This document shows positions 1 through 64,000 of a stretch of 64,000 nucleotides of DNA, piece by piece (position 1 is the stretch's first letter; each line of letters begins with the position of its first letter). The notes below the pieces were generated by a model. It saw nothing but the letters and a program-made list of their open reading frames with translations, made no database searches and was not told the origin of the DNA. Origin of the DNA: an uncultured virus (IMG/VR IMGVR_UViG_3300027804_000061) (taxonomy: Duplodnaviria > Heunggongvirae > Uroviricota > Caudoviricetes); IMG/VR virus record IMGVR_UViG_3300027804_000061; one strand, written 5' to 3'. A program made the translations under genes and the position numbers.

Positions 1-53
1 GAGAAAAACAAACCGATCTCCGGGCATCATCTCTTTTAGCAAAATCTTTCTGG

Positions 54-968
54 TCATTTTTCCTCCAAAACGGGCATCAAATTAAGCAGCGCTACCAGCT
101 CCAGCGTGCGGCGTTCCGGACTGATGGTGCGCAGCCACTCTCCCATGTCCTTATATCCTTCCGGAGCGCGCACGATTTGTCCTTTTCCAATGTCATGTCT
201 GCGGGACAGCGCAATCAGTTCTCCCGCGTTGTCATTTTGTGCAATGACGTAGACGGCAGGAATGTGCCTAATGTGCTTCATCCATTCAGGACGCCATGCC
301 ATGCTGGAATTGTTGCCGCTAAATGGACAAATGGTAGGAAATCCATGCTGTGTCAGCAGCATAGTGTCAATCTCTCCTTCGTCAATCAGGACAAAGGGGA
401 TATCCATACGCGCGGCAGCGCTGTTAAACACCACGTTGTTGACGCCTCCCTTTTCAGAGATGTATTTGGCATACGGTTTTTCTTGTTGCTTAAAACCAAT
501 CTCTCGCACCGGGTCAATGCGGTATTTAACGCCGTACAGCTTGCCGTCTACAAAACAAGGGATGGCATAGCGATGATATTTTTGATGATATCCAAGCCGG
601 TATTTTTGAATGGTGCGCAGGGAAAGACCGCGATTGACAAAAAAAGATTCCCGGTTATGCAGATCTTTTTCCAGCTGTTCCACAAGCCCTTCGGCAATAA
701 CCGGTTCTCTGTTTTCGTACGCTTTTGTGTAGCGTCTGCGCTCCACAATTTTTTCTTGTGGAGTATCAATCTTTGCCCACGCTCCACAAAATCGGCACCA
801 TACATGAGGAGGACTTTTTCGTTCAGAAAAATCAATCACCATCCGGTCCCCAAAAGTCTTCCCGTCGTTCGGGCACTGCGCGTGAAACTCCTCCCCCGCT
901 CTTCTCAGGTGCCTCCACTCGGTCCACTGGCGCGGGTTGAGCGGGGGGCCGATTTGGCAGTTCAGCAT
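54..968 (-). CDS. DNA primase (zinc finger + TOPRIM)
   Basis: N-terminal zinc-finger-like CPNDG...WCRFCG; TOPRIM motifs EGEIDT and QNDNAG; lies next to the helicase. Start uncertain (968 or 1004). Confidence 0.85.
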   Translation of the reverse strand: MLNCQIGPPLNPRQWTEWRHLRRAGEEFHAQCPNDGKTFGDRMVIDFSERKSPPHVWCRFCGAWAKIDTPQEKIVERRRYTKAYENREPVIAEGLVEQLEKDLHNRESFFVNRGLSLRTIQKYRLGYHQKYHRYAIPCFVDGKLYGVKYRIDPVREIGFKQQEKPYAKYISEKGGVNNVVFNSAAARMDIPFVLIDEGEIDTMLLTQHGFPTICPFSGNNSSMAWRPEWMKHIRHIPAVYVIAQNDNAGELIALSRRHDIGKGQIVRAPEGYKDMGEWLRTISPERRTLELVALLNLMPVLEEK

Positions 969-2361
969 TTGAGAGTCTTCGTGAATCAAACTCATAAATG
1001 GCACTCCTTGGTCCGTCTCGAAACAACGGAAATCGCAGGCCTTCTTTGCCTGTAAACGAATCCTTTACTACGATGCCTTCTCCAATGCAGCTGTAGGTGC
1101 CGGGGCGATCATGGATTTCTACCTTGGAAAGCGGAGCAGTGATCATTCTTGGCGTTTCTACAATTTTAAAATTGAGAGAAATGCCCAAGTTGGTGCGGTG
1201 CTTAAACCGCACAGAATCCATGCCGTTTTCCAGGCGCAGCGTCTGCTCTCCGGTAATGCGGCCGTCTACAATCTTGGGAGCAGCTTCCTTGCCGGTCTGC
1301 AGCACCACCCACACCACGCGATTCTGCGACGTGGCGTATTCTTTCAGCGTAGTTAGCGCATATCCTACGGCGTCGGTTTTGTTGCTGTCAAAATGCTTGC
1401 CAAACATTTTGCTGCGGCTTAGATCCAGCATGTCAAAGTAGTCGATAAAGATATGCGCATTGATGGGCAGCGCCTGCTTCACAATGTCGTCTACAGTGCG
1501 GCCGGCGCACATGTAGTCGCGAATCAATCCCGCTCCTCGATATCGCATCAGGGCATCCTCCACTTTCTTCTTGTCTGCCGTGCCGCGATTCAGGTCTTCC
1601 CAGCGGATGTCTTTGCTGTATTTGGTAATGCGACGCCACAGCATGACGCGCGGCGGCAATTCTGTAGAGCAATTAAGCACATTGTGCTTGTGGACAATTG
1701 CCCAGTGATCGACTATCTGTGAGACGAACAGCGATTTTCCGACGCCGGACTGCGCAATCAGCGCAGCCAGGATGCCGGGTTCGATCTCTGCAATGTTGTG
1801 CGCCAGCGTGGCAAACACGGGAGGCCAGGAAAGAATTTTGTTGCCTGCATGCAGGATTCTTCTTTGCTCCATGTATTGTTCTGCGTTGCTGTTCCAGCCT
1901 GTAGAGTCGGCAAACGCATCCGGGCGTTCCACGGAATTTCCTGCAATGGCAGCGGCTTGATCCGCTGCATCATGGAGTGTGATGCGATGCAGTCTGAGTT
2001 GATCGACAATGTGCTGAAACTTTTCCTCTCCGGAGACCTGGTCATACGATTCGCAGAGCTGCCGGTAGACCGGGTCGGGCAGGACGGGAATGCCGTCCAG
2101 CGTCCAGCGAGTGGCCAGGCTCAGAATCTCTGCGTTGACCAAATCGGCAGTGGCTCCGGCGTGTCCCAGGCGAGACATCTGCTCGGCCAGGGCCACTGGG
2201 TTGGGAGCCCGTACTTTCTTCAGGGCGTTCCAGGCGGCGCGGCCGAGATGATCTCCGCTTTTCAAGAAGATCTCTTCGGCTCGCTCGTATTCTTCGGGGG
2301 CCTTGTTGGCAAAAGCAACAGCCCCGATCATTTGTCTTCCAAGAAAATGTAACTGGCTCAT
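832..2361 (-). CDS. DnaB-like replicative helicase
   Basis: Walker A AQSGVGKS, STEL motif, Walker B IFIDY, VVLQ motif; 509 aa. Confidence 0.85.
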   Translation of the reverse strand: MSQLHFLGRQMIGAVAFANKAPEEYERAEEIFLKSGDHLGRAAWNALKKVRAPNPVALAEQMSRLGHAGATADLVNAEILSLATRWTLDGIPVLPDPVYRQLCESYDQVSGEEKFQHIVDQLRLHRITLHDAADQAAAIAGNSVERPDAFADSTGWNSNAEQYMEQRRILHAGNKILSWPPVFATLAHNIAEIEPGILAALIAQSGVGKSLFVSQIVDHWAIVHKHNVLNCSTELPPRVMLWRRITKYSKDIRWEDLNRGTADKKKVEDALMRYRGAGLIRDYMCAGRTVDDIVKQALPINAHIFIDYFDMLDLSRSKMFGKHFDSNKTDAVGYALTTLKEYATSQNRVVWVVLQTGKEAAPKIVDGRITGEQTLRLENGMDSVRFKHRTNLGISLNFKIVETPRMITAPLSKVEIHDRPGTYSCIGEGIVVKDSFTGKEGLRFPLFRDGPRSAIYEFDSRRLSNAELPNRPPAQPAPVDRVEAPEKSGGGVSRAVPERREDFWGPDGD

Positions 2362-2846
2362 TTGAACATGTCCTCCAAATCCTCAGCGTCTATACCGCCG
2401 TCAGGCGATGCGTCGTGCGGTGTTTCTTCCTGAGGCGGTCTGTAGCCTGTAGCAGCTTCCACCGCTTTGACAATGGGAAGCTGCTGTGCTGCAGTTTCCA
2501 CGCTTGCTCGAAAGACATCCCACCCCATCAGCTTGATGGCAGTGGATACTTTTAATCGAAGATCCCGGTTGCGCAAAAAATGGGGCACGTATGCGCGCCC
2601 CAGTCTTTGTTCCAGCCATGTCACAGCTTCTTCTGGAATTTCTATTTTTGGACCGGGCTTGTGGTCCAGCTTTCCAAACCCGCGCAGCCAGTATTCCACG
2701 CCGTTGCGCACGTATCCGGAACGAGACACGCGAAAATCGCCATCTTCATCCCGGTATCGCGGCCCTTCGGATTTGGAGATTTTGATCTCTCTCGAGTCGT
2801 TGGTTTCGTCGCAATAATCTCCGAAATCAATGGTGATTTTTTTCAC
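2358..2846 (-). CDS. hypothetical protein (possible replication initiator or helicase loader)
   Basis: 162-aa ORF overlapping the helicase start by 4 nt; function guessed from position only. Confidence 0.6.
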   Translation of the reverse strand: MKKITIDFGDYCDETNDSREIKISKSEGPRYRDEDGDFRVSRSGYVRNGVEYWLRGFGKLDHKPGPKIEIPEEAVTWLEQRLGRAYVPHFLRNRDLRLKVSTAIKLMGWDVFRASVETAAQQLPIVKAVEAATGYRPPQEETPHDASPDGGIDAEDLEDMFK

Positions 2847-2853
2847 AAGTCTC

Positions 2854-3603
2854 CTAGTATGGCTTTACGTCAAAGAACCGTTCCATAAACTTTTCCACAA
2901 TTCTTTCCATGTCTTTGGGGGCGCGAATTACAAACACGGTTTCTTCTGCGCCGGACGTCATGGTGCATTCCAGTTTGGCAAACTCATTTCCCTTGCGGGA
3001 GCCAGCCATCTCTTCCAGCTCCTTGCTGACTTCGTTTTTTTGATCAAGCGCGTTTTTGATTTTCTGCGCATCTTCCTTGGTGATGCCTGTCTTTTTGTTT
3101 TTGTTTACAAAAAGAATGGCGTTGCGCATGTTGGTGGAAATGCGAATGCCGGATTTTGCGCCGTTGTCCGCAATGCAGTGCACTACGTATTCCAGCTCTT
3201 CTTGCGCCGTCACCAGTTGATTGATGCGCAGCTGCGGAAGCACAGAGCAGATAAAATTCTTCAGCTGAAACAGCTGCTGTTCATTGACATGTGATTCCAT
3301 GCCAACATATTCCATGACCATGTGCAGCGATTCGCCTTCGTCTTTTGCGCCATTTTCCCGGGCAACAGAGCTGAACGTGTGCCATTGGTTGTTGAACACA
3401 TCCAGCAGCCGCATGCCAATGGCCATGCGCGATCCGCCGTACAAATTGACCGCAGCGGCCAGTCTTTCCACGTGCGCATCGGCATTGCGCGTGGGATCCG
3501 TGTCTCCTTCTTCTGATGGCAGTCGTCCAACGACTTCATCAATGATGTCAACGATTTGTTGTGCAGCTTCGAAGTGATTTTTTGAAAAGATAGGAAGATT
3601 CAC
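2854..3603 (-). CDS. hypothetical protein
   Basis: 249-aa ORF tightly packed within the operon. Confidence 0.7.
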   Translation of the reverse strand: MNLPIFSKNHFEAAQQIVDIIDEVVGRLPSEEGDTDPTRNADAHVERLAAAVNLYGGSRMAIGMRLLDVFNNQWHTFSSVARENGAKDEGESLHMVMEYVGMESHVNEQQLFQLKNFICSVLPQLRINQLVTAQEELEYVVHCIADNGAKSGIRISTNMRNAILFVNKNKKTGITKEDAQKIKNALDQKNEVSKELEEMAGSRKGNEFAKLECTMTSGAEETVFVIRAPKDMERIVEKFMERFFDVKPY

Positions 3604-4163
3604 TTTGCGTTCTCGTGTAGATATTGTGCAACGCTTTCTGCGTTTGCAAAACGGTAGGAAGACCAGCAGTCTTCCAGGCTGATGTGTCGATATGCCAGCA
3701 TCCTGTCTGATTTGCTGGCAATGGCAACAGTTTTTTTGTTCTTGTCCGGATTGACGGCACGAATCATTTCTTCCATGGCGTACCAGTGCTCCGGCTGCAC
3801 CACGTAAAACAAACTCTTGCTTGCTTTTTTGCGCACGTCTGTCTTGTCTGCATATGCATACAGCACCAGATAGTACGGCACGCCGCAGCGGCTGCTGATG
3901 TGACTGTGCCAGTTTCTTTGCGACGCGTGAAATCCTTCCGTGGACAACGGATCATCTGGATTTCCCAGAAACAAAGATCCTGCTGCCGCTTTAAATTCCA
4001 CGTCCACAACTCGTCCGTTTGTTGCGCGGTATTCTCCGTCCGGGCGACCGCGATACGCATCCGTGCCCAGCAGAAAGGACACGTTGGGAAAGGGAAGCCA
4101 TACGCCCAGCTTGTTTAAAGCTGCGGCAACAGGCTTTCTGCATTTGTCGTCTTCCAGTTTCAT
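3600..4163 (-). CDS. PD-(D/E)XK nuclease, Holliday junction resolvase-like
   Basis: RPDG...VDVEFK and a downstream SQ motif typical of RecU/Hjc-like nucleases. Confidence 0.65.
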   Translation of the reverse strand: MKLEDDKCRKPVAAALNKLGVWLPFPNVSFLLGTDAYRGRPDGEYRATNGRVVDVEFKAAAGSLFLGNPDDPLSTEGFHASQRNWHSHISSRCGVPYYLVLYAYADKTDVRKKASKSLFYVVQPEHWYAMEEMIRAVNPDKNKKTVAIASKSDRMLAYRHISLEDCWSSYRFANAESVAQYLHENAK

Positions 4164-4984
4164 GAGATGTCCGGAATAATTTCTGTAATTTCTCCAACGG
4201 CAAGAGACTCGTTTGTACCATAAACGCGAAACTTTTCATGGCCGGAAGACCATGGAAAACAATGCCCAAAATACTGACACTTTACTGTGGCAGTTCCCGG
4301 CACAACGTCTCCTTTTTGCACGCCTGTTTTTGCATTGGCACGCCTGGCTTCCCGGGGAAAGATTTCATCTGCGCTGGTTTCCGTGCAGCAGAATCCCGGT
4401 CGAATTTCATACAGTGATTCCGGAGGAGCAGCCGGCGCTGCAATTTCCAGAATGGCGGCGTCTACAACTGCATCGTTGTTTTCTACAGCAAAAATAGAGT
4501 TGTTGAAGTCCCGCTGATAGATCAAAAATCCACGCGGCGCATTCAGCAGTTTGCAGTAGGCCATCAGCTGCAGGATGTGTCCGTCAAACGGCTGGTAGCG
4601 AATGGTGTTCTTGATTTCCACAGGCAGCCCGTTGATTACCAGGTCTGCCTGGCCTACCAGCGTGTCATTTTCCAACGGTGTTTCATAATCCACGCTGAGC
4701 AGCTCAGGATACTTTCCCATGCCCCACATCAGCGCTTCCTGCCACACCTGCGCTACGCGATTTCCCTGCTCAAAGCGCTGCAGCAGGGAATAGGAATGCG
4801 GATGCGTGTGTTCTTTTCCCGTGCGTGCGTAATGATCCGCTACGGAGCATCCATACAGCCGGCTGGCGCGAAAGCGGGTTTCCTGCTCTCGATTGCCAAT
4901 CTGTCTTGCCGGCAAAACAATTCTCTCTTTTTGAGAAAGATAATCCGAATGTACAGTGCGAAGAAGTTGTTCAGTAAGTTCCAT
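4160..4984 (-). CDS. Cas4/RecB-like PD-(D/E)XK exonuclease
   Basis: RASRLYGC, GQADL...VEIK, QLMAY and C-terminal cysteines (CC...CQYFGHC) consistent with an Fe-S staple. Confidence 0.8.
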   Translation of the reverse strand: MELTEQLLRTVHSDYLSQKERIVLPARQIGNREQETRFRASRLYGCSVADHYARTGKEHTHPHSYSLLQRFEQGNRVAQVWQEALMWGMGKYPELLSVDYETPLENDTLVGQADLVINGLPVEIKNTIRYQPFDGHILQLMAYCKLLNAPRGFLIYQRDFNNSIFAVENNDAVVDAAILEIAAPAAPPESLYEIRPGFCCTETSADEIFPREARRANAKTGVQKGDVVPGTATVKCQYFGHCFPWSSGHEKFRVYGTNESLAVGEITEIIPDIS

Positions 4985-5002
4985 AGCAATTAGAATGAGG
5001 GC

Positions 5003-5638
5003 ATGCAAGAAGAGCTGAGCGCCCATTTGCTGCCGTATATTGAAAAGGCAAAATCACTTGGCGTCAATGTAGAAGACGTCACAACAATGCATCTGCTGAT
5101 TCAGGCGCTGCGCTACGTAGACGCACGGCTAAAAGCGCGTCGCGCAGGCAGATCTTATCGCCATGAAATGGAAGAATACACAGGCATGGATGAAGCCACG
5201 CTTTCGTTGTGGTCCAAGAGCCCGTATATCAACATTGCATCGCAGATGATCGGCGAGCAGGTTATTCAGGAACTGGTCGAGAAAGACCTGCGCAAAACCA
5301 TCATTGATGTATATGCAAAGGATTCACTGGACTGGTTTCAAAACATGAGCCGCATTGCCAAGGGCGTCAAGGCGCCGGGCGCAAAGATGCCGCCACTGGA
5401 ACGCGATCAGATTGACGCATTTGAAGCGCTGACGGTCACGGAAATGGGGCAGTTGTTTACGCGCATGCTGTTTCTGGATCCGGATGATTCCGACGTGACG
5501 CCGGAAGATTTGCACCTTGCCCGTCAGCGTGCGCTGAAAGGCAAGGCAGTGCGCATTGAAGCCAACATTGTGGACGGAGAGATCAAGGAACTGCCTAGTC
5601 CAGAAACACCGGCAGCTTCACACTCTTCTTCGACGTAA
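5003..5638 (+). CDS. HTH-like protein, possible terminase small subunit
   Basis: Only convincing plus-strand gene in this arm; HTH-like segment TGMDEATLSLWSKSP; C-terminal IVDGEIKEL tail. Function inferred. Confidence 0.5.
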   Translation: MQEELSAHLLPYIEKAKSLGVNVEDVTTMHLLIQALRYVDARLKARRAGRSYRHEMEEYTGMDEATLSLWSKSPYINIASQMIGEQVIQELVEKDLRKTIIDVYAKDSLDWFQNMSRIAKGVKAPGAKMPPLERDQIDAFEALTVTEMGQLFTRMLFLDPDDSDVTPEDLHLARQRALKGKAVRIEANIVDGEIKELPSPETPAASHSSST

Positions 5639-6110
5639 CAACGCGCTTTCCTTCCGTGCCAAAGATTTCATAGAAATACTCCGGCGATTTTTCCCACGCG
5701 TCATACGCGTTTTTGCCGGAAAAATTGTATTCCGCATACGAATCTACTTCAGGAATAAAAAACGAAAGGCTGTCTCCTGGCGCAACATCGTTCAGCAAAT
5801 CAAAGGAAACGTTGAACAGATCTGCAAAGAACGAATCGTTGTACGCGTTCAGCTCTTCGGTTGAATCCGGAAAACGTTCATGCAGCACGTGCGCAATGGC
5901 GTAGTGCAGCATGTTAAACAACGCAACGTCGTTTTTGGCGTTTTCTTTGGTCAGCCCTTTGATTTCAAGACTCAAGCATGCCTGACTGTGGGGCAAAGAA
6001 TCATCTTCTACAAAAACGCGCACGTCTTTTTTGAATCGATTGCGTTTAACAACAACACGATAATTTTTCTTTGGCAATTCAGGTTTGTTCTTTTTGGTTT
6101 TGCTGGGCAC
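5595..6110 (-). CDS. hypothetical protein
   Basis: 171-aa ORF preceded by an AGGAG RBS. Confidence 0.65.
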   Translation of the reverse strand: MPSKTKKNKPELPKKNYRVVVKRNRFKKDVRVFVEDDSLPHSQACLSLEIKGLTKENAKNDVALFNMLHYAIAHVLHERFPDSTEELNAYNDSFFADLFNVSFDLLNDVAPGDSLSFFIPEVDSYAEYNFSGKNAYDAWEKSPEYFYEIFGTEGKRVVTSKKSVKLPVFLD

Positions 6111-6125
6111 ACGTCTCCTGTTTTG

Positions 6126-6833
6126 TTACATGCGTTCTTTCAGCCAGGCAGCAGTCACCGGCATAAACTCTTTGAAGATTTCAAAAAGCTCGTTTGCATA
6201 TTCCCGGATTTCATGCTGTGCTTCCAGATGCATGCGCAGCTCCAGAAAATGCATCAGGTTGTGCGCATCTACTGTGGCAATGGCTTCATACATCATGGCA
6301 AAACCCGGCAGAAACAAACGCGCCTGCTCTCTGGCAATGCCTTTGTCCAATGCGTAGCGGTAGTTGCGCATGGCGGTCTGCTGCGCGTCGTTCCACAGGT
6401 CGTTGAGTTCATCCTGCGTCTGCTGATCGGCGTTGCCGGCGCTGCCCTGCTTGTTGGATTTGGACTGCAGCCGCCATATTGTGGGATCCCACACCTGTGC
6501 GTCGTCAAACTCCACGTAACGTCCGCTTTGGAAATTAAAGCTCCACGTGCGGTGCCGCACCCACTGCCACCACACAACAACCGGAGCCCACACTTTGAAC
6601 TTAAAAATCACATGCTCAAACGGGCTGGTATGTCTGTGGTTCAGCAGATACAGCAGCAGCTTTCTGTCTGCTTCTTCTCCTTTGCTTTCTCCCAGAAACG
6701 ACACGCGTGCGGCGTTGACGACGGCCGTTTCCGGCCAGACGTTGCCGTCGGGATGCGGCATGACGTCAATCAGCTGCACGCCTCCGGCAAACGAGGTGTT
6801 CTTGACTTTGTCTTTGAGGGATGAATATTCCAT
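6126..6833 (-). CDS. thyX: FAD-dependent thymidylate synthase
   Basis: AARVS, HTSPFEH, RHRxxSFNxxSGRY, AREQAR, and LR...AQHEIR motifs. Confidence 0.97.
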   Translation of the reverse strand: MEYSSLKDKVKNTSFAGGVQLIDVMPHPDGNVWPETAVVNAARVSFLGESKGEEADRKLLLYLLNHRHTSPFEHVIFKFKVWAPVVVWWQWVRHRTWSFNFQSGRYVEFDDAQVWDPTIWRLQSKSNKQGSAGNADQQTQDELNDLWNDAQQTAMRNYRYALDKGIAREQARLFLPGFAMMYEAIATVDAHNLMHFLELRMHLEAQHEIREYANELFEIFKEFMPVTAAWLKERM

Positions 6834-6837
6834 AGGG

Positions 6838-7059
6838 TTAAACGTTCCAGGAATTCATGAGCGCGTTTAGTCTGCGATACGTGGAGCTGGTAATCAGCCC
6901 GAGACGAAACGTCACAAGAATTACTTCCTGTGCGCAAAACCAGGTTACTTCCCGATACGTGCTGTAGGGAATACGCTGATTGCAGGCTAGCTGCGCATCG
7001 CGCACACGCAAAAACAGATACTTTTTCAGAAACACGATGCTGCTTGGACTAATTTCCAT
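6838..7059 (-). CDS. hypothetical protein
   Basis: 73-aa ORF filling the gap between flanking genes. Confidence 0.5.
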   Translation of the reverse strand: MEISPSSIVFLKKYLFLRVRDAQLACNQRIPYSTYREVTWFCAQEVILVTFRLGLITSSTYRRLNALMNSWNV

Positions 7060-7324
7060 GATTGTTTTCCTTTAGCCACTGCTCTCGCTTTTGTTCAAGC
7101 CAGTCTGCAGCAGCCAGCATAGACATTGCACATTCACGAAGCTCCTGAGACGGAACGCCAAACGTGCAGCTGGCTTCTTCTTCATTTTCTTCGTCGTTGA
7201 TGTTTGTCGTGCTGAGAAGTGCGTGAGAAAACTCACGCGAGGGACGCCAGTTCATCATCCACATGTTGGTGGCGTGGTTGTGGTCCAGACCGGGCCACAA
7301 ATCCTGCGGGGTAATGTATTCCAT
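7049..7324 (-). CDS. hypothetical protein
   Basis: 91-aa ORF within the operon. Confidence 0.6.
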   Translation of the reverse strand: MEYITPQDLWPGLDHNHATNMWMMNWRPSREFSHALLSTTNINDEENEEEASCTFGVPSQELRECAMSMLAAADWLEQKREQWLKENNHGN

Positions 7325-7327
7325 AAA

Positions 7328-7430
7328 TCATCAGAGGCAGGAATCGAACCTGCTGTCGTGATCTGGCAAAACGGATGTTCTCCGCCCTGGTGTGCACCCA
7401 GACCTGCATCCCAATTGGCTTCACTGATGA
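7328..7430 (-). ncRNA. atypical tRNA-like RNA (GCA anticodon-like loop, long variable region)
   Basis: Canonical T-arm GCAGG-TTCGATT-CCTGC; terminal stem TCATCAG/CTGATGA; stem-loop TCTGG-GTGCACA-CCAGG; extra hairpin in the variable region. Confidence 0.55.
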
Positions 7431-7431
7431 G

Positions 7432-7507
7432 TTGCATGCATGATTTAGCTAAGACCGGTGCCGTGAGCAGAAACGGCGTTTACTGCGTAAGGAAATCATG
7501 CACGCAA
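7432..7507 (-). ncRNA. putative structured small RNA within the tRNA cluster
   Basis: 15-bp terminal stem (one G-U pair on the minus strand) enclosing the hairpin GCCGT...ACGGC. Confidence 0.45.
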
Positions 7508-7508
7508 G

Positions 7509-7581
7509 TGCTTTCGGAGGGACTCGAACCCCCAACCAGCCGGGTAGAAACCGGATGCTCTATCCATTGAGCTACGAAAGC
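7509..7581 (-). tRNA. tRNA-Arg (TCT)
   Basis: GCTTTCG acceptor, D-arm GCTCAATGGATAGAGC, anticodon loop TTTCTAC, T-arm GGGGGTTCGAGTCCCTC. Confidence 0.92.
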
Positions 7582-7584
7582 ATA

Positions 7585-7656
7585 TGCTCCTGGCAGGAAT
7601 TGAACCTGCGACGCAGAGATTAAAAGTCTCCCGCTCTGCCACTGAGCTACAAGAGC
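7585..7656 (-). tRNA. tRNA-Lys (TTT)
   Basis: GCTCTTG acceptor, anticodon loop CTTTTAA, T-arm GCAGGTTCAATTCCTGC. Confidence 0.93.
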
Positions 7657-7665
7657 AATGCGATG

Positions 7666-8031
7666 TTACAGCGCTTCCTGTTCCATCTGTTTCAACTTAA
7701 TGGATCGCTTGTATTCAAACGATCCCATTCCTATGCGCTTTTGCATAGCGCGGTTCAGATGCGATGCGCTGCTGAATCCCGCTTCCAGTGCAACGCGCTC
7801 AACGCTGTATCTGTTGTTGCGGATCATCATCATGGCATCGCGGATACGCAGATCCTGAATATGTTTAACCGGAGTGGTTTGATACAGCTTTGCAAACCAG
7901 ATGTTCAGAGACGCTTGAGACACATCCAGTTCCTGAATCTTGGCAACAATGTCTCCCTTTTGAATGGTTCGATAGTTGTTGTCGCACCAGATTCTTAGTT
8001 GCGTTGCAGCTTCGATGAATTTTTGACTCAT
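7666..8031 (-). CDS. stand-alone AraC/XylS-family DNA-binding domain
   Basis: VSQASLNIWF...TP...RI..A...SVERVALEAGFSSASHLNRAMQKRIG matches the AraC double-HTH signature. Confidence 0.88.
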   Translation of the reverse strand: MSQKFIEAATQLRIWCDNNYRTIQKGDIVAKIQELDVSQASLNIWFAKLYQTTPVKHIQDLRIRDAMMMIRNNRYSVERVALEAGFSSASHLNRAMQKRIGMGSFEYKRSIKLKQMEQEAL

Positions 8032-8075
8032 TTTTAGACCTGAAAAATTTTTTGCCGGGTCTTACATGCCCTGCA

Positions 8076-8148
8076 AGCCTTCAGTGAGACTTGAACTCAC
8101 ACATTCGCATTACAAGAGCGAAATTCTAACCAGTTAAATCATGAAGGC
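8076..8148 (-). tRNA. tRNA-Thr (TGT)
   Basis: GCCTTCA/TGAAGGC acceptor, anticodon loop CTTGTAA, T-arm GTGAGTTCAAGTCTCAC. Confidence 0.85.
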
Positions 8149-8157
8149 CTGCATATT

Positions 8158-8427
8158 TTAGATGTTTTCATTCAAAGCATCAGAAACTTGTTTCCAGTCA
8201 ATGTCTTTGCTGGAAACTTTTACTCCGTCAGGAGTTTCCGGCTTGTTAAAACAGGAACGCATAATTTCCAACGCTGTTTTTTTTGCCAAAACGGGATTCC
8301 AAAAATAGTTAAACTTTTGATGTATTTTTACCTGCTGCATCAGGTACTGATACGCGTTTTCATCGTTGTGAATCCACAGCACAATGTTCCACGTGTTGTA
8401 ATTTTTGTATCCGTTGTATTCAGTCAT
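8158..8427 (-). CDS. conserved phage hypothetical protein
   Basis: YNGYKNYNTW...LWI.NDE motif, recurrent in small phage proteins. Confidence 0.7.
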   Translation of the reverse strand: MTEYNGYKNYNTWNIVLWIHNDENAYQYLMQQVKIHQKFNYFWNPVLAKKTALEIMRSCFNKPETPDGVKVSSKDIDWKQVSDALNENI

Positions 8428-8832
8428 TTACTCTTCTTCTTTTTCGTCATCACGAAAAATAACAGGCGTTTCTTTTCCTTCTGCTTCGTACTGCATCAGC
8501 GCCAGCACGTTCCACACGACGGCAGCCAGATGATCTTCATGGTTTTCTCCGCGACGATACGCTTCCATATGTCGCATGGCGCTGGCCAGCATCTGCTGAC
8601 TGGGAATGCCTTTTTGCCAGTTGTTTTCACCGTATTTAACCGCTCCGCGCGCATACAGCATGGCCACGCGCCACAGCGCATGCGGCGGAATCAGGTCGTA
8701 ACGCGGCTTGTTGATATCCACGTCGCGCACTGCGCCGGTTTTGAAAAATCTGCGCTCTCCGGAATCTTCCGTAATGTATTTCTGGAAAAATTCTTCAAAA
8801 TCACTGCCGATGTTTTTAGGATTAATAGTCAC
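8428..8832 (-). CDS. dATP/dGTP diphosphohydrolase-like protein (DUF5664 type)
   Basis: TGAVRD..KPRYDLIP, GAVKY..NNWQKG, SAMRH, EDHLAA..WN. Confidence 0.85.
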   Translation of the reverse strand: MTINPKNIGSDFEEFFQKYITEDSGERRFFKTGAVRDVDINKPRYDLIPPHALWRVAMLYARGAVKYGENNWQKGIPSQQMLASAMRHMEAYRRGENHEDHLAAVVWNVLALMQYEAEGKETPVIFRDDEKEEE

Positions 8833-9421
8833 GCAGCTCCTTGTTATGCAACAGATCTTTTTTTCTGGATGTGGACAGTCTTGCTATTCCGGCAACGGTT
8901 GTATTTTTTCCCTCGTTACTGTCCAGATAGCGCAAATCCACAATTTCCATTCCGTCAAACAGCACGTCTTCCAGCGTTTCTTTGGTAAAACGCCAGTAAT
9001 CCTTTGGATATGCATGATAGGAAAACCCATAGGAAGGAGACGTAATAATCATGTACTGATTCAAATAATCGTAATCTCTGATTTCGTTGAATCGCGCAAT
9101 TTCCACGGATCTTCGCAGCGCATACTGCGCACTGGACACAATGTCTATGGGATATTTTGTGTGTTCCAGACACTCACAAATAACGATGGTGTCCGGATAA
9201 ATCAACCCGGATTCTGAAAGAGATTCATACGCAATGTTGTCTTCTTCCAGCACAACGTCTACGCCGGGCCCTTCCGCAATGTCTACGCCCAGCCAGCTGA
9301 AATGATGCAGTGCGTCTTTTGCGCTGCCGTTGACGTTCATGCTGCCAATTTCAAGCACGTTCCGATATCCGCCGATGATGGTTTTTGCATTGCGCAAATA
9401 TTCCAGTATTTCCGGTGTCAT
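8822..9421 (-). CDS. class I SAM-dependent methyltransferase
   Basis: VLEIGS..VNGS, GVDI..GPGVD, ECLEH, HAYPKDYWRFT. Confidence 0.85.
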   Translation of the reverse strand: MTPEILEYLRNAKTIIGGYRNVLEIGSMNVNGSAKDALHHFSWLGVDIAEGPGVDVVLEEDNIAYESLSESGLIYPDTIVICECLEHTKYPIDIVSSAQYALRRSVEIARFNEIRDYDYLNQYMIITSPSYGFSYHAYPKDYWRFTKETLEDVLFDGMEIVDLRYLDSNEGKNTTVAGIARLSTSRKKDLLHNKELRDY

Positions 9422-9439
9422 AAAGTAAAGGGGTACCGT

Positions 9440-9652
9440 TCACTTTTGCGGGTCCGGCAACACACGAAAAAGTTCCAGCATTTTTTGTCTTACTGTTTTG
9501 TCTACTTCTGCATCGCAAAAGTAGGAAATCCAAACCTCCTCTTTTGGTGTAAATCCAAAAGATATGTTTTTTACATTGTAATCAAAAGACGCTACGGCAA
9601 AACATGCAGCCATTCGAGCATTTGCTGCTTTAAACTTAATTTTCTTCATCAT
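9440..9652 (-). CDS. hypothetical protein
   Basis: Short ORF overlapping the end of the upstream gene. Confidence 0.45.
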   Translation of the reverse strand: MMKKIKFKAANARMAACFAVASFDYNVKNISFGFTPKEEVWISYFCDAEVDKTVRQKMLELFRVLPDPQK

Positions 9653-10070
9653 CCAGCTCTTGCAGCATCTTCCACTTTTCCTCAATTTTTTTCTGAATGT
9701 TTTCCAGCATCTGACCGCTGCTGTTTTGAAGCAGCTCCAATGCCTTTCTTCCTCGTGTGCCGTCTTCCACGACATCTATCATGACGCTTGTGGTCTTGGA
9801 CAACTGTTCGGCAAAATATTTGGTAATTTCCAGATGAGACCGCACGCTTTCGTCAAATGCACAAATTTCCTTGTAAGACCTTTCCTTCCAGGTCATGTCC
9901 ATTTTCTTTTTAAGCACAATTTTGGAAAGAAGCATGGTTCCTTCTTCCAGAAATTTGAGTAGTTCTAAAGAATTGTCCAATACAGACATGCATGCAGACA
10001 AAGAAATTTCAGAGGCGCTCCACTCTGAAATAATTTCTTTTTCGAGATCTTCTTCGGATTTCATCATCAT
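9636..10070 (-). CDS. hypothetical helical protein
   Basis: 144-aa ORF with an RBS. Confidence 0.65.
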   Translation of the reverse strand: MMMKSEEDLEKEIISEWSASEISLSACMSVLDNSLELLKFLEEGTMLLSKIVLKKKMDMTWKERSYKEICAFDESVRSHLEITKYFAEQLSKTTSVMIDVVEDGTRGRKALELLQNSSGQMLENIQKKIEEKWKMLQELDDEEN

Positions 10071-10091
10071 ATTGTCCCTTGTTTTGCCGTC

Positions 10092-10114
10092 AAAAAGGGC
10101 CCCTTGCGGGGCCC
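10092..10114 (-). terminator. rho-independent terminator downstream of SSB
   Basis: GGGCCCC-GCAA-GGGGCCC-TTTTT. Confidence 0.9.
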
Positions 10115-10121
10115 GATGTGT

Positions 10122-10451
10122 TTATTCTTCCTTGGGGGGCTGTCCGCTGAGAAACGACCATCGATCCACAATGACTTCCAGCGTGGCAGTCGGAACGCCT
10201 TCCTTGTTCATGTAGGCGTTCATGTTGCCATTCTTGTGGCTGACGCGCCCGGTGAACGAAATGCCGCGCCCCTTTTGCAGATACTGGTTGGCCACTTCGC
10301 CCGACTTTCCAAAAATGGTCAGCCGCATCCAGATCACTTCATCCTTGCCTTCCGGCGACCGCGCGCGAAAGTTGGTAATGGCGGTGCCCTTTTCGTTGTA
10401 CTTCATTTCGGGCTCACTGACGAGATATGCGTCTCCAGTTACAGTAATCAT
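10122..10451 (-). CDS. ssb: single-stranded DNA-binding protein (lacks acidic C-terminal tail)
   Basis: EPEMKY...G.AITNF, W..LTIFGK.GE.ANQYLQKG....TGR pattern of the SSB OB fold. Confidence 0.9.
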   Translation of the reverse strand: MITVTGDAYLVSEPEMKYNEKGTAITNFRARSPEGKDEVIWMRLTIFGKSGEVANQYLQKGRGISFTGRVSHKNGNMNAYMNKEGVPTATLEVIVDRWSFLSGQPPKEE

Positions 10452-10464
10452 AAATATAAATTCC

Positions 10465-11820
10465 TTATCGCATCCACTTGGGAATATAAAATTCCGTTCT
10501 GGTGTTTTGTGCAAAGTGATTCACGCTGTAATACATTTCAATATTGTATTTGTCCAGCATGTGTTTGATAAAGTGCATCATGCCTGCAGACGTGCACTCA
10601 TACGATCCCGTGGCTTGTCCGTCTGAAATCCAGATCAGGCGTCCTCTTTGCTGAGACAGCCATGTCAGCGCCGGACCATCCACAATGTTTCCATATCCGG
10701 TTTCATCTCTTACCTTGTTGATTACCTCCACGGTGGCAAATTTGCCGTCTTTTCCCAGCATATACAACGATCCCTTGGGACCGCTGCCGGAATAACCGGC
10801 AATTACGCTGGCCGGCTGCATTTCCAGAATCTGCGCTACGTTTTTGTCGTCCAGCTGCATGCTGCCGGAACAATCCACCAGCACCGCCAGCGGCGGAATG
10901 CTGCGATCCTTCAAGCCCCACACCTTCATGTCCGTCAAAGATCGATGCATATAGCGCAGAGAACCGACGTAGCGCGGCACATGTTTTTGTTTCCAGTTGC
11001 GCATCATGGAATTTTCCAGCACCGGCTCCACAATGCTCATCATGCCCCAGGACATGGATTCATCTTTTGCAAATTCCAGGTCGCCTGCCGCGTTTTCCTT
11101 GAAATCTTCCTGAGCTTCTTCCAGCTTTTGCGAGATTTCTATTTCACGCAGCAGACGTTCGCACAAACTGCGAAATTTTGCATAATCAAATTTTTTGCTG
11201 GAAATGCCAATGGTGTTGTTGCAATAGATCAAAAGATCGTCTGATGCGTCTCTCAGTTTTCTGCCTGCCGGTTTTTCAATCAGAATTTTGAGCAGCTTTT
11301 TGACGTATCGCGCCAGAAGGGACTGTTTGGGTCGAAATTCCGGATCGTTTTTTCCAACGTAGCCGGTAAATCCGAATTCATGCACGCCGCGCATCTGCAG
11401 CAGGCACAACGCCTGATCGTGCGTGGGAAGCGCATTAAACATTTTCATGAATTTTGCAGGCTTCATGCTGTATACCTGCAGCGGAAGATGCCGGCAATCC
11501 CGCGCAATAAACGCATTGACTGCCGTATCCAGACACACTTGAATCAGATAGTCTGACGCACCCATGGCGGCAAATTCCGGCAAAAAGCTCATGGGAATGA
11601 TGCCGCGTTCTGCAATGGCAATATGCCCATACTCGTGCGCCTTCAGCGCCTGAACGGTATTTTCCTTGATGTCCTTGTCGTTGACAGGAGGAAGATAGAC
11701 CGCGCCGACGGGTTGTGAAGCCGTCGGCATTTCGGTCATTGCGCCTGATCCATTGTGGGTTTTCATGACAAACGCGCCGGAATGCAGCGCATTTGCCATG
11801 GTCTTGCTTTTTGTATTCAT
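10465..11820 (-). CDS. vWA-domain protein with N-terminal HExxH motif (MoxR partner)
   Basis: HEYGH; MIDAS motif VDCSGSM...ISDG. Confidence 0.85.
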   Translation of the reverse strand: MNTKSKTMANALHSGAFVMKTHNGSGAMTEMPTASQPVGAVYLPPVNDKDIKENTVQALKAHEYGHIAIAERGIIPMSFLPEFAAMGASDYLIQVCLDTAVNAFIARDCRHLPLQVYSMKPAKFMKMFNALPTHDQALCLLQMRGVHEFGFTGYVGKNDPEFRPKQSLLARYVKKLLKILIEKPAGRKLRDASDDLLIYCNNTIGISSKKFDYAKFRSLCERLLREIEISQKLEEAQEDFKENAAGDLEFAKDESMSWGMMSIVEPVLENSMMRNWKQKHVPRYVGSLRYMHRSLTDMKVWGLKDRSIPPLAVLVDCSGSMQLDDKNVAQILEMQPASVIAGYSGSGPKGSLYMLGKDGKFATVEVINKVRDETGYGNIVDGPALTWLSQQRGRLIWISDGQATGSYECTSAGMMHFIKHMLDKYNIEMYYSVNHFAQNTRTEFYIPKWMR

Positions 11821-12551
11821 TACTTGTTGTTCAGTGCAAGCGCCAGATTGACTTCTCCAATAATTTCAGGAGAGGACACACCCCAGACTGCCTGAGCGGC
11901 AGCAGCCGATCCAATCTTCTTGCTCAGGCTGGAAAACGCAAACGCTTCACGGCTGGTCAGCGTCGGTTTCTTGTTGCCCTCGCCGTACGAACGACGCACC
12001 AGATCGCCCAGGCCAAAGATTTCCCTGTTCAGCCCGTCCACAATCATGGGATTGGGCGTAGTTACCTTCAGGCGTGCCTCAAAGCGGTCCTGCAGCGCTT
12101 CCGGAAGCTTGCTGAATGGGGAATTGCTGGTAGCCACAATGCGAAGATTTGGATGCCGCTGCACAGTCTCACCGTTCATCAGCGTGATCACGGCGGATTC
12201 CTTGCTGTCCAGAATGCTGAGCAGAAAATCCAACACCGCGTCCGATGCACGTCCCATCTCGTTCAACACGAGCACGCCGCCTGCGCGAAACGCCGTCATG
12301 ATTGGGCCGTCCCGCCACACCCACGCACCGGATTCCGTCGGCACATACGTTCCCTGATATTCCTGCACGGAACTATCCGGATTGAACGTAATCTGATACA
12401 CGGAAATTTCTGCTCCGTCGCGGCTGGTCAGACCGGCATACGTCTTGCCCAGTCCGGGCGGCCCTTCGATAAACGTCGTAAATGCATTCTTTACGCACAT
12501 TTCAACCAGCGTCCACTGCTCGCTAGGCCCACTCCAGTTAACAGTTGTCAT
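11820..12551 (-). CDS. MoxR/CbbQ-family AAA+ ATPase
   Basis: GPPGLGKT, WRDGPI, VLNEMGRA, VATSN, ALQDRF. Confidence 0.92.
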   Translation of the reverse strand: MTTVNWSGPSEQWTLVEMCVKNAFTTFIEGPPGLGKTYAGLTSRDGAEISVYQITFNPDSSVQEYQGTYVPTESGAWVWRDGPIMTAFRAGGVLVLNEMGRASDAVLDFLLSILDSKESAVITLMNGETVQRHPNLRIVATSNSPFSKLPEALQDRFEARLKVTTPNPMIVDGLNREIFGLGDLVRRSYGEGNKKPTLTSREAFAFSSLSKKIGSAAAAQAVWGVSSPEIIGEVNLALALNNK

Positions 12552-12640
12552 CGTAAATTCTCCTTGTAGTTGGGAGGTGTAAACGTCCTCCCTCTGATCA
12601 TTCGGCCGTCAGGCCAAAAACACTAAAAATTTCCACGGTT

Positions 12641-13228
12641 TTACAAAGTTTCTGCAATGATTACAAAAACTTTTTCACGTTTAAACAAACCAAACACTTT
12701 TGCAAGTTCGATTCTTTCCAAATCGGAAAGATCTTGAAAGTTTCTGGGAATGGCAATGTCTATGCCTTCTCGATATACGTTTCGAAAACGATCTTCACAC
12801 GTGAGTTCATATGGAAGACGCAGCGCAACAGCACGAAGTTTTGCACGACCGGTCAGCTGCACGCGCGTGCCAAATTTCAGTCGAACAGGACATGCAGCAG
12901 CTCCGACATATGGAAGTTTTCCAGACGCCATTGTTCCGCTTCCTGAAATTCCGTCTCCTGAATCCGGCGTATATGCCGTAATCAGCATGTTTGAGCTATA
13001 AAAAGAGAGAGTTTTCTCGTCGTAAAGCGTCAACAACGGAAGAAAAACTGCCGCTTCTGAACTCGATAAAACATTTTTTCCAGGAAAGAAAAAGAGTGTT
13101 GTGAGAAGCAAGCAGATCGTCAGGATTTTCAAGAATGCGAAACGGAAGCGCATCCATAGACTGAGAAATCTGGCTGATTTGTCTGCGGCAGATTGGCGCG
13201 CAGGGGGAGTAAAGAGATTTGATTTCAT
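12641..13228 (-). CDS. membrane-anchored 3D-domain cell-wall protein (MltA-like)
   Basis: Hydrophobic N-terminal segment; ITAY...TMASG...AACP...FGTRV...CEDR...IDIA. Start uncertain. Confidence 0.75.
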   Translation of the reverse strand: MKSNLFTPPARQSAADKSARFLSLWMRFRFAFLKILTICLLLTTLFFFPGKNVLSSSEAAVFLPLLTLYDEKTLSFYSSNMLITAYTPDSGDGISGSGTMASGKLPYVGAAACPVRLKFGTRVQLTGRAKLRAVALRLPYELTCEDRFRNVYREGIDIAIPRNFQDLSDLERIELAKVFGLFKREKVFVIIAETL

Positions 13229-13362
13229 ACTCTCGAGTAGATCGAGAGTACACAAACAGCAGAACAGTAAGTCCGTTTTGTTCTGCGGTTGACCATTGAA
13301 CCAAATGCTCCTGCATGAACTGTTATTGTAAAAGAATGTTTGTTTTGAAAACAAAATCACTC

Positions 13363-13390
13363 TTGCAAAATTTTTAGTTCTTTATACAAT
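13363..13390 (+). promoter_or_regulatory. sigma70-like promoter
   Basis: TTGCAA-16 bp-TACAAT in AT-rich intergenic DNA. Confidence 0.5.
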
Positions 13391-13438
13391 AAGCATTGTC
13401 GGTTTTGATTGTGTGGCCCTCCTCCCAGACGTCAGTCG

Positions 13439-13477
13439 AAAACCCCGTACACGGCATGTGCGGGGTTTTCATTTTTT
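13439..13477. terminator. terminator hairpin, possibly bidirectional
   Basis: AAAACCCCG...CGGGGTTTT followed by a T run; lies at the end of the minus-strand ORF stopping at 13476. Confidence 0.7.
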
Positions 13478-13865
13478 ATCGATATACACCCATCTTCAAA
13501 TTTGGAAAGCCGGGATGTGTAATCCAGCCGTCTTCAGAAATTTGAATGGATGGGTTTTCCAGATTTGCCGATGCCGGATTGAAATACGCATGAATGTAAA
13601 TCCATGCATGATCAATTTTGGCGTAAATTACAAACACGCATTTGTCCGCACCGGAAGCCATCTGTGCAGCAAGTTCTGTTTTGTTGATGCGCTTTTTGGG
13701 CTTTGCCTTGATTTGCTCCGCATACATGCTTTTGCGGAGATGGTCTAGAAACTCCCGTCTTGGAATTCGTTTGTCTCCCAGCCATCCCTGGTCATACAGT
13801 TTGGATGCAAGATCAAACAAATCCTTGATGACGTCCGTGGGGGCAAGGCTATCTCCCCACGGCAT
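13476..13865 (-). CDS. hypothetical protein
   Basis: 129-aa ORF with GGAGG RBS. Confidence 0.65.
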   Translation of the reverse strand: MPWGDSLAPTDVIKDLFDLASKLYDQGWLGDKRIPRREFLDHLRKSMYAEQIKAKPKKRINKTELAAQMASGADKCVFVIYAKIDHAWIYIHAYFNPASANLENPSIQISEDGWITHPGFPNLKMGVYR

Positions 13866-14277
13866 GAATTTCCTCCGCGTTCATGTGCTTTACAAGCTCT
13901 TGCGTTATGGTGTCTACCAGAATGACGCGAATGGGCTTTCCCAGCGACACCATGGTTTTGATCATGTGTGTTGTTCCGGGGCTGTTGCCGTCATAAAACA
14001 CCACTGCTACGTCAGCATACGCCGCCATGCGTTCATTGCGCTTCATGCCGGCGCTTTTGCCTTCTTCATCCCATTTGGCCGGCATCAGGGAAATGCGATG
14101 CCCTTTGTTGATGGCATATGCACGGCCCAGCGTATCCGGCCCCTGCGCAGCTCCACTGATGATTTCAATCTGATGCGTCTGTGCTTTTGCAGACAAAAGC
14201 TTGTCCAATGATTGTTCAAGCTTTTCGTAATTGCAGAACCTTCTGCTTCCTGCGACGATTACTCGAAAAATATCCAT
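13849..14277 (-). CDS. SLOG-superfamily protein (DUF2493/YspA-like)
   Basis: VIVAGSR, IISGAAQGPD, PAKW...GKSAG..RN..MA, FYDG.SPGT.HM. Confidence 0.88.
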   Translation of the reverse strand: MDIFRVIVAGSRRFCNYEKLEQSLDKLLSAKAQTHQIEIISGAAQGPDTLGRAYAINKGHRISLMPAKWDEEGKSAGMKRNERMAAYADVAVVFYDGNSPGTTHMIKTMVSLGKPIRVILVDTITQELVKHMNAEEIHAVGR

Positions 14278-14279
14278 AG

Positions 14280-14489
14280 TTACATTTTTTCTACAGACAC
14301 ATGGCCTGGACCAAGTAAATATGTGATGCCGTGACGATCTTTGACATACACATATTCTTTGATGGGACTGTTGACGTCGTGAATGACAAACGGCTGCTGG
14401 TCAGCGTTGATGCCGGATTGCTTCAGGCATGTGACGTCTGACACAACAAACCGATCGCCTGTTTTGAGAGTGGAAAGAATGTTAGTCAT
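14280..14489 (-). CDS. hypothetical protein
   Basis: Short ORF within the operon. Confidence 0.5.
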   Translation of the reverse strand: MTNILSTLKTGDRFVVSDVTCLKQSGINADQQPFVIHDVNSPIKEYVYVKDRHGITYLLGPGHVSVEKM

Positions 14490-14751
14490 TGCAGTTATGC
14501 GTCCAGCTGTTTTCGTTGGCGGCAATAAGATACCATCCGTTCAGATTTACGCAAATGCGATTCAGCTGCGCGTGGCTTTTGTTGTCAAAACGCTCCGGAA
14601 TGCGGCACTGAAACAGCTCTGTGCGAATGCCGCCAGCAAATGAACACTCTCGTCCATACATCTGACTGCGCGTGAGCACAGACGACAGAATGGCTGCACA
14701 AAGACAGAGACAAAACAAAATAAACACGTGGATTTTGTTGATTTGATTCAT
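14482..14751 (-). CDS. small membrane or secreted protein
   Basis: N-terminal hydrophobic helix; 89 aa. Confidence 0.5.
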   Translation of the reverse strand: MNQINKIHVFILFCLCLCAAILSSVLTRSQMYGRECSFAGGIRTELFQCRIPERFDNKSHAQLNRICVNLNGWYLIAANENSWTHNCND

Positions 14752-14796
14752 AAAGAATCCGGATTTTGATATGCAGATCCGGAAAACTGCAACACA

Positions 14797-15249
14797 CTAG
14801 AACGGCATTTCGGCATCAGACTGCACAGGCGTCTTGACGTCAGCGTTCTGAACAGATTCCTGTTCCTGCCACGGAGCAAGCTCAAACACCATAGGCTGCG
14901 CATTAGGCGCATTGCGATCCACAACAGTCCACTTGCGATCGCCTTCTTTCCGCGCCATAAACGGATTCAGCCACATTGAACCACTCTTATCGGTGTTGAT
15001 GCTGCCGTATACAAGCGCCTTAACCTTGTGGCCGGTGATTTCGCCCTGTGCGCTCACAATTGGCTGCCACGCAAACCGATCAAGCGTTCCCATGGGAAGG
15101 CTCATGGCTGCCGTCAGCTTGGGCTTGAAGCTGACCTTGCCGGACTCGTCGGTCAACGCATCCCACGAACGCACGCGGTACACTTCGCGCTTGCCGTCCT
15201 TGGTGGTAATGTCGTTTTTGTACAGGGTAACGGAAAATTTGTTGCTCAT
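14797..15249 (-). CDS. putative ssDNA-binding protein with SSB-type C-terminal tail
   Basis: Beta-rich 150-aa protein ending DAEMPF. Confidence 0.55.
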   Translation of the reverse strand: MSNKFSVTLYKNDITTKDGKREVYRVRSWDALTDESGKVSFKPKLTAAMSLPMGTLDRFAWQPIVSAQGEITGHKVKALVYGSINTDKSGSMWLNPFMARKEGDRKWTVVDRNAPNAQPMVFELAPWQEQESVQNADVKTPVQSDAEMPF

Positions 15250-15329
15250 GATATTTGTAATTTACTGAATGCAAAAATTAAGCCGGATTGCTTTGTATGC
15301 AACCCGGCCTCTCATACGCGCGTCAGCGT

Positions 15330-15500
15330 TTATTCCCAGCGAAGATCTTCCGGGTCGTGCGAACCCCAGAACAAAAGCTGGTTGCGATTGCCGTCGATCT
15401 TGCGAATGATCTGGCGAGAAAGCTCTTCCATGTCGGACCAGTCATCCAGACTGTCCTCGATCACGATGCGTCGCGGCTTGTCATCTTCTTCGTAGTTCAT
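15330..15500 (-). CDS. hypothetical protein (56 aa)
   Basis: ATG with GGAG RBS; translates MNYEEDDKPRR...; below the ORF-track size cutoff. Confidence 0.6.
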   Translation of the reverse strand: MNYEEDDKPRRIVIEDSLDDWSDMEELSRQIIRKIDGNRNQLLFWGSHDPEDLRWE

Positions 15501-15509
15501 AAGTTTCTC

Positions 15510-15743
15510 CTAAAGGTTGTTGTCGCTTCGCTTCCACCCAAACAACTCACGGGTGTAGGTCACATGGTCAAAGTTGGCCAGATTGCTGACGTCGATCTGA
15601 GACGCATGCTCGTCTTCTTTGTAGAAGGAAAGCAAGCGTTTGTAATCGTCAAACAATCCGGCAAACGACACAATCATTGGTGCCTTGTCTGATTTTCGAT
15701 ACACGCGCAATTCGATGGCGTGCACATCATTTTTGCTGGTCAT
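15510..15743 (-). CDS. hypothetical protein
   Basis: 77-aa ORF. Confidence 0.6.
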   Translation of the reverse strand: MTSKNDVHAIELRVYRKSDKAPMIVSFAGLFDDYKRLLSFYKEDEHASQIDVSNLANFDHVTYTRELFGWKRSDNNL

Positions 15744-15763
15744 AAATAAAAAACGGGCCCTTT

Positions 15764-15985
15764 TCAGGACCCGTTGATCTGACTGTCAAAATGCTGTATC
15801 AGCAACGTCAGCTCGTAGTGATCTGCGTTGCTGACCTCCATGAGCGCCTGCGTTTTGGCTTTTTCATAGCGCTCTTTGCAAAGCGGCAGCCAAAACAAAA
15901 ACATTATGCCGTCTTCCTGAATCAATCGTTTTGCGGCTTTGTATTCCGAAAAGTAATTGATCAACGCCTTCACACTGTCGTTCAT
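15764..15985 (-). CDS. hypothetical protein
   Basis: ATG with AGGAG RBS; its end overlaps a terminator-like hairpin. Confidence 0.6.
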   Translation of the reverse strand: MNDSVKALINYFSEYKAAKRLIQEDGIMFLFWLPLCKERYEKAKTQALMEVSNADHYELTLLIQHFDSQINGS

Positions 15986-16168
15986 ACGTTTTTTTCTCCT
16001 GAATTTATGAAATTCTTCTATGCGGGCGTCAGCCCTGTATGAAAACGAATGCGCCATGGGGCAGAAGATCAGACGTTGTCGTCTTCAAATCTACCTTGCG
16101 GCGCTACTGTTGTCATCTGCGAGGAAAGCAGTCTTTTGTTTCCAAAAGCCAACGCTGCTTTCATTACC

Positions 16169-16233
16169 GGTCTCGTCAGTGTGCGCATAACGCACAGGCC
16201 ATCGGGGACATTGCTGCCCCCTAGGTTTCGACC
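16169..16233 (-). ncRNA. type II hammerhead ribozyme 1 (GCC triplet variant)
   Basis: GGTC-GAAA-stem III-GCC-stem I-CTGACGA-GACC. Confidence 0.8.
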
Positions 16234-16238
16234 TTTTG

Positions 16239-16532
16239 CTAAAACGGAATGTCTTCAGACTTTACGTCTTTTGTGCGTTTTTCCCACCACGCAGCTTTGA
16301 CTTCTTTGTATTGATTTGCGAGCCACTGTGCAGTTTCACAGTGATTGGATTCTCCGGCAAGCATTTCTGCCTGCGCGGATTCTATGACCAGATCATCGAT
16401 GCTGCCATCGAGATCTTCGAGGAAATACTCGTGCTCCATGCTGAGCAGGACTTCCTGGCCGGTGACGAGACTGTGCTTGATCAGCACGATCTCTTCCATG
16501 ATGACGTCTGCAAGTATGTGAAACTTATACAT
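16239..16532 (-). CDS. acidic protein ending in DIPF
   Basis: Acidic ORF with C-terminus KSEDIPF. Confidence 0.6.
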   Translation of the reverse strand: MYKFHILADVIMEEIVLIKHSLVTGQEVLLSMEHEYFLEDLDGSIDDLVIESAQAEMLAGESNHCETAQWLANQYKEVKAAWWEKRTKDVKSEDIPF

Positions 16533-16731
16533 AATTTTTAAGTCCGGTTTTTGGGAAGATGCCGGCAAACTTAGAGTTTTAGGATGACTCATAAACCGCA
16601 AAACGGGTTAAAACGAAAAAAGCGCAACCTTGTCAGGGAATCAAACCCTGATAAATCATCAGACAAGGCAATCTCTTTTCTACCGTAAGCAATCAAAACA
16701 AGGATTTCTCCTCATACGGCCGTCAGGCCGC

Positions 16732-16796
16732 GGTCTCATCAGTGCACGCATTACGTGCAGGCCATTGGGAGTATTGCTACTCCCTAGGTTTCGACC
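16732..16796 (-). ncRNA. type II hammerhead ribozyme 2 (GCC triplet variant)
   Basis: GGTCGAAACCTAGGGAGTAGCAATACTCCCAATGGCC-TGCACGTAATGCGTGCA-CTGATGA-GACC. Confidence 0.82.
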
Positions 16797-17035
16797 TACC
16801 AAACTGCAACCGGCGTGGTTGCAAAACTCATCCCGTTGTACAGCAGTTTCTCAGCGTGCTCTACACCGCTTGCGCTGCTGATGTAGTAAGACGTTACTGC
16901 GCCGTCCCACGAGTCGTTGGTGACGACCTCAATCATGCCCAATTCTTTGGCCTGCTGATCGCTCAGCAAGCCAACATCAGCCATCACGGTTTTGCCTGCG
17001 GCGATCTGGTTCTTCATCATTTCGAACATGCGCAC
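16796..17035 (-). CDS. hypothetical protein
   Basis: About 78-aa ORF; its stop codon overlaps hammerhead 2. Confidence 0.65.
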   Translation of the reverse strand: MRMFEMMKNQIAAGKTVMADVGLLSDQQAKELGMIEVVTNDSWDGAVTSYYISSASGVEHAEKLLYNGMSFATTPVAVW

Positions 17036-17104
17036 CTCTTAAAACGGAATCGGGAGATATGAAAAACGCACTACTAGTAGTAATGCGTTTTTCTCATACA
17101 GCCG

Positions 17105-17452
17105 TCAGGCTCCCATGACTTCCCAAACTGAGAATTCAAAGGTTGCCTGCGCGATCTCAGCATCGCTGTACTCAGCGACGCCTTCGCGCCGAGGGAGCCC
17201 TCGAACGCTCATCACCACGAGCTTGTCGCCTGCGCCGAGCTTCACAAACGGCGCCTTCGCGGGCACTTCGACCATCAGGCCAAAGCGCTTGCGCATGGCA
17301 TCGATTGTCGACACGTGGCTGGGATTCAACGCCGGAATGACGCCGGTTGCCACAAGCTCTCGAACCGTCTCGACAGTCACTACCTTTCGGGTGACAGTCA
17401 CATCTCCGAGAAACATGCCGTCTGCCACGGCAAATCCAAAGTAAACGCTCAC
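17105..17452 (-). CDS. AcrIII-1/DUF1874-like protein (putative cyclic-oligoadenylate ring nuclease)
   Basis: 115 aa from a GTG with AGGAGG RBS; pattern VY.....M...SHVST...FG..V...VKL..GDKLVV...R.EG......EI...F resembles the STIV B116/SIRV1 gp29/YddF family. Confidence 0.6.
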   Translation of the reverse strand: MSVYFGFAVADGMFLGDVTVTRKVVTVETVRELVATGVIPALNPSHVSTIDAMRKRFGLMVEVPAKAPFVKLGAGDKLVVMSVRGLPRREGVAEYSDAEIAQATFEFSVWEVMGA

Positions 17453-17480
17453 TTTTCCTCCTTGAACTACAAGACTATCT

Positions 17481-17545
17481 GGTCTCATCAGTGTGCGCCT
17501 AACGCACAGGCCATCGGGAGTGCTGTCACTCCCTAGGTTTCGACC
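17481..17545 (-). ncRNA. type II hammerhead ribozyme 3 (GCC triplet variant)
   Basis: Same core as copies 1 and 2, with compensatory stem changes. Confidence 0.82.
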
Positions 17546-17704
17546 TTACTTTGCCATTGCATCGATCTTGCGACCGATGATGGCGCGGAATCCCTCACTG
17601 TCGCGAAGAACTCCGCTGGCGACGGCGCGGCTGAAGTCGCTCAGCACCTTGCTAAGCTCCTCAACCGTGACTGCGTTTTCTACTCGCTTAATATATTCGC
17701 TCAC
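17546..17704 (-). CDS. hypothetical protein (52 aa)
   Basis: GTG start with AGGAG RBS; lies between hammerheads 4 and 3. Confidence 0.6.
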   Translation of the reverse strand: MSEYIKRVENAVTVEELSKVLSDFSRAVASGVLRDSEGFRAIIGRKIDAMAK

Positions 17705-17729
17705 TTGTCTCCTGTTTTGCAATCAAAAC

Positions 17730-17779
17730 GGTCTCATCAGCACACGCATTACGTGTGTATACCCGAAGGCATTTCGACC
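17730..17779 (-). ncRNA. type II hammerhead ribozyme 4 (AUA triplet)
   Basis: GGTCGAAATGCC-TTCG-GGTATA-CACACGTAATGCGTGTG-CTGATGA-GACC; canonical core. Confidence 0.9.
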
Positions 17780-18090
17780 TGAATATAGACAAAAGGGCGG
17801 CAATTCTCAAATCCGCCCTTAAACAATATGCACAGGAACAACAATTTCATTTGTTCCAAAATTTACAACGCATCAACACGCTGTTTGTATTTGCAACTAC
17901 AAACACGTTTGATTTTCGCCTTTGCTTTTGGGTGCAAAGGAACCGCATCCCACACAACACCGACTCACGACCTTGCAAAGCAATCTACGATAGATTGAGT
18001 CACTGCTTTGCAACCGGGTTTCTAGGGCAACCCTGAACGCCCGAGCTCCTGCTCAGACCAAAAACGGACTCCAAAACGGCAAGACAAACT

Positions 18091-18152
18091 GGTCTCATCA
18101 GTGCACGCCTCACGTGCAGATCCCCCTGCATCACACACAGGGGATTTCGACC
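18091..18152 (-). ncRNA. type II hammerhead ribozyme 5 (AUC triplet)
   Basis: GGTCGAAATCCCCTG...CAGGGGGATC-TGCACGTGAGGCGTGCA-CTGATGA-GACC; canonical core. Confidence 0.9.
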
Positions 18153-18376
18153 TAGAGTTCCTCCTTGACAAGCAGCATTTCATCGAACGTGATGAAATGG
18201 GCGTCGCGCTGCGAATCGATTGCGCGCTTCAGATCTACGAGCAGCCACGGCTTTCCGGACTGCATTGCAATCTGCTGGTGCGTCATCTCCCACGGAATAC
18301 CCGTAGGAGAAGACGGCTCAACTCCGGTGTCATACCACCGGATGAGCTCCGTCAGAAACTTCTCGTGCTTGTTCAT
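18152..18376 (-). CDS. hypothetical protein
   Basis: AAGGAG RBS; stop codon abuts hammerhead 5. Confidence 0.65.
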   Translation of the reverse strand: MNKHEKFLTELIRWYDTGVEPSSPTGIPWEMTHQQIAMQSGKPWLLVDLKRAIDSQRDAHFITFDEMLLVKEEL

Positions 18377-18506
18377 AACACTCCTTGTGTGAGCAACAAA
18401 ACTGCTGCTCACAATATCGTAAGAGGTTAACGCCTCTTCCTCATACACGCGTCAGCGCTTATGCACGCCAAAACGTAATAGGGAAGAGGCAATCTCTATC
18501 CGCGCG

Positions 18507-18701
18507 TCAGCGTCTGCGCTTTTGAATAACGGTAATCAAAAGCTTGTCCAACGCGCGCTCCGTTTTGCACTCAAAACCGGCAAAACGGATGACTGCTTCT
18601 ACTTCTTCAACTTCTACAAGAGAAGAGAGAGCAAGAGAAGCCTCGCCTTCAATCTCCGCTACTTCGATAGCAGAGATCAAATGAGCGAACTGCTTGTTCA
18701 T
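18507..18701 (-). CDS. hypothetical protein
   Basis: AAGGAGGT RBS; 64 aa. Confidence 0.65.
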   Translation of the reverse strand: MNKQFAHLISAIEVAEIEGEASLALSSLVEVEEVEAVIRFAGFECKTERALDKLLITVIQKRRR

Positions 18702-18805
18702 AACACCTCCTTGTGTTATGTCGTTGTCTCTGCAACACCGCTATTTTGGCAGACAAAGCGGTGTTGCAGAGCCGAAAAGAGCCGAAAAGAGCCGAAAGGG
18801 TATCG

Positions 18806-19255
18806 CTACTTGCGAATCGGCACCCATTCCAGCTCTTGACGGTCGAAGTTGCCCTTGTGACCACTGTTGATCACGAGAGCGCGCATGGAGAGGTAGATGG
18901 CCTTCTCCTGCCATGCGCGTGCTTCGTCGGCGAATCGCTGCTGACGTTTTGTCAGCGAAACGCCGGCCCGGATGCGCTTCAAGATGTCCTGCTGCGTGGA
19001 CTCTCGAAGCACGGAACCGTCCATCTCGTTCCACGCGCGCATTTTGCCCTGGTAGGCAAACGCGATCATGGAACTGGAGGGACGGAATCCGTAGGCGCGC
19101 TCGAAGTCGTAGCACGCCTGCAAAACTGCCTCGGGGTCCATCGACTTGTAGTGCAGCAAGTCGTCCTTGCTGACCGGCAAATCGATGAACCGGCCCTTCT
19201 TCACAAGGGCGACGGTGTGGCCCGGCGGGCAGCCACTGAAAGCAGAGTTGCTCAT
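18806..19255 (-). CDS. hypothetical protein
   Basis: About 149-aa ORF downstream of two TGAC hairpin motifs. Confidence 0.65.
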   Translation of the reverse strand: MSNSAFSGCPPGHTVALVKKGRFIDLPVSKDDLLHYKSMDPEAVLQACYDFERAYGFRPSSSMIAFAYQGKMRAWNEMDGSVLRESTQQDILKRIRAGVSLTKRQQRFADEARAWQEKAIYLSMRALVINSGHKGNFDRQELEWVPIRK

Positions 19256-19535
19256 GTGCGGAAAACCCCCTTGAAAATAATAAGCGCCCCTCAATGGAGC
19301 GCTTATCTCATACGCGCGTCAGCGCGTCTTGGCTTCCTGCCTGCCCATGTCTGGGAAGCAGGAAGATCCTCATAGGCGCGTCAGCGCCCGATCACTCTAG
19401 ACTCAGGACGCTGAGCGCCTTTTTGACGCGGCAGCGCATTCCCATCGTGCGTATAGAAGCGCAAAGCGAGAAGGAATAACATGCGAAGGCGGACAAACTG
19501 CGGGTCCGCAATGCGACTGCTCAACAGTCGCTGAC

Positions 19536-19568
19536 AAATAAAAAAGAGGGCGGTCATAGACCACCCTC
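19536..19568 (-). terminator. terminator downstream of the RNA polymerase gene
   Basis: GAGGGTGGTC-TAT-GACCGCCCTC-TTTTTTATTT. Confidence 0.8.
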
Positions 19569-19613
19569 CACTGAGGCAGGAGATGATTCCAGTCACCTCC
19601 TGCCTACTACACC

Positions 19614-22418
19614 CTACATTACGTCCGTTTCGACGACGCCGTCATCGGCGCTGGCGTAGTCGAAGTTGCCGTCGTCCGCCCACTCCGGCTCCGGAGTGTC
19701 TCCGTCCAGCGGAATCTCAAAGAACTCGGCCATCACCTTCCCCGTGAAGGTGATTTCCACGCTCTTGATTCCGGGAACGCTGGCGAGTTTGACGTGGTGC
19801 ATTCCCGTCGGAACGACCACGCCAACCATGCCATGCGTCTGTCCGTCGCCCACGCGAACGGACAGCGGATACTTGGGCGTTTCCGCGCTCGTATCGACGA
19901 CTTCAACAGCCGTATACACGGTGTCGTCGTCCATATACTTGGCGCGGAACTCCAGGCCGCCCATGATCTTGCCGATCATGCCGGCCCCTTCGGCGCGCTT
20001 CTCGGCGATGCTGTCCTTGCGGGCAATCAGCATCCGCGCGACCACTTCCGGAAGTGCAAACTTCATTGCAAATCCGGCGTTGTCGCCGCGAGAGAACGCA
20101 GCCCACAGCGCGCTGGCGGCCGATTCCAGCCACGCCGTGTTCTCGTTCTCTTTGCCGAGACTCATTTCGACCGCCTTATCGCGCCACACTTTTCGATAGG
20201 CTTCGAAAAGCTCAGCGCGCAGCATGTCCGCCATGTCCAACGTGACCTTCTTGGCTTTAAGATCGTTGGCAATGTCGCCCATGCGCTTGTACAGGCGGTC
20301 GATCGCCTTGTTCGCCCACTGAAAGCCCTCTCCCGGGATCTCCTCGATCCATCCGGCAAAGAACTTGTTGTCCAGCGTGGACAACTGGATGAGTGGCACC
20401 TCATCCTCGTGGGCGCGAATGAACGCCGCCAGCGGCATCAACTCCTCGTCAGGAGTGTCCGCGTGGCCGAAGAACCTGCTGGGCATGATCGGCTTGCCCG
20501 GTTCCACGACCAGCGGAACGCTGGTGTCGGCGCCAAAGAAGCGAAGAGTTTCCTCTTCTGCCTGCCGTTCCGTCCCTTCAAAGAGGGTGAACGGCTTAAT
20601 GTTCTTCCTCTTCTGAAGCTGGCGGTAGGCATGCATCGAAAGAGTAATGCCATACTCTTCCTGCGCCTCCTTGGACAGTTTGCGGACAAGCTGCATGTCC
20701 GCAGTGGCAGCTTTCTTAACGCTGTCCACCGCTTTCTGCAGCTCCACGCGCAGCACGCCGATCTTCTCATCGGCGTGGGCGGCAGCATGCGCGACCATAC
20801 GCATGATTACCACCCACTTCTGAATCACGTAATCAATCAGGCCGATGCCAGCGGCCATTGATTGCGCAATCATCTTGCTGCGCGACGTCGGGGGTTTCGC
20901 CTTTTGCCGCAGCTTCTCTTCGCTGATCGGCAGCCCCTCGACTGTCTTCCGCATCTCGACTACGACCTCGTCAGGTCGTGCGATGGCAAAGGCATCGCCA
21001 TCAAAGTCGAGCGCCGCACGATTCATCGTGCGCTCGTTGACCCACGCTTCGTACCACCGTACACGCGGGTCAGCGTGCACGATGATTGCAACCATTTCCG
21101 TCCAGTGAGCGAACGGATACCTGATTGCGATGGTATCCACGCCGTCTCGGCCTGTCTTTCCAAACAGGTGCTGGAACACCTTTGGATTGACAGCAACGAC
21201 GTTGTCGCCCAATTCTCGGTTGCAGACCGCGCGGAATCTCCACGCGTAGATTCCCAGACCTGCCAGGATCTGGTAACCTGCGGTGGCAACCCACTCGGTC
21301 AGCGCAGCAACCATCATCTTGCTGCGCATCAGCCGCGTGTCGCCGATGGCGACGCACACAGCTGCAAACAGCTTGATGATGTCGAACTGCTGGAGGTTTC
21401 CCTCCTCGTCCCGAAGCGACGTGCCACGGCCGGCCAGCCAGCGCACGTCGCTGAGACGCTCTCGCAGTTCGCCCAGCTTCGCCGAAACCAGGTTGTGCGC
21501 CTTATTCACAACCTCGCTTGACGCCCACTGGGTCACCTGTGGACCGATCAGGATGGGGCCGGCCAGGTCCTCGTCACCATTGACGATGCCAAACCCCATC
21601 ATGATCTCGTGCACGCCGTCTGGAAGCACAACGCCCTTATTGTGCTTGAGCGTGCCTCTGGGCATTACCAGGTCCACCCCGTCCGGCAGCCGAGCCGGGA
21701 TCAGAGTGCCTTTGCCCAGAATCCACTTGGACGCGTCCTCGTTGTCCAAGTGGAGAATCGCGCGGAACTGCGGGTCGTTCTCAAACACGACCTTATGCTG
21801 CGCAGCCCACGTGCGATCCACGAGCCCCTGGCCGTCGCCAATGCGGGTAAAGCGCGGATCGTCATCCTCGCATACCAGCACTCGGGCGGTTACATGAAAG
21901 TAACCGCCACGAAGGGGCGTATGCAGCGCTCCCGGGCGCACGGCGTCGCCCGCGTCCGGGAACATCGCCTCCATGCGCTTGGCCCAGTGAAAGTCCACCA
22001 CTGGGAGCACTGCACTGTTGCTCTTTGCGGCCTGCGTCATGTACCGCATCCAGCCGCATTTGCGCCCATCCGAGGGGCGGACCGGCCAGTCCACCCCTTG
22101 GATTTCGATGCCCGACCCTCGAATGATATCGAGGGCAAGAGTTGAGATCTCTTCCTCCTCGGTATCAATCAGATCGGGGTCCAACTGCACGCCCGCGATG
22201 AGAGCGCCTTCTTCGCGGGCAATGCATGAGGCGTAGTCCCGGCGCACCCAGGAGTAACTGCTCGCCTTGAGCGGTCCTGGTTGCGCATTGGACATCCCCA
22301 TGCGTTTGAGAGCTGACCAGTTGGTCATCAGCTCCCCGTTGCGTCCCTTTACCACCGGGACAACCACGAACACGTCGTGGATTGTCAAGGTGGCAATTGG
22401 GATTTCGAATACTTTCAC
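19614..22418 (-). CDS. single-subunit DPBB DNA-dependent RNA polymerase (non-virion; YonO/P23-45 gp64-like)
   Basis: GDGQG, PQFRA...GKGTL, IRYP (21114-21122), ALDFDGD (DFDGD at 20994-21008), IG.I and Q.AVD..K motifs, in the order seen in RdRP-like/YonO RNAPs; AGGAGGT RBS. Confidence 0.85.
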   Translation of the reverse strand: MKVFEIPIATLTIHDVFVVVPVVKGRNGELMTNWSALKRMGMSNAQPGPLKASSYSWVRRDYASCIAREEGALIAGVQLDPDLIDTEEEEISTLALDIIRGSGIEIQGVDWPVRPSDGRKCGWMRYMTQAAKSNSAVLPVVDFHWAKRMEAMFPDAGDAVRPGALHTPLRGGYFHVTARVLVCEDDDPRFTRIGDGQGLVDRTWAAQHKVVFENDPQFRAILHLDNEDASKWILGKGTLIPARLPDGVDLVMPRGTLKHNKGVVLPDGVHEIMMGFGIVNGDEDLAGPILIGPQVTQWASSEVVNKAHNLVSAKLGELRERLSDVRWLAGRGTSLRDEEGNLQQFDIIKLFAAVCVAIGDTRLMRSKMMVAALTEWVATAGYQILAGLGIYAWRFRAVCNRELGDNVVAVNPKVFQHLFGKTGRDGVDTIAIRYPFAHWTEMVAIIVHADPRVRWYEAWVNERTMNRAALDFDGDAFAIARPDEVVVEMRKTVEGLPISEEKLRQKAKPPTSRSKMIAQSMAAGIGLIDYVIQKWVVIMRMVAHAAAHADEKIGVLRVELQKAVDSVKKAATADMQLVRKLSKEAQEEYGITLSMHAYRQLQKRKNIKPFTLFEGTERQAEEETLRFFGADTSVPLVVEPGKPIMPSRFFGHADTPDEELMPLAAFIRAHEDEVPLIQLSTLDNKFFAGWIEEIPGEGFQWANKAIDRLYKRMGDIANDLKAKKVTLDMADMLRAELFEAYRKVWRDKAVEMSLGKENENTAWLESAASALWAAFSRGDNAGFAMKFALPEVVARMLIARKDSIAEKRAEGAGMIGKIMGGLEFRAKYMDDDTVYTAVEVVDTSAETPKYPLSVRVGDGQTHGMVGVVVPTGMHHVKLASVPGIKSVEITFTGKVMAEFFEIPLDGDTPEPEWADDGNFDYASADDGVVETDVM

Positions 22419-22433
22419 TGGTTTCCGGACCTC

Positions 22434-22967
22434 CTAAGCCGGCCTCCATTCAAGAATTCGTGCCACCACGAACGTGCGGTCTTCATTGCGCAGGTGGCAG
22501 CGCGCAACGAGACCGAGCTCAGACCAGGACAGAGGGGTGACGACCCGCTCCGTCACCTCGCCCCGAATTCGCCCGTCATAGCGAATCCAGAGCTTGGCTC
22601 TGGTCTTCATGGCCTCGCTCGCGGCCATGGTGAACTCAACGTTGTCCGTGTGGACTACCTGCGAGCGCAGGTTGACGGGGCATTCCGTGCCGTACACGGC
22701 AAAGCCCTGCGCAGCGATCCACACCGCAACCTTTCCCGGGTTGGCAGCCCGTTCAAAGTCGCGGCGCGTACCGTCGCGCATCCACACGCGGGTGCCTGCC
22801 GCCGGGAACTCCACGGCCAGCACCCCAGCAGCCGTGAGTTCCTGCCACGTTTTGCGGTTCTCTTCCTGAACCGGCGTGAACAGTGGCTTGTTCACGCTTT
22901 GGATTGCCCTCAGCTTGGACGGTAGAACAACCGTCACTGGGCACCTCCTGTTAACTACGGTTTTCAT
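22434..22967 (-). CDS. hypothetical protein
   Basis: 177-aa ORF directly upstream of the RNAP gene; start may be the GTG at 22943. Confidence 0.65.
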   Translation of the reverse strand: MKTVVNRRCPVTVVLPSKLRAIQSVNKPLFTPVQEENRKTWQELTAAGVLAVEFPAAGTRVWMRDGTRRDFERAANPGKVAVWIAAQGFAVYGTECPVNLRSQVVHTDNVEFTMAASEAMKTRAKLWIRYDGRIRGEVTERVVTPLSWSELGLVARCHLRNEDRTFVVARILEWRPA

Positions 22968-23187
22968 TGGTAGCCACGCGTCGGGGCCGACCTGCAGGTT
23001 CCGCTCCTGCCCATGTTGTTTGCGCTTGTTTTGCCAGCAAGACGCAGCGCATCAACGACTCGTCAGCTTTGATGCGCATAAAAATAAAAAAATAAAAGAA
23101 AATAAAAAAACAGGGTCGGCTTTGCGGCCGCCCTGTTTAGTTCGTCGGGGTTTTGTTATCGCAGGTGATCCCCTTCCTGCGTGCCGG

Positions 23188-23535
23188 CTAGTTCAAACGA
23201 GCAGAAAACTGCCTTCTGAACCCTTCGATTGAGAGGTTTCCCTCTTCGATCGGGGAGCCGACAATGAGGTAAACCTCATCGCCCTCCCCGCCGTTTTCGA
23301 TTTCCACTCCCTTGGCCGATTGGCCAAGGGAGTAGAACACAAACGCCTGGTGCCACGCCGGTCGCGTAAGCACCTTCGAGTTTGTCCAGACCACCAAAAG
23401 GTGGCCGTTGACAATGGCTGTTTCTGTGAGCTCCGCGAGCTCACTGGCCAGGGCGATGCTGTCGCCGCTGGCCGAAAACGTGCGCTGTTCTCCGGTGTCT
23501 TTGTTCCGGAACAGCGCAAAGGTTGTTGTGGGCAT
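23188..23535 (-). CDS. hypothetical protein
   Basis: 115 aa; AAGGAGG RBS. Confidence 0.75.
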   Translation of the reverse strand: MPTTTFALFRNKDTGEQRTFSASGDSIALASELAELTETAIVNGHLLVVWTNSKVLTRPAWHQAFVFYSLGQSAKGVEIENGGEGDEVYLIVGSPIEEGNLSIEGFRRQFSARLN

Positions 23536-23715
23536 TTGCCCTCCTTTGCTCCTGTGAGCCTAACTGCTTGGCACTGTATCCGTAAACACGGAGCTCAGCC
23601 AACTCAATCAATAAAATAAAAAATAAATAAAAATAAAAAAGCAGGGTCAGCCATACAGCTGCCCTGCCAAGTCGATGGGGTTTTGATGTCGCAGACCCCT
23701 AACTGCGGACGGAGA

Positions 23716-24303
23716 CTAGTCGTTGACTCTGTCTCCGTCGTAGTCGTGTCCTCCCCACCTGAAGTACTGCCAGCCCTCCGGCCGGCTGGCCAGCTCGGCT
23801 TTGTAGGCGGCCTCCCGCCGCTCTTCGGCCGCCGCCTCCTCGGCCGCCTTGGCAGCGGCTTCCGCCGCCTCCAAGGCCACCTCGGCGTCGTGGATGGCCT
23901 CTAGGGCCTTCCACTCCGCCATGAGGGTTTCATAATCTGTCTGTCGGCGCCGTGCCGACTCCAGATTATTCTTGGGGATGTAATAATCCCCCTTTCCCCA
24001 CAGACCGTCGAAACGGTCTGTGAGTTTCTTCCGGACGGCGTTGGCCGCCTGGCGGTATTCCCGGGCTTTGTCCCGGGACCCCTGCCCTCGCTGGATCAGA
24101 GCGCGCTCGCGCTCCTCCAGCGCCTCCAGGCGGCTGGCTTCCGCCTCTATCGCCTCCTCCTGGGCCAACAGAGGCGCGAACGCCTCTTCTGCCTGCAGGA
24201 GGATGCGGCGTAGGGCCGCGACCTCCTCCATCACCGCCGAAGCGGTGACCGGGAAACGAACGGGGGCCGACGAAGACTTCTTGTGATGGATCGTGATGGC
24301 CAT
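23716..24303 (-). CDS. hypothetical coiled-coil protein
   Basis: AAGGAGG RBS; rich in Ala, Glu and Arg. Confidence 0.75.
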   Translation of the reverse strand: MAITIHHKKSSSAPVRFPVTASAVMEEVAALRRILLQAEEAFAPLLAQEEAIEAEASRLEALEERERALIQRGQGSRDKAREYRQAANAVRKKLTDRFDGLWGKGDYYIPKNNLESARRRQTDYETLMAEWKALEAIHDAEVALEAAEAAAKAAEEAAAEERREAAYKAELASRPEGWQYFRWGGHDYDGDRVND

Positions 24304-24581
24304 GATGGCCTCCTTTTGCCGCACAACGCTCCACAACACTCTTCTACCACTGCGTCAACCGGAGCGCCTGTCTGAACACAGATCAGGTCTTATCGAGATG
24401 GTTGCGCTGACAGTGGCAGAGTCTGTATTGCTTCTGCGCTGTACGGCTATAGTCATTCGGGCCCTTATCTACATGCGCGTGCATGCAGCATTGGCCCTGC
24501 AAAAGACATTAAAAATAAAAAAATAAAAAAGAAAAAAATAAAAAACGCGGACACCTTGCTCAGGGTAGTCCGCGTTTGCCG

Positions 24582-25301
24582 TCACCAGCCAGCCTCTTTC
24601 CACCAGTCAGCTCGGCTGGTGCAACCAGCCAACTGGCGCCACTCCTGGAGATTCCAGGAGTGGTGTATTGAGCTTGTGAACGGTTTGGCCCCGACCTGGA
24701 CCAAATCCGCCCACAAGCGGTTCGAAATTCCCCACGACGTTGCGCCGTCATAGCGCACATCGTGAACAAAGTATTCGTTTCCAAATACTTTGGCCGCAAT
24801 GCGCGCTGCAACGTGCAACTTCGCGGGGACTGGCGAAGTAAACCAGAACTCCCTGGTCACCCAGGAGAGTGACTCATCGTCAAACTCCTCGGTAATTTGG
24901 GAATGCCAGTCATACTCGTCAAAACCGTTTACGGTAACGGTTTCGACAAGGTAATTCGCCACTACGTGATAGGTGAACCCGCCTACCACGTAGAACGCTT
25001 CTGGTCTGCCTTCAAACCCCGACCCTTCGTAACGGGTCGAATGTCCAAGGCAAACCAAAGCCGCGTCAACAGGCCCGTCTGAGCAAACGGACCTATTGTC
25101 AATGGCCTCGCCATCCATCCAGAGGCCGGCCAGCGTCCCCTCGACGGCCTGCATTACGTGTGCAGGAACGCTTAGAAGGGTGCCACTCCCTTCCAAGTAA
25201 TGGGCGAGCCACAGGAATCGCTCCCTGCGGGTGACCGCCCAGGCAATGCGCATCACCACCGTAAAGATGATGCGCATCGCCATCAATTTGATGGCTTTCA
25301 T
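24582..25301 (-). CDS. hypothetical protein
   Basis: 239-aa ORF directly after a T-rich motif. Confidence 0.7.
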   Translation of the reverse strand: MKAIKLMAMRIIFTVVMRIAWAVTRRERFLWLAHYLEGSGTLLSVPAHVMQAVEGTLAGLWMDGEAIDNRSVCSDGPVDAALVCLGHSTRYEGSGFEGRPEAFYVVGGFTYHVVANYLVETVTVNGFDEYDWHSQITEEFDDESLSWVTREFWFTSPVPAKLHVAARIAAKVFGNEYFVHDVRYDGATSWGISNRLWADLVQVGAKPFTSSIHHSWNLQEWRQLAGCTSRADWWKEAGW

Positions 25302-25446
25302 GACATCCCCGTTCCAAGGGGCATAAAAATAAAAAAATAAAAAAGAAGAAAATAAAAAAGGTCAGCAGGTTTGTTGTTTCCTGCTGACCTTCGCCGACAG
25401 TGAGGCTTGCTTTTCCCTCACTGCCGGCAACGCGTCTGGTCGGCGG

Positions 25447-25695
25447 TTAAGCCTTCCAGACGCTTTGAAAACCTCGCGAGTACGATCCCTGTCGCGGGGC
25501 AACGTGCCCCACGTTTTCGGCTTGCACGCCTGCCATCTCTAGCAGGTATTTGCGTGCGTTCCAATCTTTGACCCAGAGGGTCACCGATTGACCGGGATTG
25601 TCTGGCAGGCGTGCCAGCAATCCGACAAGGAGTTCCGCGGCGAAACTCACATCGCCGGTTTCGATCTCTTTGAACTCAGTTCTGATGATGAACAT
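25447..25695 (-). CDS. hypothetical protein
   Basis: AAGGAG RBS; 82 aa. Confidence 0.7.
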   Translation of the reverse strand: MFIIRTEFKEIETGDVSFAAELLVGLLARLPDNPGQSVTLWVKDWNARKYLLEMAGVQAENVGHVAPRQGSYSRGFQSVWKA

Positions 25696-26015
25696 GGTTC
25701 TCCTTTTGGTTGTCTTCAGATGGCAGCACACGCTGCAATACCTGTGTTCACACCCTCTTTTGCATTCCTTTCAGTTGCGCTCTCGAATACGAGCGGACAA
25801 CAAGGGACTGCAGGAGCAGTGTTACTGACAGGCGTCGTCTGAAGACAACCGCTAGGCCCTTTCAATGGGCATTAAAAATAAAAGAAGGAAATAAAAAAGG
25901 TCAAGGGGTTTGCTTTTTCCCCTTGACCTTTCGCCGCTAGCAGGGCTTGTTTTTCCCCTGCCAACGGCAACGTAGAGAGACTTCTATACCGCGTCTCTAC
26001 ATTCGCGGTGCCGCA

Positions 26016-26573
26016 CTACTTGCGGCTCTCTGCCAGCGCGCAGCCGCGCACTGCCGCCAGGTTGGCGGCATTGCGGAGCTCGACCTTGGCCTGCGCCAAG
26101 GCGGCCTCGGCAGCGTCGGCGCGCGCTCGGTGCTCGTCCACCTCCTGACCCCACATCACTGTGAGGTCAAAGGCTTCGAGGGCCGCCTTGACCGCCGCCT
26201 CTTTGGCAGCGGCGTTGGCAGCGGCGTTGGCAGCGGCAGTGCGCGCTGCCGCCGCCGCGTCAAAGCGCGCCTGCAGCTCCGCCGCATGCTTTTCGGCGAT
26301 TGCCTGCGTCAGCGCCTTTTCGGCGGCCTGAGCGCGCTCGACCTGAAAGCACCATCCTCGAATCATGACCTTTAGGTCATGGTCGAGGGTTGCGCGTTCA
26401 GCGGCGTCGGCGGCGTCGGCTCGCGCGCGCTCGGACGCGGCGGCTTGCCGTTCTGCTGCGGCGCGGCGGCGACCCTCGGTTTCCCGAGCGGCCTCCGCTG
26501 CGTCAGCGCGAACAGCGACAACGACGGCCGCGACTAGCGCGACGGCGACTGCTACAAGAATCATGAGTTCCAT
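26016..26573 (-). CDS. membrane-anchored Ala-rich coiled-coil protein
   Basis: AAGGAGG RBS; N-terminal TM helix MELMILVAVAVALVAAVVVAV followed by an Ala-rich helix. Confidence 0.75.
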   Translation of the reverse strand: MELMILVAVAVALVAAVVVAVRADAAEAARETEGRRRAAAERQAAASERARADAADAAERATLDHDLKVMIRGWCFQVERAQAAEKALTQAIAEKHAAELQARFDAAAAARTAAANAAANAAAKEAAVKAALEAFDLTVMWGQEVDEHRARADAAEAALAQAKVELRNAANLAAVRGCALAESRK

Positions 26574-26936
26574 GATTCCTCCTTTTGACCAAGTGCCCAA
26601 AGACGGACACCCCGCGCGTGCCGAGGCCACCAGCTTCTCTGCATCCTCATCCATTACCAACCTGCCGCAGCGTTGTGCGCGCAGGCGATGAGACTGATGC
26701 GTCCACCGGTGTCCCCAGGCACTCATCGAGCGCTTGGTCGCTAGGCCCCTTCAATGGGCATTAAAAATAAAAAAATAAAAAGCCACGGGTAGGGGGAGGA
26801 GGAAGTCCCGCCTATACGTGGCTTGTTTGCAATGCGCTAAAAGTGACCCATAGGATCACTTTCGGCCCGTTTTGGCCAATAGCATTACCCTCAAAAATAT
26901 TCTGAGTTTGTCCTACATGCTTATAATCCCCAAAGC

Positions 26937-27245
26937 ATGAAAGTTAAAAAGATCTATTTGGATCCTCAGTGGGAAATAGATGAGTTTCCTTCCGGGGTGT
27001 TTGAGGTATACACTCCTGTAAGTGGGGAGGGAAATCACGTCTATCTTATTTCTCCGCGTTTTGCAGGCAAATCCGTGTGGGAAAAAAGGCACACTATGCT
27101 TCGGTTTTACATTGGCAAAAGAGGGTTTGTGCTGGTGTGGAGAAAAGAAAAGGGAAAAGCCGCGTTTACAGCAAAAGACGGCATTGTTTCCGTTGCGTTC
27201 TGGCGGTTTGTGTTTAATACATTTGTGCCTACGGAGAAAAAATGA
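26937..27245 (+). CDS. hypothetical protein
   Basis: First plus-arm ORF; TATAAT upstream; ATGA-coupled to the next gene. Confidence 0.55.
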   Translation: MKVKKIYLDPQWEIDEFPSGVFEVYTPVSGEGNHVYLISPRFAGKSVWEKRHTMLRFYIGKRGFVLVWRKEKGKAAFTAKDGIVSVAFWRFVFNTFVPTEKK

Positions 27246-27583
27246 ACTCGCAGACATATATAGAGGAAACCAGAAGAACGCGTCCGGACAAAAAGGACAG
27301 ACACGACCTGCACTTTATGCAAAGCGTCATGGGAATTGCGTCTGAAGCCGGAGAGATTGTGGGGCTGACGGAAAAATCATTGTGTCAGGGGCATGATCTG
27401 GATGCAAACAAGCTCAAAAAGGAGCTGGGAGACCTGATGTGGTACGTGGCAATGCTTATGGATGAGTTTGGATTTACGTTTGAAGAGGTGTTTGACGCCA
27501 ACATTGCCAAACTAAGGACGCGATATCCGGAAAAATTCAGCACGGAAGACAGCATTCGGAGGAAAGACGCAGATTATGGCTAA
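27242..27583 (+). CDS. MazG-like NTP pyrophosphohydrolase
   Basis: GIASEAGEI...KELGDLMWY...NIAKLRTRYP. Confidence 0.92.
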   Translation: MNSQTYIEETRRTRPDKKDRHDLHFMQSVMGIASEAGEIVGLTEKSLCQGHDLDANKLKKELGDLMWYVAMLMDEFGFTFEEVFDANIAKLRTRYPEKFSTEDSIRRKDADYG

Positions 27584-29321
27584 AGGAAATTTAGGAAAAG
27601 GGGATTTGGCCATTATTCAGGAGGCGCAGGACCAGCAAAACCCCGGAATTTTTACCTCGTATTACTTCAGACCCGCAGACAATCCGGAATCTGCGGGTTT
27701 TACTGTGTATCCGTCTCACGCGCGGCATGATCCGTATCGGGAATACTGGGAAAACAACGGAAAGCCAAAGGAATTTGCCGCAGAAATCAGCGAAATTACG
27801 TTTGACGTGGAAGTCAGAAAAGATCAGGACACCGGCAGCACGGTATTTTTTGAAAAACGAGGCTACGTGCCGCTGGGATGGCATCTGGAGTTTTTTCGTG
27901 CAAAACAGCTGGAGCGATACGTCATTGGTCTGGCCGGATCCGGCAAAACCATGGGCATTGGTGCACTGGCCATGTACATGTGCGCAACTATTCCCAATTT
28001 CAAATTTGTCAACGTAGCTCCTACGCAGTTTCAATCGCGGCAGATGTTGAATTCCATCCGCGACGTAGTGGGAAACACGCTGTTTGCACAAAAATTTGTA
28101 GCGTGGCACGGCAAAAAATGGTTTGTGGAAGCGCCGTATATTCGTATTGACTTCAACAACGGCAGTTCTGCGGAGTTCATGAACGTGGACAAGAACGCAG
28201 AAAACATTCAGTCCAGCTACGGAGACTGGTACAACATTGACGAAGCGGGACTGCTAAATGAGCTGGATGAATTTGGGCGGGAAAGCCTGGCCGGCATTTT
28301 GATTGGTGTGGCGTCGCGCATGAGAGCCACTGCACCGGGCGGCCGCCCTCGAATGGGTCTGCTGAGCTTAATCAGCATGGCGTATGACTGCGACACGCTG
28401 TGGGACCGGTATGAAGCCGCTCTTATTGTCAACAAAACCAGCTGGGGTCGTCTGGTGACGCACAAGGACAACCCGTATTTGAGCAAAGCCGACATTGCGC
28501 GCATTGAGCGCAACGCCAGAGACGCAGGTGTGGAAGATCAGTGGATGAAAGGCCTGCGTCCGCAGCCGATGGGTTCCGAAATCAACGAAAAAATTATCAA
28601 GCCAATTTTCAGAGCGGACAAAAACGAAATTGCCAAAGCGGCGTTTGAAAACAACGAAGAGGGATGGGAATATCACGCCGGATCCATGGGCGTATACATG
28701 TATGAAGAGCCGCGCAAAAAAGATCACGTATATCTGATGGCGGGAGATCCCGGACAGGGCAATGCGCCGGATCGCAACGCGCCGACCATTTTGGTGTGGG
28801 ACGTGACTGAATTCCCGGAGCAGCCGGCGCATCTGGCAGCGTTCTGGTGGGGATTTGGCAACGGGCGGTATCAGCCGTTTATTCAAAAGTTTGAAACGCT
28901 GATTCACAAATATCGCGTGGATGAAATGTATCGCGGATATGACTCGACGGCCAGCCAGAAAGCCATTGCGGAGCTGAGTTTTGAAGCGGGCGGGCTTCCC
29001 GTGCTGCCGCTGGGATTTGACGGCATGAAAAAGTGGCAGTATTTGAACGCATTAAAGATTTTGCTGGGCAAAGAGCTGCTGAAAGCACCGGAGATTGATG
29101 GACTACGAAAACAACTATCTCGATATCGCATCCCCGACACCAAAATCAGTCAGGACCTGGTTTCTTCAATGGCCATGTGCGCTTTTCTCATGTATCCGCT
29201 CTATCGCATGGCATATCCGGAAGTGGATGAAGGACAGGATATTCGCACTTGGGGCCTGGCTGATATACCTGGCCGGGATGATCGAAGACACTACAGTCGA
29301 GGGGGTAGAGGAGCGCGATAA
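27576..29321 (+). CDS. terL: terminase large subunit
   Basis: Walker A GLAGSGKT, VAPT..Q, Walker B NIDEAG, DNPYL, nuclease motifs AGDPG and QDLV.S. Confidence 0.9.
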   Translation: MAKGNLGKGDLAIIQEAQDQQNPGIFTSYYFRPADNPESAGFTVYPSHARHDPYREYWENNGKPKEFAAEISEITFDVEVRKDQDTGSTVFFEKRGYVPLGWHLEFFRAKQLERYVIGLAGSGKTMGIGALAMYMCATIPNFKFVNVAPTQFQSRQMLNSIRDVVGNTLFAQKFVAWHGKKWFVEAPYIRIDFNNGSSAEFMNVDKNAENIQSSYGDWYNIDEAGLLNELDEFGRESLAGILIGVASRMRATAPGGRPRMGLLSLISMAYDCDTLWDRYEAALIVNKTSWGRLVTHKDNPYLSKADIARIERNARDAGVEDQWMKGLRPQPMGSEINEKIIKPIFRADKNEIAKAAFENNEEGWEYHAGSMGVYMYEEPRKKDHVYLMAGDPGQGNAPDRNAPTILVWDVTEFPEQPAHLAAFWWGFGNGRYQPFIQKFETLIHKYRVDEMYRGYDSTASQKAIAELSFEAGGLPVLPLGFDGMKKWQYLNALKILLGKELLKAPEIDGLRKQLSRYRIPDTKISQDLVSSMAMCAFLMYPLYRMAYPEVDEGQDIRTWGLADIPGRDDRRHYSRGGRGAR

Positions 29322-29357
29322 GCGCCGCGTCTACGACCGCGACAGGAGCAGAGCAAG

Positions 29358-30932
29358 ATGATATCTACAACAATACTTAATAACCTTGCCGACATGACTG
29401 TTGGCGCAACGCCGCCTCCGTTGTCGGTCAAACCGGGCCCGCCGTTGACGGCGTGGTTTAACCAGGCGCAGAACTATCGCAAATGGTGGCGCTGGTACAG
29501 CGGCGAAGAGCTGTATCGCGTGGACGGCAACGCGCGCACCACCACGGGAGAACCGGCGTACGTGTTTCCGCTGCGAATCAATCCGTTTAAATGGATTGCG
29601 TCCAAGCATGTGTCTGCGCTGTTTGGAGACGTGCCGGATCAGGCGGACTGTCTGGTAAAAAACAGTTTTTTAAATCAGGACGGCATCAAAGACGACGCAT
29701 GTGAACATGCAACAAGAGTCATCAACACAATCTGGGAAGAAAGCAATGGACGAGAAATTCAACTGGAAGCGGCAACGGTATCCCAGTTTCTGGGCGGCTG
29801 TTATTTCTTTCCTCGCTACGAACCCACCAATTCCAGACTTTCGTACGGGCTGCGGTTTCAAATGGTTCTTCCTGATTTTGTGGTGCCTATTTTTAGTCCT
29901 GCTGATTACTGGAGTCTGGAAGAAGTATGGATGATGTATTTCATTACCGTAGATGAAGCCAAAAGCAAATACGGTGTGGATGTGCAGGGCGTAGGCGGCA
30001 AGGTTATTTACGCCGAACACTGGACCAAAGACACGTACGAAATTCAAATTGGCGGGCAGGTGCCGACCATGAAAGTCGGCGACGTGGAAATGGTGATGAA
30101 GCAGCCCAATCCGTTTGGGTTTGTGCCGGTGGTGTATATCCCGCATCCGCCGCGCGTGGGCACGTATTACGGGCAGGGGCATGTGGATGACATCTCCGGT
30201 CTGGTGGAAGAGCTGAACCGGCGCGTGTCGGACATTGGCGATTTTATTGACGAGGTCAGTCACCGGCTGCTGGTGATGCGCAACGTCAATGCAAAAGTCA
30301 GTGAGCAGAAAATTACCGGAAGATATTCCTCCATCAACATCGGATCCGGATCGGCCATTGCCGCTGGAAAAGGAGAGCCGGAGGTGTATCAGTTGAGCAT
30401 GGATGCCGCAGGCACGGCACAGCATGATTTTATTCAGCTGCTGCTGGACATGATTGACCGCAGCTCCAACCTGTCAGGTGTGGCGCACGGCATGGACGAA
30501 GGCAGCCAGAGAAGCGGCGTGACGCTGGCAACGCGCATGTGGCCGCTGGCGGCGCACGCCAAGGACGAGCGCACTATGTGGACGACGGGTTTGCGGGAAT
30601 TGCACAAAATGGCGCTGCGCATGCTGATGCACATTCAAACCGTCAGCGGTTTTGACGCCAAAATCACGCAGGAGCATATAAATCTGAAACCGCAGATCGG
30701 GTGGAACTCCATGCTGCCGCTGGATCGAGATGCGCTGGTCAATGAAATGGTGCAGCGCTTCAGCATGAATCTGGTGTCTCGCGAGCAGGCCATTCGGGAA
30801 ATGCACGACGGATCGGACATTTCTGAAGAAATTGCGCGCATTGCCGCAGACATGGAAATGGACAAGCAGAGTGAAATTGATTTAACCAAAGCCGCTCATC
30901 CTCCATCTTCTCCGGCGCAGACCTCAAAATAA
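29358..30932 (+). CDS. portal protein
   Basis: 524 aa directly after TerL; NPFGFVPVVYIP and SG..L motifs of SPP1 gp6-like portals. Confidence 0.85.
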   Translation: MISTTILNNLADMTVGATPPPLSVKPGPPLTAWFNQAQNYRKWWRWYSGEELYRVDGNARTTTGEPAYVFPLRINPFKWIASKHVSALFGDVPDQADCLVKNSFLNQDGIKDDACEHATRVINTIWEESNGREIQLEAATVSQFLGGCYFFPRYEPTNSRLSYGLRFQMVLPDFVVPIFSPADYWSLEEVWMMYFITVDEAKSKYGVDVQGVGGKVIYAEHWTKDTYEIQIGGQVPTMKVGDVEMVMKQPNPFGFVPVVYIPHPPRVGTYYGQGHVDDISGLVEELNRRVSDIGDFIDEVSHRLLVMRNVNAKVSEQKITGRYSSINIGSGSAIAAGKGEPEVYQLSMDAAGTAQHDFIQLLLDMIDRSSNLSGVAHGMDEGSQRSGVTLATRMWPLAAHAKDERTMWTTGLRELHKMALRMLMHIQTVSGFDAKITQEHINLKPQIGWNSMLPLDRDALVNEMVQRFSMNLVSREQAIREMHDGSDISEEIARIAADMEMDKQSEIDLTKAAHPPSSPAQTSK

Positions 30933-30936
30933 AAAA

Positions 30937-30966
30937 CTTGTGATAACTTGCGATAATTTGTGATAT
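30937..30966 (+). repeat. three 10-bp tandem direct repeats
   Basis: CTTGTGATAA CTTGCGATAA TTTGTGATAT in the portal-scaffold intergenic region. Confidence 0.7.
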
Positions 30967-31014
30967 ATTCTCAACGCCAGCGGCACGAATACTCCTGCTG
31001 CTCGCAAAAGCATC

Positions 31015-31662
31015 ATGGAAAATGAAATTAACAGCCAGGCAGGGCAGCCGGAAACGGATCCCGCCTCGCAGAATGAATCGATTGAACAACTTCGAGCGCG
31101 AAACGGCGGACTAAACCGCGCATACCAGAAGCTGCAGCAGGATTCCCAGCAAAAACTGTCATCGCTGGAAAGTCTGGTTGCGGATCTGACAGGCAAGGTC
31201 AAAACGTACGAATCGTCTCTCAATGACTATACAAAGCAGGTGGAAACGTATAGGTCAAAAGAAGCAGAATATCTGGAACGCGTATCCGGACTGGAACAGC
31301 AATCCGCCAGTATGCAGTCCATTTTGGAACGCCAGAAGATTTTTATGCTTCCTCCGGAACAGGGCGGGTTCAGTGATCTGTCGGCGCTGGAAGCCAAGGG
31401 TTTGCTGCGAACCGACCTCAAAGCTGGTGACGAATTGACGCAGTATCTGCACACGTACCGGGAAACCATCGGCGCCAATCGACGGGATGCGGTACAGCAG
31501 ACGCTAAAAGGCGCAACTCCTCCGGTTAACGGCACAAACAAAGCGGACACCATTCCTGATAAGGAAATGTTGTATGGACAAATGGTCAAATCGCTGCAGG
31601 CCGGCAACCAGGAAGAGTTTCAAAAATTGAACGCACTTTGGATTGAAAGTCACAACAAGTGA
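31015..31662 (+). CDS. capsid scaffolding protein
   Basis: Coiled-coil protein between the portal and capsid genes. Confidence 0.7.
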   Translation: MENEINSQAGQPETDPASQNESIEQLRARNGGLNRAYQKLQQDSQQKLSSLESLVADLTGKVKTYESSLNDYTKQVETYRSKEAEYLERVSGLEQQSASMQSILERQKIFMLPPEQGGFSDLSALEAKGLLRTDLKAGDELTQYLHTYRETIGANRRDAVQQTLKGATPPVNGTNKADTIPDKEMLYGQMVKSLQAGNQEEFQKLNALWIESHNK

Positions 31663-31687
31663 TTTTGTCCTACATTGAGGTTAAAAC

Positions 31688-33079
31688 ATGGCTGATTACT
31701 CTACCAATTACACGACCGATCCGTGGTCGGGCATTAGCTCGAACCAGCGCACGGTCTACGATCCTTCGCTGATGGAAGTGTATCGCCGCAGCACGACGTA
31801 CACCGATCTGGTGCCGTATGCCACGCAGCCGATGCTGCCGAGCAACGCGCCGCTTATGGTTCTCAATTCGGTGTTTGATTATGAAATCAACCCGAATGCC
31901 ACGACAGAGAACCGCTATTTTGAACCGGCTCCGTCGTATCTGGACGGTCGTCAGGTCGAGGTGCGCTTTGAGCGCTACACCTGGGCCACGGCGCTGAACA
32001 AGTACGATGAAATGGTCAACTATTGGAACCAGCCGGGCGGCATTGTCAACATTGCCCGCTCGCGCATGGGCCTGACCATTACGCAGACGACGGATCGCCT
32101 GATTCGCGATGCGTTCCTGCAGACCAACCGCATTACGCTGGCCTCAAACTCGGCCACGGGCGCGGGTCAGCTGACCAGCACGGACACGTTTACGCTGGAC
32201 ATGATTGACGACGCCATTCTGCGCGCGCAGAACGAGAACGTGTGGAACAGCCCGGCTCCGGGTCTGGCCGCCGGCACGCTGCTGTGCATTGGCACCCCGG
32301 GTCAGCATTACAACATCATCACGGGCGCGACCAACAGCAAGTGGATTGAACTGCAGAAGTATGCATCGCTGAAGCCGTTCAACCAGTATGAAATGGGCTC
32401 GTATCACAGCTCGCGCCATGTGTTCTCGTCGATCAACACGCTGATGAACTGCGGCGCGATTGCGGCGCAGTCCGGCATTACGGTTGCGGCAGGCCCGCTG
32501 GACGGCGCTCCGGATCCGGCAACAACCAAGGTAGACAACACCTACCGCGTTGGCCAGGGCGATGCGGTGCATTCGGTGACTGTGCAGGACGCTTCTGGCT
32601 TCAACGTGGGTGACATTGTGACCATTCACAAGGTCAAGAACCAGGCCGCCGACGTGACTGCGCAGCCCAAGCTGCGCGTGCTGAACGGCGTGTCGTATAA
32701 CGACGGCACGGCTGTGGATCGCCGCATTGTGGCCAAGAGCGGCAACACAATCAGCTTTGATCGCCCGCTGCTGAAGGATTTCACAACAAAAATCAACGCC
32801 AACGGCACGGGTGCGGCTGATTCGGGTTCGAGCGTGTACGGTTTTGTCACCAAGGCGCTTTCGCTGCACATCAACCTGATGCTGGCTGACAGCATGGGCG
32901 TCATTTGTGGCGTCATGGTTCCGCCCCGCATTTACGCTCCGCGCCCGATCGACTTGTATGAGTCGGTCTACCGCATGGGCTGGGATGCCTACTGGAAGTT
33001 TCAGCTGTTTAAGCCGGAGGCCTTTGAGGTCTTTGTCACGGCTGGCCCGACCAGAATCGCTGGCAACAAGTTCAACTAG
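31688..33079 (+). CDS. major capsid protein
   Basis: 463 aa; strongly biased codon usage; position after scaffold; followed by a terminator; EMGSY and MGWDAYW segments typical of HK97-fold capsids. Confidence 0.8.
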   Translation: MADYSTNYTTDPWSGISSNQRTVYDPSLMEVYRRSTTYTDLVPYATQPMLPSNAPLMVLNSVFDYEINPNATTENRYFEPAPSYLDGRQVEVRFERYTWATALNKYDEMVNYWNQPGGIVNIARSRMGLTITQTTDRLIRDAFLQTNRITLASNSATGAGQLTSTDTFTLDMIDDAILRAQNENVWNSPAPGLAAGTLLCIGTPGQHYNIITGATNSKWIELQKYASLKPFNQYEMGSYHSSRHVFSSINTLMNCGAIAAQSGITVAAGPLDGAPDPATTKVDNTYRVGQGDAVHSVTVQDASGFNVGDIVTIHKVKNQAADVTAQPKLRVLNGVSYNDGTAVDRRIVAKSGNTISFDRPLLKDFTTKINANGTGAADSGSSVYGFVTKALSLHINLMLADSMGVICGVMVPPRIYAPRPIDLYESVYRMGWDAYWKFQLFKPEAFEVFVTAGPTRIAGNKFN

Positions 33080-33092
33080 ACTTGAACGGAGG

Positions 33093-33120
33093 AAGGGGGA
33101 GCTGAAAGGCTCCCCTTTTT
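33093..33120 (+). terminator. terminator after the major capsid gene
   Basis: GGGGAGC-TGAAAG-GCTCCCC-TTTTT. Confidence 0.85.
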
Positions 33121-33126
33121 GTTTAT

Positions 33127-33771
33127 ATGGCAACAACCTGGACACAGATTAATACCGAAATTGGCGTGCTGCTGGAAGATCCCAGCATGACGTCGTACAA
33201 CGAAGAGCTGCGCAAAAATTGTTTAAACCGCGCTATGGAATATTTTGCCGTGACGCACACGGCGCTGCTGAAAGCAGAAACAGCAACGGCAAATACGTCC
33301 GGCGTCATTGCGTACCCGCAGGATTTTATTGACGCTCCGGACGGATGCGTGGAAGTCAGCTGGAAAGACAAAAGCAGGTGGCTTCAGGAAGAAGAAATTC
33401 TTCAGGGCAGCGCCGTTCCCAAAGAGGGATACGTTGCCATGCACAACGGATTGTTTTTGTTTACAAAAGAATACGACAGTTTGAAGCTTTGGTATTTTGC
33501 AAAATATCCAAACGTAACAACGGGATCCAGCCAGGTGCTGCTGCCGGCGTGGTCACAGTGGGCAGTTATCAATCTGGCGTGCAGCTACATGCTGTATCCG
33601 GGCATGATGAATCAGCAGATGCTGCGCCAGTTTCAAAACCGACGTGACGCCGGTTCTCCGGAAGACAACCCGCCGCGTGCGCAGGCAAAATTCTTAATGA
33701 CTATTTACATGGATACCGTAACCAAAGTGAAATCACAGGATCGCGGTTTGATTTACAGGAGGCCAAAATAA
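33127..33771 (+). CDS. head-tail adaptor (putative)
   Basis: Position after the capsid gene; LN.A pattern near the N-terminus; LWYFA motif. Confidence 0.6.
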   Translation: MATTWTQINTEIGVLLEDPSMTSYNEELRKNCLNRAMEYFAVTHTALLKAETATANTSGVIAYPQDFIDAPDGCVEVSWKDKSRWLQEEEILQGSAVPKEGYVAMHNGLFLFTKEYDSLKLWYFAKYPNVTTGSSQVLLPAWSQWAVINLACSYMLYPGMMNQQMLRQFQNRRDAGSPEDNPPRAQAKFLMTIYMDTVTKVKSQDRGLIYRRPK

Positions 33772-34319
33772 TGGCGGCCATTATTGATTTGATTACCAGC
33801 AAAGTTGTAGAAGACCTGAATCGCACCATGATTACGGAAGAAGCAGACGAAAATCTGCATCCGGGATTGATTCGCGGAGGTTTGCTTCAAGAAAATCCGG
33901 TGCCGTACAGAATTGTTGCGCTGGTGCACCACAACGATCCGGAAGACGTGGGAACCAATCCGTACTGGTCTGACATTGCTGCGCACAACGACGAAGTGTC
34001 CGGATGGCAGATGCCTGTAGCGGAAATTGGCGGAGGGTATTTTGTTTCTCGCCGATTTTCCATTGACATCAAAATTTATTTTGTGCAGTCAAGAGAAAAT
34101 AGAGCACAGGCGCGAGAGGCAGCAACCAAGGTTATTGAAAATGCAGAGCTGGCTATTTCCGGATCAGACTGCACCGCGTGGAACATTACAGCGTCTTCCG
34201 GAGAAATTCCGCTTCAGGCGCGAATTTTTAAAACAGTAAGCAGCGAAGGCGGCGGCCCGCCGTCCAGTCACATCTGGTCTGCAAAAATCATGTTTAGCGT
34301 TTTGACAGAAAAACCATGA
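33771..34319 (+). CDS. tail completion/terminator protein (putative)
   Basis: Size and position before the tail tube gene. Confidence 0.5.
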   Translation: MAAIIDLITSKVVEDLNRTMITEEADENLHPGLIRGGLLQENPVPYRIVALVHHNDPEDVGTNPYWSDIAAHNDEVSGWQMPVAEIGGGYFVSRRFSIDIKIYFVQSRENRAQAREAATKVIENAELAISGSDCTAWNITASSGEIPLQARIFKTVSSEGGGPPSSHIWSAKIMFSVLTEKP

Positions 34320-35467
34320 AAAAACCACTCAATGTTCTTGGTGTAATGGCCAATGTTGAAAAAGCGCATGGGTGTGAAGCGTATCGCTTGATGTATCCAT
34401 TGCGCGCGCTTGAAAATATTGGTTGCGGCGTGGCGGTAATCAAGGGAGAAAACATCGTAAAGCTGTTTAATGAAAATGCAAATCCGCTGGCGGGTGTGGA
34501 TGTGATGCTGTTTCAAAGAATTATGACGGCAAACGAAGAAGATGCGCACAATTTAAATTTGTCCACCATTGCTCTTCGCGCTTCCGGAATTGCCGTTGTT
34601 GTGGATTACGACGACGATTACACCAATCAGCATCGAAAGGTGGGAGACGGAATGATTCCCAGTTTGAAATCGTATTCTGCGGTATCAGTGTCTACTCCCG
34701 AGCTTGCTTATTTGATGAAGCCGTTTGCTTCAAAAACAGTTGTTCAGCCAAACGGAATTGTTCCTCAATTGTTTGATACAAAAAACTTTAAAAGAATGAT
34801 TCCGGGGCTGTCCATTGGATTGACAGGAAGCGCAAGCCACAAAACAGACTGGGTTCCTGCTGTTCAGGCTGTAAAAAATATTTTGTCCAAAAACCAGGAC
34901 ATAACTGTATTTGTTTCCGGATACATTCCGGAAAATTTAAAAGGAGTGCCTGGCGTTCGCACAATTCGAGAATTTGTTTCCGGCGCGGATCGAGATGATT
35001 TTTTTATTGATTTAAAAAATTACGGAGGCATTCACGCAAACATTGATATTCTGCTGTGCCCGGTAGATCCAGAAGATCCATTCAATCATTACAAAAGCAA
35101 TTTGAAATCTATTGAAGGCATGGCATCTGCGCGCGATATTGCCGGCAAAACGGGAGGAAGCTGCGTCATTGCCACGGGAGGAGCACTTCCCATTTACAAA
35201 AACTCCGTGCTGCACGAAAAAACAGGACTTCTGGTGGACGACCATAAAAATCCTGATGCATGGGAGCGTGAAATTCTAAAAGTTGTAAACAATGTAGAAT
35301 TACGCAATAAGTTGCAGATTGCAGGCTACCAGCACTGCATGAAAAACTTTACCGTGCAAAAGTTTGCGCCGGAACGTTTGGCGACGTATCGGAGGCTGGC
35401 TTTTGAAGCAAAACAAAATTCAAGCAAATTCATGGCGGAACTTGCTTTACTGGAGAAAACAACATGA
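34316..35467 (+). CDS. GT-B glycosyltransferase
   Basis: YRL..PL, VDYDDD, VST..LA, PN, IG..GS.SH..D, DI.L.P....FN..KSNLK.IE, TGLLV. Confidence 0.85.
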   Translation: MKKPLNVLGVMANVEKAHGCEAYRLMYPLRALENIGCGVAVIKGENIVKLFNENANPLAGVDVMLFQRIMTANEEDAHNLNLSTIALRASGIAVVVDYDDDYTNQHRKVGDGMIPSLKSYSAVSVSTPELAYLMKPFASKTVVQPNGIVPQLFDTKNFKRMIPGLSIGLTGSASHKTDWVPAVQAVKNILSKNQDITVFVSGYIPENLKGVPGVRTIREFVSGADRDDFFIDLKNYGGIHANIDILLCPVDPEDPFNHYKSNLKSIEGMASARDIAGKTGGSCVIATGGALPIYKNSVLHEKTGLLVDDHKNPDAWEREILKVVNNVELRNKLQIAGYQHCMKNFTVQKFAPERLATYRRLAFEAKQNSSKFMAELALLEKTT

Positions 35468-36576
35468 GCACTTCAGCACAGAGAGGTCATATTGCGTGGG
35501 CCGTTCAGAATAGAAAAGTGGGCGAGGACACGTTTAATCCGGCAACCGGCACGGCCACTGCTACGGCCAGCGGCCATTTGATTGCAGCGGACTGGCAGAG
35601 ACATCGCGCGGAAAGCGTCAACCTGGGCGTCAACGATTTTTACGACGTGCTGCCGCAGGAAGTGGGCGGCTCGCTGTTTGTGAACTCGTCGTATAAGAAC
35701 GGCGCGTTTGTGGCCGGCGGCGCTCGCATTTACACCAGACTGGAAAATTCGATCGGCTATCTGTTGTACGGCGCAGCGGGTTATGCGTCTTCGACAACCA
35801 GCGCAGGGACAGGTGGAAACACGCACACGTTTGCCGTCAGCACCACCGATGAAACCACCATGCCGTGGCTTGCGCTGCGCAAATATACGCCTGCTTCGGC
35901 CAATTCAACCGGAGCCAGCGAGTATTTTGCGGACTGCAAAGTCAACATGCTGACGCTGAACGTTCCGGCTATGGGTCCGACCATGGCGGAGTTTTCTGTG
36001 ATTGGCCGCAAGCCGACTGTTTCGGATACGGAAGACACCGCCGGAAGCGCGTACGAGTCGGGCACGAGCCTGGCGCATTCGTGCCAGGGTCTAATCCTTC
36101 TTCCGGATTTCAACAGCAGCATCACCAACTGGTCGGGCGGCAAGTTTACGTCGGCCCAGGTCATGATTGCCAACAACATCTCGCAGCCGGATCAGCAGAT
36201 GGTGATTGGTTCGTATCACCCGGACGATCTGGTGCCGCTGAGTCGCTCGGTGCAGCTGAGACTGATTTACAAGTGGGAAGATCCCAAACTGTATAAAAAG
36301 CTTCTGTACAACGGCGGCTCGAGCTGGTCTCCGATTGTGCAGAGAAGCGAAATCAGCATCAAAACCGCGTCGGTAAACAACATTCCTTCGGAAAACACTC
36401 CGTACAGCATGACGTTTACGGCCAAGGATGTGGACTGGACCATGTCTCCTCCGCAGCTGGCTGGCAACAACCTGCTGTTTACGGAATTCACCGGCATTGT
36501 CAAGGGCGGCAACTACAGCGGCGTGCCCACGTGGAAAATTGATCTTGTCAACAACGCCACGTACACCATGAGCTAG
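35464..36576 (+). CDS. major tail (tube) protein
   Basis: 370 aa, Thr/Ser/Gly-rich, biased codon usage; precedes chaperones and tape measure gene; no sheath gene is present. Confidence 0.75.
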   Translation: MSTSAQRGHIAWAVQNRKVGEDTFNPATGTATATASGHLIAADWQRHRAESVNLGVNDFYDVLPQEVGGSLFVNSSYKNGAFVAGGARIYTRLENSIGYLLYGAAGYASSTTSAGTGGNTHTFAVSTTDETTMPWLALRKYTPASANSTGASEYFADCKVNMLTLNVPAMGPTMAEFSVIGRKPTVSDTEDTAGSAYESGTSLAHSCQGLILLPDFNSSITNWSGGKFTSAQVMIANNISQPDQQMVIGSYHPDDLVPLSRSVQLRLIYKWEDPKLYKKLLYNGGSSWSPIVQRSEISIKTASVNNIPSENTPYSMTFTAKDVDWTMSPPQLAGNNLLFTEFTGIVKGGNYSGVPTWKIDLVNNATYTMS

Positions 36577-36631
36577 GTGGCGTTTAGCGCAGAGGGGGAA
36601 GAAATTCTCCCTCTGCAAAACACATTACATT

Positions 36632-37069
36632 ATGTTGAAACTCAAAGTCCCTACCGAAAAAAGATTCTTTTTTAAGCAGAACGAGGAAAGCGATGCGTTG
36701 ATTGACGCAAACTCGGATGATCATGAAGGATTTGCCAGTTTTCGGCAGGCTACAACAGGCGAAACAGAAATTCGAACCGGTCTGACGCAGAGCAGAAAGT
36801 GGCGTCAGGAAGAAGGAAACATTACGTTGTATGACGATTTCAACGCGGATTTTCTGGCGCGCACAGAAGTGCGTTTGACGCTTACGTCTACGGACATTGA
36901 GTTTCCGGACGGAACTCAGCTTGCTTTTCACGATGGAAAAATTTCCAACGAAAAGCAGTTTAACAAGTGGTGGAATATTTTGCCGCCAAAATGGGCCAGA
37001 ACGCTTCACAAAAAGTGCCTGGAGGTAAATCCGCTTTGGGACATGTCCAAAAGCGATGACACTGATTGA
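36632..37069 (+). CDS. tail assembly chaperone (putative)
   Basis: Position between the tail tube and tape measure genes. Confidence 0.6.
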   Translation: MLKLKVPTEKRFFFKQNEESDALIDANSDDHEGFASFRQATTGETEIRTGLTQSRKWRQEEGNITLYDDFNADFLARTEVRLTLTSTDIEFPDGTQLAFHDGKISNEKQFNKWWNILPPKWARTLHKKCLEVNPLWDMSKSDDTD

Positions 37070-37361
37070 AGATCTGGAAAAAGAATGCGACGTGTATTTT
37101 GAAAACACGATGTTGTCGGGGCTCACCGATTACACAATGATCGGTGAGCCGGACGAAGAAAAAGAAAGAATAAATCCTCCGGGAGAGCTGCAGATGCTGT
37201 GGATGACAAAAACGTATCACAGCATGCCCTGGAGGGGAGGTTTAATGGACCAGCCAAGTTTTTTGATGATTTGTTTAAACGTATGCGAATCATCGGAAAA
37301 CAAGGCAGAAGAAATCAAACGCCGGATTTTGGAGGCAAAACAAAATGACAAATCCACCTGA
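37056..37361 (+). CDS. second tail assembly chaperone (putative)
   Basis: P..GG.MDQP motif common in small genes just upstream of tape measure genes. Confidence 0.6.
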   Translation: MTLIEDLEKECDVYFENTMLSGLTDYTMIGEPDEEKERINPPGELQMLWMTKTYHSMPWRGGLMDQPSFLMICLNVCESSENKAEEIKRRILEAKQNDKST

Positions 37362-40300
37362 TCAAAGCCCTCGCCGATTGAGAATCAAGCAATCTGTAAA
37401 TCATCAGCATTTGTCGGCTGTAGAACGAGATCTTGTGGATCGTGTCAATCGTCAGATTGGTCCAAATTTTCAGGCAAAAATTGTGCTTCGCCCCAGCGCA
37501 ACACGCGTTGAAGTAGCAAAAAGAAAAAAGAACGATCAATTTTCCGTTCCCGGAACATCAAAAACGGTTGATCCGGAAGCAGGAAAGCATTTGAGAGAAA
37601 AGGTTCTTGTTGTCTCTCAGGTAGACACAAACGGAGCCACTGTTCGAGAAACACACTTTAAGCTGGAAACCGCAAGCGTAATGGGTCCGGATTTGCGCAG
37701 TGGAAACTTGTATGCGCAGCACGACATGGTTGCCGTTCAAAACGTCATTATGACTCCAACCATGGTGTTGAATGACACGTCTCGCTCACGACTTCCTGTA
37801 ATTGCTGATAAGCATTCCGCTTTGACCGGTGATCAGTTTTTGTCGTCTGCAGATGTTGCCGTCAGAACCATTGTGGGTTCGATTAAGCATCAATCCAATT
37901 CCACAATGCACGATCGGTTTTCTGAATTGACGCAGCATTATCCAACTGTTGCTCCGGATTATCGCGGCATTACACAGCTTGCCGGGCCGCATCTGGATCC
38001 AAATCAAAGCAAGATGGCCGCAGGACTGACTGCGTACGTCAGCGTGGAACGCGGTCCGGGAATGCAGCAAAGCGTTTTTGACGCATTGACCAGTTCAGAC
38101 AACCTTGCCAATTCCGGATATCAGGAAGGCGCTTCTGCATCTACGCATGCCGGATTTCAGGCAAAAGAAAGAAGACACGTTCCCAACAAAAACGCAGTTT
38201 TGATTATTCATTCTGCGGCCAGCATGCAGGGCGGTTTGCGAGGATCGGTTGGCATGGGCAAAGACAGCGAAGGAAATCCAACTACGCTGACTTCCATGAA
38301 GGAAAACACCGCAGAATCCGCCGGCAAATCAAAAACAGAGCGCAAAAAAAGCGCAGAAAAACAGCTGCAAAAAAGAGAAGCAGTCAGCCAGAGACAGGGC
38401 ATTATTCCTCAAAACGTCAATCCTCTTGTTTCTGCGCAATACAGAGAAAAAACAGGAGCAGTTCCCGCAGAAGGATTTTTGGGAGTGCTTATGTTTGGCT
38501 CCAAAGTCATGGCTCCGGGCGGAGTGGACGAAAAAGGGAATCCCCTTCCCGAATACGCAGCTCACATGGATGCAGTAGGAAGCGGCGGCATGGTGGGAAG
38601 TTTTGACGCGTATCGCATGAGAGGAGAGTCCGCTTTTGCTGACGAAATTACGCTGATGCCAAGATCGGCAAATATTCGAGATCTTCGCATTGTCGCCGGA
38701 AGAGGTGCATTTGTCCCGGCTTCCGGAGGCGTAATTGCTACATGGGGTCAAAGCGCCATTACGGGAGAAACCATTGAAACGCGCATGCCCAACATGGGCA
38801 ATCGCGGCGGCGTAAAAATTACCAGTCACATTCTTTCGTTTGGCAATGACGAACTGTCTGCTCGGCACATTCACGATCTGATACAAAGCCCTGACGTTAC
38901 GTTGTCTTATATTCACGGTTTGATTAAAGATCCGGACAGCACAAAAAAGGGACATGCAAAGTTCAAAGAAAGAATTGAGCTTGAGCAGAAAGCCATTAAA
39001 AATCTGAACAGCATTTTGAAATCTTCTGTTGAAAAGGAATATGCGGCAATTGACCGCACTTCCATGTCTCCGGAAGACATTGCTCAGCTTGAAAAAGACA
39101 AACAGGAAGACATTCGCGCTTCTGTCATCAAATACGACAAAAAAGCCGTTGGTGGAAAAAGAGAAGACACGGCGCTGATTAGTTCTACTTCGTATATTCA
39201 GACGCCTGATTCCATGAAGGGCGGCGGCTTTAAAGCCATGCTTGGTCATGTAGAGACAGATCCAAGATCGCAGGAAATTATCAAATCTGTCTTGAACGGC
39301 AGAGCGCCGCATGAAATTTCAGAACAGGAAATCAACGAGGTTATTCTTCCTAAATTTGTCAGTGAATTTGGTTTGAAAAAAGGAAGAAACCAGCAGATTT
39401 CAGATGTTGCGCTGCAGACTTTGGTGGGAAATTCCGTAAAAAATGTTTTGTTTGGCAAAGGATGGCAAAAACTTCAGCAGGACAAAGACATTGAAGAAAT
39501 CAGCCAGAGAAATATTTCCGACGCGCAAAAATCTCGTCTGATTAAACAGATTAAAAGAGGAAAGCGCGCTCCGCTGACTCCCGTGCTGGTGATGACGCAC
39601 GATGAAATTAAATACACAAGGGATCTTCATCTGCGCACTATTTTGACGTATTTGCAGCAAAGCGCACCGGATTCTCCAATTGGTTCCGGAACTGCGCCGG
39701 ACAGCGCAGTTGCCAGACACATTAAATCCATGGGAGAGATGATCCGTTCTGAATATAGAACAACTGGATCAAGCGCCAGCGGCATGGATCAGGAACGAGA
39801 AATTGAAGAAAACATTCGATTTTTGGGAACGACGGAAAAAGAAGCGTCGGAATCGTATGAACGCCGCAATAAAGCATTTTCAAACATTGTCACTAATGCA
39901 ATGGATTACGGCGGCCGTCCGTGGATTTTGACGTCATTTCCTCACGTTAATTCTGAGCCAATGGGCACAACCAACATGGTAAATGCGCCGTTTGCTCGCG
40001 CAATTACAAAAGTGTCACCAGAACTTCGTGACTATTTGAGAAAAAACAACACTGCTTCAAAAAAGATTTCTCAAATGCTTGCACCGGAATCCTGGTCGGA
40101 AGACGAAGCTGTAGACATTACAGCTGAAGATTTTCGTACGCTGATACCCAGCGAAAGAGCCGCAGACGAGCATGAACGATTTGAAGCCGTAAAAAGAATT
40201 TACGACAATGCAGTCAAAAGAAGAAAATCTACAAAAAACGCAGCCATGCGTTTGACCATTGGCACTGATGAAAAAGGAAATCCCAAGCAAATTGTCCTGG

Positions 40301-43300
40301 CCTCTCCTTATGCGTTTTCCAGTCTTGAACGATCCGATCCAGGAACTACGCTTACGCGCCTGGTGGAAAAAGTGCAAAACAGAGGAGCTTCTACGGCCAC
40401 AATTGAACAGCTTGAAGTAATTCACAGAAAAGCAGTTCAGCAGTATGCACAATCGGATGCCGGTCAGAAAAGAATGCAGAACTTTTCAGGAGAAGGCGTC
40501 AATGCAATGGCGCTTCGATATGTGTCCAGCCCGGATGCAAGCCCTGGAAAGGTTTTGGTCGGCAATCAGGATGTTGATTCTGTTGCATCCGGATTTGGCA
40601 TCAGTTCCAAACAAATGATTCGTGCCATGCGATCCGGACAGAAATTTCACGTTTACGTGCAACGATATCCTCAGTCCGAAGGAAGCGGAGCGTGGTATGA
40701 GCTGGAATACCGCAAGAAATACAAAGGAGCTATTGCTGTTCCAACCGAGGCAAACTCGCAGTTTGCAGGCGACGACGACGGCGACCTTGCAAACTTTATG
40801 GCAGGGTTCAGACCCGTTACTTACAGAAAAAACGGGAAAATGTCTACGGAATTTGTTCCGTTGCCGGGCGTAGAGCAGGCGGTTATTGATCAGGGATCGG
40901 CAAAAGTAACTGCTCTCAACAGATTTGCGTCGTTTTACGGATTTAAAGAACTTAAATCAAGAATCGAAGAAGCGCGCAGTCAGGTTGAAAAATACATGAC
41001 GGATCAACTGGAACATACACAAGAGTTTCAGGATCACATGACTGCCACGTATGGAAAAATTGACGCTGCAAAAGATCCGGAAATGTACAAGCGTGCGTTT
41101 GAAACTGAACGCGATCGCCGCGCAGTAGACGCAATGGTGTCTGGATTTAATTTTGTCAGCGAAACCACAAATCGCGGATATCACGTCAGAAAGCTAAACC
41201 TTGAGTTTGCTGGAAAAGAACAGAACACGCAGCTGGATGCAGAAACAAAAATGGTTCCTGTTCGCGCAGGGGAAACCAAGGGAGACAGAGCATCAATTAT
41301 TTCCAACGCGCTTGGACAATACGCGGTGGAATCAGCTCCTCAGGTGATTGCACATCAATCCGCAGGCGAAGGAGCGGCAAAGCGAGACATGGGCATTTAC
41401 ACCATTGTCAAAAGCCTGCAATACACCGCAGAAACGCCCGAGCATTTGAAGGCAATTGAAAAAGCTTCGTTTGACATTTACGGAGAAAACCCAATAGAAG
41501 GTCTTGGTCGATCTATACGACCGCATCAGAATCCGTACGCATCTGCTTCCTCTCAGGCATTGTCCGATCTGGACTGGATTTATCAGCGCGCGCTGGACAT
41601 GCTGCCCAAACACGAAGAAACAAAAAACTTTACAAAATCGTTTTTTGTATCAGACATCAACACGTCTGAGGATTTGTTCAAAAGAAAGGAAATGACCGAA
41701 AACATGCTGGCTTCGTTTTTGCTGGCAGAAGAAGTCACGCCCATTGCCATTGGCGCAACATTTGCTCGCCGTGGAAACGCAGATCAAATCAAATTTATCA
41801 CTGAATCTGCACAAAGCATCAAAGACGAAATTGACAAAAAAAGAAAAGAATCTGGAAAGGAAGTAACCTTGTCGGATTTGAGACAAATTCAAAAATTCAA
41901 CAGCATTATTGACGGTCATGGATTTGACACCACGGCATATGCGGAAGACGCAAACAGCGCCGTGGCTGCAACCATTACTCATCAGTCGTATATCAACACC
42001 ATTGCTCGCATTAACAGCGGCAAATACGATGACGCAACGGTTGATCAGAAAGAGAAAATCAACGATGCGCTTAAGTCTTATCTGGGCAAAATTATCAGCA
42101 ATCCCGGAACATTTCGTAAGGACTGGGAGACAGTTGCATCTATGTCCAGAGAAAAGGATCCTACCGGGTTCTGGTCTCAAGCAGTGGATCAGGCAGGCGG
42201 CATGGAGCATTTGACAAACATGGATCCGGTTTCTATTGCGGACATGTTTGGAATCAAGCTGGAAATTCCGGAAACGCCAGGCGAAAAAGACAGGCAGATG
42301 GGAAAAAGAATGATTGATTTGAATTCTTTTGCATCAAACCCTGTAGAAGCATTTGCAAAACTAACCGGATTTGGAACGGACATGATTCACCCGGATATTT
42401 CTGTAGATGATGAAACGCAAAGCAAATACCGGCAGGCAATGGGAAATGCAAGATCCATTAATTCTTCTGGAAAAATAGAAGAAGGCAAACCGCGCGGATT
42501 TAATGCACGCGCATCCAGCATTCAATCCATTGTCAGCTTTCCAGACAACGAAAAAGATCCAAGGCGCGCAGCGTATCAGTTTGCGGATGTTGGCTCTCAA
42601 ATTTACAAATCCAGTGCGGTATTTGAAATTATGAATCAAATGGCCGTAGATCTTTTGGCTGGAAACAGAACCAACACGGCTATGTTCAGAGACGAAAGCC
42701 TTCCTCATGGATTTGCAAATTTGAGCCTTGGGAAAAACGAATACACTATTTTTCAGCAGACCAACCAGCAGATGCGCGGCGGAAATAGGTTTGAAGAAGA
42801 TCTTCGAAGACAACTTATTGACGCAATGAACAATGCGGCAGAAGAATCCTTGAAACCCGGATCTACCAGAACAAAACCCACACAGGGATTTTTGCATATG
42901 TCCGGAATAAGTTTGTCTGCTCTTGACGAACCTTCCGGAATGTTTTTTAGCGGAACGCCTGACTTTTTTAGAATGATTGGAGAGAAGCCGAAGGGAGAAG
43001 ACGGATGGCAGCTCAATCTGCAGGTGTACGACGCAAAAAGCACAAGCGTTGGAAAAGCACTTCGCAATCTCGGATTCAGCATTGAAGACATTGAAGATGT
43101 TACTCGGGACAAACTAAATGACGTAGGTCTTTCAGATGACTTTGGCGTGTATTCCGGACAGATTTCTTCCTACGTTTATCTTGCCCAAAAAATGGCCAAG
43201 AAAATGAGAAACGATGCTGCAAAAGCAGCCGGAAGAGCACTGGAAAAAAAGAAAAAACCATCTTCTTCTGATCCATTTTCAGACATGGAAGATGATGCAG

Positions 43301-46300
43301 AAGAAGAAGGAAGTGATGTTGAATTCACCGGATCGTTTAAAGATTTGGACATTGAAGGCGTAAACGTCAAATCCAAGTACGCGCAGCACATCAATCGTCT
43401 TACTGAAATGCTGTCCGAGCAGAAAGTGCGCATGTTCAACGGAGAAGGCAATGAAATGACGCACAGGGAGATTGCCATTGGCATGGCGGAAGCCATGGCC
43501 GCAGGAAGAATTGAAGAGGGCGGCGTTATTGTTGGCAATACGGACAAAAGCGGCAAGCGTCTTTTTACCGACAGCAAAGTCCTTGGAAAAATCAACGCAA
43601 GCGGTCTTACGATTAAAACGCTGCTTCAGAACAATTTGATTTTGTCGTCCCGCAGGCTTCCCGCATCCGGCCCGCAATCCGTGGAAGGAATGCTGAGGGC
43701 GTTTCCCAGAAAGGCAAAACAAATTGCCGCATCCGACGCCGGATTGCGCGCTCTTGGGTTTATGTATCACGCGATTGGCCTTGCCATGATGAACAAGAAC
43801 GAGCTTCTTGGCAGAAACCGTGAAACAGGGCAGATTGATGAAAACGGAACATATGCGGATTTGAGCCCGTTGTTTGGTGTGCTTCGGGAAAATCTTTCTG
43901 CGGATCCTGTTGCAATTCGATCCGGATTTTCGGCAAACGGAAACCCCTTTGGAGATGACGAACCGGCAACGCCGTCCGGGTATCGAAGATCGTGGACTAC
44001 AGAAGACGAGGAAGCGGATGAAACGGCGTCGGTTTTGTCCACGATGATGCAGCATTCTCAGTTGAACGCGCAGCAGATTTCTTCTATGGAATATATTTTG
44101 CGAGGTTTTGCTCGCAAAGCGGACAAAACAGGAAGCATTTCTGTGCAAAAAGATGGAAACGCCATTGTTGGAAGAAGCGCAAAACCGGTTGCCGGAAAAT
44201 TCAATTATTTGCTTGGCGACAAAGCCGATGAGCTGCGAGAAGCTGTAACTTACAAAAACTCGGCAAACGAAAACGTAATAGCCGACGACATTGCCCTGAG
44301 AGAGGCAATTATTGGCGCATCGGCAGAATACGGAAACGACGGCAAAACCACTTCTGTGGATTCTTCTATTCAGGACAAATACATGCTGTCCGGAGGGGTA
44401 AGAACAAATCGTCTTAGCTACATTTCTACGCACGCAAGAAATGTGTTGAATCCGTATTCCAACAAAGAAGATGCAAGAGAGATTTTGAAAGAAAGACTTG
44501 CAGCGCAAGCCGAGTCCATTCAAAAACTGCACAAACAAGCCGAGCTTTTTGACGCAGACGATTATGCAAAGCTGACCGACATGCCGCGCAGCGTGGACGA
44601 CTTGAGCAACGCAGCAATTGCCGAGCTGATTCACAATCGATCCATGAGTTTTCATCAAAAGCTGATGGATCGATATCATCCTCAATACGAAGAAATTGGA
44701 GAATCTTCCATTCGTTTTGACAACAACAGCCTGGTTGGATACGATCCAAAAACCGGACAGATTGGAGTAAGAGACGAACAAATCGAAAACAAGGTAACTG
44801 CTTTTCGGTTGAACTCCAGAATGTTTTCCATTGGCGGAATGATGGAATCTGCGCAAATGGTGATGATGCGCATGGCGTATGCATCTCTGCAGACAATGGA
44901 CAAAGAAGGAAAAGAACTCAAAAGAGTTTTTAATCAAAAAACCAACGAAGAACTGGACGACATTCTGAATCCTTCCGGAGAATCAAAAAGAAACAAAACC
45001 AAGGCCGCAAGAGCGTCTCGTGCAAGATCGGAAGGCATTGGCAAAAAACTAGCTTCGCTTGCCAAATCGTTCACAAAAAGAAGCAAGCACATTTATACGT
45101 CTAAGGATTTTGCGCAAATGCCAAAAGGCGGCGCAGGAATTAATGACACGAATTTTTGGTTTCAAACGCCTGTAACCAATCAGTATGAAGGCGTTGGTGC
45201 TTTTTCTACTCAGTCAGATCACAGATCCTGGTTTGTCAGTCACCATTTGAAGCCTATGCATGCCATTGCAAAAGGCTTGATGGAAATGGGGATCAGAAGC
45301 AATCAGTGGAAAAAAGAAAATGTGGATGAAGAAATCCTGATGGGAATTCTGATGACGCATGATTTGATGAAGGCAAAAACCACACGCGGAGATTTGCGCA
45401 AAAAAGACAAAGAAGCGGCAGCTGGAAGAAAATACGATCCTGAGGAAGACAAGACTCCGGCTTTTGACATGCTTTTGAAAATGGGTATGTCAAAGGAAAA
45501 AGCGGAAAAAGTCAAACAGTATTTGTCTGATATGGACGCGGTCAAAGATCCAAAGTGGTGGGAAAAAGACCAGAAAGACCAGGACGGAAATCCTATTTCT
45601 ATTGAAGACAAAATCAAGTCGCTTTCTCCAGAAGTGCGCATTGCTTCTACCGCAGACGCAATTTCTCACAGAACAAAAGGGCGTCACGGGTTTTTAAACA
45701 TTTTTAGCCGATTGACCAACAGAGCAAAAGACAAGCCGTCTACCCTGCAAAAAATTGCAGAGTCCAACAAAAATAAATCCAGTAAAGATTCTCGAAAAAT
45801 TTTGATGGACATTGGAGACGTAAAGCGATCTGAAGTAATGAGCGACGCAAGAGAAGCGTACGATCCCATTACTGATGAAACATACGTTTCCGGGTTTGCT
45901 TCTGACATTGCTCAGGGTTTGATTAATAAGTTTGGCGACGAGCAAACCAAATCTATTTTTGACAAAATCAAAAACGCTTTTGGAGACAAAAGCAAGTTTT
46001 CAACAATTGATCCGGCAACCGGAGAAATGAAGCCGTTTAACCGCACCGGTAAAATGCGCGGCGGAAGACTTTGCAAAGGCGATATCGACATTGTTGGTGA
46101 AGTTGAAAAAGAGTCTGTGTTTTCCAAAGAAAACGGCGAAATGATTGTTGAGCCTGGAACAAAAAGAAATAAGAAAGAAACCGTTGGCGAATTTGGACAG
46201 GAAATTATTTCTCCCGGAGAAGACGGAGAACTGTACGTATCTCCCAACAGCGCTATTAAACGAAAAGATTCAGAGAGCTACCGCTCGCAGCAGCGCATTC

Positions 46301-49300
46301 GTTTCGGATTTGGCATTGGAAGACACGAAGGTGGTCCAGTTCAAAAAGAAACAGGAGCAGTTGTTGGAGAAACTTCTGAAGAAAATTGGGAAACAGAACT
46401 GTACAAACTTGCGTTTTCTTCTGTAAGCAAAGAATTTGACACAACAGAATCCATTAAACACGCTTATCGTAAAGAGTTAGAAAAAACACTTTATAAAGAC
46501 GATGAAGCAATAACAACACGGGGAAATGTTGTTGGTCTTGGTACTGGAAAAAGCAAGCCGGAAAAAGATTTGGGCATAAAAGCAGAATACATTGAATTGC
46601 CTAAAAATATTTTTCCAAACAAAATAATTAGTTGGTCAAATTGGCAGAAAGATGTTGCTAGAAAAACAGAAAGCCATTTGTTTGTTGATGAAAATAATGT
46701 GCCGGAAATTGATATATTAAGTTTTTTAAAAGATTATTTTTCTAAAGATTTTTCAGAAATGCCTGAATTTAATTATTCAGACGAACCAGAAGAAATTGGG
46801 CTTGCAGGATTTTATCGTTTCACAGGTGATAAAAACAAAAAAGGAGAAATAGTTTTAAATAAAAATCTAGAAAAAAGTTTTGGAGTAGAAGGTCTTTTTG
46901 TTGGTCTTCATGAATTGGGTCATTTTGCTCACTTTTCTTCTATTGGATTTGATAAAAATCATCCTGATTGGGGATATAGCAGAAATAAAATAATCAAAAA
47001 AGAGCTTGTTGCAAATAAGTTTGCAAAACATTACGGGAAAAAAATAATTGCCGATGAACCAACTCTCAGTCTTTTTAATCAAAGAGTTCTTCTTGCTCAA
47101 TCTGATTACGAAAAATACGTAGACGATTATATTTCGTCTGGGTTTGATTGGAACAAAGTTGCGCATGCAGACGGTGGTTTAGTAAAAAAAGATCGTTCTT
47201 ACGTTGTGGGAGAACATGAAACAGAAGAATATGCAAGGCTGGTAAAAGAAGGATATGGCCTGGACGAAGCTGGCCCCAACGAGGGAATCAGACCCATTCC
47301 TCTTGGCGGTTTTCGGTCTATTTCAGAAAACCTTTTGGGCGTTGAAGCAGAAGGCGTTGAAGTTCACACAGAAGGTCCCGCTGCCGGCAGAGCAAAATAC
47401 GCGGAATGGGCTGCAAAAATAGCAAAAAGAGCGCATGGAACTTCTCTTGGCGTTGACGTGTTTGACATGGTGCGCAGCCATTACGGAGACATTCTGAAGT
47501 ATCTGCCCACCATGCGCGTGTCTGACAAAAGTAGAGACAGTTACATGCAGGAAGTTGTAGGAAAACATTCCAGTTTTTACAGATCTCCTCTTCCTCACTG
47601 GGGAAAACTTTTTCGCGCAGGAAAAAACACGCCAAAAGACGACGCGGAAAACTACGCTGGAGTAGTCATTGCTCCTGTTAGCGCAAACAATTCCGTAGAG
47701 CATCTTGCGATTTTGTCTCATGAAATTGGGCATTATGAAGACGATTTTGCGCACGGTTTTGCAGAAGGAACTACTGGAAAACCGTCGTGGAGAGATCCTG
47801 AATCGTACGAAAAGTGGATGGAAACAGAAGCCAGGGCGTCTATCAACGCCATGAAGAATTTGAAGCAGCTGCTGGATCCGGAAAAATACAGACTTGCAAG
47901 TCAGACTCTTTTGAGAACCCAAGTGCTTTACGAAAGAACGTTTGATCTTCAGGAATCCTCTATGAGAGGAGAAACGTTTGACGACGTTAAAAACACGTAC
48001 GTTTCCTACAGAGAAAAAGCAAAAGTAAGAAGAAGCTCTGCGCGAGCTGAAGGCGGTCCGGTGGAAAGCGGATCTTCTTACGTTGCTGGTGAATTGGAAA
48101 AAGAAACATATAAAGGTCCTGCTGTTTCAAGACAAGGAGGCTGGGTTGAAAAAGATGGCATTGAACAATGGGATCCGTCTGCGGGAGATATTCTTCCTAT
48201 AAGTCAGCAAGAATATATGAGGGCCTGGGAGGAAAGTGAAAAAGGATTTTTTGTAACGCGAGATCAAGGAATTGCTCTTAGAAAAGCGCCTACAAATCGA
48301 TACGAAGATTTTTCTTCTGAATGGAACAAAGCTGGATATTTTCGATTTTGGGATCCGCTTCGCGCAATGGGAGAAGTTGCAGGAATTGGAGCAAGAAAAC
48401 TTGGCGCAGCAGCTTCTGTTCCTTTTGGTCTTGGCATTGGATTTGGCATAGGAGCGTTTAACTTTTTTAAAGGAATTCGTTTTTCAATGCCGCAAGGAAA
48501 GGGATTTAGATTTCCTAAAATTTCTCTTCCAAAATTTTCTTTTGATATTCGTATGCCTAAATGGGCAGGAATGGAACTTGGCTTTAAAAGCGGAAACGGA
48601 GGAAGATTTTCTTTTTCTTTGCCAAAAATAAAGTTTCCTAAGTTTAACTTTTTTCCAGGTCCGGATCAGAACAAAAGAGCGCTTCATCGCGGCATGCTGC
48701 AAGACTCCTGGGACCTCAGCATGGAAAGAGACAGAAGAAAAGAGGAGCTTGCGCAAAGCTGGGCGTCGCAAGTTGAGGGAATTGGGGCGCCTTACGACGA
48801 AGAGCTTATGAAGTCGCAGGACGAAGAGTTGAAAAATCTGAACAGCTACGTTGACATTTCTCCGTATCTGAGAGAAAAGTACAAGGATTACAGACGATCA
48901 AGCGGAGAAAAAAGAGATTCTGTAGTTTCTGACATTCTTGGAAAAATCAATCAAGGTCTTGAAGCGGATTCTCAATGGAGCAAAGAAGACGTTAGTGGAT
49001 TTATGGAAGTTGAAAGATGGAAGCGCGGAGGAGCAAGAACCGGTTTGATTGGCGGTCTTATTGGGATTGGACAGAATGCGGTGCGTGATTTTGCCGTAGA
49101 TGCTGTTGATTTTGCAAAGTCCGTTCCTGATTTGGCGCAAAAAGCTGCGGGGTTTGCAAAAGGAAAAATTGAGTCAATTGGAAATGCGTTTTCTGGATTT
49201 AGAGAAAAAGTTGGCAATCGCATTGAATCGTTTGCATCTGGATTTAGAGCATTTTCTTCTAGAGTGCTAAATACATCAAAAGACGTATTTGGAACCGCTC

Positions 49301-52300
49301 AAGATTTTGCCAACAGTTTAATTAGAGGGTATTCTGCTCGTTTTGGATCCGGCACTGAAAATCGTGGATTGATTGGAGCTTTTGAAGATGGATCGCAGGC
49401 AATCAAAAATCGCATTTCGGGAATTGCTACTTTTGCATCGGAAAAGAGTCAGCAATTTCTTCAAATGGGTCAGGAATTTGCGGAAAACGGTTTTGGCAAC
49501 TTGAGAAGATCAGAAGTTGGCAAATTTGCCAGATCCGCTATTTCAGAAGTAATTGGATTTGGAAACAGAGCCAACGCGTCTATTTCTGCTTTTGTTCGTC
49601 CTGTTTTGATGAACGCTAAATATCAAATCAAATCAGCAAATCAGTTTATTCAAGACACGTCAAGAAGTATTTTTAGCAACGTTCAAAAAGAAATTGAAAA
49701 CTTTCCGGTTGTTGCTCCTTTGGTTGCATCTGTTTTTGCTAAAAAAATAAGCGACGACCTATCAAAAACTCCTTTTGTTCGCAGACTTCGCTCGGTTGGA
49801 TCTTCTGTTAGATCTGAAGTAATTGGATTTGGAAACAGAGCTACTGCTTCTATTAACGCTTCTATCAAGCCTTTTTTAATTGCAGGCCGCACACAAGCAA
49901 AATCAGCAACAAGAGCCGTTGAAAAAGTAAAAAGCGGAATTCGAGATGCAGGTTTTGCAATGCAAACAGCTGCTCAAAACATCTGGTATGGCAACGATTA
50001 TCCTAACGGAAAAGAAGAAACAGAAGAAGGATTTTTGAAAGTAAACAAAGCTTTGGAAGAGGCAAAAGCGAGAGAAGTAACAATTAATTCCGCCGCCGGA
50101 AACGAAAAAGGCACAAAAACGTATCCGATTGGAGAAGATGACGAAGCTGTTCAGTCTTTGAACAGAATTTCAGAATCCGGATACGCCACAGAAGGCGACA
50201 TTGATCAGGCCATGGAAGCTATACAAAACAGCCCTTCCATGAAAAACGCCGGCATCACGCGAGAAGACGTTCGCGGGTATTTCAATGCAAGAGCAATTGA
50301 ATCCAGAGGAGGTCTTAAGAAAGGAGGATTGAATCGAATTGTTCAGTCTGCAATAAATTACACAAAGCAGGATTTTGAAGCAGTAAAAAACTTTGCATCC
50401 AAGTCAATTAATTTTGCTTCTGAATCAATCAACTCTCTAAAAACCAGAATTGTTGAGGGAGAAGCGCCTTCTTTTGAGCAGTCTGCAGAGTATTTTTCCA
50501 ACAAAAAGATGTATGACTCAATGTCAGACGACGATGTGTCTGATTCTATGCGGTCAACAAAAAGATATTTTGAAGGAAAAACAGGTTTGCGCGGAATGAT
50601 TAATCATTCCATTCCGGAAGGCATTGAAAAAATTAAAGACAAAGTTTCTTCTGCTTTTTCTTCAACAGTTGCTGCGTCTGAAAAAACAGGAGGAAATCTT
50701 CAAAGAGGCATTCAACGATTGTTGTGGGGCGAATCTTCTGTAAACAAATGGAGCCCAGACATGTCAGATGCTGACATTGCATCCGAAATGGAAAAAGACA
50801 ACGTATCGGGTGGAATTGTTGACAATAAATTCGGCGGCGTTTTGGGGACGTTGTACAACATCGGTGAATCTGCAAAAAAATCTATGTTTGGAAACAAAGG
50901 TTTCATGGAATATTTCATGGGCATAGATTTGATTGGAAAAGGAGTAAACGCAGCTAAGTCGGCGGCGACTTCTTTTGTGGGAGCAGCAAGAGTTGCCGGG
51001 AAAAAGATTATGGATTCTGCACTGGGCAGGCCGCTTCGCGCCGCCGCCCGTGTTTTTGACAGAGCGGTTTTTGAGGCAAAAGGCGTGTACAGCGGCGTGA
51101 CAGGGAAAAAGACGTACACGAAATTTGGCAAAGGAATTCACTCTCTCAGAAGAAGATTTGGTCTCAAAAATGAAGGAGATTACCGCGTCAACAAAAAACG
51201 GGGAGAAACAAAAATATCTGCTATTGAACGCGTTTTGGGAGAAAAAGGAGTTGCGCTAAAAGACGCCACCAAAGAACAGATAGATTGGGCGCGCACGGTT
51301 CTTGGCAGAAGAGGAAATCCAGACACTCCATTTCCAGAAGGTTCTGCAAAACCTGAAAAACCCGCTGAAAAAACAGATGCGGAATTGGAAAAAGAATCCG
51401 GAGAAAAAGCAGATTCCGCTCTTGCAATGCTGGACGACGAGCGCCCTGAAACAAGCGTGGAAGGTTCAGACAGCGCCGCAACGGATTCAACGCCCGCAGG
51501 AGATCCAGGAAAAACTGCAGCCACTGTTGACGAAGAAGAAGCAAAAAGCGATGCGCAAATTCAGGAAATGCTGAAAACCATGTTCCCTGACGGCAGCATG
51601 GGAACTGTGTACAGCGGCAACATTGAAGGAGAAGGATCCAGAAAGACAGATGTTGCAACTATGTTCCGAGGCATGCTGTTTGGTCAGTACAAAATGTCGC
51701 AAAAACTTGGCGGCGGAGTAGGCGGCATTCTTGGCGGCATGTTTGGCGGAAGCAGAAAAGGCGCATCTGGAAAGTGGAAATTTTCTCCGGCAGCCATGCG
51801 AAGACTGTTTACCAAAAAAGTCAAAGATGACAAAGGCGTTGAAAGCACTGTTGCTCGAAATGACTTTGAAGACGACAGCGGAAACTTGAAGCTTCCGGGC
51901 TGGTCCAATGAAGACATTTCAAAGATGCTGGGGAGCCACGAAATTGGCTCCAAAGAAGCAGAAGGAATTTCTCATTTGCAGGCGGTAAACGCACGAGGTC
52001 ACCGTGCAACGCTTGAAAACTTTGACCAGGGCGTCAAATTCCTGGAAACAGAGCTTTCAAAAGCGGCTCCTGGAAGTGCGGAAAACGAAGGCATTGCCAA
52101 CATGTTGAAAACAGTTCGCAACATGCGCAACGCCAAAATGATTATGGGCGGCAGAACTTCTGCTACAACCATAAGCGGTTTGACGCACGATCAAGTTATT
52201 GAAAAAGCCGGTGCTCTAAATGCTTCTGTTCAAGACAACGATAAATACACGGCAGATTTTAAGAAAAACATGAAAGCTTTTACAGACGAATTGGTCAAAG

Positions 52301-55300
52301 GATCAAACGTCATGAAAGGCTTGAATGAAAATATTGACAAACTAACTGCAACAACAACAAAAGCGTATGAAACGGTAAAAAGCGTTGCAGAGACAAGAGA
52401 CAGAATGAGGCAGCATGCCGACACTCTTGAAAAAGCCGGATACGGATCTACTGAAGAAGGCAGACAAGCCATTGCTCTTGCAAGAGAAAAACAGTACGAA
52501 GCACAGTCTCAGCTGAACAAAGGAAGTGATTTGTACGAATCCATTCGTTCAAAACATGGAGACAAGGTTGCTGATGAGTATTTTGCGGAATTTGGCGCTT
52601 CTAAATCCAAAAGAACGCTGGCGCAAAGATTTAAAGATCCTATGACTGCCATGTTTGCTTCTCATTTTGTAAGAGACATGGGCATGGCTATTCGTGAAGG
52701 CATTATGCCAACCGTAAACAAAGCCACTGAATACGGAATGACAGTAGACAGAGAAAGAGAATATCTTGCCCGTGTTGGAGATTCTTCTGGAAGAATAAAT
52801 GATCCCGGCTCTCAATTTCTTGACGTTAGACAAAATTGGAATCGTGGAATGGCAAGAGATTCTGCTAATGCCATAGCCGGGCTTGGACAAAATAATTCTC
52901 TTTCTTTTCTTAGAGGAGCCAATCAAGCGTTGGAGCCAGGAATTAGCCTGGGCATGGGGCTTGCAGGATTGAACGCTGCAGGAATTACCACGCTGGGAGG
53001 ACCCGCAATTCTTGGTCTTGCTGCTCTTGCTACGGCGGCTACAACTGCTGCTTACACGCATGGAGCAGCAAGAAATCCAAAAGAAATGGCAGTCGCCAGT
53101 CTTATTGGCGAATCTGGCGGCAACCCGTTTGAAAGAAGTTTGTTTACAGGTCTTGCTCATTTGTTTTCTGGAGACAAAGAAAAAAACAATATTAGTCTTG
53201 AAGAAGCCAAAGCAAGAGTAAATCTTTCTCAGGAAACGCTTGACAATCTTAGCAAAGCTATTGAGAAAGAAAGACAGAGAAATCCAGAAAGCAAAATTAC
53301 TGATATAGAGCGCGAAGGCGGTGGGTATTACAGACAAGAAATTCCTACAGCTATGACGGTTGAGCAATTTAATATAGCAAGGCCTTCGGAGCATTTTGTA
53401 AGAGATGGTGTTGTTTATAGAGAACAAACAACTTATTTTGAAGGAAATCTTTCCGAGTTTCGTGAAAAAGAAAAACAAGAGCAAAAATCAAATATTGAAA
53501 GATTTGAAAAACAAAAAAAATCTGCAGAATTTGATAATTTTGAAGCGCGATTGGCAAAGCGTTCTGCTGAACAAACGGATGTAGATAGGGCAAGCATTAG
53601 TGGGTATACGGGGAAAATGGCCTCGTTTGACAGCAGCGACAATCTTGATGATCTTCCTTTCCAGAAATCTTTGAGTTCTGGTGCGCTTGATTTGTTTAGA
53701 GAATCTCAATCTGGAGAAGGTTTGATTAGTCCTTATGTGGAATATTTCAAATCTAAGGGAGTAAACAACCAGGAAGAACGAAACAAAATTTTGGCTATTG
53801 CTCAAATATTTGCAGGAGATCCTGGATCAAAAAGATATACAGCGTTTTTTACTGCTGCAACAGACAGATCTGCCGCTGGTGAAAACAACGACGTAACTTT
53901 GCAAATGACCCATGAATACGGAAAAGCGGTTGGAGCAAGGGGGTTTTACGCAGGATCAAAGTATTTTGCAGATCGGTCTAAAACAGGAACACTGCTTACT
54001 CAAGCTCAAATTGAAGACGCAACAGAAAACGCAAGATCAATGAATGCGGAGCAATATATTGCTGCTGTAACCATGCAAACCGGAGCCGGCTTTAATAAAG
54101 TTGTAGCCGGATTTGAAAACTCTATTTTTAGAGATGCTCATTCCACTCCTGTAGGAGCGTTTTACGGTCAACTTGAATATGCAAAAAACATGCAGAAATT
54201 CGATCTGGAAAGATTGAATAGTGAAGGACAGTCAATTCGCCCGCTGGACATTGACAAAATCATGTCTGCAAACATGGAACAAGTTGCAGATGTTTCAGAA
54301 TGGATGCGGTCCGGAAGATACGACATTGCTGCAATGTCAAAAATCAGTGAAAGACCAAAAGACAAGGGAGCGTACGTAAAATCTGCAGCTTTGTCACAAA
54401 TGTTTCAGGAAAACGCATCTGGTTTTGGCAGACTAAGCAAAGTGCTTAGCAGCTCGTTTATGGAAGCAGCAATGTCAGAGCCTACTGGACAAGTTGCCAA
54501 AATGCTTTCTGGTGTTGCCAATGGAGATGCTTTTTCTACTTCTGCGTTGTATCAAACGTTTAATCAAATGAATCCGGAAACAAAAAGAGCGCTTGTTTCC
54601 AGCGGGTTGTCTCCTTTGTTTGATATGAGCACGGGTGATCAGATATTCAAATCATCCATGAACGGGCTTGTATACAACACGTTCAGATCGGAAACATCAG
54701 GAAGCCTTGGATACGGACAGCAGGCAACGTTTTCTATGGTTCCAGATCTTGCTGCAATTGTTCATCCCGATCAAAGCGCAATGTCTGAAACGCAGTATCT
54801 GCGGCTGGCTGGTCAAAATGTTGACAAAATTACTGCATATTGGGATCAGCAAAACCAAATGAGCCCAATGGCAAGCCGCAGAAACATGAGTGCGGCGGAC
54901 AAAAAAAGAGTTAGCAGCACTCTTGCCGGCATAACCAAAAAAGTCATGGTTAACGGAGAAGCCAAATACATTGCTGGACCGGCTGCTTTGCAAATGGATG
55001 CAAACGCAGCAGCAATTCAATCTCAGCTTGCGTCTGCGGGCGCGACTTATGCAAATCTTGTGCTTCAGCATGAATACGAACTCGCATACGAACGTCCAGA
55101 TGCGCGTTATCAGCTTGCTCAGCAATACGCTTCTTTCTTTGGAGGAAAAGTAACATCTCCGTTTTCAAAGACAAAAAGAACGCCTCGCAAATCCGGAGAT
55201 CTGGATCAGGACATGAGCGGCGGCGTAGAAGCGCAGCTTGATTTTGGGCGCGGCCAGATGGAATATCAGCGTCTTGAAATGGACATTCAAAGACGAGACA

Positions 55301-56523
55301 TGGTTGCAAACTTTGCACAAAACATGACTCGTATGGGATGGCAGGCGCAGGATGCATATCGAGAAAGAGCCAGAACGCTTACAAGAGCAGGTTGGCAGCG
55401 CGAGGACTTTGATCTTCAGCGCAGTCAGATTTCTATGGGCCGCGACATGCAGTCGTACAGCTTTGGCTTTCAAGCCAGAGAAATGGCCATTGGGAAACAG
55501 CAGTACAACGAAGATTTTGCCTACAACAAGAGAATGCGGCAAATGCAGTTTGGTTGGCAGATGGAAGATGCGGACACCAACATTCGCCGCGCTACTGGAT
55601 TTGAACGCAAGCAGTTGATTAAAGGCAAAGAGCGAGAGGTCATTTCATTCAACGAAGAAACGCAGCAGAATGAAAAAGTAAACAAGCGGCAGCAGGAAGC
55701 GTTTAAGAGAGAAGAAGAAAAGTTCAAAAAAGAAATTGATCATTACAAAAAATCAATTCAGCTTGAAGATGAACAATTCAACAAATCTGTTGAAAGATTT
55801 GAGCAGGAACAAAAGTGGCAGGAAGAAGATTTCAACATTCAAGCCGGACGTCTGATGCAGGAACAGGCGTGGGCGGAAGAATCTTTTGCAAGACAGATGG
55901 AAAGATTCAATCTTGAAACTGAGCAGTTTGAACTTCAGAAAAATAATCAGCAGATTCTTGCAGATGATGCAGCAGTAAAACAAGAAGCAGCGTTTGCTCT
56001 TGCTGACAAAACGTATCAGCACAGTCTTGCTGCGGCTGGAGCTGCGGCTCACGCGGCAAAACTTGCCGCAGAAGCGCAGGATCATATGGAACGTGCTGGA
56101 ATTACAGTTGAACAAATGACTCTTGCCATGCAAAAATTTGCAGAAGGCACAAAATGGGAAGAAGTCTCAAAGGCAATGGACAACATCATTCGAATGTACA
56201 AAATGGTCAACAACATTCCTGATGATCCAAATTCCGGGCAAAAAACACCAGGAATGCAGCAAAACGCAAATGGAGGATACTTTAATCACAATCAAAGCGT
56301 TCTCGTGGGAGAACGCGGTCCGGAAATTATCACTACTGACAACAAAGGACGCCCGTTTGTCATTCCCAACAGCGCAATTCCCAGAGGACGATCGTCTTCT
56401 TCCGGATCTGGCGAAGTGATTCACATCCATGTCATGATGGACAGTGACGAAATTGCTACATACACTGCCGGCAAAGCCAACACACTGGCTTCCAGAAACA
56501 GAAGGAGAGCATTCAATGGCTAA
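37345..56523 (+). CDS. giant tape measure protein fused to a putative virion RNA polymerase and other enzymatic domains (6392 aa)
   Basis: TMP position; aromatic-periodic repeats at about 49-51 kb; C-terminal coiled coil and ANGG...LVGERGPE motif; internal RYP/GDDDGD, GTPD...YDAK, HD and two HExxH motifs. Confidence 0.85.
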   Translation: MTNPPDQSPRRLRIKQSVNHQHLSAVERDLVDRVNRQIGPNFQAKIVLRPSATRVEVAKRKKNDQFSVPGTSKTVDPEAGKHLREKVLVVSQVDTNGATVRETHFKLETASVMGPDLRSGNLYAQHDMVAVQNVIMTPTMVLNDTSRSRLPVIADKHSALTGDQFLSSADVAVRTIVGSIKHQSNSTMHDRFSELTQHYPTVAPDYRGITQLAGPHLDPNQSKMAAGLTAYVSVERGPGMQQSVFDALTSSDNLANSGYQEGASASTHAGFQAKERRHVPNKNAVLIIHSAASMQGGLRGSVGMGKDSEGNPTTLTSMKENTAESAGKSKTERKKSAEKQLQKREAVSQRQGIIPQNVNPLVSAQYREKTGAVPAEGFLGVLMFGSKVMAPGGVDEKGNPLPEYAAHMDAVGSGGMVGSFDAYRMRGESAFADEITLMPRSANIRDLRIVAGRGAFVPASGGVIATWGQSAITGETIETRMPNMGNRGGVKITSHILSFGNDELSARHIHDLIQSPDVTLSYIHGLIKDPDSTKKGHAKFKERIELEQKAIKNLNSILKSSVEKEYAAIDRTSMSPEDIAQLEKDKQEDIRASVIKYDKKAVGGKREDTALISSTSYIQTPDSMKGGGFKAMLGHVETDPRSQEIIKSVLNGRAPHEISEQEINEVILPKFVSEFGLKKGRNQQISDVALQTLVGNSVKNVLFGKGWQKLQQDKDIEEISQRNISDAQKSRLIKQIKRGKRAPLTPVLVMTHDEIKYTRDLHLRTILTYLQQSAPDSPIGSGTAPDSAVARHIKSMGEMIRSEYRTTGSSASGMDQEREIEENIRFLGTTEKEASESYERRNKAFSNIVTNAMDYGGRPWILTSFPHVNSEPMGTTNMVNAPFARAITKVSPELRDYLRKNNTASKKISQMLAPESWSEDEAVDITAEDFRTLIPSERAADEHERFEAVKRIYDNAVKRRKSTKNAAMRLTIGTDEKGNPKQIVLASPYAFSSLERSDPGTTLTRLVEKVQNRGASTATIEQLEVIHRKAVQQYAQSDAGQKRMQNFSGEGVNAMALRYVSSPDASPGKVLVGNQDVDSVASGFGISSKQMIRAMRSGQKFHVYVQRYPQSEGSGAWYELEYRKKYKGAIAVPTEANSQFAGDDDGDLANFMAGFRPVTYRKNGKMSTEFVPLPGVEQAVIDQGSAKVTALNRFASFYGFKELKSRIEEARSQVEKYMTDQLEHTQEFQDHMTATYGKIDAAKDPEMYKRAFETERDRRAVDAMVSGFNFVSETTNRGYHVRKLNLEFAGKEQNTQLDAETKMVPVRAGETKGDRASIISNALGQYAVESAPQVIAHQSAGEGAAKRDMGIYTIVKSLQYTAETPEHLKAIEKASFDIYGENPIEGLGRSIRPHQNPYASASSQALSDLDWIYQRALDMLPKHEETKNFTKSFFVSDINTSEDLFKRKEMTENMLASFLLAEEVTPIAIGATFARRGNADQIKFITESAQSIKDEIDKKRKESGKEVTLSDLRQIQKFNSIIDGHGFDTTAYAEDANSAVAATITHQSYINTIARINSGKYDDATVDQKEKINDALKSYLGKIISNPGTFRKDWETVASMSREKDPTGFWSQAVDQAGGMEHLTNMDPVSIADMFGIKLEIPETPGEKDRQMGKRMIDLNSFASNPVEAFAKLTGFGTDMIHPDISVDDETQSKYRQAMGNARSINSSGKIEEGKPRGFNARASSIQSIVSFPDNEKDPRRAAYQFADVGSQIYKSSAVFEIMNQMAVDLLAGNRTNTAMFRDESLPHGFANLSLGKNEYTIFQQTNQQMRGGNRFEEDLRRQLIDAMNNAAEESLKPGSTRTKPTQGFLHMSGISLSALDEPSGMFFSGTPDFFRMIGEKPKGEDGWQLNLQVYDAKSTSVGKALRNLGFSIEDIEDVTRDKLNDVGLSDDFGVYSGQISSYVYLAQKMAKKMRNDAAKAAGRALEKKKKPSSSDPFSDMEDDAEEEGSDVEFTGSFKDLDIEGVNVKSKYAQHINRLTEMLSEQKVRMFNGEGNEMTHREIAIGMAEAMAAGRIEEGGVIVGNTDKSGKRLFTDSKVLGKINASGLTIKTLLQNNLILSSRRLPASGPQSVEGMLRAFPRKAKQIAASDAGLRALGFMYHAIGLAMMNKNELLGRNRETGQIDENGTYADLSPLFGVLRENLSADPVAIRSGFSANGNPFGDDEPATPSGYRRSWTTEDEEADETASVLSTMMQHSQLNAQQISSMEYILRGFARKADKTGSISVQKDGNAIVGRSAKPVAGKFNYLLGDKADELREAVTYKNSANENVIADDIALREAIIGASAEYGNDGKTTSVDSSIQDKYMLSGGVRTNRLSYISTHARNVLNPYSNKEDAREILKERLAAQAESIQKLHKQAELFDADDYAKLTDMPRSVDDLSNAAIAELIHNRSMSFHQKLMDRYHPQYEEIGESSIRFDNNSLVGYDPKTGQIGVRDEQIENKVTAFRLNSRMFSIGGMMESAQMVMMRMAYASLQTMDKEGKELKRVFNQKTNEELDDILNPSGESKRNKTKAARASRARSEGIGKKLASLAKSFTKRSKHIYTSKDFAQMPKGGAGINDTNFWFQTPVTNQYEGVGAFSTQSDHRSWFVSHHLKPMHAIAKGLMEMGIRSNQWKKENVDEEILMGILMTHDLMKAKTTRGDLRKKDKEAAAGRKYDPEEDKTPAFDMLLKMGMSKEKAEKVKQYLSDMDAVKDPKWWEKDQKDQDGNPISIEDKIKSLSPEVRIASTADAISHRTKGRHGFLNIFSRLTNRAKDKPSTLQKIAESNKNKSSKDSRKILMDIGDVKRSEVMSDAREAYDPITDETYVSGFASDIAQGLINKFGDEQTKSIFDKIKNAFGDKSKFSTIDPATGEMKPFNRTGKMRGGRLCKGDIDIVGEVEKESVFSKENGEMIVEPGTKRNKKETVGEFGQEIISPGEDGELYVSPNSAIKRKDSESYRSQQRIRFGFGIGRHEGGPVQKETGAVVGETSEENWETELYKLAFSSVSKEFDTTESIKHAYRKELEKTLYKDDEAITTRGNVVGLGTGKSKPEKDLGIKAEYIELPKNIFPNKIISWSNWQKDVARKTESHLFVDENNVPEIDILSFLKDYFSKDFSEMPEFNYSDEPEEIGLAGFYRFTGDKNKKGEIVLNKNLEKSFGVEGLFVGLHELGHFAHFSSIGFDKNHPDWGYSRNKIIKKELVANKFAKHYGKKIIADEPTLSLFNQRVLLAQSDYEKYVDDYISSGFDWNKVAHADGGLVKKDRSYVVGEHETEEYARLVKEGYGLDEAGPNEGIRPIPLGGFRSISENLLGVEAEGVEVHTEGPAAGRAKYAEWAAKIAKRAHGTSLGVDVFDMVRSHYGDILKYLPTMRVSDKSRDSYMQEVVGKHSSFYRSPLPHWGKLFRAGKNTPKDDAENYAGVVIAPVSANNSVEHLAILSHEIGHYEDDFAHGFAEGTTGKPSWRDPESYEKWMETEARASINAMKNLKQLLDPEKYRLASQTLLRTQVLYERTFDLQESSMRGETFDDVKNTYVSYREKAKVRRSSARAEGGPVESGSSYVAGELEKETYKGPAVSRQGGWVEKDGIEQWDPSAGDILPISQQEYMRAWEESEKGFFVTRDQGIALRKAPTNRYEDFSSEWNKAGYFRFWDPLRAMGEVAGIGARKLGAAASVPFGLGIGFGIGAFNFFKGIRFSMPQGKGFRFPKISLPKFSFDIRMPKWAGMELGFKSGNGGRFSFSLPKIKFPKFNFFPGPDQNKRALHRGMLQDSWDLSMERDRRKEELAQSWASQVEGIGAPYDEELMKSQDEELKNLNSYVDISPYLREKYKDYRRSSGEKRDSVVSDILGKINQGLEADSQWSKEDVSGFMEVERWKRGGARTGLIGGLIGIGQNAVRDFAVDAVDFAKSVPDLAQKAAGFAKGKIESIGNAFSGFREKVGNRIESFASGFRAFSSRVLNTSKDVFGTAQDFANSLIRGYSARFGSGTENRGLIGAFEDGSQAIKNRISGIATFASEKSQQFLQMGQEFAENGFGNLRRSEVGKFARSAISEVIGFGNRANASISAFVRPVLMNAKYQIKSANQFIQDTSRSIFSNVQKEIENFPVVAPLVASVFAKKISDDLSKTPFVRRLRSVGSSVRSEVIGFGNRATASINASIKPFLIAGRTQAKSATRAVEKVKSGIRDAGFAMQTAAQNIWYGNDYPNGKEETEEGFLKVNKALEEAKAREVTINSAAGNEKGTKTYPIGEDDEAVQSLNRISESGYATEGDIDQAMEAIQNSPSMKNAGITREDVRGYFNARAIESRGGLKKGGLNRIVQSAINYTKQDFEAVKNFASKSINFASESINSLKTRIVEGEAPSFEQSAEYFSNKKMYDSMSDDDVSDSMRSTKRYFEGKTGLRGMINHSIPEGIEKIKDKVSSAFSSTVAASEKTGGNLQRGIQRLLWGESSVNKWSPDMSDADIASEMEKDNVSGGIVDNKFGGVLGTLYNIGESAKKSMFGNKGFMEYFMGIDLIGKGVNAAKSAATSFVGAARVAGKKIMDSALGRPLRAAARVFDRAVFEAKGVYSGVTGKKTYTKFGKGIHSLRRRFGLKNEGDYRVNKKRGETKISAIERVLGEKGVALKDATKEQIDWARTVLGRRGNPDTPFPEGSAKPEKPAEKTDAELEKESGEKADSALAMLDDERPETSVEGSDSAATDSTPAGDPGKTAATVDEEEAKSDAQIQEMLKTMFPDGSMGTVYSGNIEGEGSRKTDVATMFRGMLFGQYKMSQKLGGGVGGILGGMFGGSRKGASGKWKFSPAAMRRLFTKKVKDDKGVESTVARNDFEDDSGNLKLPGWSNEDISKMLGSHEIGSKEAEGISHLQAVNARGHRATLENFDQGVKFLETELSKAAPGSAENEGIANMLKTVRNMRNAKMIMGGRTSATTISGLTHDQVIEKAGALNASVQDNDKYTADFKKNMKAFTDELVKGSNVMKGLNENIDKLTATTTKAYETVKSVAETRDRMRQHADTLEKAGYGSTEEGRQAIALAREKQYEAQSQLNKGSDLYESIRSKHGDKVADEYFAEFGASKSKRTLAQRFKDPMTAMFASHFVRDMGMAIREGIMPTVNKATEYGMTVDREREYLARVGDSSGRINDPGSQFLDVRQNWNRGMARDSANAIAGLGQNNSLSFLRGANQALEPGISLGMGLAGLNAAGITTLGGPAILGLAALATAATTAAYTHGAARNPKEMAVASLIGESGGNPFERSLFTGLAHLFSGDKEKNNISLEEAKARVNLSQETLDNLSKAIEKERQRNPESKITDIEREGGGYYRQEIPTAMTVEQFNIARPSEHFVRDGVVYREQTTYFEGNLSEFREKEKQEQKSNIERFEKQKKSAEFDNFEARLAKRSAEQTDVDRASISGYTGKMASFDSSDNLDDLPFQKSLSSGALDLFRESQSGEGLISPYVEYFKSKGVNNQEERNKILAIAQIFAGDPGSKRYTAFFTAATDRSAAGENNDVTLQMTHEYGKAVGARGFYAGSKYFADRSKTGTLLTQAQIEDATENARSMNAEQYIAAVTMQTGAGFNKVVAGFENSIFRDAHSTPVGAFYGQLEYAKNMQKFDLERLNSEGQSIRPLDIDKIMSANMEQVADVSEWMRSGRYDIAAMSKISERPKDKGAYVKSAALSQMFQENASGFGRLSKVLSSSFMEAAMSEPTGQVAKMLSGVANGDAFSTSALYQTFNQMNPETKRALVSSGLSPLFDMSTGDQIFKSSMNGLVYNTFRSETSGSLGYGQQATFSMVPDLAAIVHPDQSAMSETQYLRLAGQNVDKITAYWDQQNQMSPMASRRNMSAADKKRVSSTLAGITKKVMVNGEAKYIAGPAALQMDANAAAIQSQLASAGATYANLVLQHEYELAYERPDARYQLAQQYASFFGGKVTSPFSKTKRTPRKSGDLDQDMSGGVEAQLDFGRGQMEYQRLEMDIQRRDMVANFAQNMTRMGWQAQDAYRERARTLTRAGWQREDFDLQRSQISMGRDMQSYSFGFQAREMAIGKQQYNEDFAYNKRMRQMQFGWQMEDADTNIRRATGFERKQLIKGKEREVISFNEETQQNEKVNKRQQEAFKREEEKFKKEIDHYKKSIQLEDEQFNKSVERFEQEQKWQEEDFNIQAGRLMQEQAWAEESFARQMERFNLETEQFELQKNNQQILADDAAVKQEAAFALADKTYQHSLAAAGAAAHAAKLAAEAQDHMERAGITVEQMTLAMQKFAEGTKWEEVSKAMDNIIRMYKMVNNIPDDPNSGQKTPGMQQNANGGYFNHNQSVLVGERGPEIITTDNKGRPFVIPNSAIPRGRSSSSGSGEVIHIHVMMDSDEIATYTAGKANTLASRNRRRAFNG

Positions 56524-56962
56524 TTCATACATTCAGGTAAAAGACGCAACGACAAACACGTACAAAAGAGTGTCCGTATTGTGGACTGATTTTTTGGAAG
56601 GCCCTGTTTCTCAACAGATTGTAGAAAGATCTGCAAACGGAAAACTTTTGGTTTCCATTGGAAAAACATACCGTTCCTGGAAAGGCGTATTTAAAATTGA
56701 CGCTATTCCCAAGAAATTTCCTGCAAATTGCACAACCAACTGCACGTGGGAATACGCAGGCAAAGCCGACATTGAAAAATGGTGTTCATCGGACAATCCT
56801 CTTCATCGCCAACTGACCATAAAAGACAATTACAACACACAGCATGAAGTTTTTATTGTGTCAACTGCTGAATTTCGTTACGCTTCTCCCGTTCCCGACG
56901 GCGTTGGATCTTTCTTTTTGATTCCTTTTGAAATGCAAACACAAACCGGAGTGAGTCTATGA
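56516..56962 (+). CDS. distal tail protein-like (putative)
   Basis: AAGGAG RBS; 148 aa, beta-rich, directly after the tape measure gene. Confidence 0.55.
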   Translation: MANSYIQVKDATTNTYKRVSVLWTDFLEGPVSQQIVERSANGKLLVSIGKTYRSWKGVFKIDAIPKKFPANCTTNCTWEYAGKADIEKWCSSDNPLHRQLTIKDNYNTQHEVFIVSTAEFRYASPVPDGVGSFFLIPFEMQTQTGVSL

Positions 56963-59900
56963 GAAATTCTGCTTTGCAAACCGAACTGGTCAATGCTGCC
57001 GGGCTTAATCCTCGCAAGCCGTATTTTTCTGCCACGTATCGCAACGACATACTAAGATTTGCCAGTCCGGTTGTAGGCAGTTCCACTACGTTTAACACCA
57101 ATATTGCGTGGTCGTATCAGGCGTTGAACAGCACAAGCGTTCTGGTAGCCGGATATGACAGCAACATGGCGCTTCGAGCCGGCACGGTGTTGTATTCTTC
57201 CTGGGCATCTCCAAACACCACTGTTGTTCCTGACGTTTCCACAAAAACGCAGATTGTAAGCACCGGAAGAGAGTCGTCTATTCGAGGATGCTGGTCCAAC
57301 TATTCCGGAAGCTGGCGTTATTATTTTTTTGATTTCTTGTCCAGCGGTACGCAGTCTTATGCATCGTTGTACAGCGTGGATGCAAACGGAGCCAACAAAA
57401 CACTAGAAACGGCAACGGGATTGCCGTACGTTTCCAAATACCCAGCAAATATTTGGGAGTTTTACGGGGTACGCAGGCCGTCGGCGTTTGTAATGATGGA
57501 GCACGGCGACAAAATTGCCGTGTACACGTCTTACGAATACATTACTGAGCTTGCGCAGCTGGTGTGCACCACGCATTTTTATCATGCGGGGCCGGGGGAT
57601 ACGTCGTATCGCCGGCTGCGCACAACCATTCAATACGAAATTCCCGAATTAGACAGCACGCGCAATTATTCAACTGGCGTAACCACACTGGACGTGACAA
57701 GCGGTCTTGTGTTTGGTGCATCGTCGGAAGCAGGAAAGTTTTTTATTGTTGCCAACGACGGCACAAAAGCAATTCGATTTACGTATACGCAGGGCGTGGA
57801 AGGGCTTGCGGAACCGGTAATTCCCATTGACATTGATGCCAATCGATTGGAAATTACGGATTCTTTTGGCGCAAAAACATACGGCAAATATCATCAGTTT
57901 ATGCCGTGTGCGTTGACCAAAATTGGCAGTCGATATTATCTAAACGGACAAATGACTCGTACGTATTCCAACGGAGACAAGCGCGTCATGGAGATTTATT
58001 TGTGGTCCGTGGATGGAATCAACTGGGCAGTGGGCGACGTGTCGTCGTTTATTGACGCGGAATACTACAAAAAATCAGAGTCTGTTCGACCGTGGAATTA
58101 TGCGCTTGTGTATTTTCCCGGAGGAGACACTGTATATGCATTTGGAAACAAATGCAGAACGTCTGCTTCTGCACGAGAAATGGATTCCGGAAATTCTGAA
58201 GTTGATTTTTCAGACGTGATTATTGAAGGAATAATTGAGTCAAACACAAACTCTGCAGACCGCGCACAGCTTGTTTCCATGAAGGGATTTGACACAGTTG
58301 ATCCTTCTGATTTTGGCGGCAAAACCTTTACCATAAATCTTGGGTATTACGATTCTTCCGGAAACGTAAAGTCGGTAAAAATGGGAGAGTATTTCGTAGA
58401 TTCCGAAGCGCATGTGCTCAGCAACGCCGGCAAGGGGCCCAATCAAATTTCCGGATCTGATCTTGGTGCATGGAAGTTAACAAGATGGTCGTCTATTACA
58501 GACGTAGATCGATGGAGTTCTACGTTTGTGCAAGACGATTTGAAAATGCTGTCCAAGATGATTGTCAAAGGAATCAGCAGTGATTACAGCGCAGTTGACA
58601 ACGCCACCGGATCCGGGTTGTATTTGAGCAACTTAAACGATCCATTTGTTGGATATACATCTACGCGCGACGACCGGGACGGCATGTATACCGTGTGCGC
58701 ACGATTTACCGACACCGGCAGCACGGCAAAGCTGAGCTCTATTGGACTGTTGATTGGCGCAGAAGACTATACGGACATTTACACCAAGGGAAAAGCGGAT
58801 CGAAAAGGATTCAACGCAATCATGATTCCTTCTGTTTCCACGTGGACCGGACAAGACAAGACTTCTCCTCAAATGCGCAAAAGCAATTTGAAAAGAAGGA
58901 CCAGCAATCCTTCTACGCCAGGCAACGAATCCGACTCTGACACAGCTTTTCAATGGCTTCGCAGATATACAAATCTTTGGGAAAGAAATGTATACAGAGC
59001 GGATCAAACCATAGCGGACAGCCAATACAACAAGATTACCTCTGCAGCAGCTACCGCAGAAGGAAACATAATTTACAGCAGCGACTTTGTTGCCGAGCAC
59101 GGAATTGATTACGAATTTGTCGTAAGAAAAAACTCGGGCCGCATTCAAGCATTTGCGCGCAAAAAAGGATTTTCATCAACAACGGTTGCGGCGTCTGCCT
59201 ACACTGAATATCAACTGATTTACGAATATCAATTCAGCAAGGATGATCGCATTGAGTGGGGGCCTCGTCCGTTTTGGGGTTTTGTTGCCAATACGGATGT
59301 GTTTGCATCTTTGGACGGATGGAACAGCAGGGAATACGGAGACATAGAAACCAGTCTGACAGAAGCGTACAACGTAGTTGACACAGTAAATAAATCTGCC
59401 GACTTTCCGGATTCCCGGCTTGCGTCGTTGGGAAATGTGTATTTTGTTGGAGGAACGGGAAGTTATATAACCACTTCTCAAACAACGTCAGAGCAGGTGT
59501 GGGTAGACAGAGAGCCAAGCAGCGGAGGCGGCTACTGGGATACGGTAACAACTACAACATCGTCTCAGCAGTGGGTGGATCCGTATAACGTTGCAAGCGA
59601 CAGTTACATTGTAGAGATGTGCGCAGTTTCTGGCATGAATCTTTCCGTGGGAGAAATTGTGCGATGTTTTGTGTTTACAGATAAAGGAGGTGCTATCAAT
59701 GAAAGCAATTGCACGGCAAACATGGATCGAACAAATGTAACTGGAAACACAATATGGCGCAGTGAATTTTTTGGCGTAATTAATGCCATTGAAAATATTA
59801 ATCACGAAGGATCCGGAATTATTCGAAGAAAGATTTTTTTTGGAAAAACATGGGGAGGGGGCATTGCTGAACCCCTTCCTGGTGAAAGCTACAAATACGC

Positions 59901-62043
59901 AATTTATAAAGCGGGAACTTCATCTGTGTATGCAAAAGCGTCTTCGGGAACCATTTACAGCAGCGTAGTAACTGGATTTGATGCACAGGGCCAGGCGCAA
60001 TATTTAAATCTTGACATCAAAAACGGCACAGTAAAACAATCGTCTACTACCGCCGGGAGAGCTGCTATTGTCAACAGACAGAACGACGCCATCAGCCTGC
60101 GCATGATGGAGTCGGACGGATCCACGCATTTGATGTACAGCGGAAGTGCGCAAACAGGCCTTGGGTATGACTGGCCTACCAATCCTATTTCCAATACAGG
60201 ATTTGTAGGAAATGCTGGTTTTGTTTCTACTCGAGACTGGCGTTTGCTTATGAATCAAGGTCGGTTGTTCCCTTTTTCTTCTACGACGCTTGGTCTTCCT
60301 GGAGGAGATCAGAAATCCTACATGATCAAGGGAGAAGAAATTATTCGATACAACAACTGGGGCTGGAAAAGTCGCGGTTCTTCTACTACTGACATTGTCT
60401 GGTGCATTATTTCTGCGTATTACACGCCTATTTTCCCTTCTGTTAAAGGAGCTACAACAATTCAGCAATGGTCTAAGTTGTCGGGCAGTACCTGGATTGA
60501 ACCAGGCGACAAATTCAACCTGATTCCAAACTTGTCTGGTCTGCGTTTGTATATCAATGGAAAAGGAGGGTCGTATACGGCTGAAGGAGACGTCAAACAA
60601 TACGCCGTTTCTGCGGTTGCGGCAAACGGCGGCACGGCAAGCGTTCTTACGTTTACTCCTAAACTGTCTTCCGGCGCAGACTCTATGGATCCTGGAACCG
60701 AACGCGCAAAAGATGAAGACAAGCAGCTCAAGGAAATTGCCATTCTTTCCGGAAGAGAGCAGTTTGGAACCAGTTCTGGCATGCAAAGCTACACGGATCC
60801 GCTGTGTTTTTATCCTGTTGGCTCCAACACAACGGCAATTCCAGATTCTTTTATTAAGGTAAATTACACAACAATGAGCGTTGGTTTGTATAACAGCGCC
60901 AAAGACAATTTGAAATACGCCTGCAACCTTGCAGGCATTTCAGATGTTCAGTTTATGGACTATCCAGTGTCCGGATGGAATGATGTGTCGTCAACGGCTG
61001 AAACAATCAGCCTTGCTGATCTTGCTCATTTTGTAATTGAAGCATACGGAACCATAACAACGTCATCTGTAATTTCAATAAAAATGCGTAATGCGTACGT
61101 GCTGTATGTTGACGTGGACACTGTAAATTCCAGAGGGCATCTGACTCTGACTCTTAAAACCGCAGTTGGATTTTCTCCTGCTGAAAAAATTTCTACAGGA
61201 AGCGGATTGGAAAATACAATAGCAAAAGTTTCTGTTCCTGTGTCTGATATTCCGTTGACGGGAACGCACGATTTTCGATTTATTCTTCGCAAAGAACGAT
61301 TGATGATTGAAATGGATCGTTCTCCTGTTTGGACATTTGATTTGAAATCGTACAAATTTGGCACTTACGATTTGTATTCAGACGCTGTTGGTCCGATTGT
61401 AATGACAGCATCCAGCGTAACAAACAATTTGAAAACAAAGCTTGTTGAACTTTCTGAGGAAGTTGAAAATCAGATTATTGATATGTCGCAGGGCGGAGGC
61501 GACGCGGTTCAGTTTATTACCCGCGAAAGGCACATTCATACACGCAGCACGCAAAACGGCGGTCTTCAATTTAGCCGTTTCTTAGACGCAAACAGAGAAA
61601 ATGTTGTGCTGCAAAAAACAGACGGAACATACATTACCAGCGACTTCATCAAAGATCAGCTTGAATATAACCCGTACAACGTTCCGGGACATGTACTGGT
61701 TACTGGAGCAGAATATGGAGAACACCTGGATCCTGAATGGATTCGACAAAACGGATACATGTTTTCCACCAATCAAAACAGGCTTTTGGATACGGTGGAA
61801 GATTCCATCAAAGAGGCAAAATATCTGATCAGAATGTCCAAGGAAGATTCTGACAATTCTCAAATTGAATTGGTTGGATTGCCGCACATTCAGCCGGAAG
61901 ACGGAATGAAAAAAATCTACACATTTCCAGAAACCGTATCGGTTGCGGATCAGGATCAAATCGTATCCGGACACGCTGTGCAGTTTAACGGTGCGTCTAT
62001 GATGTCCACTCTTAAAATCAGAAAGAAATATTCTTTGGAGTAA
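56959..62043 (+). CDS. large tail tip/hub protein (1694 aa)
   Basis: Position; beta-rich with many S/T/G/Y; MGEYFVD and GLPHIQPED motifs typical of hub/Tal proteins. Confidence 0.7.
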   Translation: MRNSALQTELVNAAGLNPRKPYFSATYRNDILRFASPVVGSSTTFNTNIAWSYQALNSTSVLVAGYDSNMALRAGTVLYSSWASPNTTVVPDVSTKTQIVSTGRESSIRGCWSNYSGSWRYYFFDFLSSGTQSYASLYSVDANGANKTLETATGLPYVSKYPANIWEFYGVRRPSAFVMMEHGDKIAVYTSYEYITELAQLVCTTHFYHAGPGDTSYRRLRTTIQYEIPELDSTRNYSTGVTTLDVTSGLVFGASSEAGKFFIVANDGTKAIRFTYTQGVEGLAEPVIPIDIDANRLEITDSFGAKTYGKYHQFMPCALTKIGSRYYLNGQMTRTYSNGDKRVMEIYLWSVDGINWAVGDVSSFIDAEYYKKSESVRPWNYALVYFPGGDTVYAFGNKCRTSASAREMDSGNSEVDFSDVIIEGIIESNTNSADRAQLVSMKGFDTVDPSDFGGKTFTINLGYYDSSGNVKSVKMGEYFVDSEAHVLSNAGKGPNQISGSDLGAWKLTRWSSITDVDRWSSTFVQDDLKMLSKMIVKGISSDYSAVDNATGSGLYLSNLNDPFVGYTSTRDDRDGMYTVCARFTDTGSTAKLSSIGLLIGAEDYTDIYTKGKADRKGFNAIMIPSVSTWTGQDKTSPQMRKSNLKRRTSNPSTPGNESDSDTAFQWLRRYTNLWERNVYRADQTIADSQYNKITSAAATAEGNIIYSSDFVAEHGIDYEFVVRKNSGRIQAFARKKGFSSTTVAASAYTEYQLIYEYQFSKDDRIEWGPRPFWGFVANTDVFASLDGWNSREYGDIETSLTEAYNVVDTVNKSADFPDSRLASLGNVYFVGGTGSYITTSQTTSEQVWVDREPSSGGGYWDTVTTTTSSQQWVDPYNVASDSYIVEMCAVSGMNLSVGEIVRCFVFTDKGGAINESNCTANMDRTNVTGNTIWRSEFFGVINAIENINHEGSGIIRRKIFFGKTWGGGIAEPLPGESYKYAIYKAGTSSVYAKASSGTIYSSVVTGFDAQGQAQYLNLDIKNGTVKQSSTTAGRAAIVNRQNDAISLRMMESDGSTHLMYSGSAQTGLGYDWPTNPISNTGFVGNAGFVSTRDWRLLMNQGRLFPFSSTTLGLPGGDQKSYMIKGEEIIRYNNWGWKSRGSSTTDIVWCIISAYYTPIFPSVKGATTIQQWSKLSGSTWIEPGDKFNLIPNLSGLRLYINGKGGSYTAEGDVKQYAVSAVAANGGTASVLTFTPKLSSGADSMDPGTERAKDEDKQLKEIAILSGREQFGTSSGMQSYTDPLCFYPVGSNTTAIPDSFIKVNYTTMSVGLYNSAKDNLKYACNLAGISDVQFMDYPVSGWNDVSSTAETISLADLAHFVIEAYGTITTSSVISIKMRNAYVLYVDVDTVNSRGHLTLTLKTAVGFSPAEKISTGSGLENTIAKVSVPVSDIPLTGTHDFRFILRKERLMIEMDRSPVWTFDLKSYKFGTYDLYSDAVGPIVMTASSVTNNLKTKLVELSEEVENQIIDMSQGGGDAVQFITRERHIHTRSTQNGGLQFSRFLDANRENVVLQKTDGTYITSDFIKDQLEYNPYNVPGHVLVTGAEYGEHLDPEWIRQNGYMFSTNQNRLLDTVEDSIKEAKYLIRMSKEDSDNSQIELVGLPHIQPEDGMKKIYTFPETVSVADQDQIVSGHAVQFNGASMMSTLKIRKKYSLE

Positions 62044-62045
62044 CT

Positions 62046-64000
62046 ATGATTACAAAGCACAGCGCAGATGACGCCAGCGCAAAACCTCTTCAAATTGGAC
62101 TCAGACTTGCCCGTGTTGTTTCTATTGGAAACGGAACAGTAGACGTGTGTCCAATTGGCTCATCCGTTGTGTTGCACGATATTCCGGTAACGTCTGCTAC
62201 CACCATGAGCGTTGGAGATGTAATCAATCTTCAAGTCATGGACAACAAGCGATTTGCGTTTGCCTCGCAAAACACAACCGTTTTAACCGGATCTGCAGTT
62301 AACAATGTCACAATTCAAAATGGCGATGTCATTATTGCCGGCGAAGGAGGCGCCGGCACTGTTTTGGGCGTTGAAGCTGGAGAAGGTTTGACATCCAGCA
62401 CATTAAATGGAGTTGTCACTCTTGCTGTTGGATCAAGTGTTGTTCGTACGTCCAGGTCTGTTTTTACGGGAAGCGGCTTGACCGGCGGCGGCAATCTTAG
62501 TGCTGACCGCACGCTGTCTGTTGCACTGGCAGCAACCAGCGGTTTAAATACAACCGGCGGTCTTCTTGCTGTAGGGCAGGGAAACGGCATTTCTGTTGGC
62601 ACTTCTTCTGTTGCAGTTAATCAGGCGTATGCATTTACATGGACTTCTGCGCACGCATTTGATTCTGGGTTTACTGCTGCAGCAAGCACTTTTACTGGCT
62701 TGCTGACTGGAACGTCAAGCACGTTTAGCGGAAATGTAAGCGTTGGCACAACCAGCGGCGGATTAAATATTGGAACTACTGGCGCAGCAGCAAAAAGCAT
62801 TCGAGTAGCCGGTTCAATAAATGTCGGCACTGCTACTGGAAGCACAGACGGATATATTTACACAAGCGGGCGCATTGGTGTTGGGAAAAACGCAGCAGAC
62901 TATCCGTTAGACGTGGCAGGCGACATTTTTAGTTCAGCGTCTGTACGCGCAAGCACCAGCGTAATTACGCAGGAGTTGACAGGTGCCGGAGCAACTCCGA
63001 CAGTGTCACTGACAAACGGAACCGGGTTTAAAAGCAGTCAATACCAGTCTGGATTTGCCGGCAACGGATGGAGAATTTACAGGCAGGACAACACTGCAAA
63101 ATCAGAATGGGAAGTAGACAACCTTACCGTTCGCGGCACGCTCAGTGTGTATGAGCTTTTGATTCAGCAGATCCGCGCTACCAACGGATCTATTTTTGTT
63201 TCTGCCGCTGCCAAAATTGAATCAGTAACCGGAACGGGACCATACACTCTTATTGTAGAAGGAGGAAGCAGTGATTATGCTCCGTTTGCAGTGGGAGATA
63301 TTCTTCGTGCGCAACGCGTTTCTTTGGGGACTTCCACGCTTGTGTGGCAAAGTGATTTAACGGTTACAGCAATTAGCGTTGGAGAAAACACAAGAGCCTT
63401 TACTGCAACTTTGAGAGCTGGCAGCACTGCTCCTGCAGCAGGAATGGAATACGTTCGTCTTGGAAACACAACAGATTTAAACAGACAGGGAGCTGTGTAT
63501 TTGACGGCAGATGATTCCGGTGCTCCGTTTATTGACATTGTGAATGATGTAACAAGTCATGCAAATTGGGGAACAGCTGCAAAAGTAAAAGTAAGAATTG
63601 GAAGATTAAACGGAATTGTTGGCGGAGCAACAGCCAATTACGGCATATGGTCTGGCACAGGAACGGCTAGTACAGACTCATGGGTCAAAATGGCCGAAGA
63701 CGGCATCCTGCTTAACAACGTGCCGCTCAAAATGTATAGCGGCGCGCTTCAAACTGTTGATTTTTCTGCCAACGGAAATTTGAAAATAGGAACAAACGTT
63801 GCTAACGCATCTACTACTGCACTAAGCTGGAACGGAACAACGCTTGCTATTAATGGTGCTATTACCGCACAAAGCGGAAGCATTGCCGGTGTGCTTAGCA
63901 TTGGCACAAGCGGCGGAATTTACCAAGGGACCGGAACATTTGCAACTCCAACTACCGGCCTGAAAATATGGAATGATTCCGGCGTCGGCCGCATCGCCGG
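62046..64000 (+). CDS. tail fibre/receptor-binding protein (partial, runs off the window)
   Basis: Frame opens at ATG 62046 (MITKHSADD...) and appears to continue to the window end; G.GLTGGG repeats and the SGFAGNGW...VDNLTVRGTLSVYELLIQQIRATNG tail-fibre motif. Confidence 0.75.
   Translation, partial: MITKHSADDASAKPLQIGLRLARVVSIGNGTVDVCPIGSSVVLHDIPVTSATTMSVGDVINLQVMDNKRFAFASQNTTVLTGSAVNNVTIQNGDVIIAGEGGAGTVLGVEAGEGLTSSTLNGVVTLAVGSSVVRTSRSVFTGSGLTGGGNLSADRTLSVALAATSGLNTTGGLLAVGQGNGISVGTSSVAVNQAYAFTWTSAHAFDSGFTAAASTFTGLLTGTSSTFSGNVSVGTTSGGLNIGTTGAAAKSIRVAGSINVGTATGSTDGYIYTSGRIGVGKNAADYPLDVAGDIFSSASVRASTSVITQELTGAGATPTVSLTNGTGFKSSQYQSGFAGNGWRIYRQDNTAKSEWEVDNLTVRGTLSVYELLIQQIRATNGSIFVSAAAKIESVTGTGPYTLIVEGGSSDYAPFAVGDILRAQRVSLGTSTLVWQSDLTVTAISVGENTRAFTATLRAGSTAPAAGMEYVRLGNTTDLNRQGAVYLTADDSGAPFIDIVNDVTSHANWGTAAKVKVRIGRLNGIVGGATANYGIWSGTGTASTDSWVKMAEDGILLNNVPLKMYSGALQTVDFSANGNLKIGTNVANASTTALSWNGTTLAINGAITAQSGSIAGVLSIGTSGGIYQGTGTFATPTTGLKIWNDSGVGRIA

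Follow-up and report, generated by a model that had tools for sequence, protein, structure and literature searches.

The early promoters of bacteriophage N4 combine a fixed loop and closing pair with stem bases that are free to vary as long as they pair, placed at a set distance from a downstream element; these promoters, read by the phage-encoded virion RNA polymerase, are inverted repeats with a conserved GC-rich centre and an obligatory loop-closing G:C pair (PMC4496689). In Thermus phage P23-45, the virion polymerase uses AT-rich promoters and gp64, the non-virion RNA polymerase, uses GC-rich ones (PMC10770324). The seven gp64 promoters that have been mapped share tc-TAG(A/G)GGC or TATAGGC as their core, with the start site about 9-16 nt past the box (~16 nt after the box T). 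Type II hammerheads that flank phage genes are described as cutting long phage transcripts to gene-length RNAs (PMC3088659). The non-virion polymerases of AR9 and phiKZ are two-barrel enzymes described as reading promoters without a sigma factor, in AR9 by recognition of the template strand as single-stranded DNA. The promoters of AR9 and phiKZ are short and linear and are not known to contain a covarying hairpin. Lambda/P22 nut boxB and other RNA hairpin operators, which act in RNA and need an N-type protein, join a small hairpin, specific in its loop, to a linear box; the nut boxB sites occur once or twice per genome.

We have analyzed a 64,000-nucleotide stretch of DNA from an uncultured freshwater phage (the window), in which 11 copies of a hairpin-plus-box motif stand ahead of genes that follow the phage's own RNA polymerase gene. 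The comparison set consists of three genomes only, the window and two related metagenome contigs, L001 and L002. From its distribution, its grammar and the analogies above, the reading of the motif as a structured promoter class for the phage's single-subunit two-barrel RNA polymerase is the best supported, and we give it about an even chance of being correct. The initial annotation knew of no description of such a motif, and we likewise found none in the literature. The features are collected in Table 1.

Table 1. Motif copies in the window and the associated polymerase locus.
Feature	Position	Strand	Description
Copy A	19369..19389	-	GGGCGC-TGAC-GCGCCT + ATGAG; 32.3 bits; first of tandem pair 62 nt apart, past polymerase-gene terminator
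Copy B	19307..19327	-	ACGCGC-TGAC-GCGCGT + ATGAG; 33.5 bits; followed by terminator-like hairpin with T run, RBS and ATG at 19255
Copy C	18495..18515	-	CGC-TGAC-GCG + ATAGA; 22.0 bits; loop TGA is stop codon of upstream ORF
Copy D	18440..18460	-	GCGC-TGAC-GCGT (one G-T pair) + ATGAG; 32.8 bits; 55 nt past copy C
Copy E	17093..17113	-	AGCC-TGAC-GGCT + ATGAG; 29.4 bits; loop TGA is stop codon of upstream ORF; terminator-like hairpin next
Copy F	16711..16731	-	GCGGCC-TGAC-GGCCGT + ATGAG; 34.9 bits; adjoins 3' end of hammerhead (16732-16796)
Copy G	16017..16037	-	GGGC-TGAC-GCCC + ATAGA; 27.6 bits; ATG at 15985 is 36 nt on
Copy H	15311..15331	-	CGC-TGAC-GCG + ATGAG; 29.6 bits; terminator-like hairpin next (15310-15280)
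Copy I	12597..12617	-	GGCC-TGAC-GGCC + ATGAT; 25.8 bits; AAA-ATPase gene (start 12551) 50 nt on
Copy J	2389..2409	-	ATCGCC-TGAC-GGCGGT + ATAGA; 21.6 bits; within 3' end of upstream ORF; DnaB-like helicase gene (start 2361) 32 nt on
Copy K (weakest)	403..423	-	GCGC-TGCC-GCGC + ATGGA; 19.0 bits, E 0.007
Single-subunit two-barrel RNA polymerase gene (934 aa)	19614..22418	-	DFDGD at residues 471-475; presumed reader of the motif
WYL-domain protein gene	22434..22937	-	PF13280, E 3.5e-8; directly upstream of polymerase gene in 3/3 genomes
Strong intrinsic-terminator-like hairpin + T run	19545..19569	-	directly past polymerase gene, upstream of first motif pair

The 934-aa ORF contains the invariant DFDGD signature. 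Foldseek searches with its structure model, which is weak (pLDDT 60.6), matched QDE-1/RDR2 (E 2e-9) and Thermus-phage P32 gp64 and P74 gp62 (E about 1e-6), as well as P23-45 gp96 and crAss-like phi14:2 gp66; a sequence search returned no match among PDB chains or cultured phages. The signature and the modelled fold support the proposal of the initial annotation that this is a two-barrel (DPBB) RNA polymerase, but the "non-virion" status that it assigned to the enzyme is tentative. The fold class, as judged from this weak model, is probably related to that of P23-45 gp64, although the two proteins have no similarity at the sequence level. AR9 and phiKZ also have two-barrel polymerases, which are multisubunit enzymes, unlike the single-subunit enzyme predicted here. 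The adjacent WYL-domain protein is a candidate cofactor of the polymerase. A GDDDGD at residue 1143 of a giant ORF (Atlas score 0.87) is a weak lead to a virion polymerase; a scan of 20 ORFs, and of the giant ORF in two overlapping segments, detected no T7-like polymerase domain.

The motif follows the grammar stem-C-TGMC-G-stem, with an A(T/G)RRR box 6 nt on. Matches to CTGACGNNNNNATRRR number 10 in the window against 0.16 expected, a count reached in none of 100 shuffles. Nine of them are on the minus strand (2389, 15311, 16017, 16711, 17093, 18440, 18495, 19307 and 19369); the tenth, at 51587 (+), lies within the giant ORF, reaches no more than 15.5 bits in the covariance search and is probably a chance match. 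The covariance model (R1), trained on 28 copies, was applied without filters to the window, L001 and L002 on both strands. It recovered its training copies at 20.4-36 bits, with all non-motif matches at or below 15.5 bits. The ATGAT variant, copy I, which CTGACGNNNNNATRRR misses, scores 25.8 bits, and one further copy was found in the window at 393-426 (-) (copy K, with loop TGCC and box ATGGA). The scan thus gave 29 copies, nine each in L001 and L002, all downstream of the polymerase gene and on the coding strand, as are the 11 in the window. The nine copies named in the initial annotation are all present on the minus strand, one of them at 18495 rather than 18494; its observation that full copies occur only downstream of the RNAP gene holds for 11 of 11, but its list lacked those at 2389-2409 and 403-423.

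Covariation was measured over 28 copies from the three genomes. Stem cells are paired in 87.5% of cases compared with 61.3% in shuffles, and slid registers give 30-52%. The covariation score of 0.635 (0.187 in shuffles) was reached in none of 500 shuffles, which bears out the claim that the stem varies while pairing is kept. Pair 7-16 (CG 15, GC 12, AU 1) and pair 8-15 (GC 15, CG 8, AU 3, GU 1, UG 1) are unpaired in no copy, and pair 6-17 is formed in 26 of 28. When copies C and D are compared with their counterparts in L001, both bases of pair 8-15 are seen to have changed in two cases, G-C to C-G in one and G-C to A-T in the other; these compensatory changes indicate selection for pairing. 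The firm stem is only 4 bp long; pairs 5 and 6 are present in 18 and 19 of the 28 copies, respectively. Positions C9, T10, G11, C13, G14 and A20 are invariant, and T-A-K-R-R-R follows the hairpin in every copy. Loop and spacing had both been called invariant: the 6-nt spacing from loop to box is indeed constant (28/28), but the loop is not, being TGCC in copy K and in L002. The mean folding energy of the hairpin is -4.6 kcal/mol as DNA and -7.7 as RNA. Neither the energies nor the wobble pairs clearly pick the strand that forms the hairpin: DNA means are -4.6 (sense) and -4.7 (antisense) kcal/mol, a difference of only 0.13; with RNA parameters 15 copies fold better in the sense strand and 13 in the antisense strand, with DNA parameters 3 and 17; and the core stem has 3 sense-strand G-T pairs and 2 A-C cells, equivalent to G-T in the antisense strand.

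The L001 polymerase is 90% identical to that of the window. L002 is a distant relative in which the boxes are AGAGG or ATAGG (contexts C-TAGAGG, T-TAGAGG and T-TATAGG); those of the window are mainly ATGAG or ATAGA, the former in the context T-ATGAG. Lineages that differ in loop and box also differ in their polymerase and WYL protein, each at 48% identity, and this joint variation argues for a promoter read by the phage enzyme. So does the distribution of the motif. No copy was found on either strand of the three sequences upstream of the polymerase gene or in the opposite-strand 37-kb structural module; the genes past the polymerase gene comprise about 18 small ORFs, then AAA-ATPase and helicase operons. 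In all three genomes a tandem pair, its members 62-63 nt apart, follows the strong terminator at the end of the polymerase gene, a place where a fresh start of transcription is needed. By our reading of the annotated sequence, the start codon of the next gene is 13-102 nt beyond the box in 15 copies and some 185-200 nt beyond it in 2.

Genes upstream of the polymerase gene carry a different repeat, an AT-rich element with a T-rich tract. The window contains 13 occurrences of TTTTTATTTT (0.57 expected), 12 of them within 23081-26781 (-), and the tract is likewise upstream of the polymerase gene in L001 and L002. These two repeat classes, AT-rich before the polymerase gene and GC-rich after it, mirror the arrangement in P23-45 and favour the promoter reading, as does the resemblance of the AGAGG, ATAGG and ATGAG boxes to the mapped gp64 core. 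This resemblance, however, amounts to 6-7 bases of low information, and the 30 nt listed for each of the seven P23-45 promoters include no hairpin.

The grammar of the motif also matches that of the N4 hairpin promoters. The likeness to N4 that was originally suggested therefore stands for the architecture, a conserved loop and closing pair with a variable paired stem, but not for the polymerase family, the N4 enzyme being a T7-like single-subunit virion polymerase and that of this phage a predicted QDE-1/gp64-like two-barrel one. N4 promoters have a stem of 5-7 bp and a 3-nt loop, compared with 4-6 bp and 4 nt here, and three of them lie at one genome end, compared with 11 copies over 19 kb. 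In N4 the hairpin is extruded from the template DNA strand by supercoiling and stabilised by SSB; recognition of that strand and a requirement for gyrase and SSB have been demonstrated there.

Other familiar elements do not account for the motif. A sigma-70 promoter was rejected, since TGAC and TATGAG are 5 nt apart rather than the 16-18 nt between -35 and -10 hexamers; a consensus scan gave 7 sites (8.7 expected), none at the motif. An intrinsic terminator was rejected because T-A-K-R-R-R rather than a U tract follows the hairpin, and the terminator scan omits the motif hairpins. Five hammerheads, separate from the motif, are present in the window, and others in L001 and L002. Hammerheads and motif are alike in being repeated and strand-specific and share intergenic spacers (7 cases, 0-190 nt apart), but the motif, about 20 nt long, forms only one hairpin and lacks the hammerhead core, in which CUGANGA and GAAA are joined by three stems and an NUH cleavage site (it has no GAAA, no A9, and no A6 in the TGCC loop). 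Since the hammerheads already cut RNA in these spacers, the motif would seem to have a different job.

The most serious rival, which the initial annotation had itself named as its alternative, is a site acting in RNA. We regard it as possible, though less probable than a promoter. The hairpin and box would lie in a long polycistronic transcript begun elsewhere, for example near GTCCGCCTTCGCRTGT, a conserved single-copy 16-mer between the polymerase gene and the first motif that might itself be the promoter. A protein of the phage or its host would then either cut near U|A, leaving 5' ends with the purine box and a second hairpin, or bind there to stabilise the RNA or to signal in translation. 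Hairpins that covary are usual among RNA elements and rare among promoters, and small ones with a fixed loop are typical of protein-binding sites in RNA; the stable RNA fold fits such a role. By contrast, extrusion of a 4-bp firm stem from duplex DNA would be costly, which counts against a promoter. The loop TGA ends an ORF in three cases, so that transcripts of the upstream gene include the hairpin. The box resembles a Shine-Dalgarno sequence and serves as one, 13-16 nt ahead of the start codon, in three copies (L001 8870 and 10088; L002 17178); a start ~16 nt past the T, as in P23-45, would drop the ribosome-binding site from these transcripts. A significantly stable fold (z < -1.5) occurs within 50 nt past the box in 16 of 29 copies overall and in 5 of 11 in the window; the earlier statement that most copies precede a second hairpin holds only in part. 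This hairpin often begins at the 3' edge of the box, and a 5' end made there would be base-paired. Two low-depth metatranscriptome contigs, in which true RNA ends are not resolvable, give only weak hints of a site in RNA: one (15142-15364) spans copy H like an uncut precursor, and the other (17098-17362) ends at the T before the ATGAG of copy E, which suits an RNA 3' end better than a transcription start.

Several observations weigh against a site in RNA. A second cutting device would be redundant beside the hammerheads, and no hairpin-specific RNase was recognised in two overlapping sets of 20 ORFs, one compared with Pfam and the other with PHROGs. In Rfam only three tRNAs pass the gathering score, and nothing relevant was found at E up to 10 over 12000-20000. 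The tandem pairs and triplets, with copies 55-63 nt apart, are usual for promoters. Finally, the restriction to genes past the polymerase and the two-class layout shared with P23-45 are predicted directly by a promoter and fit a site in RNA only indirectly.

Control of elongation in the nascent RNA, either by nut/boxB-like antitermination or by a hairpin at which the phage polymerase stops or pauses and restarts, appears unlikely. Some copies lie directly past stop codons, and terminator-like hairpins with U tracts follow within a few nt of 7 of the 29 copies; for a promoter these seven are odd unless the polymerase ignores such hairpins. However, no terminator lies behind the other 22, a start codon comes immediately after three copies, and the motif hairpin lacks a U tract of its own. 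If the motif were a terminator, the downstream genes would be left promoterless, since the spacers hold nothing else conserved. Known antitermination sites act once per operon and not ahead of every gene; the 11 copies of the motif also set it apart from nut boxB, and no N-type protein was identified. A DNA element unrelated to transcription (a REP-like palindrome, a priming signal, or a single-strand nuclease or recombinase site) is highly improbable: the hairpin is strand-specific and intergenic with a fixed loop, and replication and transcription strands are inseparable where all genes lie on one strand, but the other 37 kb of the window hold no copy in either orientation, neither the purine box, which is fixed, nor the constant position ahead of genes is explained, and the ORFs scanned against Pfam and PHROGs showed neither a transposase nor an HUH nuclease.

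Under the promoter reading, the signal would consist of two parts at a set distance, a mini-hairpin and a purine-rich box exactly 6 nt past its loop. The T-G-A/C-C loop and closing C-G pair are fixed, and the remaining stem bases need only to pair. The polymerase, possibly together with the neighbouring WYL-domain protein, would melt the DNA, hold one strand as a hairpin, and recognise the box and the bases of the loop. RNA synthesis would begin within the box or a few nt past it, and many transcripts would start with the variable second hairpin as a 5' stabiliser, followed by a ribosome-binding site. In this way the motif may drive the genes past the polymerase gene, namely the small ORFs and the AAA-ATPase and helicase operons.

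All the hairpin copies listed in the initial annotation are present in the window, where the strict motif pattern matches 10 times against 0.16 expected. A gapless alignment was made of 28 copies, 10 from the window and 9 each from a close (L001) and a distant (L002) related metagenome contig, so that stem covariation is measured across three genomes. Positions C9, T10, G11, C13, G14 and A20 are invariant; between G11 and C13 the window and L001 have an A, L002 a C. Across the six-pair stem 87.5% of cells are paired compared with 61.3% after shuffling of the columns; the observed covariation score, 0.635 against 0.187 for the shuffles, was reached in none of 500 shuffles, and slid registers are 30-52% paired. 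Pairs 7-16 and 8-15 exchange freely among G-C, C-G and A-U and form in every one of the 28 copies, while pair 6-17 is formed in 26, pair 5-18 in 18 and pair 4-19 in 19. From these per-pair counts the core is a 4-bp stem on a 4-nt loop, frequently extended to 5 or 6 bp. Copies C and D of the window differ from their L001 counterparts by compensatory double changes at pair 8-15, which places pairing under selection even over a short span of time. The covariance-model scan that had been proposed as a check was run unfiltered on both strands of the three sequences and separated the copies cleanly: the training copies scored 20.4-36 bits, one extra window copy scored 19.0 bits, and the best other match (15.5 bits) lay within the giant ORF of the structural module, all others scoring 12 bits or less. 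The motif observation is robust; its function is unproven.

The placement of the motif follows the polymerase gene in each genome. L001, whose polymerase is 90% identical to that of the window, has nine TGAC copies (0.43 expected), on the polymerase strand and all downstream of the polymerase gene. L002, with a polymerase 48% identical, lacks the TGAC form and has nine copies with the loop TGCC and the box AGAGG, ATAGG or ATGAG, again all downstream. No copy is found upstream of the polymerase gene in the window, L001 or L002. Later copies precede genes or gene groups and include pairs and one triplet spaced 55-62 nt apart. The TGA of the loop is the stop codon of three ORFs, and in three copies the box doubles as the ribosome-binding site, 13-16 nt ahead of a start codon; for most other copies a start codon lies 32-102 nt downstream. 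A significantly stable second hairpin follows 16 of the 29 copies, in many cases directly from the 3' boundary of the box, and 7 of these 16 resemble intrinsic terminators. In a long leader after motif copy F there is a hairpin resembling a tRNA T arm (CAGGGTTTGATTCCCTG within a longer helix), called by neither ARAGORN nor Rfam.

The window is part of a 76,987-base contig of an uncultured tailed phage, with a structural module that occupies the plus strand beyond about 27 kb. No close cultured phage was found by megablast, nor by tblastn with the polymerase, and the portal gave matches at 22-26% identity only. The polymerase has no match in Pfam, PHROGs or PDB sequences, and neither it nor its alignment found relatives in viral_contigs, genome_contigs or cultured phages (tblastn); the remote homologue P0013 likewise had no match in viral_contigs. 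The comparison loci carrying a polymerase homologue are two, both metagenomic. A profile search run exhaustively over 1.84 billion representatives returned just 28 proteins at E <=0.001. The sequence NRAALDFDGD is present, and residues D471, F472, D473, G474 and D475 are conserved without exception in 11 homologues. Two of 22 remote homologues scanned touch the Pfam RdRP family PF05183, one above and one below the cut-off. Foldseek with the AlphaFold model, which is mediocre (pLDDT 60.6), placed the polymerase with QDE-1 and RDR2 (E 2e-9 to 1e-6), Thermus-phage P32 gp64 (2e-6) and P74 gp62 (6e-6), P23-45 gp96 (5.5e-5) and crAss-like phi14:2 gp66 (1e-4). The DFDGD residues and this placement of a mediocre model support the earlier designation of the protein as a DPBB RNA polymerase. 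Each of the three genomes has a gene for a WYL-domain protein directly upstream of that for the polymerase; the products in L001 and L002 are 81% and 48% identical to that of the window, diverging in step with the polymerase. The model of the WYL protein (pLDDT 50.3) was too poor for a fold search.

The polymerase gene is closed in each genome by a strong terminator-like hairpin; behind it come 150-250 nt of spacer, two motifs in tandem at a distance of 62-63 nt, and a conserved gene. The spacer is divergent except for a 16-mer, GTCCGCCTTCGCRTGT, present once in each genome, which could be a promoter or operator. The spacer also has, ahead of the first full motif, hairpin-only sequences that lack the box (GCGC-TGCC-GCGT and GCGC-TGAC-GCGC). 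Three direct repeats of TTTCGGCTCT occur elsewhere immediately past a stop codon, with an 18-bp hairpin (CTCTGCAACACCGC...) between them and the next gene. In the window as in L001 and L002, the motif gives way upstream of the polymerase gene to a T-rich repeat after GC hairpins. The sequence TTTTTATTTT has 13 matches in the window (0.57 expected), 12 of them upstream of the polymerase gene, and the long T-rich tracts stand before the genes of this region. These tracts look like a second, AT-rich class of signal, as in P23-45, or like extended terminators. The giant ORF, for its part, may harbour a virion RNA polymerase module: a GDDDGD sequence stands at residue 1143, and Atlas likens the ORF weakly to a viral RdRP-family cluster (0.87, rank 15); no match was obtained with Pfam, PDB sequences or the polymerase profile.

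Coordinates of features in the window and, where named, in the related contigs
Feature	Position	Strand	Remarks
Minus-strand module	about 27 kb to 1	-	small early genes, polymerase ORF, about 18 small ORFs, three tRNAs, replication genes (AAA ATPase, ThyX, DnaB-like helicase)
SPP1-type portal	structural module	+	PF05133
Major head protein, tail proteins	structural module	+	PHROGs
Giant ORF	37345-56523	+	6,392 aa; homologues 6,550-7,237 aa
T-rich tracts (TTTTTTATTTT...TTTTTAATG)	23081-26781	-	six, each after a GC hairpin; L001 1525-2598; L002 2519-5359
WYL-domain protein gene	22434-22937	-	167 aa; PF13280
Polymerase gene	19614-22418	-	934 aa
16-mer GTCCGCCTTCGCRTGT	19479-19494	-	L001 6265-6280; L002 10632-10647
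Hairpin-only sequences	19422-19439	-	L001 6281-6296
Direct repeats TTTCGGCTCT	18770-18800	-
Type II hammerhead, stem II open	18091-18152	-	between small genes
Noncoding stretch	about 17780-18090	-	L001 about 7990-8330
Type II hammerhead, stem II open	17730-17779	-	between small genes
Type II hammerhead, stem II open	17481-17545	-	between small genes; C at 16.1
Type II hammerhead, stem II open	16732-16796	-	between small genes; C at 16.1
T-arm-like hairpin	about 16600-16650	-	L001 about 9455-9505
Type II hammerhead, stem II open	16169-16233	-	between small genes; C at 16.1
Additional motif copy	393-426	-	covariance model

Five elements that read GGTCGAAA...CTGAYGAGACC (0 expected) are interspersed with the motif in the window, with further ones in L001 and L002. 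They have the complete core of the hammerhead ribozyme in the type II permutation, and in an alignment of 13 the seven pairs of stem I include four with compensatory changes and none broken. Rfam did not report them even at E <=10 on 501 bases. In three of them (16169-16233, 16732-16796 and 17481-17545) position 16.1, which precedes the cleavage site, is C rather than U. Phage genes flanked by type II hammerheads have been described, with the cutting of long transcripts as the presumed role of the ribozymes (PMC3088659). Two hammerheads flank about 310 nt of noncoding sequence, blocks of which the window and L001 have in common; this stretch is predicted to be released as a discrete RNA. The motif differs from the hammerhead in lacking GAAA and A9 and, in L002, A6 as well, and an Rfam search (E <=10) ruled it out as part of a ribozyme.

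Other identities for the motif were also rejected. Spacing rules out both a sigma-70 and a sigma-54 promoter; a transcription-factor palindrome is ruled out by the fixed centre and variable arms. A scan with the motif 17-mer picked up five viral contigs (L003-L007), which are chance matches since none of the five has a paired stem. The tandem TGAC pattern had no match in viral_contigs and three in MAG loci (L008-L010), with no model score at the match and no polymerase or WYL homologue; the tandem TGCC pattern matched one locus (L011) by chance. The chance match in L010, a Bacteroidales MAG contig, is an unrelated tandem repeat of about 63 nt (8001-8206) containing CTCGTCTCCTGACGAGATATATGAG, near which no polymerase or WYL homologue was found.

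We favour, at about even odds, the reading that the motif is a promoter for the phage polymerase, as the initial annotation had proposed. It is favoured by the distribution of the motif, by a grammar resembling that described for N4 promoters (PMC4496689), and by a two-class layout in common with P23-45, for which two promoter classes are reported and the gp64 promoter is known as a loose GC-rich motif only (PMC10770324). Two further points are the likeness of the box, over a few bases of low information, to seven mapped gp64 promoters and the presence of the predicted hammerheads, as RNA-processing ribozymes, together with the motif in seven spacers. The motif is like the N4 hairpin promoters in architecture but falls outside the N4 type by the family of the polymerase; it resembles the gp64 promoters in its box and genome logic, whereas the hairpin is found in the motif only. 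With N4 geometry, transcription would start near the G/A of ATGAG and the ribosome-binding site encoded in the box would be kept in the RNA. With P23-45 geometry it would start about 16 nt past the T, in or beside the loop of the terminator-like hairpins, and three copies would lose their ribosome-binding site. A more specific mechanism, which we put forward tentatively, is that a two-barrel single-subunit phage polymerase of the QDE-1/YonO/gp64 class reads promoters as a DNA mini-hairpin plus purine box, so that structure-specific recognition as in N4 would have arisen independently in the other major lineage of polymerases. The adjacent WYL protein may then read the single-stranded loop, a role suggested purely by gene order. 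The full-text literature searched describes no hairpin-containing promoter for a two-barrel phage polymerase, and the YonO paper gives the YonO promoter sequence as still to be determined (PMC5467207).

The main alternative, to which we give a distinctly smaller chance than to a promoter, is that the motif acts at the RNA level. The covariation is more naturally explained in this way, the short stem fits, the hairpin is more stable as RNA than as DNA, and the box is Shine-Dalgarno-like. Wobble pairs are balanced between the strands (3 versus 2) and folding energies have no clear strand bias. The RNA data are Logan contigs from two freshwater metatranscriptome runs, covering small shares of the region at a depth of about 2-6; these are blind to starts, ends and strand, and the uncovered parts are uninformative. 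One RNA contig ends at the junction of U and A, which would fit a role at the RNA level, although Logan contigs cannot show true ends. Control of elongation is improbable, and a DNA element unrelated to transcription more so, as both fit the placement of the motif poorly.

If the motif acts in RNA, ribozymes and a protein-read hairpin would jointly shape the phage messages, a combination undescribed in the literature searched. Promoter finding by single-subunit two-barrel RNA polymerases is a largely open field, and the approximately 29 natural variants of the motif, with their built-in compensatory changes, are a ready test set for the reading of DNA shape. If the polymerase does read DNA shape, a new type of promoter-polymerase pair, compact and orthogonal, would be gained, and hairpin promoters would be no peculiarity of N4-like phages.
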